Counted from the first letter of the stretch, positions 1 to 64,000 are shown. The stretch: 64,000 nt of DNA from a bacterium (GCA_963675755.2 CAXXMD010000002.1:1408001-1472000); one strand, 5' to 3'. A program made the numbers and translations. Notes: a model not told the origin generated them from the sequence alone.

Positions 1-12
1 CAACCTTTTCAT
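1..12 (-). CDS. 5' end of a further minus-strand gene (MKRL...), truncated by the window edge
   Basis: The minus strand reads GGAG-TTGAA-ATG AAA AGG TTG (RBS plus start codon) downstream of an AT-rich intergenic region. Only four codons are visible. Confidence 0.45.
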
Positions 13-408
13 TTCAACTCCAAAATGTTAATGTAATTATTGATAATTAGCCGAATAAACATAATGAATTCAATTTCTTATTTCGCAAATTGTAAAAGCA
101 CCACACGTTTCTTTTTTCAGACACGATTTACATTATTAAAATTTAGTTCTTAATTATTAAAATTTTATTAAAGAAAAATAAATGCCTCAATTGGGGCTTG
201 CTGGCGTCGCACAACAGCATGCTAATCGTCATTTTTAGGTGATGCAATGAACAAAAGGGTTGTCCTCAACCAATAATCATCCTATTTTCAAGGTGTCATT
301 CTTTGTGGGGAATAAACTAGGAAATCGTAAACTCAGTAGGTGGCAATGTCATATCCTGTGTTGCCAAAAACACTAATATTGTAATTGTATACGATAAAGA
401 TTTTATGA

Positions 409-1905
409 TCAATCCTCTCTTTTTAAAAAAGATACAGCAGACTGCCATCCTTTGTAATCATCCATTACATCAGGATTATCCTGGCACTGATACACAACAT
501 GATCATATTTCAATTGTTCCAAATCATTCAGGTCTTTATACATACCTGAACCTAAACCGGCCATAAGGGCAGCACCCATTGCTGAAATATCGGCTATACC
601 TATGTTATTCACATTTACATGCAACAGATCTGCAATAAATTGCATTACAAATTTATTTTTGGTAATACCGCCATCAGCCATCAATTCTTTTAAAGCAATG
701 CCGGCATCGGCTTCCATTGCAGTGATTACATCTTTGATCTGGTATGGAATGGATTCCAATGCTGCGCGAACAATATGGCGCTTGTCCGATCCAAATGTTA
801 ATCCGCTGATCACCGCCCTTGCATCCATTTGCCAATGCGGAGCGCCTAATCCGCTGAATGCAGGTACCAGATACACGCCTTCATTATCATCCAAAGCAGT
901 GGCCATTGCCTCGGTTTCGGACGAATCCGCAAATAATCCCAACTGGTTCTTGAGCCAATTGATACTCGCTCCGGCCGTCACAATAATCCCTTCAAGGGCA
1001 TAATCTGTTCTATCAGCAGTACTCCAACAAATCGTTGCAACCATACCATTCTGCGATTCTACTCGCTTGCTGCCGGTATTCATTAAAATGGAGGATCCTG
1101 TGCCCAGGGTTACTTTGGCATCTCCGGGAGTAAAGCATCCTTCTCCGAATGCAGCCGCGTGCGAGTCTCCTATCATACCGGTAATGGGAATGGGTGTTTC
1201 AAACACACCTTCAAAATCAGATTCACCATAGGAAAATGCAGAGGGTTTGGGTTCGGGAAGATTTAATTTTTCCACACCAAACAGTTTCAGCATCTCGGTG
1301 TCCCATTTCAACTCATTGATATTGAAAAACAAGGTACGGGATGCATTGGTATAATCCGTATAGTAGCTTTTGCCCTGGGTCAGTTTATATAAAAGCCAGG
1401 AATCCACAGTACCGCCAAATGCTTTGCCGGTATCAATTGCTGATTTTACGTTATCATTATTTTCATTCAACCACATGACTTTGGTACCAGAGAAATAGGG
1501 ATCAATGATCAACCCGGTGCGGGCTGTGATCTCTGTTTCAACATCCTGAGCTTTGAGCCGGTTACAGATCTCCACCGAACGTTTGCACTGCCATACAACG
1601 GCATTATGTAATGGTTTGCCTGTTTCATCCCATAGCAAATAGGTTTCACGCTGGTTCGAGATACCGCAGGCGGTAATATTGTTCAAATCTCCGCCCTGTT
1701 GTTTATACTGAACTACACACTGGCGAACGGATTCAATAACCGTTTGATAAATTTCTTCAGGGTCCTGTTCCACAAAACCGGGTTTGGGATAACTTGATGC
1801 CAGTTCCACAGTTGCTTTAACAGTCAGCTTTCCATTTTCATCAAATAAAACAGTTTTGGTTCCACTGGTTCCCTGATCAATCGCCAGGATTAATTTCTGC
1901 TGCAT
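409..1905 (-). CDS. FGGY-family carbohydrate kinase (glycerol kinase-like); probable apulose kinase by context
   Basis: Motifs IDQGTSGTK, GISNQRET, TDYTNASRT, PAFSGLGAPHW and DGG. Last gene of the isomerase/transketolase operon. Confidence 0.9.
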   Translation of the reverse strand: MQQKLILAIDQGTSGTKTVLFDENGKLTVKATVELASSYPKPGFVEQDPEEIYQTVIESVRQCVVQYKQQGGDLNNITACGISNQRETYLLWDETGKPLHNAVVWQCKRSVEICNRLKAQDVETEITARTGLIIDPYFSGTKVMWLNENNDNVKSAIDTGKAFGGTVDSWLLYKLTQGKSYYTDYTNASRTLFFNINELKWDTEMLKLFGVEKLNLPEPKPSAFSYGESDFEGVFETPIPITGMIGDSHAAAFGEGCFTPGDAKVTLGTGSSILMNTGSKRVESQNGMVATICWSTADRTDYALEGIIVTAGASINWLKNQLGLFADSSETEAMATALDDNEGVYLVPAFSGLGAPHWQMDARAVISGLTFGSDKRHIVRAALESIPYQIKDVITAMEADAGIALKELMADGGITKNKFVMQFIADLLHVNVNNIGIADISAMGAALMAGLGSGMYKDLNDLEQLKYDHVVYQCQDNPDVMDDYKGWQSAVSFLKRED

Positions 1906-1914
1906 GAAAAATCC

Positions 1915-2859
1915 TTACTTTAATAATTGCTTTGCGGTTTCTGCCAATCCTTGTGCAGAAATACCATAATGACCAAATATTTCCAACTGACTTCCGGGTA
2001 CCGTATATTCATCCGGAATGCCTACTCGCTTGAACGCAGTAGATATACCGGATTCCAGAATCAACGTGGCAACAGCCTCTCCAAGGCCACCATTTATCAG
2101 ATGTTCTTCTACAGTGATCACTGCATTACAGGATTTGGCCGCAGATATAACTGCTTCATTGTCTAGTGGTTTTATTGTATGCATACTGATCACACTGGCT
2201 GATATTCCATATTCTGCCAGTTCATCGGCAGCTAAAAGCGCATAATATACGGTTTCACCGGTTGCAATAAATGCAACATCCTCACCTTTACGCAATGTAA
2301 TGGCTTTGCCCTGTTCAAACACGGTATTTTCTGTATGCAGATCATACATGGGGCGTTTACCAAACCGAACATAAACGGGGTGAGGCATTTCAGCCGCAGC
2401 CATGATGGCATGACGGGTTTCAAAATTATCCGCGGGGACCATAATTGTTATATTATTAATAGCGCGTAATACAGCCAGATCATGCAGTGAGTGGTGCGTT
2501 GATCCCAACGCTCCATAACTGACACCTGCGCTGATCCCCACCAGCGTGACAGGATTATCAGAGTAACAGACATCGTTTTTGATCTGCTCCAGAGCACGGG
2601 CAGATAAAAAACAGCCCGGTGAAACGGCAAATACCTTTTTACCTGTAGACGCAAGTCCTGCGGATATACCCACCAAATTCTGTTCTGCAATACCAACTTC
2701 AACAATCTGGTCAGGATATTTTTCTCCAAAAGGTACCAGTTTCCCGGATCCTCGGGAATCACTGGTTACCGCTAATATCGTTTTATCTGTCTCTGCCAGC
2801 TCCATGAGGGTGTTGGCAAAAACTTCAAGATTGGGTTTTCCTAATACAAAGGAATTCAT
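1915..2859 (-). CDS. Transketolase C-terminal subunit (probable apulose-4-phosphate transketolase subunit B)
   Basis: Motifs EVGIAEQN, G-STHH, VYVRFGK, TIKPLD and TVEEH..GGLG. Confidence 0.9.
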   Translation of the reverse strand: MNSFVLGKPNLEVFANTLMELAETDKTILAVTSDSRGSGKLVPFGEKYPDQIVEVGIAEQNLVGISAGLASTGKKVFAVSPGCFLSARALEQIKNDVCYSDNPVTLVGISAGVSYGALGSTHHSLHDLAVLRAINNITIMVPADNFETRHAIMAAAEMPHPVYVRFGKRPMYDLHTENTVFEQGKAITLRKGEDVAFIATGETVYYALLAADELAEYGISASVISMHTIKPLDNEAVISAAKSCNAVITVEEHLINGGLGEAVATLILESGISTAFKRVGIPDEYTVPGSQLEIFGHYGISAQGLAETAKQLLK

Positions 2860-2957
2860 TACGAATACCAGCCTTTCAAATTATATCAATTTGCCTGAAC
2901 GAATAACAAATCAGGCAATGCTTATTATCTATATACCGCCACAAGCGGTGAATCTAT

Positions 2958-3782
2958 TTATAATGCGGACAACTGGCTATCCAGCTCCTGCATAGCAGTT
3001 TCATATTGTTCATCAGAAGGTACACCGTGGTGCCACTTTATCACATTTTCCATATAGGAAACACCTTTGCCTTTAGTGGTACGGGCAATAACCATAGTAG
3101 GTTTACCGGTTTTTAATGGTGCACTGTTTAAAACAGCTTCCAGCTCGTCCAGATTGTGTCCGTCAACCGTTTTTACAGCCCAACCGAATGCAGAGAATTT
3201 TTCTTCAAGGGGATCGGTCTCACATACTTCACGAGTGGGTCCTGTAATTTGTAGTCCGTTATAATCCAGAATGGCTACAAGATTATCCAGGTTATAATGC
3301 GATGCCGATAGCATGGCCTCCCAGTTTGACCCTTCCGCCAACTCGCCATCTCCCAGCAGGGTAAACACCCGATAAGGACGCTTGTCTTTTTTAGCAGCCA
3401 GGGCCATTCCCACACAGATGGGCAGCCCATGTCCCAGGCCACCGGTATTCTGCTCGATCCCTTTGATTTTACGGGTGGGGTGACCCACATAATTGGACTG
3501 GTACTTGCACAAGGTTTCCAGATCTGATACAGGGAAAAATCCCTTATCCGCCAGGACAACATATAACGCTTCTACCGAATGCCCCTTGCTTTGGATAAAG
3601 CGGTCACGGTCGGGATCAGAAAAATTATCCGGTGTTACATTTAAAACACGGTTGTAAAGCACATTCAAGATATCAATGCAGGAAAGATCGCCGCCGGTAT
3701 GACCGGCATTGGCAATCTTTATATATTTTAATATATTTTTTCGATACTCGATCGATTTTTTCAACAATTCAGTATTATTCAT
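2958..3782 (-). CDS. Transketolase N-terminal ThDP-binding subunit (probable apulose-4-phosphate transketolase subunit A)
   Basis: Motifs GHTGG, DRDRFIQSKGH, TGGLGHG, GDGELAEGSNWE...N (ThDP motif) and KGKGVSYME. Confidence 0.92.
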   Translation of the reverse strand: MNNTELLKKSIEYRKNILKYIKIANAGHTGGDLSCIDILNVLYNRVLNVTPDNFSDPDRDRFIQSKGHSVEALYVVLADKGFFPVSDLETLCKYQSNYVGHPTRKIKGIEQNTGGLGHGLPICVGMALAAKKDKRPYRVFTLLGDGELAEGSNWEAMLSASHYNLDNLVAILDYNGLQITGPTREVCETDPLEEKFSAFGWAVKTVDGHNLDELEAVLNSAPLKTGKPTMVIARTTKGKGVSYMENVIKWHHGVPSDEQYETAMQELDSQLSAL

Positions 3783-3803
3783 TTTTACTCAACTATTTCA
3801 TTA

Positions 3804-5210
3804 TTATTGATGATTATAGACTTCCCAACCCAGGTAATTACTGAACGCTTCGCTCAAAACACCTGCGGTATGAGATACATTCATGGCAACATGGTGCTCA
3901 AATCCATTTTCACAGATATGCTTCAGCAATCCTTCTATATTGGGAATATTTGCAACAGCACGACTGCCAAAAGTATCCAACGGATCATTGGTGAAATCGC
4001 CTTCACCCACATAAGCATTGATCAGACCCACAGAATCATCAGTAGACAAGCGCGCATAAGTCAAAGGTCCTGCAGGGGTACGTCCTTCCATTGCGCCATA
4101 GGTATTCTCTTCACCCAATGTTGAACCCAGAATAGGAGCAGTACTGATTTTAATATCGGGAATAAAGGATTTTGCCCAGTTGCCGCAATGGAACATGACG
4201 ACCTTATCAGGCTCACCACCGTAATTATTGTTCCAGTCCGCGAGTGCGCTGGGGCGTCCCGAAGCCAACTGTAATGCATACATGGACAATGCACCCATTA
4301 CATCTACTTCGCAAGCACTGGGGATGAGCTTTTCACTCATCATACTCATGCTTGTACAAACATTTATACCAAAATTCATCTGTAAGGAATTCCAACACTG
4401 GATTGCGGTTGCGTTGAGCCCATTTTCCTCAACGAAACGATTGATTACTGCATCCAGTTTGGCCATGGACATTAATTTTTCTTCCGGTACTTTATCATAG
4501 TTTGCAAACGCTTTAATGGTTTCTAAACTCTTTTTCGCTGCAGGATCGCTGTTACTCAGGCGGTCAAAATCACCCCAGATCTGGGACAAGTCAACGGTTA
4601 CTACATTGATTCCATATTCCTGCAACAGTTTCTCACTATAACGTACTGTATTAAAAGCACCGGGGCGTGCGCCAATTGCACCAATTCGCGCATTCTTTAA
4701 ACCGTTTACAACACGGCAAACCGATACAAAATCAACGAGATCTTTATGGAACGCCTCATCCTGCAGGCTCATCACATGTTTACTTGTCAAAGAGTATGGA
4801 ATACCTGCCTGACGCAGGTTATTACATACAGAGATTTTACCGCACAATCCATCCCGACGAAGGGCAGGACTCAATTTATTCAAATCATCAGGACTGGCTT
4901 GAATCAATACAGGTACATCGAGTCCGGAAAGTTTCATGGTATCCAATACACCGCGTTCATCACCAAAATTGGGTAAAACAACCAGAACACCCTCTATACT
5001 ATCCCGATGTTTTTTAAACAGCTCTGCACAAACTTTGGCATCCTGATATGCTTCAACACCGCCCAGTTTGGTTGCCGTTTCATCCAGCATGATGGGTACA
5101 ATATCTAATTTCTTAAAAAGCGCAACTATTTCCGCACGCGCTTCTGTAACCAGGTGGTCCGGAAAAAAATCACGGTTACCAACAATAACGCCCAATGTTG
5201 CTTTACTCAT
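3804..5210 (-). CDS. L-fucose/L-arabinose isomerase family protein (probable D-apiose isomerase)
   Basis: Motifs NFGDE, CGKISVCNNL, ACEVD, FHCGN and GFEHH of the FucI/AraA-like family. Lies between the ABC permease and the transketolase. Confidence 0.85.
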   Translation of the reverse strand: MSKATLGVIVGNRDFFPDHLVTEARAEIVALFKKLDIVPIMLDETATKLGGVEAYQDAKVCAELFKKHRDSIEGVLVVLPNFGDERGVLDTMKLSGLDVPVLIQASPDDLNKLSPALRRDGLCGKISVCNNLRQAGIPYSLTSKHVMSLQDEAFHKDLVDFVSVCRVVNGLKNARIGAIGARPGAFNTVRYSEKLLQEYGINVVTVDLSQIWGDFDRLSNSDPAAKKSLETIKAFANYDKVPEEKLMSMAKLDAVINRFVEENGLNATAIQCWNSLQMNFGINVCTSMSMMSEKLIPSACEVDVMGALSMYALQLASGRPSALADWNNNYGGEPDKVVMFHCGNWAKSFIPDIKISTAPILGSTLGEENTYGAMEGRTPAGPLTYARLSTDDSVGLINAYVGEGDFTNDPLDTFGSRAVANIPNIEGLLKHICENGFEHHVAMNVSHTAGVLSEAFSNYLGWEVYNHQ

Positions 5211-5224
5211 TTTTTACTCCTCAA

Positions 5225-6205
5225 CTATATATTATTCTTAATCTCTCTACTCATTTTGTCAATAATGACAGCCAACAGAATTACCAGTCCTTTAATGACT
5301 TGCTGCCAGAATGGTGAAACATTTAATAAAACCAATCCATTATTCAAAACACCGATGATCAGTGCTCCCTGCACAGTTCCGATAATAGAACCACGCCCAC
5401 CTGATAATGAAGTACCGCCTATAACTACCGCGGCAATAGAATCCAGCTCAAACCCCATACCCGCGTTTGGCTGTGCCGAATCGAGTCTTGATGTTACCAG
5501 CAATCCACCTACCGCAGACATGGTGCCGGCAAGGGTATACACAATCATTTTAACACGGTCTACATTCAACCCTGACAGGCCGGATGCTTTTTCATTACTA
5601 CCAACCGCGTAAATATAGCGTCCTAATCTCTTTTTTCGGGTGAGTACTACCATCAGCACAACAATTACAGCAGTGATCCACACCGGTACAGGGATGCCCA
5701 AAAACCAACCGGTTCCCATAAATGCAAAAGAATTTCCCAAACCGGTTATGGGAAATCCGCCTGTCCACAACATGGTTAATCCGCGTGCTATGGTCAACAT
5801 GGCCAGTGTAGCTACAAAGGGGGGTACCCTGAAACGGGTTATAGCTAATCCGTTCACCCAGCCCAAAGCTGAACCGGTCAACAATCCTGCAATCACTGCT
5901 CCCAGAAAGGTAAATCCAACAAACAGGTTCAAATCCGGAATTTCAATACCGTTTTTCAACAATCCTGCTGCTACCGCACCACTTATGGCCAGTATGGATC
6001 CCACAGAAAGATCGATTCCCCCTGTTAAAATTACCAGGGTCATTCCCATGGACAAACAGACATTGACCGATATCTGTCGCATTACATTCCAGGAATTATC
6101 TACGGTTAAAAACTTTTCCGTAAAAATTGATAAAAAAACGATCATGATCAGCAATGCAATCAATGACTGGAACCGTAACAATGTATTTTTCAAATTCTTG
6201 TTCAT
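5225..6205 (-). CDS. Monosaccharide ABC transporter permease (RbsC-like)
   Basis: Motifs GGIDLSVGS, PPFVATL, YAVGSNEKAS.LSG and ELDSIAAVVIGGTSLSGGRG; hydrophobic. Confidence 0.93.
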   Translation of the reverse strand: MNKNLKNTLLRFQSLIALLIMIVFLSIFTEKFLTVDNSWNVMRQISVNVCLSMGMTLVILTGGIDLSVGSILAISGAVAAGLLKNGIEIPDLNLFVGFTFLGAVIAGLLTGSALGWVNGLAITRFRVPPFVATLAMLTIARGLTMLWTGGFPITGLGNSFAFMGTGWFLGIPVPVWITAVIVVLMVVLTRKKRLGRYIYAVGSNEKASGLSGLNVDRVKMIVYTLAGTMSAVGGLLVTSRLDSAQPNAGMGFELDSIAAVVIGGTSLSGGRGSIIGTVQGALIIGVLNNGLVLLNVSPFWQQVIKGLVILLAVIIDKMSREIKNNI

Positions 6206-6219
6206 GCAATTTCCTGTTT

Positions 6220-7755
6220 CTATGCTTCAATACTCTTGGGGATAGCTGCACTCAATAATTTTTCTTCAGTTGCCTGCGATGGCGTAAATTCACCTGTCAA
6301 CTGTCCCTCAGACATGACTAAAATCCGATCTGATATGGCAAGCACTTCGGGTAATTCAGATGAAACCATTATGATTCCCAATCCCTTACCCGCCAACTCG
6401 CTGATGAGTTTATAAATTTCATTCTTTGCGCCTACATCCACACCTCGTGTGGGCTCGTCCAGGAACAAGATACGGGGATGCGTAGCCAACCATTTAGCAA
6501 TAACAACTTTTTGTTGATTTCCCCCACTCAATTTCTCAACCGCCTGTGTTGTGCCGGGAGTTTTGATCTTTAATTGTTGTATATAATCTTTTGCAAGGTT
6601 CTGTTCAGCCTGGCTGCTCAAAAAGCCAAATTTTTCAACCTGTTGTATATCCGCAAGGCTGATATTCTCTGCAACACTCATCTCTATTATTAATCCAGCG
6701 GATTTGCGGTCTTCATGCACATAGCCGATTCCGGCTTCAATGGCCTGTTGTGGATTTTCGATACTGACATTAATCCCATCAATAGATATTGAGCCCGTGT
6801 GAGATTTACCATACACACCAAATATACAATCAAACAATTCGGTACGTCCCGCACCCATCAATCCAAAAATGCCCAACACCTCGCCTTTTTTCACATGAAA
6901 GGATACATCTTTTAACAGATAATCATTCACTCTGGCAGGATGTTTCAGACTCAGGTTTTCAACTTGAAGGACATCCTCACCAATGCTCACCTCATCCTTG
7001 ACGAAAAAATCATCCATGTCTCTGCCGACCATAGAGCAGATGATGTCATCCTGGGTAAATTCTGCTGCGGGTCCCGAGGTTATATATTTTCCATCTCGAA
7101 AGATGGTAATTGCATCTGCAATTTTATCTAGTTCGTCCAGCTTGTGTGTAATATAAACAATTGCAACACCATCGGCTTTTAGGGATTTGATGAGACCAAA
7201 CAAAATATCCACTTCATGTTCACTGATTGCCGAGGTTGGCTCATCCATGATGATAATTCTGGCATTCAAAGAAAGTGACTTGGCAATTTCAACAATCTGC
7301 TGCTGTCCGACACGCAGATTTTCGACAGCAGAGTTGGGGTGAATATCTGAATTGAGTTTTTGCAGCAATGCCCGCGTATCATCAGCCATCTTGCGATAAT
7401 CGATAAAACCCAGTCGGGTTAAAGGTTCGCGTCCCAGAAAAATATTTTCAGCAACCGTCAGATGAGGTATCAGATTCAATTCCTGATGAATGATGGCAAT
7501 ACCCAGATCCTGAGCATGCCGGGGGCCGGTAAAACGGACAGGTTCGTCATCAAGCAGCAGCGAGCCTTCGTATTCCGTATATACACCGGACAAAATTTTC
7601 ATCAAAGTGGATTTACCCGCGCCGTTCTCTCCCAGAATAGCATTGACCTGTCCCGCATAAATATCCAAATCAACATTCTGCAATGCCAGAACACCGGGGA
7701 ATCGTTTACTTACCGATCTTGCGGCAAGTACGGGTTTTAATACTGCATTACTCAT
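6220..7755 (-). CDS. Monosaccharide ABC transporter ATP-binding protein (RbsA-like, two NBDs)
   Basis: Walker A GENGAGKST, MDEPT, LSGGNQQK and LDEPTRGVDVGAK. Confidence 0.95.
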   Translation of the reverse strand: MSNAVLKPVLAARSVSKRFPGVLALQNVDLDIYAGQVNAILGENGAGKSTLMKILSGVYTEYEGSLLLDDEPVRFTGPRHAQDLGIAIIHQELNLIPHLTVAENIFLGREPLTRLGFIDYRKMADDTRALLQKLNSDIHPNSAVENLRVGQQQIVEIAKSLSLNARIIIMDEPTSAISEHEVDILFGLIKSLKADGVAIVYITHKLDELDKIADAITIFRDGKYITSGPAAEFTQDDIICSMVGRDMDDFFVKDEVSIGEDVLQVENLSLKHPARVNDYLLKDVSFHVKKGEVLGIFGLMGAGRTELFDCIFGVYGKSHTGSISIDGINVSIENPQQAIEAGIGYVHEDRKSAGLIIEMSVAENISLADIQQVEKFGFLSSQAEQNLAKDYIQQLKIKTPGTTQAVEKLSGGNQQKVVIAKWLATHPRILFLDEPTRGVDVGAKNEIYKLISELAGKGLGIIMVSSELPEVLAISDRILVMSEGQLTGEFTPSQATEEKLLSAAIPKSIEA

Positions 7756-8383
7756 GAGAACCTGTAATAATTTTTACCGGGATGATGCCAAGGGGATCAA
7801 TCTCAGGATCATCCTGACTCACTTCTGCGGCTCCAATAAAAGAAACAGATTGACCCGATTGCAACTGGCTTTTTGCAGGAATTACCACCTGCTCTCTCAC
7901 CCGTTTATTGATCTCTGAAGAAATGGCATTAAACTCCATGCTATTGGGGAAATCACTCACATCCACCAGTCCGGATGCATCCCGAACAGCGTTACCAAAC
8001 AGATCCAGAGCAATCAGCAAGACATCCGGGTTTCCGTCTCTGGTTGTATCCAAATAAAATCCACTCGGTTCAATCTTGACAACTGTTCCCTCACCCTTGA
8101 TCAAATAGGCGTGTTTGGATGCAATACCAAGTGTTTTAGCATATTGTGATACAGCCTTATCCATATCGGTTTGAAACAATGGCAGCAAATCATTTACATC
8201 CACAGCCTGGTCCAATACAGACGGGAGTTGTTTATCCCAAAAATTCTGTACATATACCTGGGGATCAAACACATCGGGCTTGGCATTTGCCTTCATCTTG
8301 TCCAGTTTCTTGATGTAAACAGACTGGGACAATATCACCAAACCCACAACCAGAAAGATAATATATTTAATTTTGCTATTCAT
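7748..8383 (-). CDS. DUF2291-family membrane-anchored periplasmic protein
   Basis: N-terminal hydrophobic anchor; FDP..YV..FW and GNAVRDA.G...DF.N..EFN..S motifs. Start moved to ATG 8383, which overlaps the SBP stop. Confidence 0.75.
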
Positions 8384-9329
8384 TTTTACCATATGCGGTA
8401 TATTTTTCAATATTTTCCTGATTCACCAATTCAACAGCAATTGGCAGCTTTTGCGGGAATTCGGTTTTGCCATTCAAATACTTGTCTGCCATTTCAGCAG
8501 CAGTACGGGCCATGACTTTGGGGAACTGCATGCCGGTTGCCATGATTTTACCGTCACGAATCGAATCTACAACGTCTTTGGCACCGTCGAACCCAAACAC
8601 CATTACCTTGTCCGCTTTTCCGGCAGATGCCAGTGCCTGGTACGCACCCATGGCCATTGCATCATTGCCACAGAATACCGCGTCAATATCCGGATTTGCC
8701 TGCAATATAGATTCCAACACTTCCATTGCCTTATTGCGATCAAAATCCGCACTTTGTTGTGCAACCATTTTTATTTCAGTGTAATTATCAACAACACTGT
8801 GGAAACCACGGGAGCGGTTCCAGGTATTATTATCACCAACCAGGCCCAACAGTTCAACATATTTACCTTTGCCGTCCATCTTTTTGACAAAATACTGTCC
8901 CAGGGCAACACAACCGGAATAGTTATCTGACAGAATTTGTGATACGGCATCGGTATTGGAATTGATCTCGCGGTCCATACAGAATGTGGGTACACCTGCG
9001 TCTCTGGCGCGTTTGACATTGGATATTGAACCCTCTGCATCAGTGGGATTAAACAGGATTGCCTGATATCCAGCAGCGATAATGTTTTCAAAATGGTCTG
9101 TTTCTTTTGCATTATCATTTTGAGAATCAAAAATGGTTACCTTGTAACCCAATTCGCGTGCTCTCTCGGCTGCTGTTTCACCCAGCACGACAAACCAGGG
9201 ATTATTCAGAGTAGAGATTACAACAGCAATCTGTTTTTCTTTGTCTGCATTCTGACCGGCATCTTTGCTGCAAGCAGACAAAAGGAAAACTGATAACACG
9301 CTCAAAAGAATAACTATTTTTTTAAACAT
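8376..9329 (-). CDS. ABC sugar-binding lipoprotein (RbsB-like; probable D-apiose-binding protein)
   Basis: Lipobox LSAC; motifs [23 protein letters not shown] and GFDG. Confidence 0.9.
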
Positions 9330-9345
9330 TTTACACTCCTGTTAT

Positions 9346-10107
9346 TTAGGCAATAATAAATTCTATACCATGTCTTGCAAATTCCTGACGGTCCTGATCT
9401 TTAATACCATCATCTGTTATGAGGTAATTGATCAAAGACAACGCACCCAGACTGGCAAGCGATTGAACTCCCAATTTTGAGGAATCCGCAACCAGATACA
9501 CTTTATTGGCCGCTTCGATCATTGCTTTTTTCACCGGCAGATCACTTAGACTGGGATATGTTAATCCGGCACGAAGGGTAATGCCTGCAGTTGCCAGGAA
9601 CAATTTATCCACATGTACATTTTGGAAAAATTCCGCTGCCTTTTGGCCGGTAAGTGACAAGGTTGGCGCTTTGAATTCACCGGATGTCAGTAAAACTGTT
9701 ATACCCGGTTGACCACCAATAATGAGTGGTACATTGACTGCATTGGTTACAACAGTCAGATTTTTATGATCAACAAGACATTTGGCAACCTCTGTGGTGG
9801 TGGTACCTGAATCCAGAATAATCGTATCACCTTCATCTATATATTCGGACGCCTTTCTGCCAATGCGCGCTTTTTTATCCATATTTTCCGTATGCTGAAA
9901 AGAAAAAGATTGAACCTGACTGGGCAGACTTTTAAGAAAAGCACCGCCATGTTCGCGCATAATCAATCCATCATCTTCCAGTCTGGCAAGATCCTGGCGT
10001 ATAGTTACCTCTGAAATACGAAAGATTCTGCTCAAATCAGAGACTTTGGCATTACCATCTTCTTTAATCAGATCAAGAATTCGTTGTCGTCGTTGTGAAG
10101 CAAGCAT
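9346..10107 (-). CDS. DeoR/GlpR-family transcriptional regulator
   Basis: HTH SEVTIRQDL; motifs HGGA, LDSGTT, VVTN, ADSSK and LITD. Confidence 0.93.
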   Translation of the reverse strand: MLASQRRQRILDLIKEDGNAKVSDLSRIFRISEVTIRQDLARLEDDGLIMREHGGAFLKSLPSQVQSFSFQHTENMDKKARIGRKASEYIDEGDTIILDSGTTTTEVAKCLVDHKNLTVVTNAVNVPLIIGGQPGITVLLTSGEFKAPTLSLTGQKAAEFFQNVHVDKLFLATAGITLRAGLTYPSLSDLPVKKAMIEAANKVYLVADSSKLGVQSLASLGALSLINYLITDDGIKDQDRQEFARHGIEFIIA

Positions 10108-10187
10108 ATATAAACCTGATGTTACATATAATATTTCATTTGCTTATTATACTCATAATAAAATCAAAAATCAATAAAAATTAAAGA

Positions 10188-10226
10188 TAATCGAAAGTAA
10201 TCGAAAGTAAATACTTTCGATTACTT
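10188..10226. promoter_or_regulatory. Candidate DeoR operator (direct plus inverted TAATCGAAAGT repeats); could also act as a terminator hairpin
   Basis: TAATCGAAAGT occurs at 10188 and 10198 (10-bp period). A perfect 15-bp inverted repeat AAGTAATCGAAAGTA-AA-TACTTTCGATTACTT spans 10195-10226, upstream of deoR. Confidence 0.6.
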
Positions 10227-10228
10227 GA

Positions 10229-12082
10229 TCATTCACCAAGATAGTAGCTTGTCATAGGTGAATGAGAATATCCCATTGACCGGTGTGTTACATCATTACG
10301 GTAAAGTGGGTCCTGCATGAGACAAATACGCCTATCCTTTGCCGGTATTGTTGTTTGGTAAATTTGCAATTCACCATCGGTAAACGTAACAATTTCTTCA
10401 CGCCAGTCACCGGCTATATCGGCAATCAGTTGAACACCACGTCCCAGATCTTGCAGATAGGTCTCTCCTTTCCACTTGGAAACAGTGCCTCTGAATAGAA
10501 TCTCTCGCAATTTGTCACCATCCCACCAGACAAGAAAATCCTGCGGAGGTGCTTCCTGATCGATTCTTTTACCATCTGCCGTAAAATAAAAACGTTCACC
10601 AGCCACTTCCATACCCGGAAACGCAGGATCAATATCACCGACAATGGCACGACTCATTTCATTATCATTGGTGGCTTCCCTCACACCAAACAACAGATCT
10701 CCGGTTTTTGCGTCACGGAGATTTGCACCCAGTTGTGGATGCGGTTCTTCGATGATATACCAAACCTCAAGACCAGGGTGATCAGGATTAATGTCAGACA
10801 AGTAAAAGCGATCTCCATGTCCCAGACCAGTACACCACATGGTTTTACCATTATTATCAATTGCAATGGATCCATTCAGGATTTCATCACATCCATCACC
10901 GTCAATGTCTCCGGTTTTGATACTGTGTTGCCCCTGTCCCTGATACATAAACGGAGCGCGTTCGTTGGTCCAGCGCCAAATCTTTCTCAGCTTTTTATTT
11001 TCAAATGACCAGGCATCAATTTTCATCATACCATAAATACCGCGAACAACCAATACACTTGGTGTTTTACCATCAAGATAGGCAACACCCAACATATGAC
11101 GTAAAGAACGGTTACCGGAATTGTCTCCCCATTCCTGCACTGTGCCGCGCTCAATCCAGTCTACCTTGTCCAGTTCTTTTCCGGTTTCTCCATCATATAT
11201 AGACAGATATTCAGGTCCCTCTATTACAAATCCCTTACCGCCATCAATAGCTTCTTCCTGTGTAGCGGCGTAAGGTGCGGTCTTGACACAAACTTCAGCT
11301 TTATTGTCACCATCCAGATCCCGAACAACCATGGGTGAAAACCAGATACCCTGGTTAATATTCCAACCCAGATCAATGCGCCACATAAAATCACCGGTTT
11401 TACCATCATAAGCATCAATCTTGTAAGAATTATTGCTGGGACGTACTCGTCCGGGGTCAACACTCTGTCTCGGATGTTTGACTACAAAGTCGTAAACACC
11501 ATCTCCATTTAAATCACCTACAGCAATTCGATCCACACCCTCCACATCTTTTAATGGAATAGAACGATATTGCGGATTGCTTTTAGCGGGATCAACAGTT
11601 ACCTCTGCAAGTTTTTGATTATTCTTGCTTTCTTTTAAGACATATACGGTTTTACTATTTACTTTTATTTTATCTATAAAATCAGTGGTCAAAGAAATTG
11701 GACGGTCATTCAATTGCTTTTCTTTTTTCTTTTTATCCATACGAAAAATATTAAATGCAATTTCATCATCATCCGAGGCTAACAACCTCCATGACAAATA
11801 CACATTACCATCTGCCAGTACAGTACCTGTCAAACCGCGATCAATCTGTTCTTCAATTCGCTGTTCAGCCCAACCCAATTTCGCATCAGGATCATAAAGC
11901 GGATCAATTGCATAAAAATTGAGATTGGGTGGTATCTCTTCAGGTGTCAGTTCACGCAAAGTATTGTCATTGTTTTCAGGCGGACGTGTAGATATCTGTC
12001 TGGGTGGCCGTTGTTCCTGCGCCGGGCTGTATGTAATACTAATAAAAACCCAGATTAAAGTACAGATAACGATTTTTTTCAT
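10229..12082 (-). CDS. Rhamnogalacturonan lyase, PL11 (YesW/YesX-like beta-propeller)
   Basis: Motifs YLSWRLL, GDLNGDG, WRIDLGWNI, DLDGDNKAE, YLDG, GQGQH, GHGD and DIAGDWREE. Signal peptide from MKKIVI (12082). Confidence 0.85.
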   Translation of the reverse strand: MKKIVICTLIWVFISITYSPAQEQRPPRQISTRPPENNDNTLRELTPEEIPPNLNFYAIDPLYDPDAKLGWAEQRIEEQIDRGLTGTVLADGNVYLSWRLLASDDDEIAFNIFRMDKKKKEKQLNDRPISLTTDFIDKIKVNSKTVYVLKESKNNQKLAEVTVDPAKSNPQYRSIPLKDVEGVDRIAVGDLNGDGVYDFVVKHPRQSVDPGRVRPSNNSYKIDAYDGKTGDFMWRIDLGWNINQGIWFSPMVVRDLDGDNKAEVCVKTAPYAATQEEAIDGGKGFVIEGPEYLSIYDGETGKELDKVDWIERGTVQEWGDNSGNRSLRHMLGVAYLDGKTPSVLVVRGIYGMMKIDAWSFENKKLRKIWRWTNERAPFMYQGQGQHSIKTGDIDGDGCDEILNGSIAIDNNGKTMWCTGLGHGDRFYLSDINPDHPGLEVWYIIEEPHPQLGANLRDAKTGDLLFGVREATNDNEMSRAIVGDIDPAFPGMEVAGERFYFTADGKRIDQEAPPQDFLVWWDGDKLREILFRGTVSKWKGETYLQDLGRGVQLIADIAGDWREEIVTFTDGELQIYQTTIPAKDRRICLMQDPLYRNDVTHRSMGYSHSPMTSYYLGE

Positions 12083-12119
12083 TTCTTTTCCCTCTCTGAT
12101 TTTGAATAACAGTTCATTG

Positions 12120-14171
12120 CTATTGCTCAATCACCACCATTGAATATAAACGGGTTTCGGGCACGGTAAAAGTAATTTTTCCATTTTTTTCTACAAATTC
12201 CAGATTTACAGGATCATCTAAATCCGGAGTAAAACATTTTACTGATTTGATTTTGCCATCATATTGTTTTTGAATTGTGGTCTCAAATGCAGATTCCGGT
12301 TGTTCTTTAAAGTTGATAAAATGCGCCAGTGTTTCATGGGATTTATCCCGGTTGAGCAGTTCCATTACAGTAGTGAGAGACGCATCACACTCTATTGCAA
12401 GTCCGTCAGGAATATTGGATACAAGGGTCTGATATATCTCGCGATGATTTGACGGTAATACCCATTGCGGTGGTGACATCTTTTCACCTCTTCGCAATGT
12501 CGCACCCGGTTCAGGATCATCAACCATAAAATCCAGTGATTTTTTCTCTTTTTTACCCGGTATAATCTCGGGAATATAAACAATCTTGCCTTTGCCTTCT
12601 TTTCTTGCAGGTAATAAGGGATTGGTATGTCTCTGTTCTCTCCATCCGTTATACTCGGCAGTATTACCGGTTATAAGCAACGTGCCACCGTTACGAACAT
12701 AGTTGAGCAGCAATTCAACCTGCTCGTTTGAAACACATTCCTGGCCCGCCAGTACAATTGCTTTATACTGATCAGCACGATCAAGTTGCTCTTCAAACAG
12801 CAAGTCAAAAGGTACTTTGTGCTGAATCAGGATTTGTTCCATAAGGGTAGCCGGTTCATATGCAGCGTTAATGCTATAAGCCATAGAAGCCCAGTTGCGC
12901 AGCACAGCAACATCGGCGACATTATCGGTTAATGTGTAATACCGATCATTGTACTCTCTAAAGAATTCCAGTTCGGGTGTAAATGCATCAAACGCTCCGG
13001 AACCAAAAGGCGCGCCAACGGCTCCCGGGATCTGTTTCTGATGTCCAAATGCCATGTGCAAAACTGCTTCAAGAGGCTTGCGACAGGAATTTTCACAACC
13101 GGTATTCAAACGTCTGGCAATCTTGTACGAACGGATCTGCGAGATCAACGCACCGGTATTCTCATCTATATGTGCATCATAGCCACCCGTGTCAAAAGCC
13201 AACAAATCAATATGATCTTTGAAAAAGGGTTGATATACCGCATTGGTCCAATACCGGTTAAAACTGTAAACACCTTTGATATTAAATAATACAACAACAT
13301 TGGGATTCTGGCTCTTTACATATTCGTAAAGATCATTGCAATGATTGGCAAGCGACATGCAACGAAAACGTACCCATTCCTGCAGCACCGGATCATTCAA
13401 TTCACGGATACCTGCCGGTTGGGATTCGGATGACCATTCATTCACTTTTATCCATTCAGGATCCGGTAAACCAAAACGTCGCATCATGGCTTCTTTTGTG
13501 GGATATTCCTCTCGCAGATAATCGCGAAACGCTTTCATGCAACGGGGACAACGACAGGATTTGGGTTCTGTCTGCAGCATAATATTATCGAAGGCAATCT
13601 CGTCCGCATGCAGCTCATTTATACCAATATCCAGTATACGTTTAACATAATCCCGATAGGCTGGTTCATTAGGACATGCATAATGGCGAAAAGTCTGCAA
13701 TCCATAAGGGACCCATTGGTCATTCTGGTCCCGCTGTTCCCAATTCACAGCCTGAGGAACTTCTCGATACAGCGTTTCGGTAAACATGGTACCGGCCATA
13801 TAGATACTGACTTTCATGCCTTGCTTGTGCATAATGTCCGCAGTTGCAATGGCTTTTTTTATATTTGGCATTTCATATTCCAGGCCAAAGCCTTTGTAGA
13901 AAAATATCCTTCCCCATTTTACGCCGGCTTTTGCCATGTTGACAATATTATCAGGAGAGCACATGTCTTCATAACGTTGAGGTTCGTTATCAAAATGTCC
14001 CCCACGCCGCATCAGGAATTCGATGGGTTCATGCGTTAACCAGGTTATATCTTGAGCTTGTTCCTGGTGTTGTTCAGCTCGTTTTTGCCATTTGGTTTTT
14101 GAATTATTTTCAATAGCCCAAAGCTGTAATGAACATAAAATTACACAAAATAAAATGATTTGCTTTTTCAT
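12120..14171 (-). CDS. Secreted unassigned glycoside hydrolase-like protein (TIM barrel plus GH42-type trimerisation/GATase-like domain)
   Basis: Signal peptide; ACPNEPAYRDY, IAFDN, CRCPRC..AFRDYL; C-terminal HKVPFDLL...YVRNGGTLLITG typical of the GH42-like second domain. Confidence 0.55.
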   Translation of the reverse strand: MKKQIILFCVILCSLQLWAIENNSKTKWQKRAEQHQEQAQDITWLTHEPIEFLMRRGGHFDNEPQRYEDMCSPDNIVNMAKAGVKWGRIFFYKGFGLEYEMPNIKKAIATADIMHKQGMKVSIYMAGTMFTETLYREVPQAVNWEQRDQNDQWVPYGLQTFRHYACPNEPAYRDYVKRILDIGINELHADEIAFDNIMLQTEPKSCRCPRCMKAFRDYLREEYPTKEAMMRRFGLPDPEWIKVNEWSSESQPAGIRELNDPVLQEWVRFRCMSLANHCNDLYEYVKSQNPNVVVLFNIKGVYSFNRYWTNAVYQPFFKDHIDLLAFDTGGYDAHIDENTGALISQIRSYKIARRLNTGCENSCRKPLEAVLHMAFGHQKQIPGAVGAPFGSGAFDAFTPELEFFREYNDRYYTLTDNVADVAVLRNWASMAYSINAAYEPATLMEQILIQHKVPFDLLFEEQLDRADQYKAIVLAGQECVSNEQVELLLNYVRNGGTLLITGNTAEYNGWREQRHTNPLLPARKEGKGKIVYIPEIIPGKKEKKSLDFMVDDPEPGATLRRGEKMSPPQWVLPSNHREIYQTLVSNIPDGLAIECDASLTTVMELLNRDKSHETLAHFINFKEQPESAFETTIQKQYDGKIKSVKCFTPDLDDPVNLEFVEKNGKITFTVPETRLYSMVVIEQ

Positions 14172-14186
14172 CTCGTTTTATCCTTG

Positions 14187-16472
14187 TCAGTTATTAAGCA
14201 ATTCCTGCAATATCATGGTGCTGCTAAGGTCTTTTATGGTCAGGTTTTTCTTGTTTCCGGCAGCATTCCATGCGGTTTTAATATATTTCAGTTCAGATTT
14301 ATCCAATGTTGTATCAATTTCACGTTTAGCATTGACCATATGGGTTAAAACCACATGCCTGGGCGCCAGAGATGCCAGTAATTGCGGGGTATCATAATAT
14401 GCCAGCACATTATGAATGAACAAAAACGGGCTTGCAGCGCCATATGGTTTTACCGCCAGCTCTTTAAAAGAACTCACCATATGGTCCAGCACAATATTTT
14501 CAATATTTTCATCCAATACTGCCGCATGCAGAGCCAGCATGGCACCGTCGCCATAGCCATAAATATCCAATGATTTCCCTTGCATATCCGGACGGGATTC
14601 CAGATATGCGATACCGCTCATCAAATCATGTAGCCGCATACCAAACAATGGTTTTTGCATTTCGTATGCAAAGGCATTAAAATCTGCTTCATTATCCTCT
14701 CTGCCGTAAATGATCTGATATCCTTTGAATACCGGGCCATCATCACGGTTCTTTTGCTCAGGGTGCGGATCAGCAAATTCATTATATCCCCGCAGGTCCA
14801 TTGCAAACACACGACAGCCGGATTGAGCAATTTGTTTTATGGTTTCTATACCATTGGCTTTGCCGCGCTCATGTACGTAGACAACCGTACGACCGGTTTC
14901 CCGATCAAAAGAATCCGGGGTCAGCAGTATGCCAGGCATCCACAGACCCCGGTCGGAGTGAAGTAAAATTCTTTCGAGTTTGAAATCATCACCACTGGAC
15001 GTATTAACAATACGAGACTCTACATTTGAAGGTATTGCATCCAGTTTCAAAACGGTTTTAATTTTATCCGAAACAGATTCCCGCAATGCATCAATATCAG
15101 ATCGTGATTTTATTTCAGCAAAAGATGGAGCAATTTCCCGAACATATTTTTCATTCAAGGTCAGTAACGATTCACTTCCCAACTCTTCAACAGAACCGGA
15201 TTGGGTAACATTAATATCTTTAGCGCCTCTAACCTCTACCGGTATTTCTACATTAGTTTCGTCCAGTTTGTCAAATTTCTGATTCAACCAGTGATACATG
15301 GTCTCACGAGATTCACGGTTGTAATTATGCGGCGCACCAATAAGATGATACGCTACAGTGCGGTCTCTATCATCGCCATACACACGAGTAAATACACCAT
15401 TGATCTCGTTATACATATCTACAGAAGTATTTAAAATATCTTTATCACCGGTGGCGTTAATAAGCATCATGTCTTTAACATTGTTCATCATGAGCAAATC
15501 AGACAATTCAAATCCATATCGAATACGTCCTGGAATGTTTTGCTCACCATCCAGATTGCCTTTTCCGGAATGCGGAACCGTACCATAATGCCAGTTAGCA
15601 CATACCGGAATAACTGCGGTAATTCGGGGATCAGCACCTGCAACATATTGTGTTTGAGATCCGCCTCCCGATGCACCGGTCACCGCAATGCGGCTTGTGT
15701 CTGCATTATCAAGACCGCACAAAACATCAATTCCACGGATACAATCCCAGATAAAGTAATTCGTCATATTATGTCCGGTTAGATGGAGCTGCAGGTTTAA
15801 TGCAATATGCTGATGTGTTGCCTGTCCCATGTCAGATTCCATTTCAGAATCAGGATTAAACAAAATCTTGCGTTCACCCTGCCCAAAGGGATCAAAGGCA
15901 AGCACGATATAGCCCAAACGCGCAAGCATGGAACAACGTTGCTGCATGTGTGTTGCACCTTTACCATCAATCTGTCCTTTACCTCCCCACCAGTGCCCGG
16001 TTGTACATAACATGAGCGGATAAGGAACGCTATGGGTCTTGGGCACATACAGATTTGCGGTTACCAGGTATCCCGGTAAACTTTCGTATGTAATTCGGGA
16101 CAGGTCATAATCTCCACAATCCACAGTACCATAGTATTTAACATTTAATGGTGATTTTTCAGGAAAAGGGCCTACACATTCCGTATAAATGTTGCGCATT
16201 TTTTCACGGTACAGATCAAATCCAGCGGCATCCTGAACCGCATCAAGCTCGGATCTACGTTGAGCAAAGGCAGCATCTGCTATATCTCCAAAATAATCCA
16301 GTAACTGCTGGTTTGGATCAGCTACATCCATACCTACAGAGATAACAACCAGATCTTTAACAGAAAGATCAGACAACTCGACAGCAGTACTTTTTAATGA
16401 TACTGTTAAGATAAATCCTAAAATCAAAATTCCCGGATAAAAACATAATTTTTTAATCATTTTCTTTATCAT
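14187..16472 (-). CDS. Secreted two-domain alpha/beta-hydrolase carbohydrate esterase (CE19/acetylxylan-esterase-like)
   Basis: ESLPG..VTANLY.P, GHW, DPFGQGER, nucleophile elbow TGASGGG and HNY. The second alpha/beta domain has GYGDGA with no Ser. Confidence 0.7.
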   Translation of the reverse strand: MIKKMIKKLCFYPGILILGFILTVSLKSTAVELSDLSVKDLVVISVGMDVADPNQQLLDYFGDIADAAFAQRRSELDAVQDAAGFDLYREKMRNIYTECVGPFPEKSPLNVKYYGTVDCGDYDLSRITYESLPGYLVTANLYVPKTHSVPYPLMLCTTGHWWGGKGQIDGKGATHMQQRCSMLARLGYIVLAFDPFGQGERKILFNPDSEMESDMGQATHQHIALNLQLHLTGHNMTNYFIWDCIRGIDVLCGLDNADTSRIAVTGASGGGSQTQYVAGADPRITAVIPVCANWHYGTVPHSGKGNLDGEQNIPGRIRYGFELSDLLMMNNVKDMMLINATGDKDILNTSVDMYNEINGVFTRVYGDDRDRTVAYHLIGAPHNYNRESRETMYHWLNQKFDKLDETNVEIPVEVRGAKDINVTQSGSVEELGSESLLTLNEKYVREIAPSFAEIKSRSDIDALRESVSDKIKTVLKLDAIPSNVESRIVNTSSGDDFKLERILLHSDRGLWMPGILLTPDSFDRETGRTVVYVHERGKANGIETIKQIAQSGCRVFAMDLRGYNEFADPHPEQKNRDDGPVFKGYQIIYGREDNEADFNAFAYEMQKPLFGMRLHDLMSGIAYLESRPDMQGKSLDIYGYGDGAMLALHAAVLDENIENIVLDHMVSSFKELAVKPYGAASPFLFIHNVLAYYDTPQLLASLAPRHVVLTHMVNAKREIDTTLDKSELKYIKTAWNAAGNKKNLTIKDLSSTMILQELLNN

Positions 16473-16479
16473 CCTGATT

Positions 16480-18726
16480 TTAATTCATAGAAAAATTACT
16501 AAATTTTTTAACAAAATGGTTCTGATCAACGTTTGTCAAGGTAAGACTTTTGCTAAAACTAGAGTCGTCAAAAGAATATACCTTTCTTACCAGATCTAAA
16601 TTCATTTCATGCCGATTCGCATCAACAACATTGGAAACAAAGACAGACCGATTGCCTAGCGATTTCAACAGATCAGGCACATCATAAAATGACAATACGT
16701 TGTGAACAAACAAATATGGACTCTGAGCCCCATAGGGTTGAATTGCCAGTTCACGAAAAGATACCGGTAAACGGTATAGCCCGATATGTTCAATATCGTT
16801 GCACATTACAGCCGCATGCAATGCAAGCATTGCACCGTCACCAAATCCACAAATCTCAAGCGCATGTTTAGACACATCCGATCGGGAACGCAGATAATTA
16901 ATCCCAACAAGCACATCCTTTAACCGCATACCGAAAAGTGGTTCTTCCAGTTCAATACCAAATGCGTTAAAATCCAGATCATAATCATCGGGACTGAAAA
17001 TAATATCATAACCGATAAAATCCGGATTATCATTACCGGGACTCTGTTCCGGATGTAGGTCCGGGTATTCATTAAATCCACGGGTATCAGAAGCAAAAAC
17101 CTGATATCCCTGCTTTACAAAATTGATGATATTTTCAAATCCGTTAGCCTTGCCACGTTCATGGATGTAAATTAAAGTACGGCCGTTATTTGGATTAAAA
17201 TGCTCAGGAGTCAACAGAATTGCAGGTATCCAGAGTTCATCTACCTGATAAACCAATTTTTCAATCTTGAAATCATCTCCCTGTGTAACATCTATTTGTT
17301 TGGTGGATGTAATTTCAGGTATGTTATTCAATTTCAACACAGTTTGAATTCGATTTTGCATATCCTGAGACGCAGGAACGATTTCTTTGGCAAACGTGGC
17401 GTTTATTGATAAAAGTGTTTCACTTTTCAGTTCTTCCAGATTACCAGATTGGGTAATATTGATATCCTGAGCTGGTAATTGTTTTACTGGTACTTCCAGT
17501 GCAGGAGCGTCTTGAATCACAAATTTCTGATCAAGCCAATTATATAGGGTTTCCCGGAATTCTCTGTTAAAACTATGCGGTGCACCAATGAGATGGTAAG
17601 ATATGGAACGACCATCAACTATAGGAAAAATTCGGTCATAAAGTCCCAGAATTTCATTATACATATTTACAGAACTGGATAAAAGCCTGGTATCGCCTGT
17701 GGCATTCATGAGCAGTACATCCCTGGCATTACTCATATAAAGCAAGTCTGCCAGGTCAAGTTCGTATTTAATCCTGCCGGGAATATTCTGTTCTCCATCA
17801 ACATTGCCAATACCGGGGTCGTGTTTATCTCCCTGCTGCCAATTGGAACATACAGGAACCACTGCTTTGATACGGGGATCAACAGCCGCAACAAATTGTG
17901 CTTGTGATCCCCCTCCCGAGGCACCAACAACAGCAATCCGTGTTGTATCCGCATTTTTCAAATTACAGAGGACATCAATCCCCCGTATACAATCCCAAAC
18001 AAACATTTGTGTTAAATTGTGGCCTGTTAAATGGAGCTGCAAGTTCATAACAATATGTTGATGTTTGTTACGACCCATTTTAGATTGATGCTCCATTGAC
18101 GGATCAAATAGCATCTTGCGTTCACCTTGTCCAAATGGATCGATTGCAAGTACAAGGCAACCATGCCGGGCCAGGTTGGCACATAGAATCTGTACGTGAT
18201 CAAAGCCTTTTCCATCCAATTCAGAGCCTCTGCCCCACCAGTGGCCGGTGGTGCTCAAAACCAGTGGGTATGGTCCTTCAAGCTGAACCGGACTGTACAA
18301 GTTGGCTGTTACAAGATAGCCAGGCATACTTTCAAACGTTATCCGACTGACAGTGTATTCACCACAATCTGTTGTCCCATAAAATTTCACATCAAGAGGG
18401 CATTTTTCAGGGAATTTGCCAAGAGCATGCTGATAATCCTTTTGCTTTGAAAAGCGGTAATCATCAAATTGAGAAATAGTAGTAATTGAATCCAGTACCT
18501 GTTTTCGATGTTGATACTTTTTTTGCATGATTCTGCTAAAATACGATAACAACTGCTGTTCGGGTGTGTTTAAATTATCATCCTCATTGATTACCTGAAA
18601 ATCTTTAACAGTCAAATCCGATAAACTTACTGCACCCAGATCAATTACAGCAGCAACCAGGATACAGCTTATGAATATGAAAAATATATTATCGAATTTC
18701 TTGAACCGCATACTTTTCTCAAACAA
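16480..18726 (-). CDS. Secreted two-domain alpha/beta-hydrolase carbohydrate esterase, paralogue of 14187-16472
   Basis: Same motifs: ESMPGYLVTANLY, TTGHWWG, VGASGGG, DGEQNIPGRI and YHLIGAPH. Second domain has GFGDGA. Confidence 0.7.
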   Translation of the reverse strand: MFEKSMRFKKFDNIFFIFISCILVAAVIDLGAVSLSDLTVKDFQVINEDDNLNTPEQQLLSYFSRIMQKKYQHRKQVLDSITTISQFDDYRFSKQKDYQHALGKFPEKCPLDVKFYGTTDCGEYTVSRITFESMPGYLVTANLYSPVQLEGPYPLVLSTTGHWWGRGSELDGKGFDHVQILCANLARHGCLVLAIDPFGQGERKMLFDPSMEHQSKMGRNKHQHIVMNLQLHLTGHNLTQMFVWDCIRGIDVLCNLKNADTTRIAVVGASGGGSQAQFVAAVDPRIKAVVPVCSNWQQGDKHDPGIGNVDGEQNIPGRIKYELDLADLLYMSNARDVLLMNATGDTRLLSSSVNMYNEILGLYDRIFPIVDGRSISYHLIGAPHSFNREFRETLYNWLDQKFVIQDAPALEVPVKQLPAQDINITQSGNLEELKSETLLSINATFAKEIVPASQDMQNRIQTVLKLNNIPEITSTKQIDVTQGDDFKIEKLVYQVDELWIPAILLTPEHFNPNNGRTLIYIHERGKANGFENIINFVKQGYQVFASDTRGFNEYPDLHPEQSPGNDNPDFIGYDIIFSPDDYDLDFNAFGIELEEPLFGMRLKDVLVGINYLRSRSDVSKHALEICGFGDGAMLALHAAVMCNDIEHIGLYRLPVSFRELAIQPYGAQSPYLFVHNVLSFYDVPDLLKSLGNRSVFVSNVVDANRHEMNLDLVRKVYSFDDSSFSKSLTLTNVDQNHFVKKFSNFSMN

Positions 18727-18743
18727 GATTAAACAGATTTACA

Positions 18744-20300
18744 TCATACTTTATTAATTCGTGACCATCCACTTATTGTTAAATTATCATCAAGCTTGGT
18801 TGATTTGAACAAGAAACTGCTAAAATAGCCAACCACCATCAAAACCAGATGACTGTAAACACCCAGCATATACTTGTGCTGTGAAAAATTAAATTTACCC
18901 AAATCCAACAAGATCCGGGGTTCATCTCCAATAGGGAACTTTGTCGAAGTCAACACGGCCCAACCGGTAAACAGTATACAGGCAATAATTCCAATATTAG
19001 CTCCCTGACGGTTTGCCCGTTTGCTGAACAAACCCAGAATAAACAGTCCTGCAATACCTCCGGAAAAAATAGCATACAGTGTAAAAACAATACCCAAAAC
19101 ACCGGTATCACCTGCTTTGACATACAATGTTGCTACAATCATTGCTGCCAAACCAGACAAAAGTACTACAGTTCTCCCTATAACCATTTGCTGTTTTTCC
19201 GTACAATTGGGATTAAAGCGTTTATAATAATCTTCAACTCCAATAGCGGCAAGACAGTTGAGGTCAGAGTCCAGGCTTGATATAGCTGCCGCTACCAAAG
19301 CGGCAAGGATCAGCCCGATGACACCAACAGGGAGTTCTGACATGATAAAAATCGGGAAAACCGCATCAGGACGAATATCTGCTGGTAATACACCACTATT
19401 GATTTGATAAAATGAATACAAGGCTGTACCAATAAACATAAAAATAGCCCAAACAGGTACGCTTAAAAACACACCCATTAAAGCAGCTTTGATAGCACCT
19501 TTTTCAGAACGTGCGGTAAGATAGCGTTGAACAATGGTCTGGTCTGTTCCATATTTCTGAATTGCGTAAAATACACCGTTCAGTGCCATTACAATAAATG
19601 TCAGTTTTTTAAAATCCCAATCAAAGGGGCCAAAACCCATTTTGTGATTTTCCATAGCTATTCTGATTACTTCTGAAGGGCCTCCCTCTGGTATAAAAAG
19701 CAGAAAGGCCATACAAAGCAAACCGCCGCCTATGAGCATAAATCCCTGAAATACATCTAGCCAGATAACCGCCTCTATCCCCCCGAGCAACGTAAGCACA
19801 ACCACTGATACACCCAGCACCCAGATAATCATATAGGTACTGACACCCATAATGTTGGAAAGAGCAAGGGCAAGCAAAAAGAAAACAGTACCCATTTTTG
19901 AAAAATGAGCAAGTATAAATGCCAGCGAGCTGTACAAACGCGCCATAAATCCAAATCTTTTCTCAAAATACTCGTAAGCACTAATACCAATAACCTGACG
20001 GTACAAGGGGACAATAAATTTCACCAACGCAACCAAAACAATGGGTACCATTAATCCCTGGACAAGACGTATCCAGTTTGACGCATAGCCTTCTCCGGGA
20101 TAGGCCAAAAAAGTTACACTACTGATTAATGTAGCAAGGATTGACATGCCCACAGCCCATGAAGGGATCGATCCGCTGGCCGCAAAATACTTTTTGGTAT
20201 TATTTTGACCACGTGAGAAAAACGCTCCAAGGCCCAATGCAATCAAGAGCGAAACAAAAATGATGATATAGTCAATAATATGCAATGCAGGTTGTTCCAT
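18744..20300 (-). CDS. Sodium:solute symporter (SSS/SLC5, sialic-acid transporter SiaT-like)
   Basis: Motifs SILATLISSVTFLAYPG, SAYEYFEKRF, GGIEAVIWLD, DQTIVQRYL and AAAISSLDS. Confidence 0.9.
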   Translation of the reverse strand: MEQPALHIIDYIIIFVSLLIALGLGAFFSRGQNNTKKYFAASGSIPSWAVGMSILATLISSVTFLAYPGEGYASNWIRLVQGLMVPIVLVALVKFIVPLYRQVIGISAYEYFEKRFGFMARLYSSLAFILAHFSKMGTVFFLLALALSNIMGVSTYMIIWVLGVSVVVLTLLGGIEAVIWLDVFQGFMLIGGGLLCMAFLLFIPEGGPSEVIRIAMENHKMGFGPFDWDFKKLTFIVMALNGVFYAIQKYGTDQTIVQRYLTARSEKGAIKAALMGVFLSVPVWAIFMFIGTALYSFYQINSGVLPADIRPDAVFPIFIMSELPVGVIGLILAALVAAAISSLDSDLNCLAAIGVEDYYKRFNPNCTEKQQMVIGRTVVLLSGLAAMIVATLYVKAGDTGVLGIVFTLYAIFSGGIAGLFILGLFSKRANRQGANIGIIACILFTGWAVLTSTKFPIGDEPRILLDLGKFNFSQHKYMLGVYSHLVLMVVGYFSSFLFKSTKLDDNLTISGWSRINKV

Positions 20301-20329
20301 TTGCAGCTCCTATATTGGTAAAACGGATC

Positions 20330-21475
20330 CTAGATAAAATCAGGCCATTTATAACTACCCGGCTTGACAGTTAAATTTATTTCCGGGTGACAGGCAACGT
20401 TCATTCGAACAACGCCAGGCCCCAGCTCCTGAGTGGGTATAAATCTTTGCCATCCCATATGTCTTACAATAGCAGATGCAGTTGATCCGCCTTCTACAAA
20501 CAATTCATTTACTTTAAACTGGTCAAGAATTTTTGCTACAATTACGGTTACAAGCTCCAACAGTCTTTCAGTCAAATTTTCAATAGGCGGAAGACTTTGA
20601 CTAACGGCAATTACCAATTTTTCACATCCGTTTATTTCTTTTAATATATTGCTTACCCATTCATCAATCGCTTTTTCTTTATTCTTGAAATTTTCCAAAA
20701 AGGATGCGGGAATCTCGCCCAGAATGAATTGTTTTTGTCCAAACATCTTGATCGAGTTTACTCGATTAGGTGAATTACTGCCGCAAACACACAGGACATT
20801 TTTTGAAAAATCTGGCAAAGAATCAAGTTCGATTTCCTGACGCTCAAATTGAGAACCAAGTAACGCATCAAAATAATCAGAACTGCCTGCAGGCAGGGTA
20901 TTCGCTGGGTTGATATTTGTCCAGGATCTCATTTCCATGCTATTATTGCATTCGCCAATCACAATTCCGGTTTCGGGAATTCCCTGATCTACAGAACGAT
21001 ATTCTAAATGCACTCCATCTTGATCTGTAAATCGTTTTAAAACATCAGATACAGCTACAGGAAAATCAATATCTTGTGCAAATTCAGTTTCATGTAGAGG
21101 TACACCATGTATATAATAATGCCCACCATCAATAACCCGACCGGCAGAAGGATTTGCAGGTACAAGTAAAGCCAATGGTATATTTAATTGATCCATCATT
21201 TCTTTTATCTCTGGCAACAAATGTCCCCGAAGAACGGAATCAATCTTTTTATAAATCCAATCTGGTGTAAGATCTCTCAACATTGTTGCAATTTCAGCAA
21301 TCTGCTCAACTGCATTTTCTTCAGTAGATGACCGGGTATTGGAATCGATTATAAGCAAATCTGATTCACAACTGGAAATGGGCTTTGTACATATCTCAAC
21401 ACTTTTGCCATAACGAAGAGCAATCCCTCCCATCTCGGCACTTCCCGAAAAATCATCTGCTACTACTGCTATCAT
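20330..21475 (-). CDS. Four-carbon acid sugar kinase, DUF1537 family (DtnK/DenK-like)
   Basis: Motifs VVADDFSGSAE, YKKIDSVLRG, PANP..GR, CGS, GGST and KPGS. Adjacent to PdxA2. Confidence 0.88.
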   Translation of the reverse strand: MIAVVADDFSGSAEMGGIALRYGKSVEICTKPISSCESDLLIIDSNTRSSTEENAVEQIAEIATMLRDLTPDWIYKKIDSVLRGHLLPEIKEMMDQLNIPLALLVPANPSAGRVIDGGHYYIHGVPLHETEFAQDIDFPVAVSDVLKRFTDQDGVHLEYRSVDQGIPETGIVIGECNNSMEMRSWTNINPANTLPAGSSDYFDALLGSQFERQEIELDSLPDFSKNVLCVCGSNSPNRVNSIKMFGQKQFILGEIPASFLENFKNKEKAIDEWVSNILKEINGCEKLVIAVSQSLPPIENLTERLLELVTVIVAKILDQFKVNELFVEGGSTASAIVRHMGWQRFIPTQELGPGVVRMNVACHPEINLTVKPGSYKWPDFI

Positions 21476-21528
21476 TTACTACTCCTTGTCATCATCACTC
21501 TGATGAATTCTTTTACCACCTTTATAGT

Positions 21529-22569
21529 CTATTTCCTGCTCCTGGCCATTGTTACAGCATATTCAATAGCATAGATCAAAGCCATGGGACTTGCAATACC
21601 TTTACCCGCAATTTCAAATGCTGTTCCGTGATCCACTGAAGTTCTGATGATGGGCAATCCTAACGTAATATTCACGCCACTCACATTTTGCATCTGCTGT
21701 TTTTCATTATCCCATTTAAATCCTACCAGTTTGAATGGTATATGGCCCTGGTCATGATACATAGCAACACAGCCGTCATAATATCCACCAACTGCCTTGG
21801 GGAACAGGGTATCTGGTGGAACAGGACCTTCAGCATCAAGGCCCTCGGCAACAGCCTGTTCAATGGCGGGCCGAATGTGTTTTATCTCTTCATCACCAAA
21901 AAGCCCACCATCCCCCGAATGTGGATTCAATCCTGCCACACCAATCCGGGGATTAGATACGCCAAATTGCCTGCATGCCGTATCCATAAGTTTAATTACA
22001 TCCACAATACGGTCTTTTGTTATGATTTCACAAGCCTGATGCAATGAAACATGTGTGGTTACATGTATTACCCGAAAATTCTCATGCGCAAGCAGCATGG
22101 CAACACTGGGTGTATTGGTTAAATCAGCATATATCTCGGTATGACCGGAATAATGATGCCCCGCAAGATTTAATGCTTCCTTGTGCAGGGGCCCGGTAAC
22201 TGTGGCGTCTATTTCGTCTTCAAGAGCCAGTTCAATGACTTTTTTTACAGATTGAAAAGCGGCATTGCCGCACATGGCACTGATTTCGCCAAATCTAAAC
22301 TGGTCCATATTCACCAGATCCAGATCAATGATATCAATGGTACCAAATTCAAACCTCGCATCACTTACACGAGTACTTTTGTGGATATGAAAATCTTTTC
22401 CACTAAAAGTCATTGATTGCTGCAATATATTTGCATCCCCTATAACCAGGGGCTTGCACTTTTCATAAATATCAGGAATGGCCAATGCCTTTATAATGAT
22501 CTCTGGTCCTATCCCAGCCGGATCACCCATTGAAATTCCCAATATGGGTTTTGATTTAACATTTGACAT
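21529..22569 (-). CDS. pdxA: PdxA-family dehydrogenase (PdxA2, D-threonate/D-erythronate 4-phosphate dehydrogenase)
   Basis: Motifs MGDPAGIGPE, GHTE, HVTTH, GLNPH, AMYHDQG and IRTSVDHGTAF. Next to a DUF1537 kinase. Confidence 0.93.
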   Translation of the reverse strand: MSNVKSKPILGISMGDPAGIGPEIIIKALAIPDIYEKCKPLVIGDANILQQSMTFSGKDFHIHKSTRVSDARFEFGTIDIIDLDLVNMDQFRFGEISAMCGNAAFQSVKKVIELALEDEIDATVTGPLHKEALNLAGHHYSGHTEIYADLTNTPSVAMLLAHENFRVIHVTTHVSLHQACEIITKDRIVDVIKLMDTACRQFGVSNPRIGVAGLNPHSGDGGLFGDEEIKHIRPAIEQAVAEGLDAEGPVPPDTLFPKAVGGYYDGCVAMYHDQGHIPFKLVGFKWDNEKQQMQNVSGVNITLGLPIIRTSVDHGTAFEIAGKGIASPMALIYAIEYAVTMARSRK

Positions 22570-23484
22570 CTATTCTTCTCTGTAATTCATCAATTCTTTT
22601 AATGCGATTTCAATATTTTGTGTCTCGGATAAAGAAAGAGCTAACAGCGGTGGCAACACAGCATTTTCACACAATCCGAGTGAATGCATGCATGCTTTGA
22701 GTGCTGCAAGAGACTGGCTTAGAATGCGATCTTTTTGATACACAAGAGATATATCATTGGTTATTTGCTGCAACGGTTCTGCCTGGTCTTGATCTCCTTT
22801 TATAGCCGCTTGGTACAAATCGCAATACATACCAGGAACCAGGTTACCTGTACTGGGCACAATTCCATCCGCACCATTAAAAAGTGCGTAAGTGGATTGA
22901 GCGGCCCAACCTATTAGAAAACTAAACTCACTATTCTCTTTCCACAGGGAAAGACATTTTTCCAAACGCTCTGGGTCCCGCTCAGAGTCTTTTAATCCTG
23001 CAATATTGGAGTGCTTACTCAACGTCTCCAGTACATCCAATGGAATGGACATCCCCGTTGTACCGGGGATATTGTAAACAATCAACGGTACAGGACTGGC
23101 ATCTGCAAGTTTCTCAAAATAGTTTAACATATGTTCCGGAGTTAATGGATAATATTCCGGTAAATGGGCTACCACTGCATCAACTCCCAAGTCTGCAAAC
23201 TGTCTGGCCATTTCAACACTGGTCTGAAAACAAGTACTATCAATACCTGCATAGGTAAGCTCTCGTTTGTTGGTCACTCTTACCATTTCCGAAACCAGTT
23301 TTACTTTTTGATCCAAAGGTATAGATGCCGCTTCTCCGGTTGTTCCCAAAACAAAGGGACTGGTTTGTTCAGCAACCAGATGCTCTGTAATTTTGGCAAC
23401 TGCGCTTTTATCTACCTCTCCCGAATCGGTAAAAGGTGATACCATCGGAACAACCACACCGCTGTATTTCTTTTTAATAGTCAA
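22570..23484 (-). CDS. DHDPS/NanA-family class I aldolase (2-keto-3-deoxy acid aldolase)
   Basis: Pyruvate-binding motif GTTGE, catalytic Tyr in VYNIP and Schiff-base Lys in GLKDS. Confidence 0.88.
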   Translation of the reverse strand: MTIKKKYSGVVVPMVSPFTDSGEVDKSAVAKITEHLVAEQTSPFVLGTTGEAASIPLDQKVKLVSEMVRVTNKRELTYAGIDSTCFQTSVEMARQFADLGVDAVVAHLPEYYPLTPEHMLNYFEKLADASPVPLIVYNIPGTTGMSIPLDVLETLSKHSNIAGLKDSERDPERLEKCLSLWKENSEFSFLIGWAAQSTYALFNGADGIVPSTGNLVPGMYCDLYQAAIKGDQDQAEPLQQITNDISLVYQKDRILSQSLAALKACMHSLGLCENAVLPPLLALSLSETQNIEIALKELMNYREE

Positions 23485-23497
23485 AATTCATCCCTGT

Positions 23498-24643
23498 TTA
23501 TAATGCATTCATATAGATTTCAGTGGCAATTTTTTTATCAATTGTAAGTGGATTATTTTTCAATAACCGGGTTACAGTTAACGCAGATTCAACCATTCCT
23601 GGAATATCATCCATTGTAATACCCAATTCCGACATTTTGAACGGTATATCTATATTTCTCATCAGGAATTTAAGCGATTCCACTCCGGCCATAGCAGTAT
23701 CTAAATCAGTACCAGCAAGATCTGCTCCCAATGCCAATGCAACCTGCGCAAAGCGCTCCGGTGCTGATGGTATGGTTGCTTGCATTACATATGGCATCAT
23801 AACCGCAATGGACAACCCATGGGGTACATGAAATTCACCACCTAACGGATATGCCAATGCATGCACTGCCGTTGTATTAACTGGCCCCAGGCACATACCG
23901 CCATACATACTTCCCAACGCTAATCTTGAACGGGCTTCTTTATCTCGTCCATTCTTCACCGCGGTTTCAAGATTTTCCGAAATATAGCGAATACCTTCAA
24001 GCGCATACATATCTACCATGGGATGTGCGTTAATATTGATATACGATTCAAGGCAATGTGATAAAGCATCTATGCCCGTATATGCAGTAACATTGGGTGG
24101 AACGGATAAAGCCAACAACGGATCTATATAGACCCGATCAGGTACCAGCCAGGGACTAATGATCCCTTTTTTCAGAGTATCACTTTCATCCAGCAATATA
24201 GAATTGGGAGACACTTCACTGCCCGTACCGGCGGTTGTTGGCAGACATGCCAGGAATATTTCCCTTCCCTGCAAATTACCAATGCCAATAGTATCATATA
24301 TATCCTGATTTCTGTTACAGAGTGCCGCCACAATCTTGGCCAGATCCATTACACTACCTCCGCCAATAGCAGCTACACTATCGATACTATGACTTGTTGC
24401 AATTTCCCGTATGCGCTCAGCATCGCGAACTGTGGGTTCACTGGCAAGATCATCAACAATAATTACAGTATCACAAGATTTTTGTAAAATTTTAATTTGT
24501 TCATCAATAACAGATACCAATGGTGCAATAGTTACAATTAATAAACTTTTAAACTCTAAAGATATAATATCATCTACAAACTGATCAATGCTGTTTTCTC
24601 CAAAAACAACATGACGGGGAAATGTAAAACTGGTATTTTTCAT
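23498..24643 (-). CDS. Iron-containing alcohol dehydrogenase (aldehyde reductase)
   Basis: GGGSVMD, PTTAGTGSE, DALSH, HALAY and PHG metal-binding motifs. Confidence 0.92.
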   Translation of the reverse strand: MKNTSFTFPRHVVFGENSIDQFVDDIISLEFKSLLIVTIAPLVSVIDEQIKILQKSCDTVIIVDDLASEPTVRDAERIREIATSHSIDSVAAIGGGSVMDLAKIVAALCNRNQDIYDTIGIGNLQGREIFLACLPTTAGTGSEVSPNSILLDESDTLKKGIISPWLVPDRVYIDPLLALSVPPNVTAYTGIDALSHCLESYININAHPMVDMYALEGIRYISENLETAVKNGRDKEARSRLALGSMYGGMCLGPVNTTAVHALAYPLGGEFHVPHGLSIAVMMPYVMQATIPSAPERFAQVALALGADLAGTDLDTAMAGVESLKFLMRNIDIPFKMSELGITMDDIPGMVESALTVTRLLKNNPLTIDKKIATEIYMNAL

Positions 24644-24668
24644 GATATAAAATGTATTTCTCCAAGTG

Positions 24669-26555
24669 TTAATAGTCAGTTCTAAAATTCTTTAAATAAT
24701 ATACAACCGGTGCAACAGGATCGTCAGGACCTTTTTCATCAAATCCCGGAACAAACTGATCACCGCTCTTGTATTCGGTCACATCATCGGTTAACCGATA
24801 ATCGCCTGTACGAAAGATAATCCGTTCGGGAACAGTCCCTTTGGCAGAAAAAGCAGCGTTTGTTACCAACTTTTTGCCATTTAATGATAAATTAAACTGT
24901 TCTTTTTTCGCGTCCAGATCGATTTTAACAGTATACCATTTCCCGGATTCTATTTCAGTAACTGATGTTGCATTATCATTCCCTTGTTTCACTAAAAGTG
25001 AACCGGTTGTATCAAATCTGGCCTGAACCAAACGTTCTCCTTTGGCAGACACAACTTCAACATCAAGCACCTGGTGCTGACATTCTGCATATAAATCAAA
25101 CGAGATTTGCTGATTTTCAGATTTGTTAAATACCCGAACTGCTTTGGCATAGTCATAGGGATCCACATCTTTGAGCATTAAACACTTTTCTGATGCATTG
25201 GGAGCCACAACGATTTCTACCGGGCACCATTGGGGACTGTAAATATTCCAGTCGGTTACTACACCTCCGGTTTCCATTTCATTAAAATTATCATCAATGG
25301 GACCTGTAACTTCTCCACATACAGGCACCGGTATGCGGGAAATCCACATATCTTCCTTACTCACTGAATATACTACCCAGAGGTCATCTCCCGGCGGGTT
25401 GCCATTACCTTCAATAATACCTCGTACATATTGTGGTCCGGGTCGTTTTTCACGTCCCCAAAATCTTTTGAGGGGTACTTCGCTGTGAACATTTAACAAA
25501 TTATCAAAATGGATTCCATCGTCACCGGTTGCAATACTGAGCGGATGTCTTGCCAAACCGGCAGTAGGATTATAAACAAGTGCGTACTGCCCGTTATCCA
25601 TACGCTGTGCCCAAATCTTTGCACCGCCATAAGACAGGGTATTGCACTGTACGGGTTCTGACCAGCTTTCGCCATGATCATAGCTCAAAGTAGTCCAGCG
25701 GGCTTTGAAAAAACCAACCAGTACACTGTCCGGCCGGGTATAATAACAAAAAGCCTGTCCCGGACTTTTCTCTCCATCATCCATGATCCAGGGTACACGA
25801 TAAAAATCATCCTTGTTTGCTGCGGTACGATCTTCTTCCCACCATTGTATGCGTTTGACCTTGTCATTTAAAAAAGCATCACAGGCAGATACAAAACCTT
25901 TATCATCAGATTCCGTATACATTGGGTAGGTCATGTCTTTCTCCCGCCCAAAGTTGGTTTTGATACTGTAAATGGGACCAAAGGTATTGTCCGTATAAAC
26001 TTCACGCACAACACGTCCTACACCATCACCTTTGTTACCACCATAAAAACCAAAAGCCAGCAGTCTGCCATCAGGGGCTACATAAAAAGCCATACGCTGG
26101 TGCATATGAATGAGATCTACCCAGTCGCCTTCTCCCGGCAAAAAATAGATGGGAAATATAACCTGAGGTTTGCTCCAGTTTTTGCCATCTTTAGAATGGG
26201 TAACAAGTGTTACGCCTGGTGGAATATGTTCACCAGTAGGATTTGACAGATAAATACAATAAAACATACCATTCCAATACGTCAGCATAGGCGCATGGTT
26301 ATAGGTCCACCCCATATCATCAGCCAGCTCGGGATGGGTCCGGTTGGCTCGTAATATCTGGTAATTCTGCACACCCACAGCGGGACGGAATTGTCCGTCA
26401 TGGTAACCGGAGTCATAATCACTGTTTGACGTAGTAACAGGACCAACATAACGTACCGGTTCAGATTTATCTCCGGGTTTAGCATAAATTTGGATAATAC
26501 TAAATAATACAATCAGCAGAATTGATATAATGTGTTCAATTTTTATTGGTTTCAT
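24669..26555 (-). CDS. GH143 Dha (2-keto-3-deoxy-D-lyxo-heptulosaric acid) hydrolase, BT1020 N-terminal-like
   Basis: Signal peptide; YHDGQ..P.VGV.N, RANR.HPE, GWTYNH.PML.YWNG, MHQR, AKIWAQR, GPQYVRGI.EGNG and KEDMWISRIPVP match the recalled N-terminal half of B. thetaiotaomicron BT1020. Asp-box repeats present. Confidence 0.85.
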   Translation of the reverse strand: MKPIKIEHIISILLIVLFSIIQIYAKPGDKSEPVRYVGPVTTSNSDYDSGYHDGQFRPAVGVQNYQILRANRTHPELADDMGWTYNHAPMLTYWNGMFYCIYLSNPTGEHIPPGVTLVTHSKDGKNWSKPQVIFPIYFLPGEGDWVDLIHMHQRMAFYVAPDGRLLAFGFYGGNKGDGVGRVVREVYTDNTFGPIYSIKTNFGREKDMTYPMYTESDDKGFVSACDAFLNDKVKRIQWWEEDRTAANKDDFYRVPWIMDDGEKSPGQAFCYYTRPDSVLVGFFKARWTTLSYDHGESWSEPVQCNTLSYGGAKIWAQRMDNGQYALVYNPTAGLARHPLSIATGDDGIHFDNLLNVHSEVPLKRFWGREKRPGPQYVRGIIEGNGNPPGDDLWVVYSVSKEDMWISRIPVPVCGEVTGPIDDNFNEMETGGVVTDWNIYSPQWCPVEIVVAPNASEKCLMLKDVDPYDYAKAVRVFNKSENQQISFDLYAECQHQVLDVEVVSAKGERLVQARFDTTGSLLVKQGNDNATSVTEIESGKWYTVKIDLDAKKEQFNLSLNGKKLVTNAAFSAKGTVPERIIFRTGDYRLTDDVTEYKSGDQFVPGFDEKGPDDPVAPVVYYLKNFRTDY

Positions 26556-26579
26556 GTGTTTTCCATAATTTTAAATTTA

Positions 26580-29285
26580 TTAAAAAAGCTCAGCAATACC
26601 TTCGGAAAGGAAATGATAGCTACCGGATTCAAGTTCAAATATTGCAATTTCACCTTGCATTTCTATAAAATGTACACCACCAGATTGTTCAACAGGTAGC
26701 ATATTCTCCTTGACCTCATCGATACTAAATGCAGGTAAATGCAATTCCGCGGTTGTATTTGCGGGTATGGTCACATCCAGAACCAAATCATTGTCACGGA
26801 TTTTCCAACTTGACTCGATTCGACCATACAATGATGTATAATGCGAATTGACATACTGAATGATCTTGTTAGGTTGTGGTTTGATGAGTATCTTTTTAAA
26901 TCCTGCTTCAGCGTTATCTATACCCGCCATAACCGCAAACATCCATTCACAAACAGAACCAAAGGCATAATGACTGAATGAATTCATACCATCCGGATTA
27001 AACCCGCCATCTATGGTATAACTGTTCCAGCGTTCCCAAATTGTGGTAGCGCCGTTTACAACCGAATAGCCCCATGAGGGGAAATCTGTATTCACAAGCA
27101 GTTGATAAGCAAGATCTGTATATCCGAAACGGGTCAACGAGGGCAAAAGATGTTTAACCCCCAGAAAACCGGTTGCCAGATTACCATTATTTTCTTTAAT
27201 CAAATCAGCAAGATACTTTGCAGCCCTTGCCTCTTGCTCTGGATCCAGCAAACCGAAATACAATGCCAATGTATAACTGGTTTGTGTATGTTCAGAGATT
27301 CGACCATTACTGGCCACATATTTATCTTTGAATGCCAGACGGATTTTTTCAAAAAGATCAGTGTAATATTGGATATCACTATCTTTACCCAAAACAGCAG
27401 CAATTTCAGTCATCAACTTGACATCATAGGCATAAAACGCAGTGGCCAAATAATCAAGCGAGGTTTGTGCACCAATCGCCAGCCAGTCACCCCAGTCATT
27501 TTCATTTGCCGTCAGCAGGTATCCATTAGAGCGATTGTTCAAATATTCTATAAATTTTCGCATTGCCGGATACATGTACTCGAGCAGACGTTTATCTCCA
27601 TACATCTGATAGATAACCCAGGGTACGATAACTCCGGCATCTACCCATCCTGATGCCTGTTCTTTTTTGAATACAAATGAATACGGCGCCCAATCGGTAA
27701 AGATTCCATCCTCTTTTTGGGCATCTACCAGATCAACCAACCATTTGCGCATAAAAGATGCAATATTTGCATTATAAGCTGCGGAGCGGACATAAATTTG
27801 TGCATCTCCACTCCATCCACAACGTTCATCTCGTTGGGGACAATCTGTTGGCACTTCAAAGAAATTGGAACGCTGTGTCCACAAAATATTGCTGTATAAT
27901 TGGTTTACCATATCATCTGAACAATCCAGTCGTCCGGCAGGTTGAATATCAGAATTTACAATAATACCGGTTACGGTATGTTCATCCGGGACAAATGACA
28001 AGCCGCGTACCTCAACATACTGAAAACCGTGATATGTGAAACGTGGCTGCCAGAGTTCAGTACCATTTCCATTCAAAATATAAGTATCCGTTGCTCTTGC
28101 AAATCGCAGGTTCTCTGTCATTAAACTTCCATCAGGATGGAGCATTTCACCATAACGGATTACAATCTTGCTGCCAGCCTCACCGGATACTTTGATGCGT
28201 GCAAAACCTGCAAAATTTTGTCCCATATTAAAAAGGTACACACCTTTTTCAGGCTCGGTTATTTCAATGGGTGTCATCTCTCCGGTTCTGCGCACAGGTA
28301 CCGTAGGATATCCTTGTAAAACACCTTTTGCAGGTTCAATAAGATCAACCGGTTTCCAGGTTTTCTCAATATATCCCGCGTGGTTCCAGCCTAAAAGTTC
28401 GCTGCAGGCGTCATACGTTTCGCCCATGAACAGGTCCGCTTCTTTAATCGGGCCTATGGCAGACGTCCATGACGAATCAGAACAAATGACCTGCTTCTCC
28501 CCATTTTCCAGCTCCACCTCCAGTTGACACAGCAACGCAGGGGTATCACCATATTGATTACGGGGATTGGGGATATTTTGATCCAGACAAAAGCCTACAT
28601 AACCGGCATACCAACCGTCAGCAAGAATGGCACCCAGGGCATTTTCGCCTTTGAACAAAAGGTGCGTCACATCAAAGGTGTGATAATAGATACGCTTGTT
28701 GTAATCTGTCCAACCCGGCACAAACATCCGGTTACCGACTTTGTCACCATTGATAGACGGTTCAACCAGTCCCAGTGCGGTAACATACAATGTAGCCTGA
28801 ACCGGATTTTCATCGAGTTCAAAGGTTTTCCTCAAATACGGGCTGGGCGGTAATCTTAGATCTTTGCCGCGAAATTCAGCAGGATAGTCGTCCAAATTCC
28901 GGTTCCGGCCTATCCATTGGGCCTGCCAGTCATTTTTTCCCAGCAATCCCATGGACCACATGTTAATATCACTCCAGGGTGACCATGTATCATTTTTGTC
29001 CCAAATTCTGACCTGCCAATAACAGTGCATGCGGGATTTCAAAGGTTTTCCCTTGTATGGAACAAGCACACACTGATCACTCGTTACTTTACCGGAATCC
29101 CAGAGATCAGCAAAGTCCCGTTTCAACAAATCCTGACCGGAAGCCACACGAATCTGGTACGCGGTCTGTTTTTGACCGCGTTGTTCAGATTCAACAATCC
29201 AGCTCAAACCTGGTTGAGTAATATCGATCCCAAGAGGATTATCGAGGTACTCACAGGTCAGTTTACTAACACGAACATCTGTCAT
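26580..29285 (-). CDS. GH78 alpha-L-rhamnosidase, apparently cytoplasmic (no signal peptide)
   Basis: Motifs LTCEYL.NPLGID, DLWDSGKV, PTDCPQRDER.GW.GDA, GDWL, GATTIWERW and MNSFSHYAFG. Confidence 0.93.
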   Translation of the reverse strand: MTDVRVSKLTCEYLDNPLGIDITQPGLSWIVESEQRGQKQTAYQIRVASGQDLLKRDFADLWDSGKVTSDQCVLVPYKGKPLKSRMHCYWQVRIWDKNDTWSPWSDINMWSMGLLGKNDWQAQWIGRNRNLDDYPAEFRGKDLRLPPSPYLRKTFELDENPVQATLYVTALGLVEPSINGDKVGNRMFVPGWTDYNKRIYYHTFDVTHLLFKGENALGAILADGWYAGYVGFCLDQNIPNPRNQYGDTPALLCQLEVELENGEKQVICSDSSWTSAIGPIKEADLFMGETYDACSELLGWNHAGYIEKTWKPVDLIEPAKGVLQGYPTVPVRRTGEMTPIEITEPEKGVYLFNMGQNFAGFARIKVSGEAGSKIVIRYGEMLHPDGSLMTENLRFARATDTYILNGNGTELWQPRFTYHGFQYVEVRGLSFVPDEHTVTGIIVNSDIQPAGRLDCSDDMVNQLYSNILWTQRSNFFEVPTDCPQRDERCGWSGDAQIYVRSAAYNANIASFMRKWLVDLVDAQKEDGIFTDWAPYSFVFKKEQASGWVDAGVIVPWVIYQMYGDKRLLEYMYPAMRKFIEYLNNRSNGYLLTANENDWGDWLAIGAQTSLDYLATAFYAYDVKLMTEIAAVLGKDSDIQYYTDLFEKIRLAFKDKYVASNGRISEHTQTSYTLALYFGLLDPEQEARAAKYLADLIKENNGNLATGFLGVKHLLPSLTRFGYTDLAYQLLVNTDFPSWGYSVVNGATTIWERWNSYTIDGGFNPDGMNSFSHYAFGSVCEWMFAVMAGIDNAEAGFKKILIKPQPNKIIQYVNSHYTSLYGRIESSWKIRDNDLVLDVTIPANTTAELHLPAFSIDEVKENMLPVEQSGGVHFIEMQGEIAIFELESGSYHFLSEGIAELF

Positions 29286-29467
29286 GAAGCTGTATCATCC
29301 TTTTTCTTTTGCATCCAAAACGGAGCGGTTAAAAACCACAAAAACATACCCGCCAGCATCAGTTGTGCATGCAGGTCCCAGGAAATAACCTGTTTAAATA
29401 CAAAAAAAGAGGGTAATATAGTCAAAGCCAGACCTATGTATGACAATACCATTAATAAAGTTCTCAT
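29282..29467 (-). CDS. Small two-TM membrane protein (61 aa)
   Basis: Two hydrophobic stretches. Begins 3 bp after the permease stop and overlaps the GH78 start (ATGA). Confidence 0.75.
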   Translation of the reverse strand: MRTLLMVLSYIGLALTILPSFFVFKQVISWDLHAQLMLAGMFLWFLTAPFWMQKKKDDTAS

Positions 29468-29470
29468 AGC

Positions 29471-30907
29471 CTAGGCCTCCACGGTTTTGTTAAGATTAGT
29501 ACTTTTAACACCAAACAGACCATATTTCTGTTCCAATGCGCTGAATGTAATATAAAAGATCACAGTAATGAACCAGCCGGGAAGTGCCAGAAAATAGATT
29601 TCAAGGCTGTATTTAAAATACAAATAGAGACACACTGCCAGTGATCCTCCCCATGCAAGCGCAGAAGGAATACTGAACATTTTATTCATCAATTCAGCAT
29701 AGTTGCTTTTTAATCCAATTTTGGGGAACACCCAGAAATCGATAAAAATAAATGCGCCAACCGGCATAAAAATAAGGCCATAAAGCGCAACAACTTCGGT
29801 TAAACGGTTTACAACCGCGGGAAACATGGCAATAATAGTTGTTGCAGTACCGGCAACCAGGGTCACTTTCCAGCGTTTCCAGTCCGGAGTAGCTACCTGG
29901 AATGCCAAACCTGCACGGTACAGGGTAGGATTCGCAGTAGTCCATCCGGCAACTACAACCGTTACAGCGCCAACAACACCTGCGCCTAATAATGCAATGG
30001 GTCCGGGAGCAATACTATTATTGGGATTAATAGCAAGTGCAGCGGCACATAATATACCAGATGAAACCCAGGCTACATAATGCCCCAGGAACATTCCAAA
30101 AGCGGATGCAAAACCATAGGTCCATTTTTTAGCATAACGGAACAGCGTCATATCTGACATACCAATATGCTGGTGAAGATTACACAACCATGAGAAAAAG
30201 ATTACATGCCAAATGGTAAATTTGGATTGGCCGGCAACTACATTACCGGTCCAAATTTTTTCATTGGCAACGGACCAGAAATCAGAAAGAGAAGTAACAC
30301 CCAGCTTTGGCAATACCGCAAAAGCAGATGCCACAAAGACCAGAAACATCCAGGGTGCACTGACTTTGGCAAACTTGGCCAGTTTTTCAAAACCTAAAAT
30401 CGCAAGTAATGAAACGACAGTTCCAACAACAAATACAACTACAACCCATGTTACACTTGTGGGCATGGTATCGGTCAGTTTGGGCATGGGCATATTAAAA
30501 GGCAGCCCTACAGCTGTTGCCGAAACGGTAACCATAGCCCCGGCAAGCAGACACAAGATTAATGCGTATAAAATTCCGTAAATAAAAGTTAAATATGGTC
30601 CACAAATTTTTCGGATCTGCCAGTATACGGTCAAGCGGGTTCTGACTGCGATTGGAGCGCAATACAATGCCCAACTTAAAACTGCAAGAATATTACCAAT
30701 TATCAGACCGATAAACAGGTCGGGTGCGGTTACGCCATGAACAACAAACAAGGGTCCCAGCACAAATTCTGTTCCGGCAATATGTTCACCGGAAAACATT
30801 GCAATAAAATTAGATGCCCCCTGCAACTTGTTTTTTGACACCGGCTCACGGTCAAATTCATACAAACCGTCAAGCCGCTTGATCAATCCACCTTTTTCTT
30901 TACTCAA
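29471..30907 (-). CDS. NCS1/cytosine-permease-like secondary transporter
   Basis: About 12 TM segments; N-terminal YEFDREPV, GEH.AGTEF, IGMSDMT.FRYA and AGWTTANPTLYRAGLA. Confidence 0.75.
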   Translation of the reverse strand: MSKEKGGLIKRLDGLYEFDREPVSKNKLQGASNFIAMFSGEHIAGTEFVLGPLFVVHGVTAPDLFIGLIIGNILAVLSWALYCAPIAVRTRLTVYWQIRKICGPYLTFIYGILYALILCLLAGAMVTVSATAVGLPFNMPMPKLTDTMPTSVTWVVVVFVVGTVVSLLAILGFEKLAKFAKVSAPWMFLVFVASAFAVLPKLGVTSLSDFWSVANEKIWTGNVVAGQSKFTIWHVIFFSWLCNLHQHIGMSDMTLFRYAKKWTYGFASAFGMFLGHYVAWVSSGILCAAALAINPNNSIAPGPIALLGAGVVGAVTVVVAGWTTANPTLYRAGLAFQVATPDWKRWKVTLVAGTATTIIAMFPAVVNRLTEVVALYGLIFMPVGAFIFIDFWVFPKIGLKSNYAELMNKMFSIPSALAWGGSLAVCLYLYFKYSLEIYFLALPGWFITVIFYITFSALEQKYGLFGVKSTNLNKTVEA

Positions 30908-30951
30908 AGTACACTCCTGTAGATTGGGTTATATTGTTATAAAGTTAGTCT

Positions 30952-32386
30952 TTATTTAAGCTGTCCGGGTATACTAAAATCCTTAGAGGCATCATCCAGC
31001 ACCAGTACCCAGTCATTGCCTTCCGCTTTTTCACCCGGAGGATCAAAGCTATGGGTTCCACTATTATCGAGTTCGCCAATCAACTCGGCTTTTCCATCGC
31101 GGGGACTATACCACCATGCCTTTACCTTATCACCGGAAATTTTTCCCATTGCAACATCAAAGGTACGTCCTGTATAGGTATAAAAATACCGCATAACTGT
31201 TACCACGGGTTGCAATGACATAGTCATATTTTTCACCGTTTTCACCGGTAACCAGTGACTGATCAGGAACACGATCAAAATAAGGACGAGACAGGAACAA
31301 ATTCTTAACGTATTGCATTTGTCCTGCACCAGGATCATTTATAGCTTCATACCAGTATTCTTTAGCTCCATACGATGCTCTGGGGTATTCGGGTTTGTGC
31401 ATCTGCATGACCGAACTGTTTCCATAAGTATGCCCGCAAGCACCCGCACAAAGATCCCACCAGGCATAACGACGTACGTCTTTGGCTTCCCAAAATGGTT
31501 CATTGGGATCATGAAGTCCCTGTGGTATACCTTCATAAGAGGGTTCACCATCCAATGTAGGTTTGACAGGCTTTAAATCATAGTCATTTTTGACATATCG
31601 CCAGCTGTCTTCGCCCCAGGGATTGGAACCATCGTCGTTTTTGGTCATATCTTCTGTGACCGGATTGAAACATGTTAAAATCAAGCCAGGATTCATTATG
31701 GAACCAGGTTGACGAGTTTGTACGTCCAAACGGATGAAAAGTAACCAGATGGTTTGGATCTTTGGTTTTGAATATGGTTCCCATAGTATTCCATACATCC
31801 AAGCCATCTGAACCTTGAATGTCTCCACCGGTAATCCAGATAATATTGGGTTTATCTTTGTAACGTTCCACAAGAAAATTGGCATAAGATTCAATATTGC
31901 TCATATTGATCTTGCCGGATTTGACAATACTGCCCCAACTTGCAACCATACCAATATAGATATCGTTTTCCGCTGCCTTGTCTACAATATAATCCACATG
32001 GTCCCAGTAATCATAAGCTTTAGGATCTGCCGGATCGTCACCCGGGGTTACATTGGGTTTTGAAGGATCGACATCTATAAAAGCACTGTCGCCAAAAGTG
32101 TTAACCATAGGTAAACCATGCAGCACCATAATCTGAATGACATTATATCCTTTATCTCTGCGATTTGTAATAAAGGTATCTGCTTCAGCACGGTCCAGTC
32201 TGCGAAAGGTCAGCCATCCGGTATCTCCCAGCCAGAAAAACGGTTTGCCGTTTTCAAACTGTAAAAATCTTCCATTTTCTGAAACAACGAGTTTACCATT
32301 GTCCCAGGGTTTCATTTTGGTGGTTTGAGTAGCAGTACAACCCAACCAGCAATGCGAGGAACAACAACAAAAAGAGGTTTTTTCAT
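30952..32386 (-). CDS. GH140 apiosidase (DUF4038 plus putative collagen-binding domain, BT1012-like); frameshifted in this assembly
   Basis: PFFWLGDTGW, GYNVIQ, TFHPFGR, WLDFNMFQSGH, KPTLDGEPSYEGIPQGLH, GHTYG and GNDWVLVLDD occur across three ORF fragments. Removing single bases in homopolymers restores one frame and a lipobox. Confidence 0.85.
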
Positions 32387-32427
32387 CCCTTTACTCCTGT
32401 TTATATAAATTTGATTAATTCTCAACA

Positions 32428-34461
32428 TCAGTGATTAACCGGCAGCCATACCGACATATCGCCTTTGCCTCGGTTTCCCCCAGGCAAAATAAGGTACCAG
32501 GCTGATTTTCAATTCATCCGGAGAATTATCAGAAATAGGCCGATAAAGTCCATTCCATTCCGGCTCATTTACTGATAATGCCTGTCCTTCAAGACATACA
32601 ATGGTCTGTCTTTCAATTCTTTTGGCATTGGGTACCAGTTTAATATCCTCTGGCAGCAATATATCAGATACATTCACGCCCTTGGGCAGGTCAGCAGATT
32701 CCAGACAATATACAACCGGACCGCGTTGAACAGCGACCTGGTTGCGTGTTTCTTCAACCAGTGGATTGGCTTGCATGAGCGTTGCAGGCATGGGTAAATC
32801 CAATTCAATGCGGTCGCCCATTTTCCACTGACGTGTAATCTCGGCATAACTGGATGGTTCCAGTTTGGAATTCACAGGTTCTCCATTTACCAGAAGCGAT
32901 GCTCCTGCAGACCATCCCGGTATACGCAGCATGATGGAAACAGGTCCGGTTGGTGCTTTTTCAACAGAGATGTTAATTTTCCCCGTCCCATGGATAATCT
33001 GTTTTCTGTACCAACCGGATTTCTGATCCATTTTCTAATTCAGTATCAATTGTGTTAGCTCCATACAAATGCACCCCATACACCCTTATCGGATATACTG
33101 TATGCATAACTGTTTACCTCTGCGACTGTTCTGACCACATTTGGCGGACAGCAAAAGCAGGATATAATAAGGTTCACGTTCTCGTGACCAGCGCAATTCA
33201 AAAGGAGTGCGATGATCTACCCGCAAAGGATTGGTATAAAAATAATCTTTTCCATCCAGGCTGATGCTGGACAATACGCTGTTGTAAAGTGCAAGTTCAA
33301 GCACATCTGCAAAATCGAGCCTCGGCAGTCGCGTTCAGCATTCTCCAATTCCATAACACATTACCAATATTGGCACAAGTTTCATTATGTGCGGTTTCGT
33401 TATGCAGCTGAAATTCTCTGCCATACGCCTGGTGTACCTGCTGAATCTCGGGAGGGCTGTATGATGTACCATCCGGGGAGACGCCGTCATAAAGCGCACC
33501 GCAGCCACCGGTGATGTACATCTTTGTGCTGACCATATCGTGCCAGATCAAGTCCAGCGTATTTAACAGGGTTTCATCTCCGGTTTCCGCATAAACATCC
33601 GCAACACCGGCATAAAGATAATTCGCACGCACCGCATGCCCCTGGGCTTTGGTCTGCTGCCTGAACGGTACTCGGTCCTGGTTATGGTCGGTTCCGTTTT
33701 CTACATATTTACGGATCTCTATTAAATTTTCAGCCAGTTCCAGGTACCGGGGATCGCGTGTAGTGCGGTACATTTCAACAACACCCATATAATGAGAGGG
33801 ACAAAATGGCATTCCTTGCAAGCTCGGGGGGTTGAATTTTTATAAAAATCGTATAGAAAATCCGTTGCACGAACAGCAATATCTAACAGGCTCTTTTTTC
33901 CGGTCACACGATAATGTACACATGCGGCCGTCATGAGGTGCCCCATGTTATAGGTTTCAAAATGCAGCCGGTCTGCAAACTCGTTCACATCCGTTTGATG
34001 GTAGCGCTGCTTTATGATTACCGGAGTATGGATATATCCATCCTCGCGTTGGAGCATTTGGCGATGATTGGAATGAGTTCATCCATCAACTTTTCGATTT
34101 CTTTATCACTAGTAATGGCATAAACCGTAACAGCCGCTTCAAACCATTTATAAAAAGTCACCATCATGCCACGATGGCCCGTCATGTTCACACCCGTATG
34201 AAATACCGGCAGCAATCAGAAAATTTTCCCAATTGTGGCTTATATCCACATCTTTGAGAATATCCCACATGTGCGGTACCATAACATCACCTGCAAACCT
34301 GAAAACGTTCAGCCCCAAAACCCATCGGTCCAGGTGACATCATCCAGATCAACATTTTTCAACTTGACATTGGGACTGTTTTCCGTATTCAGCAATCCAT
34401 TACTTCCCGCCCAAAGCTGGAACGAGAAAACACATAATATATATACGATTATTTTTTTCAT
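32428..34461 (-). CDS. GH127 protein (aceric acid hydrolase BT1003-like / beta-L-arabinofuranosidase); frameshifted in this assembly
   Basis: Fragments carry FYKWFEA, DGYIHT, ETYNMGHL, CPSHYMG, GHAVRANYLYAG, HNETCANIGN, (S)CFCCPPN, LRIPGW, RGPVVYCLE and PYFAWG(NR). Confidence 0.85.
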
Positions 34462-34487
34462 ATATTTCAAACCTCCGATTTAAAAAA

Positions 34488-36068
34488 TCACTCCTGAATA
34501 CGGGTTAACCGCAGTGTGCCATATATGGCTTGTTCGGGAATTTGATTACCGAATGGTCTTTATCAATATAATTATAGCGGTTCAACATTTCAACTGTATA
34601 AACTTTATTTATGGGCGTAATAGTCATGTTCCACGTGTCTATCAATTCGGCTTTGAATTTCATGCCATTTTCCAGACCTTCATCCGGCAGCTTGAATTCC
34701 CATTCTTTCGGTGTGTGCTCTGCAAAATAATAGAGATAATATTCACCATATTTACCTGCCGCATTCAGCAGATAATAGTGGTCCAAAGGCTGTAAACCTT
34801 CCTGCGGACCCGACTCTACTATTTCACGCAAAAACCCGATACGCTCTGCACTGGTACCGCGTAATACACCGCCTTCAGAGATCCAGTCGATTTTGGATTC
34901 ATGCTCAATAGCTTCACCATGCGTAGCATAAGAACCACCGATATAGGCGATCCAGAAACGACGGGTCATTTCCTCACCGGAAAGCTGTCCCCATCTGCTT
35001 GCAATGTTGCCTTCGTAATTGATTTCATCATTCACCAGGGGGTTTGCCGTAAATATCACGCACCACCATACAAACACCAAAGTTACGTACCACATTATAA
35101 TATTGCAGACTGACATGGGTAACCCAGGGCTTTGTATAATCGTACAAATCACCTGCATTGTGTATAGAACGGAGATGATGATAGGGGTCCTTGTCTCTCA
35201 CGACCTTGAAGTAGTGGTCCCAGTCTTCAGCAGTTAAATGCCGTATAAAGCTGTTCTCGTTTGCCAGGCTCCACCAGACATTACTGTACGCTCCTAATCT
35301 GGCGATAACATAACGCAGATACCGGTCATTGGTCTCCCGGTCCATTGTATCGAATCCAAACTTTCCATTATCATAAGGTCTGAACAGGATCACATCCGCT
35401 TCAATACCCAATTCACGCAGGCGTTCTACATTTTTTTCAAATGCTTTAAAAAATGTAGTGTTAAAACGAGAGAAATCCCATTTATTTTCCGGTTCTCCTT
35501 CAAATGGAAATTCTTTGATTGCTCGGGGACCCTCTACATAATCCTCAGTATAATTAGGTAATACCAGAAAACGTACCTTGTTAAAAGGAGAATTCTTTAA
35601 CGTTTCAAGGGTCTGGTTCTGCAGTTCAGGGGATTCAAAACACCACTGGTAACAGGTAGTGCCGAATGGAAAGTATGGCTTGCCATCCGCATAAGCAAAA
35701 TGATACTTGTTCCGCACAACAACGGGACCATGACTATCTGATTTGGGGGCAATACAGGTAAATTCACCTGTCAGGTCATCCAGTTCTTTTTTATTACTGT
35801 GGGTCTTGAATGTCCATTCCCCTTCCAGATTAGGCATAAATCGTATTCTAAAAATGCCTTCTCCATCGTAAAAGCCTTCCGGCTCATATACAGCATGGGT
35901 AGAATCACTGTGATGGAATTCTGCGCTAAAGGTAATACCGATAAAGGGGTTGCCATAATCTGGACCATTAAATTCAGCTTCAAAAACATCCCATTTTTCA
36001 ACTTGCTGCTTCTGTGCTAAAAGTAAGCTTGAAAACAGCAGAATAACCAATACGAGTATCTTTTTCAT
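34488..36068 (-). CDS. DUF5060/DUF4038/DUF5605 protein (apiosidase-like GH fold); frameshifted in this assembly
   Basis: VEKWDVFE, GFYDG.G...RFMP, PFGTTCY, PFNKVR, WWSLANE, SIHN, DEINYEGNI..RWG, YATHGE and IDTWNMT. An extra C at ~35040 and a CA duplication at ~34515 break the frame. Confidence 0.75.
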
Positions 36069-36835
36069 TCTAATTCTCCGGGATCAGTTGTTACCAGCCA
36101 TTTGGCAAGTGACAAATTTTGTTTTTTAATATCTTTTGCAAACAGACCTGCCATTTCAATAGCGCCATATTCACAAAAGTGTGTATCATCCTGTTTTCCA
36201 TCCGGACAGCAGGGAAACGCATCCGGCCCGAACCATAGAAATAACTCTTTTGAACCTTCAGGACCTTTGGATACAATTAATTCTTTACTCAATACGTGCA
36301 TATCTACCAGCGGAACTTGCTGCTCTTTAGCAGTCAGACGTACCGCATCCGGATATTCGCCATGTGTATCAAAAAATTTACCGTTCTCATCAAATCGTCT
36401 GCGCATTATAGGCGTACAAAGAATGGGTTTTGCTCCCTTTTCTCTGCTCTTTGCTATAAACATTTCCAGATTGGCTTTATAGGTACCAAAAGGTGTTGTA
36501 TAGCGTGTTGAATCATAATCTTTTTCATCATTATGACCAAACTGGATTATCAAAAAATCACCCGCCTTGATCGAATCCAGCACTGTCTGCCAGCGTCCTT
36601 CATCAATAAAGCTTTTAGAACTTCTTCCGTTTACGGAATGGTTATCAATAGTCGCGTATTCATTAAAATATCGCGGCAGGAGCTGTCCCCATCCACGTTC
36701 AGGATTACCGGTATCCAGGGGTTTGTCTGCCATGGTAGAATCGCCAATCATGTAAACGGTTACCGGTTTGTTGGTATTACAGGAAATGATAACCATGCTG
36801 AAAACCATCAGTAAAAAAAGAATGTGATTTTTCAT
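36065..36835 (-). CDS. CE12 rhamnogalacturonan acetylesterase (GDSL/SGNH), lipoprotein
   Basis: IGDSTMA, GWGQ, GRSSKSF..EGRW, IQFGHNDEK and D.TH; lipobox IISC. Confidence 0.92.
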   Translation of the reverse strand: MKNHILFLLMVFSMVIISCNTNKPVTVYMIGDSTMADKPLDTGNPERGWGQLLPRYFNEYATIDNHSVNGRSSKSFIDEGRWQTVLDSIKAGDFLIIQFGHNDEKDYDSTRYTTPFGTYKANLEMFIAKSREKGAKPILCTPIMRRRFDENGKFFDTHGEYPDAVRLTAKEQQVPLVDMHVLSKELIVSKGPEGSKELFLWFGPDAFPCCPDGKQDDTHFCEYGAIEMAGLFAKDIKKQNLSLAKWLVTTDPGELE

Positions 36836-36905
36836 AACAATACCTTAATTAATACACGTTTTGGATGAATTCATATTATCAACGTTTAATGAACTAGCCA
36901 TACAC

Positions 36906-39614
36906 TTAATGGGATACAATTCGTTTAGCATCCCGCTTTAATACTTTGCGGGCCATTGGAACAGCACCTAAAATAATATAGCTTCCTTTTCCTATCATTT
37001 CCACATCATACACACCAGGTTCATATTCAAAATTATGAACATCAAGAGCTGGCAGTTCTGAAATAATAGCTGCATTTCTTACTCGTGGTGCAAAGCCGCC
37101 ACGCTCATTAGCTCGTGCTTCAAAATCCGGATTAGGGACCTGCAGCCATTTGGGGTCTTTGCTCTTGAAATACCCTACCAGTAATCGTAATGGCTCATTC
37201 ACTTTTAAACGAAAGGTCATGACATCATGTTGGGCCTGCTTGTTGGAAAACCGGATTCCTTTTAATCCAATAAACTCGGGAGCTATGTCTCGAATTTCAA
37301 AATCTTCATCCGTAAACACTCTGGCGCCCATTTCTACAGTATAGTACTCGCCATTGTCAGACAATAACTCGTAATCTGCATTGGGATAGGGTTCCATATC
37401 TTTATCCGCAAATCGCAAGTTCGGATCTACCTTGCCGGATTCCAGATCAGACACATATTTTTTAAATCCTGCCAGTTCTTCTTCGTACAGGGGCAGCACC
37501 TGGGTCCAATGATAATTATAAGGAGTACCGTCAACCTCACCGGGAAATGGTATGCGTCGATGATAGGTCAACATGCTTTGGGCCATATTATAGGTATCCC
37601 GGGTTCTATCGGTCAGTTCTTTGAAATATTCCAGACTTTTGGCCAGATTCGTCTCAGCAGATTGCAAATCATGAATATCGTTTGAAAAATCATATCGCAA
37701 TACATCCATTGCGGCTTTAACTTTGTAATAATAATTCCAGGAAAGCAATTGAATACAAATAATATCATTTTCGTACCGTTCAAACTCGGCTTTATTTAGA
37801 GTAACATATTCTTCAGCTTGTTGTATAGAATTCACTGCCCTGTCTGCAAAATCCACTGCATCATGTATCACAGAAGGCGGCGTTTCGCCAACATGGGGTT
37901 GCTTGTTCCACTCTTTGTCAGCATATTCCTGCAATCGTTCTCCGGGAGGTGCTTGAGAAAGCCATAAATCCGGAAACGGGCTGTACGGCTCAGGATTCGC
38001 CAACTGGTCCAATGTCATACCCAGAGAAAAGGTTTGCCGATTCCCCTCGGTAATTCCAAACCGTCGCAGCAGCATAGGCGCACATTCGCCGGCATCATTC
38101 AAAGCATTGAGAATATATGTTGCCGCTTGTTCACTGCCAAACTGCTGAGTTAAGCGATCAATCCAATATGTCCTCTCACCCGCTTCATCCCGCCACGGAT
38201 CCCAGGCATAACGGGCCCAGGCCTCAAACCACATCCAGTCACGTTCATATTGCAGCAGCTGTGGTGTTGCCTTGTCCCCGGCGTATGGCCAGTTCCAATA
38301 AAATAATGGATAGAGATGGAGTCCCTGAGCTTCCAACCGTTCTTCCATAGCCTGTACGCTTTTTTGAATAAAACGCTGCGCACCATATCGAAACGGTTCC
38401 AGATTTGCCAATATATGTACATTCACAACATGCTGCGAACCCAGCCGGCTCATATCTAAATGTACCTGCCGCCAGGGACCGCGTGGCTCGGTTGTGGTCA
38501 GCGATTCACCATTATATTTTGCCATGGTATAGAGATTTTTATACAGAGGTAATGCCGCTTCCATAATCGCTTTGGGATCCGTTGCATGCGCGCGCAATAC
38601 AATGGGAGGCTCTTCTGATTTCCCCAAAGCTTTTAATCCATCCTGCACTCCGGGAATAATGACTTTTGTAAACCATTCAACCTGGTTTTCGGTACCGCGG
38701 AGTGCTTCACCCAGACAAACCAGTAATCCTACATTGGGATATTTTTCCACAAATGCGGCAATGGATTTACGATTATAATCAGACACCAGTGGACTGGGCT
38801 CCCGGTGCTGGGTATCAATATTGTGCCTTTCGGCAAAGGGTTGTGATACAAATATATTATAAAACATTTGAATAATCCAGATACCGCGCTTGTCCGCTTC
38901 CGTTGTGATGTATTCAAACATTTCCACATTTTTTTCAAAAACCGCATCAGACACTTCAATTGCATATGGATATGCTTTTAATTTCACCAATGAAGCAAAG
39001 GGATGTCCATTCCACAAATAAAGTGTATTCAGCCGGTTGTCCACCATCAAATCCAGATACTCTTTCCAAAAGGATTTATCATAGAAAAACGGAAAATTGT
39101 CAGGTGTATAAGGATATTCATACATTTTGCGACCGGGCAGTATTTTGGGTTTTTGCATACCAATCACAGTACCGCGAAGCACCATACTGGGCTGGTCTGT
39201 TACATCCAGATCGGTTGGCAAAGCTCCTGAGGTTTTAATACGGTCTGCCAACTCGAGGCAACCATACAACACCCCTGAGGGATCCGCTCCAATCACATAA
39301 ATCCTATCTTTATCGGATTTGAGTACAAATCCTTCCTTGCCGATCTCAATTTGTGATATTGCATCATTTCCACCTGGTAACTGTGAATTATTTCGAGTAC
39401 CAATTATAATAATTTTATCTTTGTACGCTTGGTTACCCATGCTGGAGATACTTGCTTCATAATCCAACGCTTGCAATATGTTTGTAATTTTCTCAACACC
39501 AAAGGCAATGCGGGGTACATGTTTTTGGGGAGATACTATTGTTACAGATTCTGCAGAATAACTGACTGTAACAGCCAATAGCAAAATCAACAATATTTTG
39601 GATTTATAAAACAT
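36906..39614 (-). CDS. GH138 alpha-galacturonidase (BT0997-like)
   Basis: Signal peptide; G.LYGCLEL, LRG..IG.QK...LPGR..YEYPYTP..FP.FYDK, LYLWNGHPFASL, KYNGESLTT, NVHILANLEPFRYG and FGITEGNRQT match recalled BT0997. Confidence 0.85.
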   Translation of the reverse strand: MFYKSKILLILLLAVTVSYSAESVTIVSPQKHVPRIAFGVEKITNILQALDYEASISSMGNQAYKDKIIIIGTRNNSQLPGGNDAISQIEIGKEGFVLKSDKDRIYVIGADPSGVLYGCLELADRIKTSGALPTDLDVTDQPSMVLRGTVIGMQKPKILPGRKMYEYPYTPDNFPFFYDKSFWKEYLDLMVDNRLNTLYLWNGHPFASLVKLKAYPYAIEVSDAVFEKNVEMFEYITTEADKRGIWIIQMFYNIFVSQPFAERHNIDTQHREPSPLVSDYNRKSIAAFVEKYPNVGLLVCLGEALRGTENQVEWFTKVIIPGVQDGLKALGKSEEPPIVLRAHATDPKAIMEAALPLYKNLYTMAKYNGESLTTTEPRGPWRQVHLDMSRLGSQHVVNVHILANLEPFRYGAQRFIQKSVQAMEERLEAQGLHLYPLFYWNWPYAGDKATPQLLQYERDWMWFEAWARYAWDPWRDEAGERTYWIDRLTQQFGSEQAATYILNALNDAGECAPMLLRRFGITEGNRQTFSLGMTLDQLANPEPYSPFPDLWLSQAPPGERLQEYADKEWNKQPHVGETPPSVIHDAVDFADRAVNSIQQAEEYVTLNKAEFERYENDIICIQLLSWNYYYKVKAAMDVLRYDFSNDIHDLQSAETNLAKSLEYFKELTDRTRDTYNMAQSMLTYHRRIPFPGEVDGTPYNYHWTQVLPLYEEELAGFKKYVSDLESGKVDPNLRFADKDMEPYPNADYELLSDNGEYYTVEMGARVFTDEDFEIRDIAPEFIGLKGIRFSNKQAQHDVMTFRLKVNEPLRLLVGYFKSKDPKWLQVPNPDFEARANERGGFAPRVRNAAIISELPALDVHNFEYEPGVYDVEMIGKGSYIILGAVPMARKVLKRDAKRIVSH

Positions 39615-39678
39615 AAAACCTCAACTCCTTAAACATACGCTAAAATTATCACACTGGAAATCATTTATCAATTTGCAC

Positions 39679-42162
39679 CTATTTATATGCCGGCTGTAAC
39701 GTTTTAAATGCTTTCAGCGATACCGGACCTTCTGACGGCCACTTGCCATCGGGCATCGAGATGGTTACCAAAGATTCGGGATCCAGCACAACATGTTTGA
39801 TCCGTTCGCGGTGCCAGGTATATACAATATGTACCAAACCGTCACTGGATTGGATGACTGACGGATAAGAAAACTGCTTGCCATAGTCGTCAAGATAATC
39901 GAGGATCATGGCAGCTTCCCAATTGATGCCGTCCAGACTTGTTGCAACATTTAATATTCCACGGCCTTTACGTCCCATACCCGGTTGGTTGCGTGTAGAA
40001 TGGTTATAAACGAGCAATTGCCGTCCATCTTTTAATGTTACACCATCAAGTCCTGAATTATTGTTAGGCATGCCTAAGGTATCCAGAGGTGTCCAGGTAA
40101 GACCTTTATCCTCTGACCAGCTTTCGCCGATAAAACCATGTTTGGAACTGGTCCGGCATAGCAACTGAATACGTCCGTCAGGATAAGTTAAAAGCGTTGG
40201 CTGAATAGCTCCAAATCCATCTTTTGGCAAGATGGGGCCAATGAACGACCAGGTTTTTCCATTGTCCGTGCTGCGCTCAACATGCACACGCCACCCGTTT
40301 TCATCTTCAATGCTTGAAGGAGACAAGATGGTACCATCCGCAAGTTGAATGGGTTTATTCTTGACCGCACCAATAAAATCATCGCCCACTTTATGGGCTT
40401 TACTCCATGTATAGCCGCCATCGCTCGAGGTTTTAACGCGTCCCATGAATTCGGTTTCAGGTATAAAGACTTTGTAAAAAAGCATTATATCTCCGCCTTT
40501 GGGCTGAAACAATACGGGATTCCCGGTAGCCATGCGTTCGCCACCTTCATCTCCATCAGCAACACTCACGGGCGCAGACCAGGCACCTCCGGGAGCTTTG
40601 CGAGACATCCAGATTTCAACATCAGGATTTCCTTCTCCTGAACCTGCAAAATAAACACACAACAGTTCACCGTTATCCAGCTCCAGTATAGATGAGGAAT
40701 GGCAAGAACGGAAAGGACGCGAATCACCAAAGACAAATTCTTCTAATTCTAATCCCGGACGTTCTGTTAAATTTGTATAATCAGCAAATATAGCCGGATC
40801 CGTGTTATTGAGATACTCTTCAAGGTTGGTATAGCCATCCCCATCTTTGTCCATATTTCCATCAGACGCATCCTGGGGATCAAAGCCCATTTCTTTTTCC
40901 CATGCATCCGGCATACCGTCCTGGTCACTGTCAGCAGGAGCCTTGGTGGATACGAGTTCGGGCCAGCCGCCAACATCATCCTGACTTTTAATGATCTGGC
41001 CGGTACGGTTTTTAACGGAATTTACTATGCGTATATCCACAGCATCCCGTTTCGGCAGGATTGCACCTCCATCCTGCAAAACGCGTTTAAATGCCTCGGG
41101 TGCATCCAAATGTTTTACCGGGCCGGTTTCAAAGGGTTGATCTTTTTTATAATTACGAATATCATTATCAGACCAGGATTCCCGCCATCTCAACAAACTC
41201 CACTGGTCCTCAACGAGTTGGCCGTCATAATAATTCTCGGCAAAATAAGAGCGATTGTAAGGTGAACCGGTAGAATAAGCGATACCATTATTGACTGAAT
41301 TTGAACCGGGTATTAGATAATTTCCCACATAGTTCAAACGTGTAATGCTTATTGCGTCATTGCTATATCCTGCATAATCACCGCCCCAGTTATAGATTAC
41401 ATTGTTTCTGAAATCAAGCAAAAATCCATCAGAGTCTTTGAAATAGGGATTATCATCATAATTGCCCGGACGCGGATTACGACCGCGATTGTGCGCGTAA
41501 AGATTGTACAGATAACTGAACTTTGCACCACCCGAGCCGCGGATCAGGGAACCAAAGCCGTGATTGTCGGGATTCAATCCCTCGGTAATGAAACACCATT
41601 GAACCGTGATTCTTGTCATATTGGGATAATGGGTAGAGGCAGACAAGGCTTCATCCAGACTCCAGCTTGCGGAACAGTGATCAATGATAATGTCCCAGCC
41701 TTTAGACACACTGATTGCATCTTTTCCCTGAAGACTGCCGATCCCATGCAGGGAATCACCCAGACGACATCGGATGTAACGAATAATAACATTATGTGTA
41801 GCCACATCAAGGGTTTCACCTTTAATACAAATGCCATCGCCCGGTGCGGTTTGTCCGGCAATGGTGATGTATGGATTTACAATATCAAGTTTACTTTTGA
41901 TCTCAATGATACCAGAGATATCGAATACAACTGTACGTCGGCCATTTTGTTCTACAGCCCATCGCAGGCTTCCGGGGCCATCATCATTGAGGTTGGTTAC
42001 ATGAAGAACTTTACCACCGCGTCCGCCTTTGGCATATGCGCCAAAACCTTCAGCACCGGGAAAAGCAAGAATTTCTTTCACTTCTGCTGACAAGCTTGAT
42101 GTTATCAGAAAAAAAGAAACAGTAAACAGCATGCTCAATCGTATCAAAATATTCTTTTTCAA
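39679..42162 (-). CDS. Fusion of a PL1 pectate lyase (N-terminal) and a GH33 sialidase-like Kdo hydrolase (C-terminal)
   Basis: N-terminal: AFPGAEGFG..AKGGRGG, GSLRWA, TIAGQTAPG, IIDHCS.SW..DE, RNPR and DxDxDG Ca loops. C-terminal: CH.S, NPVLF, Asp-boxes (SSDGGYTW, STDNGKTW, SEDKGLTW), KNKP, IQP, PNNNSG.D and SYPS.IQ. Likely TTG start at 42162. Confidence 0.85.
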   Translation of the reverse strand: MKKNILIRLSMLFTVSFFLITSSLSAEVKEILAFPGAEGFGAYAKGGRGGKVLHVTNLNDDGPGSLRWAVEQNGRRTVVFDISGIIEIKSKLDIVNPYITIAGQTAPGDGICIKGETLDVATHNVIIRYIRCRLGDSLHGIGSLQGKDAISVSKGWDIIIDHCSASWSLDEALSASTHYPNMTRITVQWCFITEGLNPDNHGFGSLIRGSGGAKFSYLYNLYAHNRGRNPRPGNYDDNPYFKDSDGFLLDFRNNVIYNWGGDYAGYSNDAISITRLNYVGNYLIPGSNSVNNGIAYSTGSPYNRSYFAENYYDGQLVEDQWSLLRWRESWSDNDIRNYKKDQPFETGPVKHLDAPEAFKRVLQDGGAILPKRDAVDIRIVNSVKNRTGQIIKSQDDVGGWPELVSTKAPADSDQDGMPDAWEKEMGFDPQDASDGNMDKDGDGYTNLEEYLNNTDPAIFADYTNLTERPGLELEEFVFGDSRPFRSCHSSSILELDNGELLCVYFAGSGEGNPDVEIWMSRKAPGGAWSAPVSVADGDEGGERMATGNPVLFQPKGGDIMLFYKVFIPETEFMGRVKTSSDGGYTWSKAHKVGDDFIGAVKNKPIQLADGTILSPSSIEDENGWRVHVERSTDNGKTWSFIGPILPKDGFGAIQPTLLTYPDGRIQLLCRTSSKHGFIGESWSEDKGLTWTPLDTLGMPNNNSGLDGVTLKDGRQLLVYNHSTRNQPGMGRKGRGILNVATSLDGINWEAAMILDYLDDYGKQFSYPSVIQSSDGLVHIVYTWHRERIKHVVLDPESLVTISMPDGKWPSEGPVSLKAFKTLQPAYK

Positions 42163-42199
42163 ATTCCCATCTCCCAAAAAGTAAACATCAACTTTAATC

Positions 42200-43492
42200 T
42201 CATTTAGGTTCCAGACAACGGTCCATACGGGCCGCAAAATCATCGAGAAATGCCTTGCGCCATTGATTTACTGTGACAGCTCCGTAATGTGCACCCTCTT
42301 TAAATTCAGGCTCAAGTTTATCAGTCCACCAGTGCGAATGAGTCACTGCTTTTTCATATTTGGGCAAACTATTTTCTTCAACAGCAGTAAACACTCCTTT
42401 ACCGCCATCCAGTTCAGCAATATCACTCTTTATTACATACTTCCATTCTCCCACGGCTTTGGGTGCAAACCGCAGGATATATTTGCCATTACTGTAATAA
42501 TAACCCTGAAAATCCTGTTTTGCAATAGTAAAAGTAAATTGCGGTTCGTCATTCGCGGTACCTACATCCGGTCCATCCAAAACAATCTCAATGATACCAA
42601 ATACTTCTACTTTATCGTTTTTATTTGTATGTCCGTAAAAAACCGATTTGGGACGATAAACGGTATTGGCATAACTCCCTCCCCAGCTTTCTGCAGTGGG
42701 ATCATCAGAATTTCCATGAAGCAGCCATGCAACACTAGGTGTATCACCCATCTTGATGCTGCCGCCATAATACTTGCCAAAAGCGGTACCCAAAGCGCCA
42801 TGACCGTCAATATTTTGTTTAAAAAACTCTAAATTATCATAGCTTCCATCCATTTTACCGCCGTTGAACCAGCCACGATACGTGGAATTGCTTTCAATCA
42901 TCCATAAATCGGGAAAATTCTCTTCAATATAATTGTACGCATCCGCTCCCCATTTTTTATTGGGACCACCGATATAATAGATACGGATCTTTTCCTGAAT
43001 GCTCGGGTCATCGTGCAATGCCTGCGCAACATCTTCCAACAGACCCCATACCAATATGTTCAGGGGACGTGGATCGTCCTTGTGCGCACATTTAATGATC
43101 CAGTCCGAGCCTTCTGTAGCGTCCCGGTAACCTTTGCCGGGTGCGCGATCAACTGCGCCCTGTTTGCACAAAGCACGTAACGCATCAGGAGCAGGATATT
43201 TATCTGACCATGTTTTCAAATTAGCATAGTCATTTTCATATAATTTTATAATATCAAAAATATCTTTTTTTGTGCCTGCTCCCCAGGGAGAAGCAATCAA
43301 TCCTTCGGTATCAAACACATCTGCATAGAGCAGATAATGGATCATGGATTGAAAATCATCAGGATCGCTGCCGCCAATATCACTGCAAACAATTACCCGA
43401 TATCGCTCACCAGTTAACGCTCCGCTTTGAGATTGTGAAAACCCCAGAACAGGCAAAAAAAATATCGTCACTATTAAAATTATTCTTTTCAC
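42200..43492 (-). CDS. Secreted DUF1593 nucleoside-hydrolase-like protein
   Basis: Signal peptide; SDIGGSDPDDFQS, EGLIAS, TEGS.WII, WG and KMGDTPS; C-terminal WR..FL.DFAARMD. Confidence 0.75.
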   Translation of the reverse strand: MKRIILIVTIFFLPVLGFSQSQSGALTGERYRVIVCSDIGGSDPDDFQSMIHYLLYADVFDTEGLIASPWGAGTKKDIFDIIKLYENDYANLKTWSDKYPAPDALRALCKQGAVDRAPGKGYRDATEGSDWIIKCAHKDDPRPLNILVWGLLEDVAQALHDDPSIQEKIRIYYIGGPNKKWGADAYNYIEENFPDLWMIESNSTYRGWFNGGKMDGSYDNLEFFKQNIDGHGALGTAFGKYYGGSIKMGDTPSVAWLLHGNSDDPTAESWGGSYANTVYRPKSVFYGHTNKNDKVEVFGIIEIVLDGPDVGTANDEPQFTFTIAKQDFQGYYYSNGKYILRFAPKAVGEWKYVIKSDIAELDGGKGVFTAVEENSLPKYEKAVTHSHWWTDKLEPEFKEGAHYGAVTVNQWRKAFLDDFAARMDRCLEPK

Positions 43493-43600
43493 GGATTTGT
43501 CTCCTTATTCAAGTCCATACATGTACAAGACAAAATAAATAATAATAATTAAAGAATAATTAAAACCACTTTTCAGGCCAAGCAAACACATTCCTTTATA

Positions 43601-45280
43601 TTATCTTTTTAAAATAGCTGTGGGCCTGGCTCCATTTTCAAAAACAATCTGATTTTTCTCTAATTCAAAATTTAGTATCTCAATATCTTTGGTTTTGTTT
43701 CCAACCAATTTGATAAAAACATTGTCATTATTCACAACTTTGGGTGCATCAATGGATACATTTATGCTGTTAGCCACTGTCAAAGCAGGACCGGTTATAG
43801 GTTCAATACATACATTCTTTAACTGGATTCCATCCGCGTCTACGCACATTAAACCTTTATCCGCAGAAATATTTACATTATCAAGGTGTATGCCCCGTAT
43901 TGGCATTTCCGGCAAACCCTGCAGTAACACGGCACGGCCCGCGCCACGACAAGTAACATCACTTAGCCAGATATTACGGAATTGCGGAGTCTCGTCTGAA
44001 ACGGGTACAGCAGGTGAGTCCTCATTACCACCGGTAATATCTTCGGGTGCATTATTGTTATAATACATATTGAAACGGATTGCATCGGTTGGAATGTTGA
44101 TCATGTCAATATGATTGCACCAAATGTTTTCAACAACGCCCCCTCTTCCGCGGGTACTTTTAAAGCGCAAACCCACATCTGTTCCAATAAATGTACAATC
44201 AGAAATATAAATATCTTTAACGCCGCCAGACATCTCACTGCCAATGGTAAATCCGCCATGTCCATGATAGACAATACAATTGGTAATGATCATTTTTTCA
44301 CTGGCTATACCGCGATCACGTCCGGCTTTATCCTTACCGGATTTTAAACAGATTGCGTCGTCTCCAACATCAAAGCTGGAATTATAAAGATATACATTTT
44401 TACAGGATTCGAGATCAAGTCCGTCACCATTTTGCGAGAACCATGGATTACGAACAGTTATATTGCGAATCGTAATATTTTCACACACCATGGGATGGAT
44501 GTTCCAACCGGGAGAATTCTGAAAAACCGGGCCATCCAGCAACAAATTCTTACAATTGATAAAACTAACCATTACCGGACGAAGATACTGTTTTGCTTCA
44601 GCAAAAGCTTCCAAAGGCGCATTGGGATCAGCTGCGAGCTTTCGCACAACATCTCTTCCGTCACGGGCTGCTTTTGTAGGCCACCACTGTTCTCCCGAGG
44701 GCTCCAGTGCGCCACCCGATTCCAATAATTCGTTCCAACGGTTTTCTGTCATTTTCATCTTTTTAACCGGCCGCCAGGCTTGTCCGTTTCCATCAAACAC
44801 ACCTTGTCCGGTTATGGCGATATTTTCCAGATCAACTGCCATTATGGGAGATGTACATCGGACAACACGTCCTCCCTGATAAGGACGTTCCAATAATGGA
44901 TAATCCTCAAATTCGGGACTGAATAAAACGAGCGCGCCATCCTCTACATGTAGATTGATATTGCTCAAAAGATGAATGGGACCGGTCAGCCAAATACCTC
45001 TCGGTATAATGACGGTTCCCCCACCTTGTTCAGCACAGGCCTTGATGGCAGAGTTGATTGCTGTTGTGTTTATTACTTTGCCGCCGGGTACAGCATTAAA
45101 ATCAAGAATATTGACCTGTCTGTCAGGAAACTGCGGAGCTTGAAATGAATCCATATCAAACGGGGGGTCAATTGCTTGAATTGGATTTTCCGCCAAACCT
45201 TGCATAGTGAATAACAATGTAATGAGCATAACCAAACACAAAAAATATTGTTTCTTTATAACAGTCATCTGGTTTTTCAT
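43601..45280 (-). CDS. GH28 polygalacturonase/galacturonidase
   Basis: Catalytic motifs NGDGLD, GDDAICLKSG, GHGG..IGSE and LRFKS.RGRGG; signal peptide. Confidence 0.93.
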   Translation of the reverse strand: MKNQMTVIKKQYFLCLVMLITLLFTMQGLAENPIQAIDPPFDMDSFQAPQFPDRQVNILDFNAVPGGKVINTTAINSAIKACAEQGGGTVIIPRGIWLTGPIHLLSNINLHVEDGALVLFSPEFEDYPLLERPYQGGRVVRCTSPIMAVDLENIAITGQGVFDGNGQAWRPVKKMKMTENRWNELLESGGALEPSGEQWWPTKAARDGRDVVRKLAADPNAPLEAFAEAKQYLRPVMVSFINCKNLLLDGPVFQNSPGWNIHPMVCENITIRNITVRNPWFSQNGDGLDLESCKNVYLYNSSFDVGDDAICLKSGKDKAGRDRGIASEKMIITNCIVYHGHGGFTIGSEMSGGVKDIYISDCTFIGTDVGLRFKSTRGRGGVVENIWCNHIDMINIPTDAIRFNMYYNNNAPEDITGGNEDSPAVPVSDETPQFRNIWLSDVTCRGAGRAVLLQGLPEMPIRGIHLDNVNISADKGLMCVDADGIQLKNVCIEPITGPALTVANSINVSIDAPKVVNNDNVFIKLVGNKTKDIEILNFELEKNQIVFENGARPTAILKR

Positions 45281-45294
45281 ATCAATGTCTCCTG

Positions 45295-46872
45295 TTATTG
45301 CTCTGATAAAGCATCTGCTTTAACATCAGACGCAATCTCAACCGGATTTTCAGTATATCTAAAATTATTACTACCCAGGGTTATATCCCGGGTATTTTCA
45401 CCGGATAACTTTAAATAGGTCTCTGTTCCCGGTAGTGTAGAATTCCCATAAAAATAAGCATTTTTCACATCACTCAACTCTATGACCGGTGTATCCTTGT
45501 GCGGTGTAAGTGTTTTGACGCCATTTATTTCTAAATTCTCTGTTTGCTCGGCAAATATAGCGGGACCATTCTCTGTATTTACCTGTACATGATGGAATTC
45601 AATATCCTGCGCGTCTTTGATGGTAAAACCAACTTCCGCATCGATATTGATATCATTAAAGGTAACACCCTGAATGGGCATTTCTTTCAGACCCAGTAAA
45701 TATCCGGCCTGCTTGGCTTGAGCTGTGATATTGCTGAAATGCATATTTCTGAAAATGGGTGTACGTTCCGTAACCGGTTCATCCGGGGTTTCGTGGTAAA
45801 ACATGTTTAGTTTGATCGCTTCCATGCGGATATTTTTCATAATCACATTACTTACACGAATATCTTCAACCGTGCCGCCGCGTCCGCGCATGGATTTGAT
45901 ACGAATGCCCCTGTCTGTTCCGTCAAACACACAGTTGGATATGGTGATCTTTTTAACTCCACCCGACATTTCACTGCCAATCACCACACCGCCATGCCCT
46001 GAAAGCATGGTACAGTTGGTTATGGTATAATCTTCAGCTGGAACGCCTTTTAAACGCCCCGGTTCGTCGCGACCGGATTTGATAGTAATGCAATCATCAC
46101 CCACACTGATATGACAATTTGAAATATGCACATATTTGCAGGATGATGGATTGATTCCGTCTGTATTGGGAGATATGGGATTATTGATGGTCACACCTGT
46201 TACCGTTATATTTTCGCAAAATTCAGGATTAATGGTCCAAAAAGGTGAATTGGTAATGGTAATACCTTCAATCAGAATATTTTTGCAATATATAGGCTGT
46301 ATGAACGGAGGCCGCATAAATCCACGGTCCAGGCCTTCAGATGCATCCGGTTTTACAATATCTTTATTCAATTCTACAAACATGTTTTGCCATTTACTGC
46401 GCGATTTTGGACCATCCTTGACATATTTTTTATTTGCTTCATACATGAATGCCCACCACTTTTGTCCCTGACCGTCAATAGTACCGCGTCCTCGTATCGC
46501 AATATTTTCAACCTTGTACCCATAAAACAAGGGTGAAAAATTGGTCACATCAATCCCCTCCCAACGGGATTCCACCATGGGCAGGTAATCATCAAAATCT
46601 TCACTAAATTTCAGTACAGCGCCGGCGTCAATATAAATCGTAATATTGCTTTTAAAATGAATGGGGCCGGTCAGGTACACACCAGCTGGGAAATAAATGG
46701 TACCGCCGCCAACCTTAGAAGCATCATTAATCGCTTGTTTTACCAGCTCGGTAATCTTGGCAGAGCCGTCATTGGCTGCACCATAATCCAGTATATTATA
46801 AAATGTAGAATGTTCGGCACTTATTGCCAGAGTTGAAAAATATAGTATAATAACAAACAAAATCTTTTTCAT
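45295..46872 (-). CDS. GH28 polygalacturonase/galacturonidase
   Basis: NTDGINP, GDDCITIKSG, GHGGVVIGSE and RIKSMRGRGG; signal peptide from MKKIL. Confidence 0.93.
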   Translation of the reverse strand: MKKILFVIILYFSTLAISAEHSTFYNILDYGAANDGSAKITELVKQAINDASKVGGGTIYFPAGVYLTGPIHFKSNITIYIDAGAVLKFSEDFDDYLPMVESRWEGIDVTNFSPLFYGYKVENIAIRGRGTIDGQGQKWWAFMYEANKKYVKDGPKSRSKWQNMFVELNKDIVKPDASEGLDRGFMRPPFIQPIYCKNILIEGITITNSPFWTINPEFCENITVTGVTINNPISPNTDGINPSSCKYVHISNCHISVGDDCITIKSGRDEPGRLKGVPAEDYTITNCTMLSGHGGVVIGSEMSGGVKKITISNCVFDGTDRGIRIKSMRGRGGTVEDIRVSNVIMKNIRMEAIKLNMFYHETPDEPVTERTPIFRNMHFSNITAQAKQAGYLLGLKEMPIQGVTFNDINIDAEVGFTIKDAQDIEFHHVQVNTENGPAIFAEQTENLEINGVKTLTPHKDTPVIELSDVKNAYFYGNSTLPGTETYLKLSGENTRDITLGSNNFRYTENPVEIASDVKADALSEQ

Positions 46873-46904
46873 TGTATCTCCGAAATCAGTATTCATAATT
46901 CAAA

Positions 46905-49028
46905 TCAAGGAAGTGGATTAATTCCTTCCCATTTCACTTTCCAACTCCCATCCTGAGGAAACCCGGGTGCGTTTATATCCGGAGCATCATCCCATCCTGC
47001 TGCCATTAACGCAGTTGCAGAAAGTAATGAACAGTTTACCGGCAGGTATGCAGGACAGTTTTTCGGTTCTTTTGGCCGTCTTACATGTCCATTGGGTAAA
47101 TAACGGGCTCGTTCATGGGTGTTGCATAAAATATCAACCGCTACTTCTGTTTCGCCCAGCCTCGCCGCGGTCATGGCCATTTTGCCGGATGTCCAGCTTA
47201 CAAAAGCATCAATTCCCTGTATCTCTTTGAGCTTGTCAAATGTATTTTTCATTATGGTTTCATCTACACGCTCTGTCCTGGGTAAAAATCCCATTGCCAT
47301 TACCATGGATGAAGATAATCCTTTACGGTTGTCTTTAAATATATCGGGATTGGTTTCAATATCCAGATACAAACTATCCTGAATGGGAAGCAGAGACAAT
47401 TTATTATAAACATCATCCCAAAGGGGATCAGCCTCCAGGCCCAAACGTTCACGCCATTGTCTGGCAACAGACAATCCGTAATACCAATAAGCCAGTTCAA
47501 ATGTCGGGTTCTTTGTATTATTTTCACCATGATCTTCTGAAACGCTTTTGATCGGGGGACCCAGGGTATATCGTTTTTCATTTTCATTGTAAAACGCATA
47601 GGTTGCCAGATAATCAGCAGATTCAAAAACCAGATCTTTGTATTTTTCCAATGTTTCTTTATCCTGACGAACACGATAAATCAGTTCAGACAAATATATT
47701 ACATTCGGCTGATTCCATATGATAAAGGGATTGATATTTCCGGGACTGGGTTGTCCATGCGGACCGGTCATTTTGGGCCAGCGTGCGCCCTTGATCCCCT
47801 GCTTTTCAGCAAGATCTTTGGCAACAGGTAAAATGGACTGGTACCAGGCTAAACTTTTTTCAACCACATCAATATGGCCCCACTGGATAAAATGGGCCAT
47901 GTGCCACCAATACATTTCTGTATTGTGCTTACCATACCAGCTAATATGTGTCAAACCGGTTTCCTGTGGCGGAAAGGTACTGGCATAATTGACCCGTAAC
48001 AGATATTGTGACAAAACAATGCGGCGCTCCAATTCATTAGCCCGAGGATCGGTACTTTCAGAAAGATCAATTGCACCACCGGTTGTCCAATATTCTTGCC
48101 AGTCATTTGCACTGGCGTCTAGGGTTTCTTTAAATTCAGATAAAGATGCTGTTTGCTCATCAGCAGTAAAATCACAATAAAATTCCAGCACATCACCATC
48201 AGAAGGAATTGAAAACCGGTGTTTACTCTCGGTTATCAGAGATTTTTCATTGTTCCATTTTAAACGCGCGTAATAGACATCATCATCCAGAATGCGTTTG
48301 AATTGAACACCATCTGACAGCTCAATAACCTTTGTAGAATGTAACTCGGGATGGGCCCAGTCAATAGGTGGCTTGTTTTTCACATTCTGGTCATAATCAA
48401 ACGGAAAGTGTATAAAAGGAGTCAATTTGCCTTTTGCCAAAAATGGAGATTCAATCCGTACTGCTATCATGTCCCTGTCCGGGTGACAAACCGTCTCAAC
48501 AGTAACTGAGGCGCCTTCCAGCTCAAAATGACTGGTAATGCAGCCGGTCCACAAATCCAAGGTTTGATCGATTGCTTTCAGGTCCGTATAGGTTGCAATA
48601 CTGCCATCCGCCTTTTCAAGCTCCATACCAATACGTCCCATGGGAATACGGTGTGGATTTTTTCGAAAATATTCTCCTGCCGGACTTTTTTCCTTTCGGG
48701 CATATTGCAGCATGCGGCCCTGAAATTCATAAGGTTCTGATGCATCTTTTAGGGTATAACCGTCGATATTGGGAGTTGTATGCCACGCCCAACTGGACAT
48801 GGTCTCAAGAGGAATACCATTATCATAATAATAGTCTGTAAAGGTCTGCAAACCGGTCACATCCACTGTAAATGCAAATTCTCCATTACCCACTGTCAAT
48901 GGAGCTAAAGGATCTACTTTTGTGATTTCCGGGTTATGACGATGAACAAGTGCATATCTGTCTATAGGTTTATTACAGGCTGCAATAAAGATTAACAGTA
49001 TGGCCAGAAATACTAGATTTTTTTTCAT
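46905..49028 (-). CDS. Lipoprotein, (alpha/alpha)6 GH65/GH95-like glycoside hydrolase of unassigned activity
   Basis: Lipobox IAAC; IDR.ALV.RHNP, VGNGEFAF..D.TGLQTF, ELERRIVLSQYL, PPQETGL, W.GK..EM.WWH, GARWPKM, NPTFELAYW and MAAGWD. Confidence 0.65.
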   Translation of the reverse strand: MKKNLVFLAILLIFIAACNKPIDRYALVHRHNPEITKVDPLAPLTVGNGEFAFTVDVTGLQTFTDYYYDNGIPLETMSSWAWHTTPNIDGYTLKDASEPYEFQGRMLQYARKEKSPAGEYFRKNPHRIPMGRIGMELEKADGSIATYTDLKAIDQTLDLWTGCITSHFELEGASVTVETVCHPDRDMIAVRIESPFLAKGKLTPFIHFPFDYDQNVKNKPPIDWAHPELHSTKVIELSDGVQFKRILDDDVYYARLKWNNEKSLITESKHRFSIPSDGDVLEFYCDFTADEQTASLSEFKETLDASANDWQEYWTTGGAIDLSESTDPRANELERRIVLSQYLLRVNYASTFPPQETGLTHISWYGKHNTEMYWWHMAHFIQWGHIDVVEKSLAWYQSILPVAKDLAEKQGIKGARWPKMTGPHGQPSPGNINPFIIWNQPNVIYLSELIYRVRQDKETLEKYKDLVFESADYLATYAFYNENEKRYTLGPPIKSVSEDHGENNTKNPTFELAYWYYGLSVARQWRERLGLEADPLWDDVYNKLSLLPIQDSLYLDIETNPDIFKDNRKGLSSSMVMAMGFLPRTERVDETIMKNTFDKLKEIQGIDAFVSWTSGKMAMTAARLGETEVAVDILCNTHERARYLPNGHVRRPKEPKNCPAYLPVNCSLLSATALMAAGWDDAPDINAPGFPQDGSWKVKWEGINPLP

Positions 49029-49056
49029 AATCGACCTTGTAAAATCAGGGTGAGAT

Positions 49057-50073
49057 TCAATTTCGGTTTAACAGATTTTCAACAATTTTGGGATCAACAC
49101 TAAATACATGACCATGCTTGGCTCCTTTCGGAAAATTCAACTTTTCCGAAATATCCTGCCAGTTTTTCAAATCTGTTGATACAACTGCACCGTAATAGGG
49201 TTGGCTTCCGTGATGATCATAATATACAAAAACGGAATCACTTTTTTGTATGGCACAAGGACCTTCATTTTGCCATTTTCCGGATCCGGGTCCGTTACCT
49301 GTAATGGTCTCAGAAATATTGGTATAGGATCCGTAGGGGCTGTTGCTCTCTGCCATGCGGATATTCTGGTAACCGGGATGATATTCCACAGCATCATTAC
49401 CGCGTTCATCTTTGAAAAACAGACAATATTTGTCATTGGTTTTAAGAATAAATGCATCAATGCAGCTATGATAGGGATTAAATAGCACCTGCGGTTCTGA
49501 AAAGGATTGAAAATCGCGGGTTGTAACATACCAGATTCTATGATTTCGTGTAGTAGTGGGATCATCATCCCGGGGAAAGGTATTGTCAGACAAGGTTGTA
49601 GACCAGTAAACAATCCATTGCGATTCCTGGTTATCAAAAAACAATTTGGGAGCCCAGCAATTTTCAGCCGGTTTGTCTTTCATAACCGGGATCAATTTCT
49701 CATCCGTCCAGTGAATCAAGTCTGTTGAATGAGCATATCCAATATCTTTACGGTCCCAACCGCTAGTCCAAATGAGATGAAAACCAGCATTTTGAGGATC
49801 CGGAGCGACAAATGCATCCCGCATGATTTTAAAAGAATGGTCTTGATTTTTAAATTCGGTGCCAACGGAAGGTTCAAATATTACACCCGGTACTTTTTGC
49901 CAATTGTACAAATCCTTGCTATATTCAAACTTTAATCCACCTATACCGTTAGGTTCTCTAAAATTAGAATGTAAATATACTTTTTCATCAGATGATGTAC
50001 TCGGGTTTTTGTTAACACAAGCAAGGGATAAAATAAACAAAACAACCAAAATCCGGATTAGAAAAACTTTCAT
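49057..50073 (-). CDS. GH43 alpha-L-arabinofuranosidase (GH43_18/BT1021-like), lipoprotein
   Basis: Lipobox LAC; MRD, FHLIWT.GW, S.DLIHW, NCWAP, NHRIWY.TT.DF, ID and EGP five-bladed propeller motifs. Confidence 0.8.
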   Translation of the reverse strand: MKVFLIRILVVLFILSLACVNKNPSTSSDEKVYLHSNFREPNGIGGLKFEYSKDLYNWQKVPGVIFEPSVGTEFKNQDHSFKIMRDAFVAPDPQNAGFHLIWTSGWDRKDIGYAHSTDLIHWTDEKLIPVMKDKPAENCWAPKLFFDNQESQWIVYWSTTLSDNTFPRDDDPTTTRNHRIWYVTTRDFQSFSEPQVLFNPYHSCIDAFILKTNDKYCLFFKDERGNDAVEYHPGYQNIRMAESNSPYGSYTNISETITGNGPGSGKWQNEGPCAIQKSDSVFVYYDHHGSQPYYGAVVSTDLKNWQDISEKLNFPKGAKHGHVFSVDPKIVENLLNRN

Positions 50074-50282
50074 TTCCTCAACCTCTTGAGAATAAAACAT
50101 TATTACAATTTTCCGGGAAATTCGAATATTATTTTACAATTGAATTGTCTTTTCTTTCAATATATCTCAAACTCGTATATGACAGATTCATCAAGTCAAG
50201 GGGCCTTAATATAATATATTCTTCATGATATGAAAAGCAACCGCAAAATAACATGATTTGTAAAACAATAGAAAATAGATAT

Positions 50283-50329
50283 AAAAAAGCGCCGGAATAA
50301 GCAGGCATAGTTCATTATTATTCCGGCGC
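50283..50329 (-). terminator. Rho-independent terminator after the PorV-like gene
   Basis: 12-bp inverted repeat GCGCCGGAATAA...TTATTCCGGCGC followed by a T6 run on the minus strand. Confidence 0.75.
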
Positions 50330-50340
50330 CGTGTTACGTA

Positions 50341-51354
50341 TTAATAAGCAATTTTAATAGAGAATCTGTTTACACTATCAAATACGTCAAATGCTGAATA
50401 AGAATAGCTGATATCAACTTTCTTTCCTGCTACTGAAGGACAAACTCCAAAACCAGCAGACAAGCCACCAAAGTCAAGATTTGACTGGTAACCACAACGT
50501 ACAGAAAGCATTTGCATCAGGGTATATTCTAAACCAACGTTTACACGTTCAGTATAGTTATTGGGATGAGAAAACTCTACAGCCAATGTCATTACATTGT
50601 CTTGACTGTGATCAGGAGCAACTACATCAAGAACATCAATTGCTGCACCTAAAGCAAAAGTCAGGGGCAGTTGAGCAGTAATTTCCTGGTATTTCACAGC
50701 AGTTGCAAAGTTACGAATGCTCATACCAAAACGAAAACTTTTGTAACCGGGATAATATTTCAAACCCAAATCAAAAGCAAGTTTGCCAGCTTCGTTATCA
50801 ACAGAACCGGTAGAAATTGTACTTTGACCCAACTGTTGTCTAACATAACGCATATTAGCACCAATCATAAACTTGGCACTAACGGCACGTGCATAAGAAA
50901 CACCCATAGCAAGTGCGCCAACATTATCCAGCAGACCATTATCAATATAACCAATATCATCTGATGATGCCTGAGAACTGGGCATCAGACTTGTACCATA
51001 AATATCACCATAATCAACAGACATAAAACTGACACCTACAACACCAATGGTATTCAGGTTCCATGAAGCTGCTGCTGCAATATATTGAATGTCCGCAATC
51101 CACTGAGTAGAAGTAAAAAAGGCATCCATTTTTGTATCAAGTTCTGCCAAACCGGCAGGATTGTAAAAAATTGCTTCCGATCCGGTACCAACACCGGTGT
51201 AGGCATCACCAAAGGAACTTGCTCTGGGTGATAAACTGACCTGCAGAAAGTTCATGGTGCTTTGTCCTACTTTCTTTAAACCGACTTGTGCCATAAGAGG
51301 GCTGGCCATAGAGCCGATTAAAAGAATAATTAGAAATATATAAAGACGTTTCAT
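50341..51354 (-). CDS. PorV/PorQ-family outer-membrane beta-barrel
   Basis: Signal peptide; FL.V..SPRA..FGDAY, AIFYNPAGLA, alternating beta strands and C-terminal RFSIKIAY. Confidence 0.85.
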   Translation of the reverse strand: MKRLYIFLIILLIGSMASPLMAQVGLKKVGQSTMNFLQVSLSPRASSFGDAYTGVGTGSEAIFYNPAGLAELDTKMDAFFTSTQWIADIQYIAAAASWNLNTIGVVGVSFMSVDYGDIYGTSLMPSSQASSDDIGYIDNGLLDNVGALAMGVSYARAVSAKFMIGANMRYVRQQLGQSTISTGSVDNEAGKLAFDLGLKYYPGYKSFRFGMSIRNFATAVKYQEITAQLPLTFALGAAIDVLDVVAPDHSQDNVMTLAVEFSHPNNYTERVNVGLEYTLMQMLSVRCGYQSNLDFGGLSAGFGVCPSVAGKKVDISYSYSAFDVFDSVNRFSIKIAY

Positions 51355-51378
51355 AATAATATTTCTCCTATTAGTGAA

Positions 51379-53556
51379 TTAACGAACCACAACAAGTTTT
51401 TGGTAAGACAGTTCGCCATCAGGTTTTTCAAAAATAACGATATATACTCCACTCGCAATTACCTGCTGGCTGGAGGTAAGCATGTCCCATCTTGTCGAAC
51501 CGGCAAGAACCGGGCTTTCATGCTCGATAGTTTGTACCAGATCACCAAATTCGGTACAAATTTTAATCGTCACTTTAGGAGGAAGATTAAAAAAGATAAT
51601 TCCACGTTGATCAGTCCAACCGTATGTCAACAGCGCCGGATCATTGATGTTATAAGGATTAGGCACAATGCGAATTTTAGACAAATCGTCCTGTGAACGA
51701 CGTGGTGGATCAATCCATTGAGTTGTAGGATTATAAACACGACCGCTCCAGATGATATTACCTCTTTCACGGGGTGAAGCATTCATATCGTTTTCAGGTA
51801 CTCTTACGCCTGCCTGAACATAGTAATAATATGAAGCACCTGGCAGTACACTGGTATCCTGGAAAACATGTTCTCCATTTGATCCATTGCTGCCATCTGT
51901 AGTATAAGCAACATCAAAGAATGTAGTATCTTGATTAGAGATTTTACGCATTACACGGTAACCCGCAAAATTTTCCATTTGTTCAGCTTCAGCATCAGTC
52001 CATTTAACTTCTGCATATTCCGGAAAACCGGTAATGGTTACAGCTGGTGGTGGAGGTGACATGGGCACCATGTATTTGTGATCATAATTCCACTGTGCCT
52101 CATAGGCAGCTTTATGCAAAGAGTCAATACCAGTGCTGATCCACAGATCTTTATTGATATCATACTGATTTGCATCTACAGGGAATTTGAAATTATCTGG
52201 AAAGTATCCTGTTTCTGCATTGGGAAGATTTGCAGGAGCTTCCAGGGTTTTGTTATACCAACCGTTACCAACTTCTTTCATCTTTTCAATACCAATGCCA
52301 GATTCACCACTTGCGTATGCAATGTGCAGTGACTGGCCAGGTTCAAAAGTATAAGGACCAAATACAACATAACGTCTTGGGAAAGCACCATCGTGGCTAT
52401 GACCAACACCCATTGCATAACAATCCGGGCTGCCAAATTCATCAGTGTTCATACGATGGTATGTACCTTCATAGTTACCTTCCATTTTAAGACCATCTTC
52501 TTTACCAAAATATCCCTGCAGGTATTTTTGGTATTTTTCACCCAATGGATCATTGGGATAACCAGAAGGATCATCAATTGGCAAATTCTGAGATGTCATG
52601 GTAAAGGTTACTTTGGGTTGCATTAGATCATTAACAGAATTATCAGCAGTACCGGTAAAAGGAGCCTCTGACGCATGCAAAATGGCCCACCATTCGAAAC
52701 CAGTTTCAATCATACGGCCTTTTTGTGATACTACGGGGCCACCCATCATATCACCAGACGCGCGTGGATCATCTGCCATATACTGATAGAAAATACGCAG
52801 ACTGTCACCAGGTTTTGCACCATAGTAATGCAGCCATTCTGTCTGAGATGCCCAACCTTCATTATCATCAGGACTGGGATTAAGACCATTAGCTCTCTGA
52901 GTACCTGATTCCTGTTGCCACATAAAAATAACAAAATCATTCAGAGTCTGATCACCATTGTGGGTAAAATCAAGTTCTGTTATAATATAATCATCATGAT
53001 ATTGATTTGAAAAAGCAACAACCTTGCGGCTCAATTCAACACCATTGTCATAACGAGTTGTATAAGTAACGGATTGATCGCTGTTACCGATCATTTTTGA
53101 AGCATCTACATTACCGTACCAGTCTAGTGTAACATCTTCAAAGTTTACAACACTTTGATTGTAACCATAACGTGTGCTGCTCTCCAAAGGTACTACATTG
53201 TCACCTTCAGGTTTATCAGGAGGAGAAGGTACAAAAAGTGAATACGGAACGGTTTCACCTTCGTAATTATAATTACTGGCAGCAAGAAAGATATTACCAC
53301 CGGTGTAACATTCACCCCATTGCATATTATTACCAATGGCGTTGATATCTGCGGGGAACCATCCACTGGTAAAATCTGCTGACACATTGCCACCGCCATC
53401 ACTGGCATTTGCCCAGTAACGACCAACTTTGATCAATGTAGATTTTACAGCTGCTGTGGCTGGATCCCAAAACAACAGTGTAAATAATAACAAGATTACC
53501 ATTCCCAGACTTAACGGGGAAAATAGTAGTCTTTTATGTAAAATCTGTTTCCTCAT
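51379..53556 (-). CDS. Large secreted protein with an FN3-like module and a T9SS-type C-terminal sorting domain
   Basis: Signal peptide; FAGYRVMR and YYYYV (FN3-like); C-terminal IVPNPY...FFNLP...I.T..GDLV..IEH...WD......ASGVY...KLVVVR. Confidence 0.7.
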   Translation of the reverse strand: MRKQILHKRLLFSPLSLGMVILLLFTLLFWDPATAAVKSTLIKVGRYWANASDGGGNVSADFTSGWFPADINAIGNNMQWGECYTGGNIFLAASNYNYEGETVPYSLFVPSPPDKPEGDNVVPLESSTRYGYNQSVVNFEDVTLDWYGNVDASKMIGNSDQSVTYTTRYDNGVELSRKVVAFSNQYHDDYIITELDFTHNGDQTLNDFVIFMWQQESGTQRANGLNPSPDDNEGWASQTEWLHYYGAKPGDSLRIFYQYMADDPRASGDMMGGPVVSQKGRMIETGFEWWAILHASEAPFTGTADNSVNDLMQPKVTFTMTSQNLPIDDPSGYPNDPLGEKYQKYLQGYFGKEDGLKMEGNYEGTYHRMNTDEFGSPDCYAMGVGHSHDGAFPRRYVVFGPYTFEPGQSLHIAYASGESGIGIEKMKEVGNGWYNKTLEAPANLPNAETGYFPDNFKFPVDANQYDINKDLWISTGIDSLHKAAYEAQWNYDHKYMVPMSPPPPAVTITGFPEYAEVKWTDAEAEQMENFAGYRVMRKISNQDTTFFDVAYTTDGSNGSNGEHVFQDTSVLPGASYYYYVQAGVRVPENDMNASPRERGNIIWSGRVYNPTTQWIDPPRRSQDDLSKIRIVPNPYNINDPALLTYGWTDQRGIIFFNLPPKVTIKICTEFGDLVQTIEHESPVLAGSTRWDMLTSSQQVIASGVYIVIFEKPDGELSYQKLVVVR

Positions 53557-53605
53557 AATTGTCTCCAGTCGGTTAAAATGAAAACCAATTTACATTTCAG
53601 GTTCA

Positions 53606-56600
53606 TTAAAAGTCCACCTTTAAACCAAACCATATTTGTCTCTGTTCACCATACATCAGGAATGTTCTATCTGGATCGTTGATATATGGCTTGTCATCAG
53701 ATCGCAAATCACCGGGTTTGTCATCACCGGCAATATATTCGCCAGGATAGAGTTCACGCAGTTTATCAAACTCGGGTGAATCATACATGGGCAGATGTAA
53801 TGATCTGAGATATTTGTTAGTATCATCACCATTTGAAAATGGATAACCATAAGCCATCAGGTTGACTTTGTAATTGAATACATTGTCAACATCCATATAG
53901 AATGTAAAATTGGTATGTTTGGCGGTAAAGGTTTTGCTGAGACGCATATCGACCATGAAATAGTCAGGCCAGTTCATATTGTCTTCAAGATGAAGTTTGC
54001 TCAATGGATTCCAGGTAAAAAATTCACCTTTTCTCCAGGTGGGAAGAACACTGAGATGAAAATCGCTCAGTACATGATAACCCGCAACTTGAGGACCGAA
54101 TTCAGCAGGAGTATGGAAAATAACATTTGCTGTAAAATCAGGTTGTGGTTTTGGACGAGATTCATCACCCTGGTACAAACCTTCCTGATCACTCATTACA
54201 TTATCTTCGGTAATCATACTACGACCGGTAGTACCGCTTTTAGTGATCATATAACGGAAATTCAACCAACCAGAAATCCAGGTACCTGTCTGTTTGGTAA
54301 TGGTTAATTCAACACCTTGAATATCTTCATAATTATTGTTTGCTCTGTAATCATAATTCAACAAACCAGAGGTATCTCTGTAATTGATATCACCATGTTG
54401 ACCGGTAATATCTTTATAAAAACCAGCCACATGAACCAAATACTGATCTACCAGATTATAATCTACACCCAATTCATAAGCAATAGTTCTGGGTGGTTCA
54501 AGATTGGGATTACCCAATTCTTCCAAATTATTTTTACTTGAATTACGATAATGGTTCAAGAACATTTTTGAATAAGGAACAGTTGAACGAAAATGTCCAT
54601 AGTTAAAATAGATTTTAGAACGGTCAGTTACTGGAAAAGAAACACCTAAACGTGGACTAATTGAGAGTTGATTCTCAATATCTTTGAACAATTCAGGATG
54701 ATCTTGAGCATATTCTTCCAATTGTGCCCAAATATGTGATTCACGATCTTGCAACATACCGATCAAAGTATCAGAATCTCTTACTTCCCAGGCTTCTGTA
54801 GCAAACAGATCACCATCAGGCCATTGGCCGCCGCCAGCGTTGTAATAATCCATACGCAAACCAATATTTGCAACCATACCTTCAAAAGTCAGTTGATCTT
54901 GAATATATGCACCAAACTGTTTGGGTTTTCTATGATATGCAAATTCAAAAGTATTGTTTACATACGCAGGTCTTTCTTTCCACTGGAACATATCAATATC
55001 AAAATAATTATATTCAATACCGGTTTTCAGATAGTTGTGATCTGTAACCTGGCTGCCCAAATGAAATTTAACACGGTATTGTTGTTCTTTAGAATCATCA
55101 TACAAGTTACCACCTTTGTTACCAAAACGTTCAGTAACACCTGGCAACTGTTCATAATAATTCCATTCCCAATCTTCTACATAATAACTGCTTTCAGCAG
55201 AGTAACGACCATAAGGCATCTCAGTAACTGAAATTGGGCCGAAACGTGCTTTAACATCGGTATTACGGGTATCTTCGGGATAAGATTTATTATTACTAGC
55301 CATGTAACTCATTGTTAATTCCCAAAAAGTTTTGGGGCTGATAACATGGTTCAAAGTAATACCACCCATTTTGGTGTAAACATCCATTGCAGTATAATAA
55401 GTGGGATACAACCAGTAAGCAGTTCCATCACCTACCCAGGTGTCAAGATTGTTAATTCTCATCAAACCACCACGACCATCTCCACTAGGAACATCGCCAG
55501 CAGCAGAACGGCTTGGGCTTACACCCGCAATCTTGCGATAAAAGCCATTGGCTTTTAAAGACAAGTTGTCAGTAATATTGGATTTTACTGTCAACATAGT
55601 CATGGTAGTAAATTCATTATCACGAATAACGGGTTGAGTATAGTAGTATTTTGAAGTCTGGTTAGACAAATAAAAAGTAGCATTTCCCAACGCTTTACCT
55701 ACCAGTGGAACGGGACCACCAAAACCAGCGTCAAACTGATAATCTGAAGAAGAACCTTCTTCATCGTGTGCATGATCAATTAAAGCTTGTTGCAGATTAG
55801 AAGGAACTTCATAACCTGCTGCACTTAATGCAGAAAAATCGGGTACAGCCTGGAACATCCACGCAGATGCCAAGTATAAATCAAGAGGAGTAACTTGGTC
55901 AGCAGGATCTTTACCAGCATTATAACTTTCTGCTTGCGCGTTCCATCCGCTGAATGTACGGAATTGTTCTTGCATATAATCATCACCGGCCCATCCTGCA
56001 GCAGTACCGACAAATGCTACCTGAGGATCAAAATAAGAACGGAGCAGCCAGTTATTTGTATCATAAGCAGATTGGCCAAACCGTTTGGGAGAACCGGTTG
56101 ACATAGAATAATTCAATTGTCCATGATATTGTGGAGAGCCATCCTTGGTTACTACGTTGATCAGACCGGAACGAAAGTTACCATACTCTGCGTTAAAACC
56201 ACCGGTCAAAACAGATACCTGCTCAATTGCGCTGAGCGGTATAGTGGATTGTGCGTTACCCAAGGTAGCGTCAACAAATGTTAATCCATTGATCATGGTA
56301 CCGGTCTGGTCAGCTGAACCTCCACGAATTCCCAAGTTTTCAGCATCTGTAATACCAGCCTGTTTTGACAAAAAATCGCCAACAGAACGAACACCTGCGG
56401 CATCTTCAATCAGATCACCGGTAATTACTTGTTGACTGTTGGATACGTCTTTTTGAAGGATTTGACGATCAGCAACAACGGTTACTTCCTGCCCCTCAAT
56501 AACGGCAGTCTGTAAATCGAAATTTACTGTACGAACTTGGTCAAGAGAAATTAAAACATTTGTTTTGATTAATTTTGTATACCCCATCATTGATGCTTCA

Positions 56601-56845
56601 AGATTGTAGGTGCCAACCGGAATATTCACAATTGTAAAACGACCTTCAATATTGGTTGCAGCCCCCATCATGGTGCCTTGAATGGTAACATTTACTCCAG
56701 GTAATGCTTCCTGGGTTTCAGCATCCCGAACGATACCAGCAAGTCTACCGGTTGTTTGGGCATGCAAAGAGAAAGAAATCAGCAGCAATAGAAATACTGA
56801 AGCCAATTTCATTTGAAAATGTTTGGAAATTAATCGAGTTATCAT
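53606..56845 (-). CDS. TonB-dependent receptor with an N-terminal carboxypeptidase-regulatory-like domain
   Basis: G.V.DAET.EALPGVNV, IRGG, GGFNAEYGN..SG.INVVTKDG plug, SPRLG.SFP, YFNYGHF, GNPNLEP..T..YELG and terminal F. RBS AAGGAG lies before ATG 56845. Confidence 0.92.
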   Translation of the reverse strand: MITRLISKHFQMKLASVFLLLLISFSLHAQTTGRLAGIVRDAETQEALPGVNVTIQGTMMGAATNIEGRFTIVNIPVGTYNLEASMMGYTKLIKTNVLISLDQVRTVNFDLQTAVIEGQEVTVVADRQILQKDVSNSQQVITGDLIEDAAGVRSVGDFLSKQAGITDAENLGIRGGSADQTGTMINGLTFVDATLGNAQSTIPLSAIEQVSVLTGGFNAEYGNFRSGLINVVTKDGSPQYHGQLNYSMSTGSPKRFGQSAYDTNNWLLRSYFDPQVAFVGTAAGWAGDDYMQEQFRTFSGWNAQAESYNAGKDPADQVTPLDLYLASAWMFQAVPDFSALSAAGYEVPSNLQQALIDHAHDEEGSSSDYQFDAGFGGPVPLVGKALGNATFYLSNQTSKYYYTQPVIRDNEFTTMTMLTVKSNITDNLSLKANGFYRKIAGVSPSRSAAGDVPSGDGRGGLMRINNLDTWVGDGTAYWLYPTYYTAMDVYTKMGGITLNHVISPKTFWELTMSYMASNNKSYPEDTRNTDVKARFGPISVTEMPYGRYSAESSYYVEDWEWNYYEQLPGVTERFGNKGGNLYDDSKEQQYRVKFHLGSQVTDHNYLKTGIEYNYFDIDMFQWKERPAYVNNTFEFAYHRKPKQFGAYIQDQLTFEGMVANIGLRMDYYNAGGGQWPDGDLFATEAWEVRDSDTLIGMLQDRESHIWAQLEEYAQDHPELFKDIENQLSISPRLGVSFPVTDRSKIYFNYGHFRSTVPYSKMFLNHYRNSSKNNLEELGNPNLEPPRTIAYELGVDYNLVDQYLVHVAGFYKDITGQHGDINYRDTSGLLNYDYRANNNYEDIQGVELTITKQTGTWISGWLNFRYMITKSGTTGRSMITEDNVMSDQEGLYQGDESRPKPQPDFTANVIFHTPAEFGPQVAGYHVLSDFHLSVLPTWRKGEFFTWNPLSKLHLEDNMNWPDYFMVDMRLSKTFTAKHTNFTFYMDVDNVFNYKVNLMAYGYPFSNGDDTNKYLRSLHLPMYDSPEFDKLRELYPGEYIAGDDKPGDLRSDDKPYINDPDRTFLMYGEQRQIWFGLKVDF

Positions 56846-57016
56846 TCCCATCTCCTTTTAATTATTGTCAAAATGGATTATTTGTTGCATGCATGTAATG
56901 TTGAAAATCACCTCCTTTTGCTATTTTATTTTTTACATTGTTAGGTTTAACTGCTGTTGCTGCCTTCCTTTTCAGCAACAACAATTAATATATGTAGAAT
57001 AAATACTGCCTTAGCT

Positions 57017-57046
57017 AATCCTGCTCCTAAAATCAGGAGCAGGATT
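57017..57046. other. Perfect 12-bp stem-loop in the TBDR upstream region
   Basis: AATCCTGCTCCT-AAAATC-AGGAGCAGGATT. Confidence 0.6.
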
Positions 57047-57217
57047 TAGGGTAAAGGAGACGTTCAACTGCCACGAGAAATGATAATTGGGTAGTATTAT
57101 CCAAATGACAACTTAAACGTTATAGTTGGAATTTTGTATTTTTTAGGGATATTATCAACGCCAGATCACGTATTTCTTTCACCAAAATGCGCATTGATAA
57201 ATGAGGGGAAATTTGGT

Positions 57218-57261
57218 AAAAAAAGAAATATGTGCGATAAAATTAATTACCGCACATATTT
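57218..57261 (-). terminator. Probable terminator after the XylR-type gene (or a palindromic operator)
   Basis: Inverted repeat AAATATGTGCG-N14-CGCACATATTT followed by a T-run on the minus strand. Confidence 0.5.
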
Positions 57262-57391
57262 TGCATTTTAACATAACATGTTAATTATATTGAAAATAGA
57301 TTACAATGGCCCAAAACTAGAATAAAACTAAAAAAACAACTGAATATTTATTCAGTTCCATGTTTTACCAATTTGCGCACACATGAAAATT

Positions 57392-58564
57392 TTACATTTT
57401 TTTACAAGTGTGCTCTTTTCTAAATTCCAGAGGAGTCATTCCCACCATATCTCGAAAATATCGAGAAATATGAGCTACATCCGGAAAATCCAGATAACTG
57501 GCTATTTCTGTTATCGTCATATCAGATTCTACTAACAATTTTCGTATTCGCAAAATACGGGCTTGTTTTATTTCAAAATGCACTGATCTGTCAAGTTCAC
57601 GTCGGAATTTTTTTTCAAGTTGCCGCCTTGATATAGCTACAGCACGTGCCACCTGGTCCACTTTAAGTGCCTGTTGGTTATGCTGGTGTATATATTTAAC
57701 TGCCTGTGCTACTGTCTCATCCTGTACTGTCAGGATATTTGATGATTGCCGGACAATAACTTTGACCGGCTGTATTGATACAAGATTATCTTCATCTTTT
57801 TTTCCATTAATCCAGTTGGCTAGTTTTTGAGCAGCTTCATACCCGGATTTTTCCAAATCAAGTTGAATACTGGATATAGGTGGATACGATGTGTCACAAA
57901 GGGTTATATCGTTCCCAACACCCAAGATTGCAATATCGTCTGGCACACGCATTCCGGCAATCTTGGAAGCCTCAACAAGCTGTGCTGCTCTGTCATCATT
58001 ACATGCCATAATAGCTATCGGCTTTGGTAATGTTTCTAACCACTGCGCAATCAATGTTGGTTCTTCAAACCATGCAGCATGACTGTTATTTAACGGGGGT
58101 GTATAAAAACGGATATCATATCCGGCATCAATTACGGTTTGTGAAAAACCCAATTCCCGCTCCAGAGACCACCACCAATCATTAAAACCACAAAAAGCAA
58201 AATGCCTGAAACCACGTTCCAGCATATGCTTTGCACCCATTTCGCCAATGGCTTTATGATCTGCAACAATATTAATTACATCATTAATCTTTCGTTTAGA
58301 GTAAGGAGCACTAATAATAGGAATACCTGATTTTATATACTCTTCAAGATTCTCGGGTTCACGCAGAAAAACGCCCTGAACCATTTTCGAATGGATCATA
58401 TCCATTAATTGTGCATTTCTTCCGGTATTACGATAATCAAAAGACCGACATATGGCCCAATCGTGCGCAGAGGATTTAGCATACTCGGTAAATCCTTGTA
58501 TCAATCCAAATGTATATTTTCTCTTGGGTTGAATTAACAATAAAATATTTTTTAAATTTTCCAT
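57392..58564 (-). CDS. XylR-type regulator (periplasmic-binding-like sensor plus AraC HTH)
   Basis: D..AIG.M.A.H..ERGFRHFAF, LPKP.AIMACND, VPDDIAILGV.ND and RQSS; C-terminal SRRQLEKKF...LL..SD..ITEIA..L.F....HISRYF...GMTP.EFR. Confidence 0.92.
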   Translation of the reverse strand: MENLKNILLLIQPKRKYTFGLIQGFTEYAKSSAHDWAICRSFDYRNTGRNAQLMDMIHSKMVQGVFLREPENLEEYIKSGIPIISAPYSKRKINDVINIVADHKAIGEMGAKHMLERGFRHFAFCGFNDWWWSLERELGFSQTVIDAGYDIRFYTPPLNNSHAAWFEEPTLIAQWLETLPKPIAIMACNDDRAAQLVEASKIAGMRVPDDIAILGVGNDITLCDTSYPPISSIQLDLEKSGYEAAQKLANWINGKKDEDNLVSIQPVKVIVRQSSNILTVQDETVAQAVKYIHQHNQQALKVDQVARAVAISRRQLEKKFRRELDRSVHFEIKQARILRIRKLLVESDMTITEIASYLDFPDVAHISRYFRDMVGMTPLEFRKEHTCKKM

Positions 58565-58597
58565 AATCGTTCTGCTTTAATTGTTCTAGAAAACATT

Positions 58598-60151
58598 TTA
58601 AATATCCAAAGTTATTGATGTTAACTCTAACTGTCTGTCAACCAATTTTTTATCAACATAAATAGACAATCCTTTCCCGTGTTCGTATTTTTTTCCAGAT
58701 TCATCCCAAATAATTGTCAAATTATGACCTCTAACCTTAACATTGTCCAGACAAAACCAAGCCCACTGTTTTTCAGGAACAAGTGGTGAAATCTTAACAT
58801 GCCCATCTTTTTGAGCTTGTAAACCAACAAGCCCGGATATAATCAAATCACAAAAAGTTGAATGATTGTAAAAGATACTTCGAGGGTTATCTCCCTTTAA
58901 CCACTCTCCGGTGGTTTCATCCTGGTATTCCCCAATATAAGGATAACCATTTTTCTGATGCGAATGGGCATAAAGTTTTAAAGCATCAAAATAATGTTTT
59001 TTTAACATTGAATGGTTTTTGTAATGATGCAACAAATTAGACAATCCATTCAAAGTTTGAGAGGTTGCAAATGGCCAAATAGCCCCATCCCATTCACAAC
59101 TTCCTGTTCCGTGAGTTCTAAACTGAGGGTGCCTCATCTCGGCGGTTGTCAACCCCCATGGTGCAGCAAAACCCTGTTTATCCAAAATCTGGTTCCATGC
59201 CTGCGCATACAGCTGTTCATCATAAGGCAGATCAAACATCCAGGGAATGTAACCAATCTCTTCTCTTGCATCAGACAAGGAACCATCCGTAAAACGGACT
59301 TTGAAAAAATGCGCATTAGAATCCCAAAGTTTATCATGAACCCATTTTCTCAGATGCTCTGCCCTTTGCTCAAAATCAGATACTATTTCATCACGACCTG
59401 CTAATCGTCCAATTTCAGCAATGGCTAAAGCATTGGCATACATATAGCTATTGATTGTAGGACGTGCATTCTGTTGTTTTCGTGACCCGCTAATAGATTC
59501 TTCCATGCCATCTTTAACATCATGCTGCCAAAACAACCCCGAATCCAGTTGACGTTCATGTTCCCAACGTTCATAGTCTTTAATAAAATCATCCAATAAA
59601 TCAACTACAAAACTCGTATCACCATTCACTAAAAACCGTTGATAGATCGCATCAGGAGCCCAACTGCTAAATTGGTGAATATGTTCCTGGGGACCATTAT
59701 TATTTTTTCTGAACCAGAATTGGATATATTGATCAATATACTGGTCATCCATTAACCATCTGCCTTCTGCAATGTGGTGCCCTAACGCACAACTAATTGT
59801 ATTATACTTGCCGGCATGTTTGACAGGGGTAATAAATTCCGTAAATACAAATCCATCTGGAGTTTGTTTGAGATGTTTTCTAAATGTCCACCAGCGGTAA
59901 TAATAAATCTTTTCTAATTCTTTATCAGGACATTCAAACAAGGGGATATTTTGACCAAGCCAGGTTTTGGCATTGGCATCAGGAATGAAATTGACTACTG
60001 CTTCTGTGTTATTTTCATTAAATTCATGAATATATTGGAAAAAAATAGAGGAATCCAGTACAGAGCCCGACAACTCTGCAGACTCTTTAACTTGAGTGCA
60101 AGAAGTAAAAGGAAAAAAGAAAACTATCAAGATCATCCAAACAAACCGCAT
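58598..60151 (-). CDS. GH142 beta-L-arabinofuranosidase (BT1020 C-terminal-like), lipoprotein
   Basis: NIPLFECP...E..YYYRWW..RKH, CALGHHI.E.RW, WQ.DV.DGMEESISG.R....RPTINSYMY, REEIGYIPW, CEWDGAIWPFA and YNHSTF.DL match the recalled C-terminal half of BT1020. Confidence 0.82.
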   Translation of the reverse strand: MRFVWMILIVFFFPFTSCTQVKESAELSGSVLDSSIFFQYIHEFNENNTEAVVNFIPDANAKTWLGQNIPLFECPDKELEKIYYYRWWTFRKHLKQTPDGFVFTEFITPVKHAGKYNTISCALGHHIAEGRWLMDDQYIDQYIQFWFRKNNNGPQEHIHQFSSWAPDAIYQRFLVNGDTSFVVDLLDDFIKDYERWEHERQLDSGLFWQHDVKDGMEESISGSRKQQNARPTINSYMYANALAIAEIGRLAGRDEIVSDFEQRAEHLRKWVHDKLWDSNAHFFKVRFTDGSLSDAREEIGYIPWMFDLPYDEQLYAQAWNQILDKQGFAAPWGLTTAEMRHPQFRTHGTGSCEWDGAIWPFATSQTLNGLSNLLHHYKNHSMLKKHYFDALKLYAHSHQKNGYPYIGEYQDETTGEWLKGDNPRSIFYNHSTFCDLIISGLVGLQAQKDGHVKISPLVPEKQWAWFCLDNVKVRGHNLTIIWDESGKKYEHGKGLSIYVDKKLVDRQLELTSITLDI

Positions 60152-60168
60152 AATCTTTTCCTACTTAA

Positions 60169-61170
60169 TTATGACCCACAAGAACGGCGAATCACAAGCT
60201 TGGTTTTTAATACGACATGGACCGTTGGGCGGTCATTATTCTCAATACGCTGAAATAACATTTCAGCTGCCCGCCTGCCAATTTCATAACCCGGTTGGCT
60301 AACAGCGGTTAAAGGTGGATTTAGAGAATTTGCCCAATACATATCATCAAATCCCACAATCGCGATATCATTGGGTATATTTAAATTTAATTGATGTATA
60401 CTCTCAAACGCTCCCAAAGTTAACAGGTTATTACCTGTAAACAAAGCCGTGGGAGGATTTTTCATCTGTAGTAATTCTATGGTTAACTGTTGTCCACTGT
60501 CACGTTTGGAATCGCTGAATTTTACCAGCGTTTCATCATAATCAATACCATAATCCTGCAGAGCCTGTTTATATCCATCCAAACGCTGCCTGCTTGTTGG
60601 TATACGAATTAATCCGGATATAAACCCAATATGTTTATGACCAAGATCAATCAATAATTTTGTTGCATCATATGCACCTTTAAAATTATCAACAACAACG
60701 GCATCTACATCAATATCATTCATCCCCCTGTCAACACAGACAATGGGCAAGCCACGTTTTACAAGTTCAATTATGGTTTCGTCATGTTCATCAAGTGGGG
60801 CTGCAATGAGCCCATCAACAGATTCGGATTTGAGGATATCAAGATAAAGTTTTTCTCGTTTTTCATTTTGAGAAAAATTACTTGCCAAAACAGCATATTC
60901 ATTATCATAAGCTGTATCTTCAATACCTTGTAAAACATCAATATAAAATGGATTTTGAATATCAGGAATTACAATACCAATAATATTACTTTTCTTTTGT
61001 TGATGTCGAAGACGTTGCGCGGTACGACTGGGGATATAATTAAGAGATTGTATTACTTTTTCAACTTTTTTACGGGTTTCAATACTTACACTGGTATCAT
61101 TGTTCAAAACACGTGATACAGTAGCAGTTGAAACACCAGCTTTATAAGCTACATCCCTTAATTTGACCAT
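60169..61170 (-). CDS. LacI-family transcriptional regulator
   Basis: HTH LRDVA..AGVSTATVSRVLN; IPDIQNPF, DN..GA, PTALF..NN, IVGFDD and PPLT.V.QP. Confidence 0.95.
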   Translation of the reverse strand: MVKLRDVAYKAGVSTATVSRVLNNDTSVSIETRKKVEKVIQSLNYIPSRTAQRLRHQQKKSNIIGIVIPDIQNPFYIDVLQGIEDTAYDNEYAVLASNFSQNEKREKLYLDILKSESVDGLIAAPLDEHDETIIELVKRGLPIVCVDRGMNDIDVDAVVVDNFKGAYDATKLLIDLGHKHIGFISGLIRIPTSRQRLDGYKQALQDYGIDYDETLVKFSDSKRDSGQQLTIELLQMKNPPTALFTGNNLLTLGAFESIHQLNLNIPNDIAIVGFDDMYWANSLNPPLTAVSQPGYEIGRRAAEMLFQRIENNDRPTVHVVLKTKLVIRRSCGS

Positions 61171-61173
61171 ATC

Positions 61174-61187
61174 TGATATCGATTACA
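61174..61187. promoter_or_regulatory. Candidate LacI-family autoregulatory operator
   Basis: Near-palindrome TGATATCGATTACA with central CG, 4-17 nt upstream of the lacI-family start codon. Confidence 0.4.
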
Positions 61188-61356
61188 TCATGTTTTTATT
61201 GCAATTAAAGTGAAATAGGTTAAAATAAATGAAATTGTTTACATTATAATTTACATTATTTCTAATAGAAATCAAGTAAAAAATATAATAGTCAGTTTTT
61301 AATGGGAGAATTTTAACTGGTTTGTTTTGGTGAGGCAATGATAACAGACCTGAAAC

Positions 61357-61382
61357 AAAAATAGCCCCATTAGTGGGGCTAT
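61357..61382 (-). terminator. Rho-independent terminator downstream of tRNA-Met
   Basis: Hairpin ATAGCCCCA-TTAG-TGGGGCTAT followed by a T-run on the minus strand. Confidence 0.75.
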
Positions 61383-61388
61383 ACTGTG

Positions 61389-61462
61389 TAGCGGCGCAGG
61401 GATTCGAACCCCGGACACTCGGATTATGATTCCGATGCTCTAACCAACTGAGCTACGCCGCC
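61389..61462 (-). tRNA. tRNA-Met (CAT), elongator type; CCA not encoded
   Basis: GGCGGCGTAGCTCAGTTGGTTAGAGCATCGGAATCATAATCCGAGTGTCCGGGGTTCGAATCCCTGCGCCGCTA folds as a cloverleaf with a CAT anticodon and GTTCGAAT T-loop. Confidence 0.95.
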
Positions 61463-61535
61463 GTTCTAACAAAGCCGATAAATATAATAATCTCTGCTAA
61501 AACTTGCAAGTAAAATTTTTACTTCATAACCAATA

Positions 61536-62153
61536 TTATAAATTTTTTAGCTGCAACAAGCTTATTGCAGACCACGTCTCTACAGAGCTGTTTGAGTTTG
61601 TAACAATTTCTTCCAAATCGGTTACTGGCTTGTATCCACCCCATGCAATTTCTGCATCTTTGGGTTTGATAATTTTCGATGACGTCCTGAGTAAATACAG
61701 AATACCAAAATGAACCTGTCCTACCTCTGTTTCATCATCGTTTATATACCCTAAAACAATAGGTTCATCAAATTCGTCTATAAAAATCTCTTCTTCAACT
61801 TCACGCATCATACTGGCAATTACAGGGTCACTATCTTTAGAATCAATTTTATCAATATGGCCCCCTATTCCCCACGACCATTTACCGCGTAAACGCTCTT
61901 CCGTATATGTATCTTTGGAAGCCCGCTGATAAGCAAAAACTTGTCCGGTTTCCTTGTTCATTATTATACAATAGGCAATAGGTTGTTTTAATTGTGGGGT
62001 ATTTTCTGCAATACCTCGTTTTTTGTAATAGTAATTTTCATTGATAATTTGCTTATAATCAATACCATCTGCAGGAGCGAATCCCTGAAAATAGCCCTGA
62101 GCAAACAGTGTTGCCCTGTCAACTACCATTATTTCTTTTTCAAATTTATCCAA
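61536..62153 (-). CDS. NUDIX-fold predicted phosphoesterase (COG4112-like)
   Basis: AE..P.LKQPI.Y, E.RL.GKWS.GIGGHI, MREVEEE and GYINDD...VG.VHFG. Likely TTG start at 62153, just downstream of pgi. Confidence 0.8.
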   Translation of the reverse strand: MDKFEKEIMVVDRATLFAQGYFQGFAPADGIDYKQIINENYYYKKRGIAENTPQLKQPIAYCIIMNKETGQVFAYQRASKDTYTEERLRGKWSWGIGGHIDKIDSKDSDPVIASMMREVEEEIFIDEFDEPIVLGYINDDETEVGQVHFGILYLLRTSSKIIKPKDAEIAWGGYKPVTDLEEIVTNSNSSVETWSAISLLQLKNL

Positions 62154-62169
62154 AATATACTCGTTTCTT

Positions 62170-63495
62170 TTATGATTGACCCAACAATTCTTTACGACGA
62201 TCTTCAAATCCCGGTTTGCCCAGCAATGCAAACATGTTTTGTTTGTATGCTTCTACACCTGGCTGATCAAAAGGATTGATTTTCAAAAGCAAACCGCTGA
62301 CAGCTACAGCAAATTCAAAAAAGTAAAACAGTTGCCCCAGGGTATATTCGGTTCTATCAGCCAGAGAAATATTCATATTGGGAACATTGCCAGCAGCATG
62401 AGCCAAAGCAGTACCACGATATGCCTGATGGTTAACATCAGAAAGATCCATACCGGCAAGAAAGTTCATACCATCCAGATTTTCTTCTACTTTAGGCACA
62501 GCAATTTTTGTACGCATATTTTCAATAGTTAAAAAGGTTTCAAACAAGTTTCTTTTACCATCTTGAATGTATTGTCCCATCGAATGCAAGTCAGTAGTAA
62601 ACACGGTACTTGCCGGGAATATTCCTTTGCCGTCTTTTCCTTCACTTTCGCCATATAACTGTTTCCACCACTCTCCCACATATTGCAAAGATGGGTCAAA
62701 CGCAGATAAAACCTCTATGGTCTTGCCGGATTTATAAAGTAAATACCGGGCTGCGGCATATGTCAACACGGGGTTACCAAGAACATCCTGAGTATTTTTA
62801 CAAAACGCTGCCGCATCTTTGGCACCTGCCAACAGTGCATCAATATCAAATCCTGCAGCGGCGATCGGCAACAATCCAACGGGTGTAAGAACAGAAAATC
62901 TACCGCCAACATCATCGGGAATGACAAACGAACGAAAACCTTCAGCATCAGCCATTTTCCGCAGTGCACCTTTAGATTGATCTGTTGTTGCAATAACCCG
63001 TTTACTGAATTCATCTTTTGACAAGCCAGCTTTTAAAGCATTAACCAAAACCCTGAAAGCAACTCCGGGCTCTGTTGTAGTACCGGATTTTGAAATGACA
63101 TTTACATAGCATTGCTTGTTTTGAATAAATGCAATCAAGTCATTCATATAATCTGCGCTCAGATTATGTCCCAGATACAATACCTTGTTATTAGTTGTTA
63201 ATGGATTAGATAAAAAGTCAATGGTAGCACGTGCTCCCAGGTAACTGCCGCCAATTCCAATACAAATCACATGGTCAGCATTATCATTAATTTCTTTGGC
63301 GATATTTTTTATATCCACAACTTCTTTTTGGCTAACATTGTCAGGCAGGTCAACCCAACCTAAAAAATCATTCCCGGCACAGGTTTTATCGTATATACTT
63401 TTATTAACGCTCGTGACTGAGGATTGTAAATCTTTTAAATCTTTTTGAGAGACATGATCTTTTAAAAGTTCAATATCTAATTTTAAATTTTTCAT
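62170..63495 (-). CDS. pgi: Glucose-6-phosphate isomerase
   Basis: GIGGSYLG, ISKSGTTTE, DVGGRFSVLTPVG, QLYGESEGK, TDLHSMGQ and NPFDQPGVEAYK. Confidence 0.97.
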   Translation of the reverse strand: MKNLKLDIELLKDHVSQKDLKDLQSSVTSVNKSIYDKTCAGNDFLGWVDLPDNVSQKEVVDIKNIAKEINDNADHVICIGIGGSYLGARATIDFLSNPLTTNNKVLYLGHNLSADYMNDLIAFIQNKQCYVNVISKSGTTTEPGVAFRVLVNALKAGLSKDEFSKRVIATTDQSKGALRKMADAEGFRSFVIPDDVGGRFSVLTPVGLLPIAAAGFDIDALLAGAKDAAAFCKNTQDVLGNPVLTYAAARYLLYKSGKTIEVLSAFDPSLQYVGEWWKQLYGESEGKDGKGIFPASTVFTTDLHSMGQYIQDGKRNLFETFLTIENMRTKIAVPKVEENLDGMNFLAGMDLSDVNHQAYRGTALAHAAGNVPNMNISLADRTEYTLGQLFYFFEFAVAVSGLLLKINPFDQPGVEAYKQNMFALLGKPGFEDRRKELLGQS

Positions 63496-63524
63496 CCTAT
63501 ACTCCGATATCAAATAAACATAAA

Positions 63525-64000
63525 TTAACGCTTTAAAAGCAACTTGGCTGCCTGAATAAACAACAACACAGAAACCAGTACAAGTAATCCCCCAACCACA
63601 ACCAGCAAAAAATTACCTTTATGATAATTCTGTACTATCAAAGTAAACAAGCCGGCTATAGTAATAACATACATGAAAAACATGGGTATTTTGGTAAACC
63701 AGTTTGGCCTGCTAATATTGGCCAACCATGCTGTTACCGCAAGCAAAGCCAATGATGCAAGTAACTGATTAGCTGATCCGAAAATGGGCCAAATTGCTCC
63801 TGACGAACCAGAAAAAATAAAAACAGCACTTAATACAACGGTAACAATTGTACCGATATATCGATTGGTAGTAAGAATTGATTTCTTTTCCCTATTATTA
63901 TCAAAAAATTCCTGAAAGGTAAAACGCGCCAAACGGGTACATGTATCCAGCGTGGTTAAGGCAAAAGCCGAAACCGCTAATCCTGAAAAAGTAACAGCAC
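63525..64000 (-). CDS. cstA: Carbon starvation protein A family transporter (3' part; truncated by the window)
   Basis: The frame continues upstream as ...SAFALTTLDTCTRLARF..QE, followed by IWPIFGSANQLLA.L.L. Confidence 0.88.
   Translation of the reverse strand, partial: AVTFSGLAVSAFALTTLDTCTRLARFTFQEFFDNNREKKSILTTNRYIGTIVTVVLSAVFIFSGSSGAIWPIFGSANQLLASLALLAVTAWLANISRPNWFTKIPMFFMYVITIAGLFTLIVQNYHKGNFLLVVVGGLLVLVSVLLFIQAAKLLLKR

What the first reader, a model, noticed from the sequence alone, without database searches (positions are those of the whole stretch)
18744..26555. Candidate complete catabolic pathway for the RG-II sugar Dha: GH143, Fe-ADH, DHDPS-type aldolase, PdxA2, DUF1537 kinase and SSS symporter
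Seen: six closely spaced co-directional genes (gaps 0-53 bp), with the five metabolic/transport genes directly behind a GH143-like hydrolase. Established: GH143 (BT1020 N-terminus; Ndeh et al. 2017) releases Dha from RG-II. DUF1537 kinase plus PdxA2 convert D-threonate or D-erythronate to DHAP + CO2 (Zhang et al. 2016). DHDPS/NanA-family aldolases cleave 2-keto-3-deoxy acids to pyruvate and an aldehyde. Inference: C3-C4 retro-aldol of Dha (C7 diacid, D-lyxo) gives pyruvate and D-threuronate. Fe-ADH reduction of that aldehyde gives D-threonate, the known DtnK/PdxA2 substrate. Every gene gets a role and the stereochemistry closes. I know of no characterised Dha catabolic pathway but cannot check the literature here.
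Basis: partly seen in the sequence, partly recalled or inferred. Interest (0 to 1): 0.92.

Follow-up and report, generated by a model that had tools for sequence, protein, structure and literature searches.

The report
Candidate Dha (pectin sugar) breakdown operon
Next to the enzyme that cuts the rare acidic sugar Dha off the plant pectin RG-II lies a five-gene set, conserved in many bacteria, that most likely imports Dha and converts it to pyruvate, DHAP and CO2, a pathway I found described in no searched paper.

Summary
Six co-directional minus-strand genes with gaps of 0-53 bp encode a stand-alone GH143 (homologue of the BT1020 Dha-hydrolase domain), an Fe-ADH, a DHDPS-family class I aldolase, a PdxA2-clade dehydrogenase, a DUF1537 kinase and a SiaT-like Na+ symporter.

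- All five metabolic and transport genes occur in 54 of 80 aldolase-anchored loci from several phyla.
- GH143 lies within 10 kb in 28 of 80, often followed by GH142, the other half of BT1020.
- Five further loci that I picked all have GH143 19-30 kb downstream.
- In the window's phylum, 14 of 21 genomes with the aldolase have GH143, against 6 of 146 without it.

B. thetaiotaomicron has GH143 but no DUF1537 gene. My literature searches found no Dha catabolic pathway.

No enzyme activity has been tested. Seven loci carry a split transketolase in place of the Fe-ADH, which I cannot explain.

Verdict: a well-supported, directly testable prediction of a new acid-sugar pathway. Confidence is about 0.55 for the exact steps and about 0.7 for Dha as the substrate.

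The parts
24669..26555 (-). Stand-alone GH143 (Dha-hydrolase homologue) with a hydrophobic, signal-peptide-like N-terminus. It is the only GH143 in the genome.
   Evidence: PF24067 at E 1.8e-81. Matches BT1020/5mqr residues 38-600 at E 5e-121. One match in G000. N-terminus printed.
23498..24643 (-). Group III iron alcohol dehydrogenase. Proposed role (inferred): D-threuronate reductase producing D-threonate.
   Evidence: PF00465 plus PF25137. Below every NCBIfam equivalog cut-off. Best PDB match only 191 bits. Present in 62 of 80 loci, mostly directly upstream of the aldolase.
22570..23484 (-). DHDPS/NanA-family class I aldolase of a distinct clade. Proposed role (inferred): Dha aldolase giving pyruvate plus D-threuronate.
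   Evidence: PF00701 at E 1.9e-49. dapA model 151.7 bits against a 206 cut-off, nanA models also below cut-off. K165, Y137 and G47-T-T-G-E51 are invariant in A1. Orthologues score 378 bits or more and paralogues 222 or less. The true dapA is elsewhere at 379 bits.
21529..22569 (-). PdxA2-clade dehydrogenase. Proposed role: 4-phospho-D-threonate to DHAP plus CO2.
   Evidence: PF04166 at E 2.4e-107. PDB 2hi1 (PdxA2) 292 bits and 6e85 (D-threonate 4-phosphate dehydrogenase) 289 bits, against E. coli PdxA 1ps6 at 188 bits. It is the only PdxA-family gene in the genome.
20330..21475 (-). Divergent DUF1537 four-carbon acid-sugar kinase (381 aa). Proposed role: D-threonate 4-kinase.
   Evidence: SBD_N plus NBD_C. 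Best NCBIfam hit is D-threonate kinase at E 1.2e-35, N-terminal domain only and below cut-off. PDB 4xfm at E 3.7e-18. Only DUF1537 gene in the genome. Present in 68 of 80 loci, mostly directly after PdxA.
18744..20300 (-). SiaT-like sodium:solute symporter. Proposed role: Dha importer.
   Evidence: Best PDB match is SiaT 5nv9 at E 7.4e-79. The carboxylate-binding S60 and T63 are kept, R135 is replaced by K, and Q250 is replaced by K249, which is invariant in 70 of 70 orthologues.
58598..60151 (-). GH142 beta-L-arabinofuranosidase homologue. It would remove the L-Araf cap on Dha in RG-II side chain D.
   Evidence: The L079 orthologue matches BT1020 residues 618-1098 at E 1.3e-229. It finds G000:C2:1466607-1468079, which is window 58607-60079, at E 1.3e-168. 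51% identical to the GH142 that follows GH143 in L032.
60169..61170 (-). LacI-family regulator, orthologous to the LacI found beside the block in 43 loci, directly upstream of it in most. Candidate regulator of the Dha genes.
   Evidence: Pfam LacI plus Peripla_BP. All 43 blastp hits fall in cluster 5, best 59% identity. Cluster 5 positions.
26580..29285 (-). GH78 alpha-L-rhamnosidase, 24 bp upstream of GH143 (RG-II context).
   Evidence: Five rhamnosidase Pfam domains, E 1.6e-119.
49057..50100 (-). GH43-like protein, homologous to the gene that sits between GH140 and GH143 in 10 loci.
   Evidence: PF04616. 37% identical to cluster 13 members. Positions.

Best explanation

Proposed steps:
1. 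Outside the cytoplasm, GH142 removes the beta-L-arabinofuranose cap and the exported GH143 releases free Dha. Homology is shown; activity is known only for BT1020.
2. The SiaT-like Na+ symporter imports Dha (inferred).
3. The DHDPS-family aldolase forms a Schiff base at C2 and cleaves C3-C4, giving pyruvate plus the four-carbon aldehyde-acid D-threuronate (inferred).
4. The Fe-ADH reduces the aldehyde with NAD(P)H to D-threonate (inferred).
5. The DUF1537 kinase makes 4-phospho-D-threonate, and the PdxA2-type enzyme oxidises and decarboxylates it to DHAP plus CO2. This is the known chemistry of the two families; specificity here is inferred.

The net reaction is Dha plus ATP giving pyruvate, DHAP, CO2 and ADP, and it is redox-neutral. 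A LacI-family repressor that travels with the block probably controls it.
For: Identity of the parts: (see parts).

Conserved block. An aldolase alignment retrieved 80 loci. All five genes occur in 54 of 80, mostly in one order, and four occur in a further 11 of 80.

Physical link to Dha release.
- GH143 is the commonest CAZyme neighbour: 28 of 80 loci, and 23 of the 52 loci of at least 20 kb. It lies 1-9 kb from the aldolase.
- In 10 loci GH142 is present, directly after GH143 in 8 and two genes further on in L046.
- Five loci without GH143 in the fetched 10 kb (L019, L025, L035, L041, L053, chosen by me) all have a GH143 19-30 kb downstream. For four it is clearly on the same replicon and strand.

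Co-occurrence across genomes.
- In the window's phylum (167 genomes), 21 have the aldolase orthologue, 20 have GH143 and 14 have both. Fisher p = 4e-11, but related genomes are not independent.
- In 11 of those 14 the two genes share a contig within 33 kb.
- In the Bacteroidota sample (400 genomes without the centre genome), 3 of 4 aldolase carriers have GH143 against 13 of 396 others.

Transporter. The nearest solved relative is the sialic-acid symporter. Its carboxylate-binding Ser and Thr are kept, and two conserved lysines (K135 in 60 of 70 orthologues, K249 in 70 of 70) would suit a dicarboxylate (the dicarboxylate reading is my inference).

PdxA2 clade membership. PdxA2 is described as serving organic-acid catabolism, not PLP synthesis (passages of PMC9997740).

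Aldehyde intermediate. The Fe-ADH (62 loci) and a split transketolase (7 loci) occupy the slot upstream of the aldolase and never co-occur. Both enzyme types use aldehydes.

Chemistry (my derivation). Dha C4-C7 with C5-OH left and C6-OH right gives D-threuronate and then D-threonate. The DapA aldol adduct is itself a 2-oxo-4-hydroxy C7 diacid, so a DapA-like fold suits Dha.
Against: - No enzyme, transport or expression data exist. No RNA run is listed for this DNA.
- The kinase scores 123 bits against the DtnK cut-off of 450. PdxA scores 330 against 583 for the D-threonate-4-P dehydrogenase equivalog.
- The Fe-ADH and the aldolase have no close characterised relative.
- Seven of 80 loci have a split transketolase instead of the Fe-ADH. 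Three of them keep PdxA and DUF1537. The five genomes tested have no Fe-ADH orthologue, so the reduction step is not universal.
- Some genomes carry the aldolase or block without a detectable GH143: 7 of 21 in the window's phylum, 1 of 4 in Bacteroidota, plus the Hephaestia and Ignavibacteriales genomes.
- Most GH143 carriers in the Bacteroidota sample lack the block (13 of 16).
- The block's PdxA is the genome's only PdxA homologue while PdxJ is present, so it may also serve PLP synthesis. PdxS is present as well.
- The DapA residue that binds the distal carboxylate is Thr142 here. The residue number in DapA is recalled; T142 comes.
Confidence: 0.55

Rival explanations
1. The substrate is still Dha, but the order of steps differs. 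The PdxA-like enzyme first oxidises C5 and removes C7 of unphosphorylated Dha, giving a 3-deoxy-2,5-hexodiulosonate. The Fe-ADH reduces that to 2-keto-3-deoxy-D-galactonate. DUF1537 phosphorylates C6. The DHDPS-type aldolase then cleaves KDPGal to pyruvate plus glyceraldehyde-3-phosphate.
For: All five genes still get a role, and the stereochemistry (C4-OH left) leads to the galacto series by my derivation. The aldolase also hits the archaeal bifunctional KDPG/KDPGal aldolase model at E 7.3e-31. All the GH143 and GH142 linkage evidence applies equally.
Against: PdxA is about as close to PdxA2 enzymes that act on 4-phospho C4 acids as those enzymes' family allows (289-304 bits), and the printed alignments show long identical blocks. 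DUF1537 kinases with assigned functions act on C4 and related acids (NCBIfam names; ApnO paper passages), not on KDGal. A transketolase replacing a ketoreductase is harder to rationalise than one replacing an aldehyde reductase.
Confidence: 0.08
2. The block catabolises a different RG-II or pectin-derived sugar, such as Kdo, aceric acid or apiose. It lies near GH143 only because all RG-II genes cluster.
For: Other RG-II enzymes also occur nearby: GH140-like in 16 loci, GH28 in 13, BNR/sialidase-like in 10, GH2 in 10 and GH78 in 4. GH78 sits directly upstream in the window. DUF1537 kinases also act in D-apionate routes. Split transketolases, as in the apiose transketolase route (legend seen), sit beside the aldolase in 7 loci.
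Against: GH143 is the most frequent CAZyme neighbour and, with GH142, the most tightly placed. Kdo cleavage would give D-arabinose, which leaves PdxA2 and DUF1537 without a role. ApnO has a KARI-like fold and the text search of that paper found no mention of PdxA, and apionate's C3 is a tertiary alcohol. DHDPS-family enzymes make or cleave pyruvate adducts, which neither apiose nor aceric acid can supply directly (established family chemistry). The transporter resembles a 2-keto-3-deoxy-acid carrier. The window carries a separate candidate apiose cluster at 409-10107.
Confidence: 0.14
3. The PdxA2, DUF1537 and SSS genes simply scavenge free D-threonate or D-erythronate from the environment. 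The aldolase and Fe-ADH serve an unrelated function and are co-located by chance.
For: PdxA2 plus DUF1537 is a known self-sufficient tetronate module (NCBIfam names). Some loci carry only the aldolase and SSS (L003, L005, L024, L054).
Against: All five genes occur together in 54 of 80 loci from several phyla, mostly in one order. The aldolase-SSS pair is the most conserved core, so the SSS travels with the aldolase rather than with the kinase. There is strong GH143 and GH142 linkage.
Confidence: 0.06

Closest known systems
D-threonate catabolism by DtnK (DUF1537) plus PdxA2 (Zhang et al. 2016, PNAS). The paper was not held; I know it from NCBIfam and PDB names and from citing papers.
   Same: An adjacent PdxA2-clade dehydrogenase and two-domain DUF1537 kinase. 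The proposed end products are DHAP plus CO2.
   Different: Here the pair is embedded behind an aldolase and an Fe-ADH that would make D-threonate inside the cell from a C7 diacid. The kinase is short (381 aa) and fails the DtnK equivalog cut-off. The transporter is SiaT-like.
Galactarate/glucarate lower pathway GarL-GarR-GarK: aldolase, then tartronate-semialdehyde reductase, then glycerate kinase (recalled, not checked here).
   Same: The same logic: a 2-keto-3-deoxy diacid is split to pyruvate plus an aldehyde-acid, which is reduced and then phosphorylated.
   Different: The substrate is one carbon longer. The aldolase is class I DHDPS-type rather than class II HpcH-type, the reductase is an Fe-ADH, the kinase is DUF1537, and there is an extra oxidative decarboxylation.
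Sialic acid uptake and cleavage by SiaT/NanT plus NanA.
   Same: An SSS symporter whose nearest solved relative is SiaT (E 7.4e-79), paired with a NanA/DHDPS-family lyase acting on a 2-keto-3-deoxy sugar acid released by a sialidase-fold hydrolase.
   Different: NanA models score below cut-off. The pocket residues F78, Q82, F243, N247 and Q250 of SiaT are changed, with two conserved lysines. The downstream enzymes are different.
BT1020 of Bacteroides thetaiotaomicron, a GH143-GH142 fusion that acts on RG-II side chain D (Ndeh et al. 2017). The paper was not held; activities are as listed in the review PMC13501991, passages seen.
   Same: The window protein aligns to BT1020 residues 38-600, and the window GH142 relates to residues 618-1098.
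   Different: Here the two domains are separate genes about 32 kb apart. B. thetaiotaomicron has no DUF1537 gene, so it lacks the catabolic block.
DapA (4-hydroxy-tetrahydrodipicolinate synthase).
   Same: It is the best-scoring characterised relative of the aldolase. Its aldol adduct of pyruvate and aspartate semialdehyde is a 2-oxo-4-hydroxy C7 diacid, close to Dha (established chemistry).
   Different: It scores below the dapA cut-off, and a true dapA exists elsewhere in the genome. The position of the ASA-binding arginine is Thr here. The proposed direction is cleavage.

Membership tests
GH143 (Dha hydrolase, BT1020 N-terminal domain) | Sequence homology to the BT1020 N-terminal beta-propeller plus CBM region | tested here: met
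   PF24067 at 273.7 bits against a cut-off of 27. 5mqr residues 38-600 at E 5e-121.
GH143 (Dha hydrolase, BT1020 N-terminal domain) | Catalytic residues and Dha-releasing activity | not testable with these tools
   The primary paper was not held, so I did not check residues. Activity needs an assay.
PdxA2 / D-threonate-4-phosphate dehydrogenase | Closer to PdxA2 than to biosynthetic PdxA | tested here: met
   2hi1 at 292 bits, 6e85 at 289 bits and 4jqp at 304 bits, against 1ps6 at 188 bits.
PdxA2 / D-threonate-4-phosphate dehydrogenase | NCBIfam equivalog NF002891 cut-off (583 bits) | tested here: not met
   330.5 bits. It is therefore a PdxA2-clade member, not a certified equivalog.
PdxA2 / D-threonate-4-phosphate dehydrogenase | Adjacent DUF1537 kinase gene | tested here: met
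   The gap is 53 bp in the window. Both genes are present in 68 of 80 loci, mostly adjacent in that order.
DUF1537 four-carbon acid-sugar kinases (DtnK) | Two-domain architecture SBD_N plus NBD_C | tested here: met
   PF07005 at E 1.7e-32 and PF17042 at E 2.9e-08.
DUF1537 four-carbon acid-sugar kinases (DtnK) | DtnK equivalog NF047819 cut-off (450 bits) | tested here: not met
   123.3 bits, N-terminal domain only. Still the best-scoring named model.
DHDPS/NanA class I pyruvate aldolases | Pfam DHDPS fold with the Schiff-base lysine, catalytic tyrosine and GTTGE motif | tested here: met
   PF00701 at 168 bits. K165, Y137 and G47-E51 are invariant in 28 sequences. The roles of these residues are assigned from recall of NanA and DapA.
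DapA / NanA / KdgD equivalogs | Curated NCBIfam cut-offs | tested here: not met
   dapA 151.7 against 206. nanA 113 against 281 and 87 against 382. KdgD 56.7 against 374. A true dapA lies at G000:C2:1238611-1239462.
SiaT-type sialic acid SSS symporters | Substrate-binding residues T58, S60, T63, Q82 and R135 (PMC5931594, passages seen) | tested here: inconclusive
   S60 and T63 are kept. T58 is L, Q82 is G and R135 is K. It is a relative of SiaT, not an orthologue.
Group III Fe-ADH (FucO, 4-hydroxybutyrate dehydrogenase and others) | Pfam Fe-ADH domains; equivalog cut-offs | tested here: inconclusive
   The family domains are met. All 17 NCBIfam models score below cut-off; the best are lactaldehyde reductase (242 against 523) and ErcA (242 against 550).

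The most novel reading that the evidence does not exclude
A complete, previously undescribed pathway for the RG-II and green-algal sugar Dha. It would include two new enzyme activities: a Dha aldolase (3-deoxy-D-lyxo-heptulosarate pyruvate-lyase) and a D-threuronate reductase. It would also include a Dha:Na+ symporter and a LacI-type Dha regulator. Together with GH142 and GH143 these would form a portable 'side-chain D' utilisation module spread across at least five phyla. A second branch would send the aldehyde intermediate through a split transketolase instead of the reductase.
Probability: 0.5. Interest if true: 0.8.

Novelty: new variant of a known kind. Interest (0 to 1): 0.74.

Why it matters
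RG-II is often called the most complex known plant polysaccharide, and its depolymerisation in Bacteroides has been worked out enzyme by enzyme. The intracellular fate of its rare acidic sugars is largely unknown. I found no Dha pathway in the searched literature. A 2026 preprint on RG-II tools discusses only apiose and Kdo metabolism in the passages I saw.

This locus gives a concrete five-gene hypothesis. Orthologues exist in cultured Pedobacter, Flavobacterium, Chitinophaga, Gaoshiqia and Mangrovibacterium. If confirmed, it would:
- assign function to a large DHDPS-family clade now annotated only generically ('dihydrodipicolinate synthase family protein' or dapA-type names where any name is given; 4812 relatives at E <= 0.001);
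- assign function to a divergent DUF1537 clade and an Fe-ADH clade;
- explain why D-threonate genes sit in pectin loci;
- give markers for which microbes actually consume Dha rather than only release it. B. thetaiotaomicron, for example, has GH143 but no DUF1537 gene.

Tried and rejected
1. D-apionate pathway as a rival. I recalled ApnO as a PdxA-family enzyme. The 2026 JBC paper (abstract and passages) shows a KARI-like fold and a text search found no mention of PdxA, so I dropped that version.

2. Promoter and terminator scan of 9000-28900. It found 60 promoter-like sites against 57.5 expected and 21 terminator-like sites against 17.4 expected, which is uninformative. Operon boundaries remain undetermined.

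3. Expression. No RNA holder is listed for window 18744-26555.

4. The 478-aa protein at 29471-30907 as a possible GH142. It has no Pfam or PDB match. The real GH142 is at 58598-60151.

5. Whether the transketolase beside the aldolase in 7 loci is the same as the window's split transketolase at 1915-3782. Identity is only 35-44%, which is inconclusive.

6. Whether a transketolase could turn D-threuronate into D-tagaturonate. By my derivation the acceptor's C2-OH has the configuration classical transketolases disfavour, so I left this as unexplained.

7. Aceric acid route (reduce, phosphorylate, PdxA-type decarboxylation, DHAP aldolase). Rejected because a DHDPS-type enzyme is pyruvate-dependent and the linkage is to GH143 and GH142, not GH127.

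8. Structure prediction, complex prediction, ESM Atlas and the 1.84-billion-protein search were not run. The tools return no coordinates, so the results would not distinguish substrates.

9. Papers I could not read: Zhang 2016, Ndeh 2017 and Carter 2018. Statements about them rest on citing papers, database names or recall. Supplements were closed and not requested. The preprint's supplemental tables of RG-II loci might list this block.

10. Taxonomy of the window's organism was not determined. Its phylum holds 167 species genomes in the collection.

Full report
OBSERVATION

Their assignments are:
- Pfam identifies the first as a BT_1020-like beta-propeller (E 1.8e-81) with a sialidase-like CBM.
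- The next five are an Fe-ADH, a DHDPS-family protein, PdxA, the two DUF1537 domains (SBD_N plus NBD_C) and an SSF symporter.
- The first protein aligns to residues 38-600 of BT1020 (PDB 5mqr) at E 5e-121. A review lists that GH143 domain as the validated Dha hydrolase of RG-II side chain D (PMC13501991, passages).
- It has a hydrophobic N-terminus typical of an exported protein, and the five others do not.

The co-directional run continues on both sides, with GH78 24 bp upstream and two AXE1-like esterases 17 bp downstream. The whole 64-kb window is a pectin/RG-II island. It holds PL11, two GH28, GH43-like, GH142, a SusC-like receptor, a BNR/sialidase-like protein and GH140 and GH127 remnants.

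WHAT EACH GENE IS

Aldolase.
- It scores below every curated equivalog cut-off: dapA 151.7 against 206, with the nanA and KdgD models lower.
- Its best solved relatives are DapA enzymes at 130 bits or less.
- The genome has a real dapA elsewhere at 379 bits.
- In an alignment of 28 of the 120 listed homologues, K165, Y137 and the GTTGE motif are invariant. I read these as the Schiff-base lysine, catalytic tyrosine and pyruvate-binding motif, by recall of NanA and DapA.
- The clade is sharply bounded. In 167 genomes, orthologues score 378 bits or more and paralogues 222 or less.

PdxA homologue.
- It is nearer to Salmonella PdxA2 (2hi1, 292 bits) and to a chain named D-threonate 4-phosphate dehydrogenase (6e85, 289 bits) than to E. 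coli PdxA (188 bits).
- It does not reach the NF002891 equivalog cut-off.

DUF1537 protein.
- It is short and divergent. Its best named model is D-threonate kinase, matched over the N-terminal domain only and below cut-off.

Fe-ADH.
- It has no close characterised relative.

Symporter.
- Its best solved relative is the sialic-acid transporter SiaT (5nv9, E 7.4e-79).
- I used the SiaT paper's residue list (PMC5931594, passages) and the printed alignment. The carboxylate-binding S60 and T63 are kept, R135 becomes K, and Q250 becomes a lysine.
- That lysine (K249) is invariant in 70 of 70 orthologues. K135 occurs in 60 of 70, and R78 in only 23 of 70.
- Two conserved cationic residues in the pocket would suit a dicarboxylate. 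This is my inference.

Of these, 572 were confirmed relatives and the best 80 were kept with 10-kb flanks. By record title they come mostly from Bacteroidota. Others are labelled Sedimentisphaerales and Pirellulales, Pelagisphaera, Acidobacteriota, Calditrichota, Ignavibacteriales and Melioribacteraceae, Woeseiaceae and Hephaestia.

I analysed them by tblastn with the window proteins, and by ORF calling (1016 ORFs) with clustering. The results were:
- All five block genes occur in 54 of 80 loci, four in 11, three in 3, two in 7 and one in 5. Many of the incomplete loci are short contigs.
- The order is mostly Fe-ADH, aldolase, PdxA, DUF1537, SSS.
- A LacI-family gene lies beside the block in 43 loci, directly upstream of it in most.

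Among the neighbours, GH143 is the most frequent CAZyme: 28 of 80 loci, and 23 of the 52 loci of at least 20 kb. It lies 1-9 kb from the aldolase. Pfam on cluster representatives named the other recurrent neighbours:
- SusC/SusD
- an apiosidase-like GH140 (16 loci)
- sulfatase-family (13 loci)
- GH28 (13 loci)
- GH2 (10 loci)
- BNR (10 loci)
- a GH43-like gene (10 loci)
- a GntP permease (7 loci)
- an 'MGH1-like' protein (10 loci), directly after GH143 in 8 of them

That last protein matches BT1020 residues 618-1098 at E 1.3e-229. It is therefore GH142, the arabinofuranosidase half of BT1020. So in these loci both enzymes needed to free Dha from L-Araf-Dha sit beside the block.

The window has the same parts dispersed:
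- GH142 at 58598-60151
- an orthologue of the block-associated LacI at 60169-61170, 59% identical, with all 43 hits in that cluster
- the GH43-like gene at 49057-50100

I then took five loci that lacked GH143 in the fetched flanks (L019, L025, L035, L041, L053). I picked them because they end in SusC/SusD on long contigs. All five genomes have a GH143 19-30 kb downstream of the aldolase. For four it is clearly on the same replicon and strand. For L025 the coordinates fit but I could not check the contig's identity.

CO-OCCURRENCE ACROSS GENOMES

Window's phylum (167 genomes):

| | GH143 present | GH143 absent |
|---|---|---|
| Aldolase orthologue present | 14 | 7 |
| Aldolase orthologue absent | 6 | 140 |

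- The odds ratio is 47 and Fisher p = 4e-11. Relatedness inflates this figure.
- Several discordant genomes are only 78-88% complete.
- In 11 of the 14 concordant genomes the two genes share a contig within 33 kb, and in 9 of them within 8 kb.

Bacteroidota sample (400 genomes, excluding the centre genome, which was chosen because it has the block):
- GH143 occurs in 16 and the aldolase orthologue in 4.
- Three of those 4 have GH143, against 13 of 396 others.
- Only up to 5 candidates per genome were scored in that run, so some aldolases may have been missed.

Results against a strict coupling:
- Most GH143 carriers in that sample lack the block.
- The Hephaestia and one Ignavibacteriales genome have block genes but no GH143.
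- B. thetaiotaomicron, the model for RG-II degradation, has GH143 but no DUF1537 gene.

MECHANISM

I re-derived the chemistry from established stereochemical rules.
- Dha is D-lyxo, so in the Fischer projection C4-OH and C5-OH are on the left and C6-OH is on the right.
- Class I retro-aldol cleavage at C3-C4 gives pyruvate plus OHC-CHOH-CHOH-COOH with the D-threo configuration.
- Reducing the aldehyde gives D-threonate, the substrate named for DtnK and PdxA2.
- The same derivation applied to Kdo gives D-arabinose, the known Kdo aldolase product. This checks the method.

The pathway is redox-neutral and parallels the GarL-GarR-GarK logic for C6 diacids (recalled). The normal DapA aldol adduct is a 2-oxo-4-hydroxy C7 diacid, so a DapA-derived fold is a natural scaffold for Dha.

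What is shown: homologies, synteny and co-occurrence. What is inferred: every substrate assignment.

RIVALS

(a) Dha with PdxA acting first, leading to a KDGal route. This is stereochemically possible, but it needs both PdxA2 and DUF1537 to act outside their known substrate classes.

(b) Another RG-II sugar. Kdo leaves PdxA2 and DUF1537 without a role. Apionate cannot be oxidised at its tertiary C3, and ApnO is KARI-like with no mention of PdxA in that paper. Aceric acid cannot feed a pyruvate aldolase.

(c) Tetronate scavenging plus unrelated genes. The five-gene synteny and the aldolase-SSS core contradict this.

UNEXPLAINED

In 7 of 80 loci (L004, L007, L013, L020, L054, L068, L071) a split transketolase sits directly upstream of the aldolase, in the Fe-ADH slot. 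None of the 7 has the Fe-ADH. The five genomes tested have no Fe-ADH orthologue; one has a 31%-identical paralogue. Three of these loci keep PdxA, DUF1537 and SSS.

Both enzyme types use aldehydes, which fits an aldehyde product of the aldolase. However, I cannot name the transketolase product, and this weakens the claim that reduction to D-threonate is universal.

A sulfatase-family gene directly upstream of the block in several non-Bacteroidia loci is also unexplained.

One further caveat: the block's PdxA is the only PdxA-family gene in a genome that has PdxJ, and also PdxS. PdxA2 can perform the PdxA reaction (PMC9997740, passages), so a second role in PLP synthesis is possible.

NOVELTY

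Searches for 'heptulosaric acid' with aldolase found 3 papers, and 'heptulosaric' with catabolism found 10. GH143 alone found 31, of which 30 were listed. Rhamnogalacturonan with Dha and threonate found 8. Threuronate and related terms found 1. Judged from listings and abstract starts, none describes a Dha catabolic route. The library lacks most subscription journals.

The 2026 RG-II preprint mentions metabolism of apiose and Kdo only, in the abstract and passages I saw.

Each enzyme family is known. What would be new is the pathway, two substrate specificities and the module architecture, so I rate it a new variant of a known kind.

Noticed in passing
window 409-10107 (minus strand): A second rare-sugar cluster: FGGY kinase (409-1905), split transketolase (1915-2859 and 2958-3782), L-fucose-isomerase-like protein (3804-5210), ABC permease and ATPase, DUF2291, periplasmic sugar-binding protein and a DeoR regulator. 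By recall it resembles the transketolase route for D-apiose. A 2026 paper's figure legend confirms only that such a route exists.
   Followed up: partly
window 30952-35158: A GH140 (apiosidase-like) gene is split into three overlapping ORFs (30952-31338, 31157-31894, 31584-32345). A GH127 appears only as fragments (32435-33031, 33297-33821). These are frameshifts or sequencing errors. The close relative L002 has a GH140 ORF that clusters with full-length ones.
   Followed up: partly
L004, L007, L013, L020, L054, L068, L071 (directly upstream of the aldolase): A split transketolase (about 291 plus 311 aa) replaces the Fe-ADH. The two never co-occur (7 loci against 62, none with both), and no Fe-ADH orthologue was found in the 5 genomes tested. 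It is only 35-44% identical to the window's own split transketolase.
   Followed up: partly
13 of 80 loci, e.g. L008, L009, L011, L062, L070, L078, L080, L081; also L011:4826-7309: A sulfatase-family (PF00884) gene sits directly upstream of the Fe-ADH or the transketolase. One neighbour is an FGE-sulfatase plus BNR fusion. This is odd for RG-II, which is not known to be sulfated, and may point to another Dha- or Kdo-containing glycan.
   Followed up: no
window 39679-42243: An 854-aa protein has an N-terminal region like a pectate lyase (PDB 9buj, E 1.6e-43) and a C-terminal BNR_2 sialidase-like domain. Proteins matching it at 35-48% identity lie near the block in 10 loci. It may be a Kdo- or Dha-type hydrolase.
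   Followed up: no
G000 whole genome: The block's PdxA2-like gene is the only PdxA-family gene in the genome, yet PdxJ is present (190 bits), as is PdxS (362 bits). It may double as the PdxA of a DXP-dependent PLP route.
   Followed up: partly
window 29471-30907: A 478-aa protein has no Pfam match and no PDB match. It is conserved next to GH78 in L002 (98% identity) and L018 (49% identity). It is possibly an unclassified RG-II enzyme.
   Followed up: no
7 loci, e.g. L006:6715-8037: A GntP-family acid-sugar permease lies between the SSS and GH143. It would be a second acid transporter in the module.
   Followed up: no
window 14187-18726: Two tandem esterases of about 750 aa with AXE1-like domains lie directly downstream of the symporter. 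In L002 the stretch matches the 14187-16472 esterase at 89% and the other at 50%.
   Followed up: no
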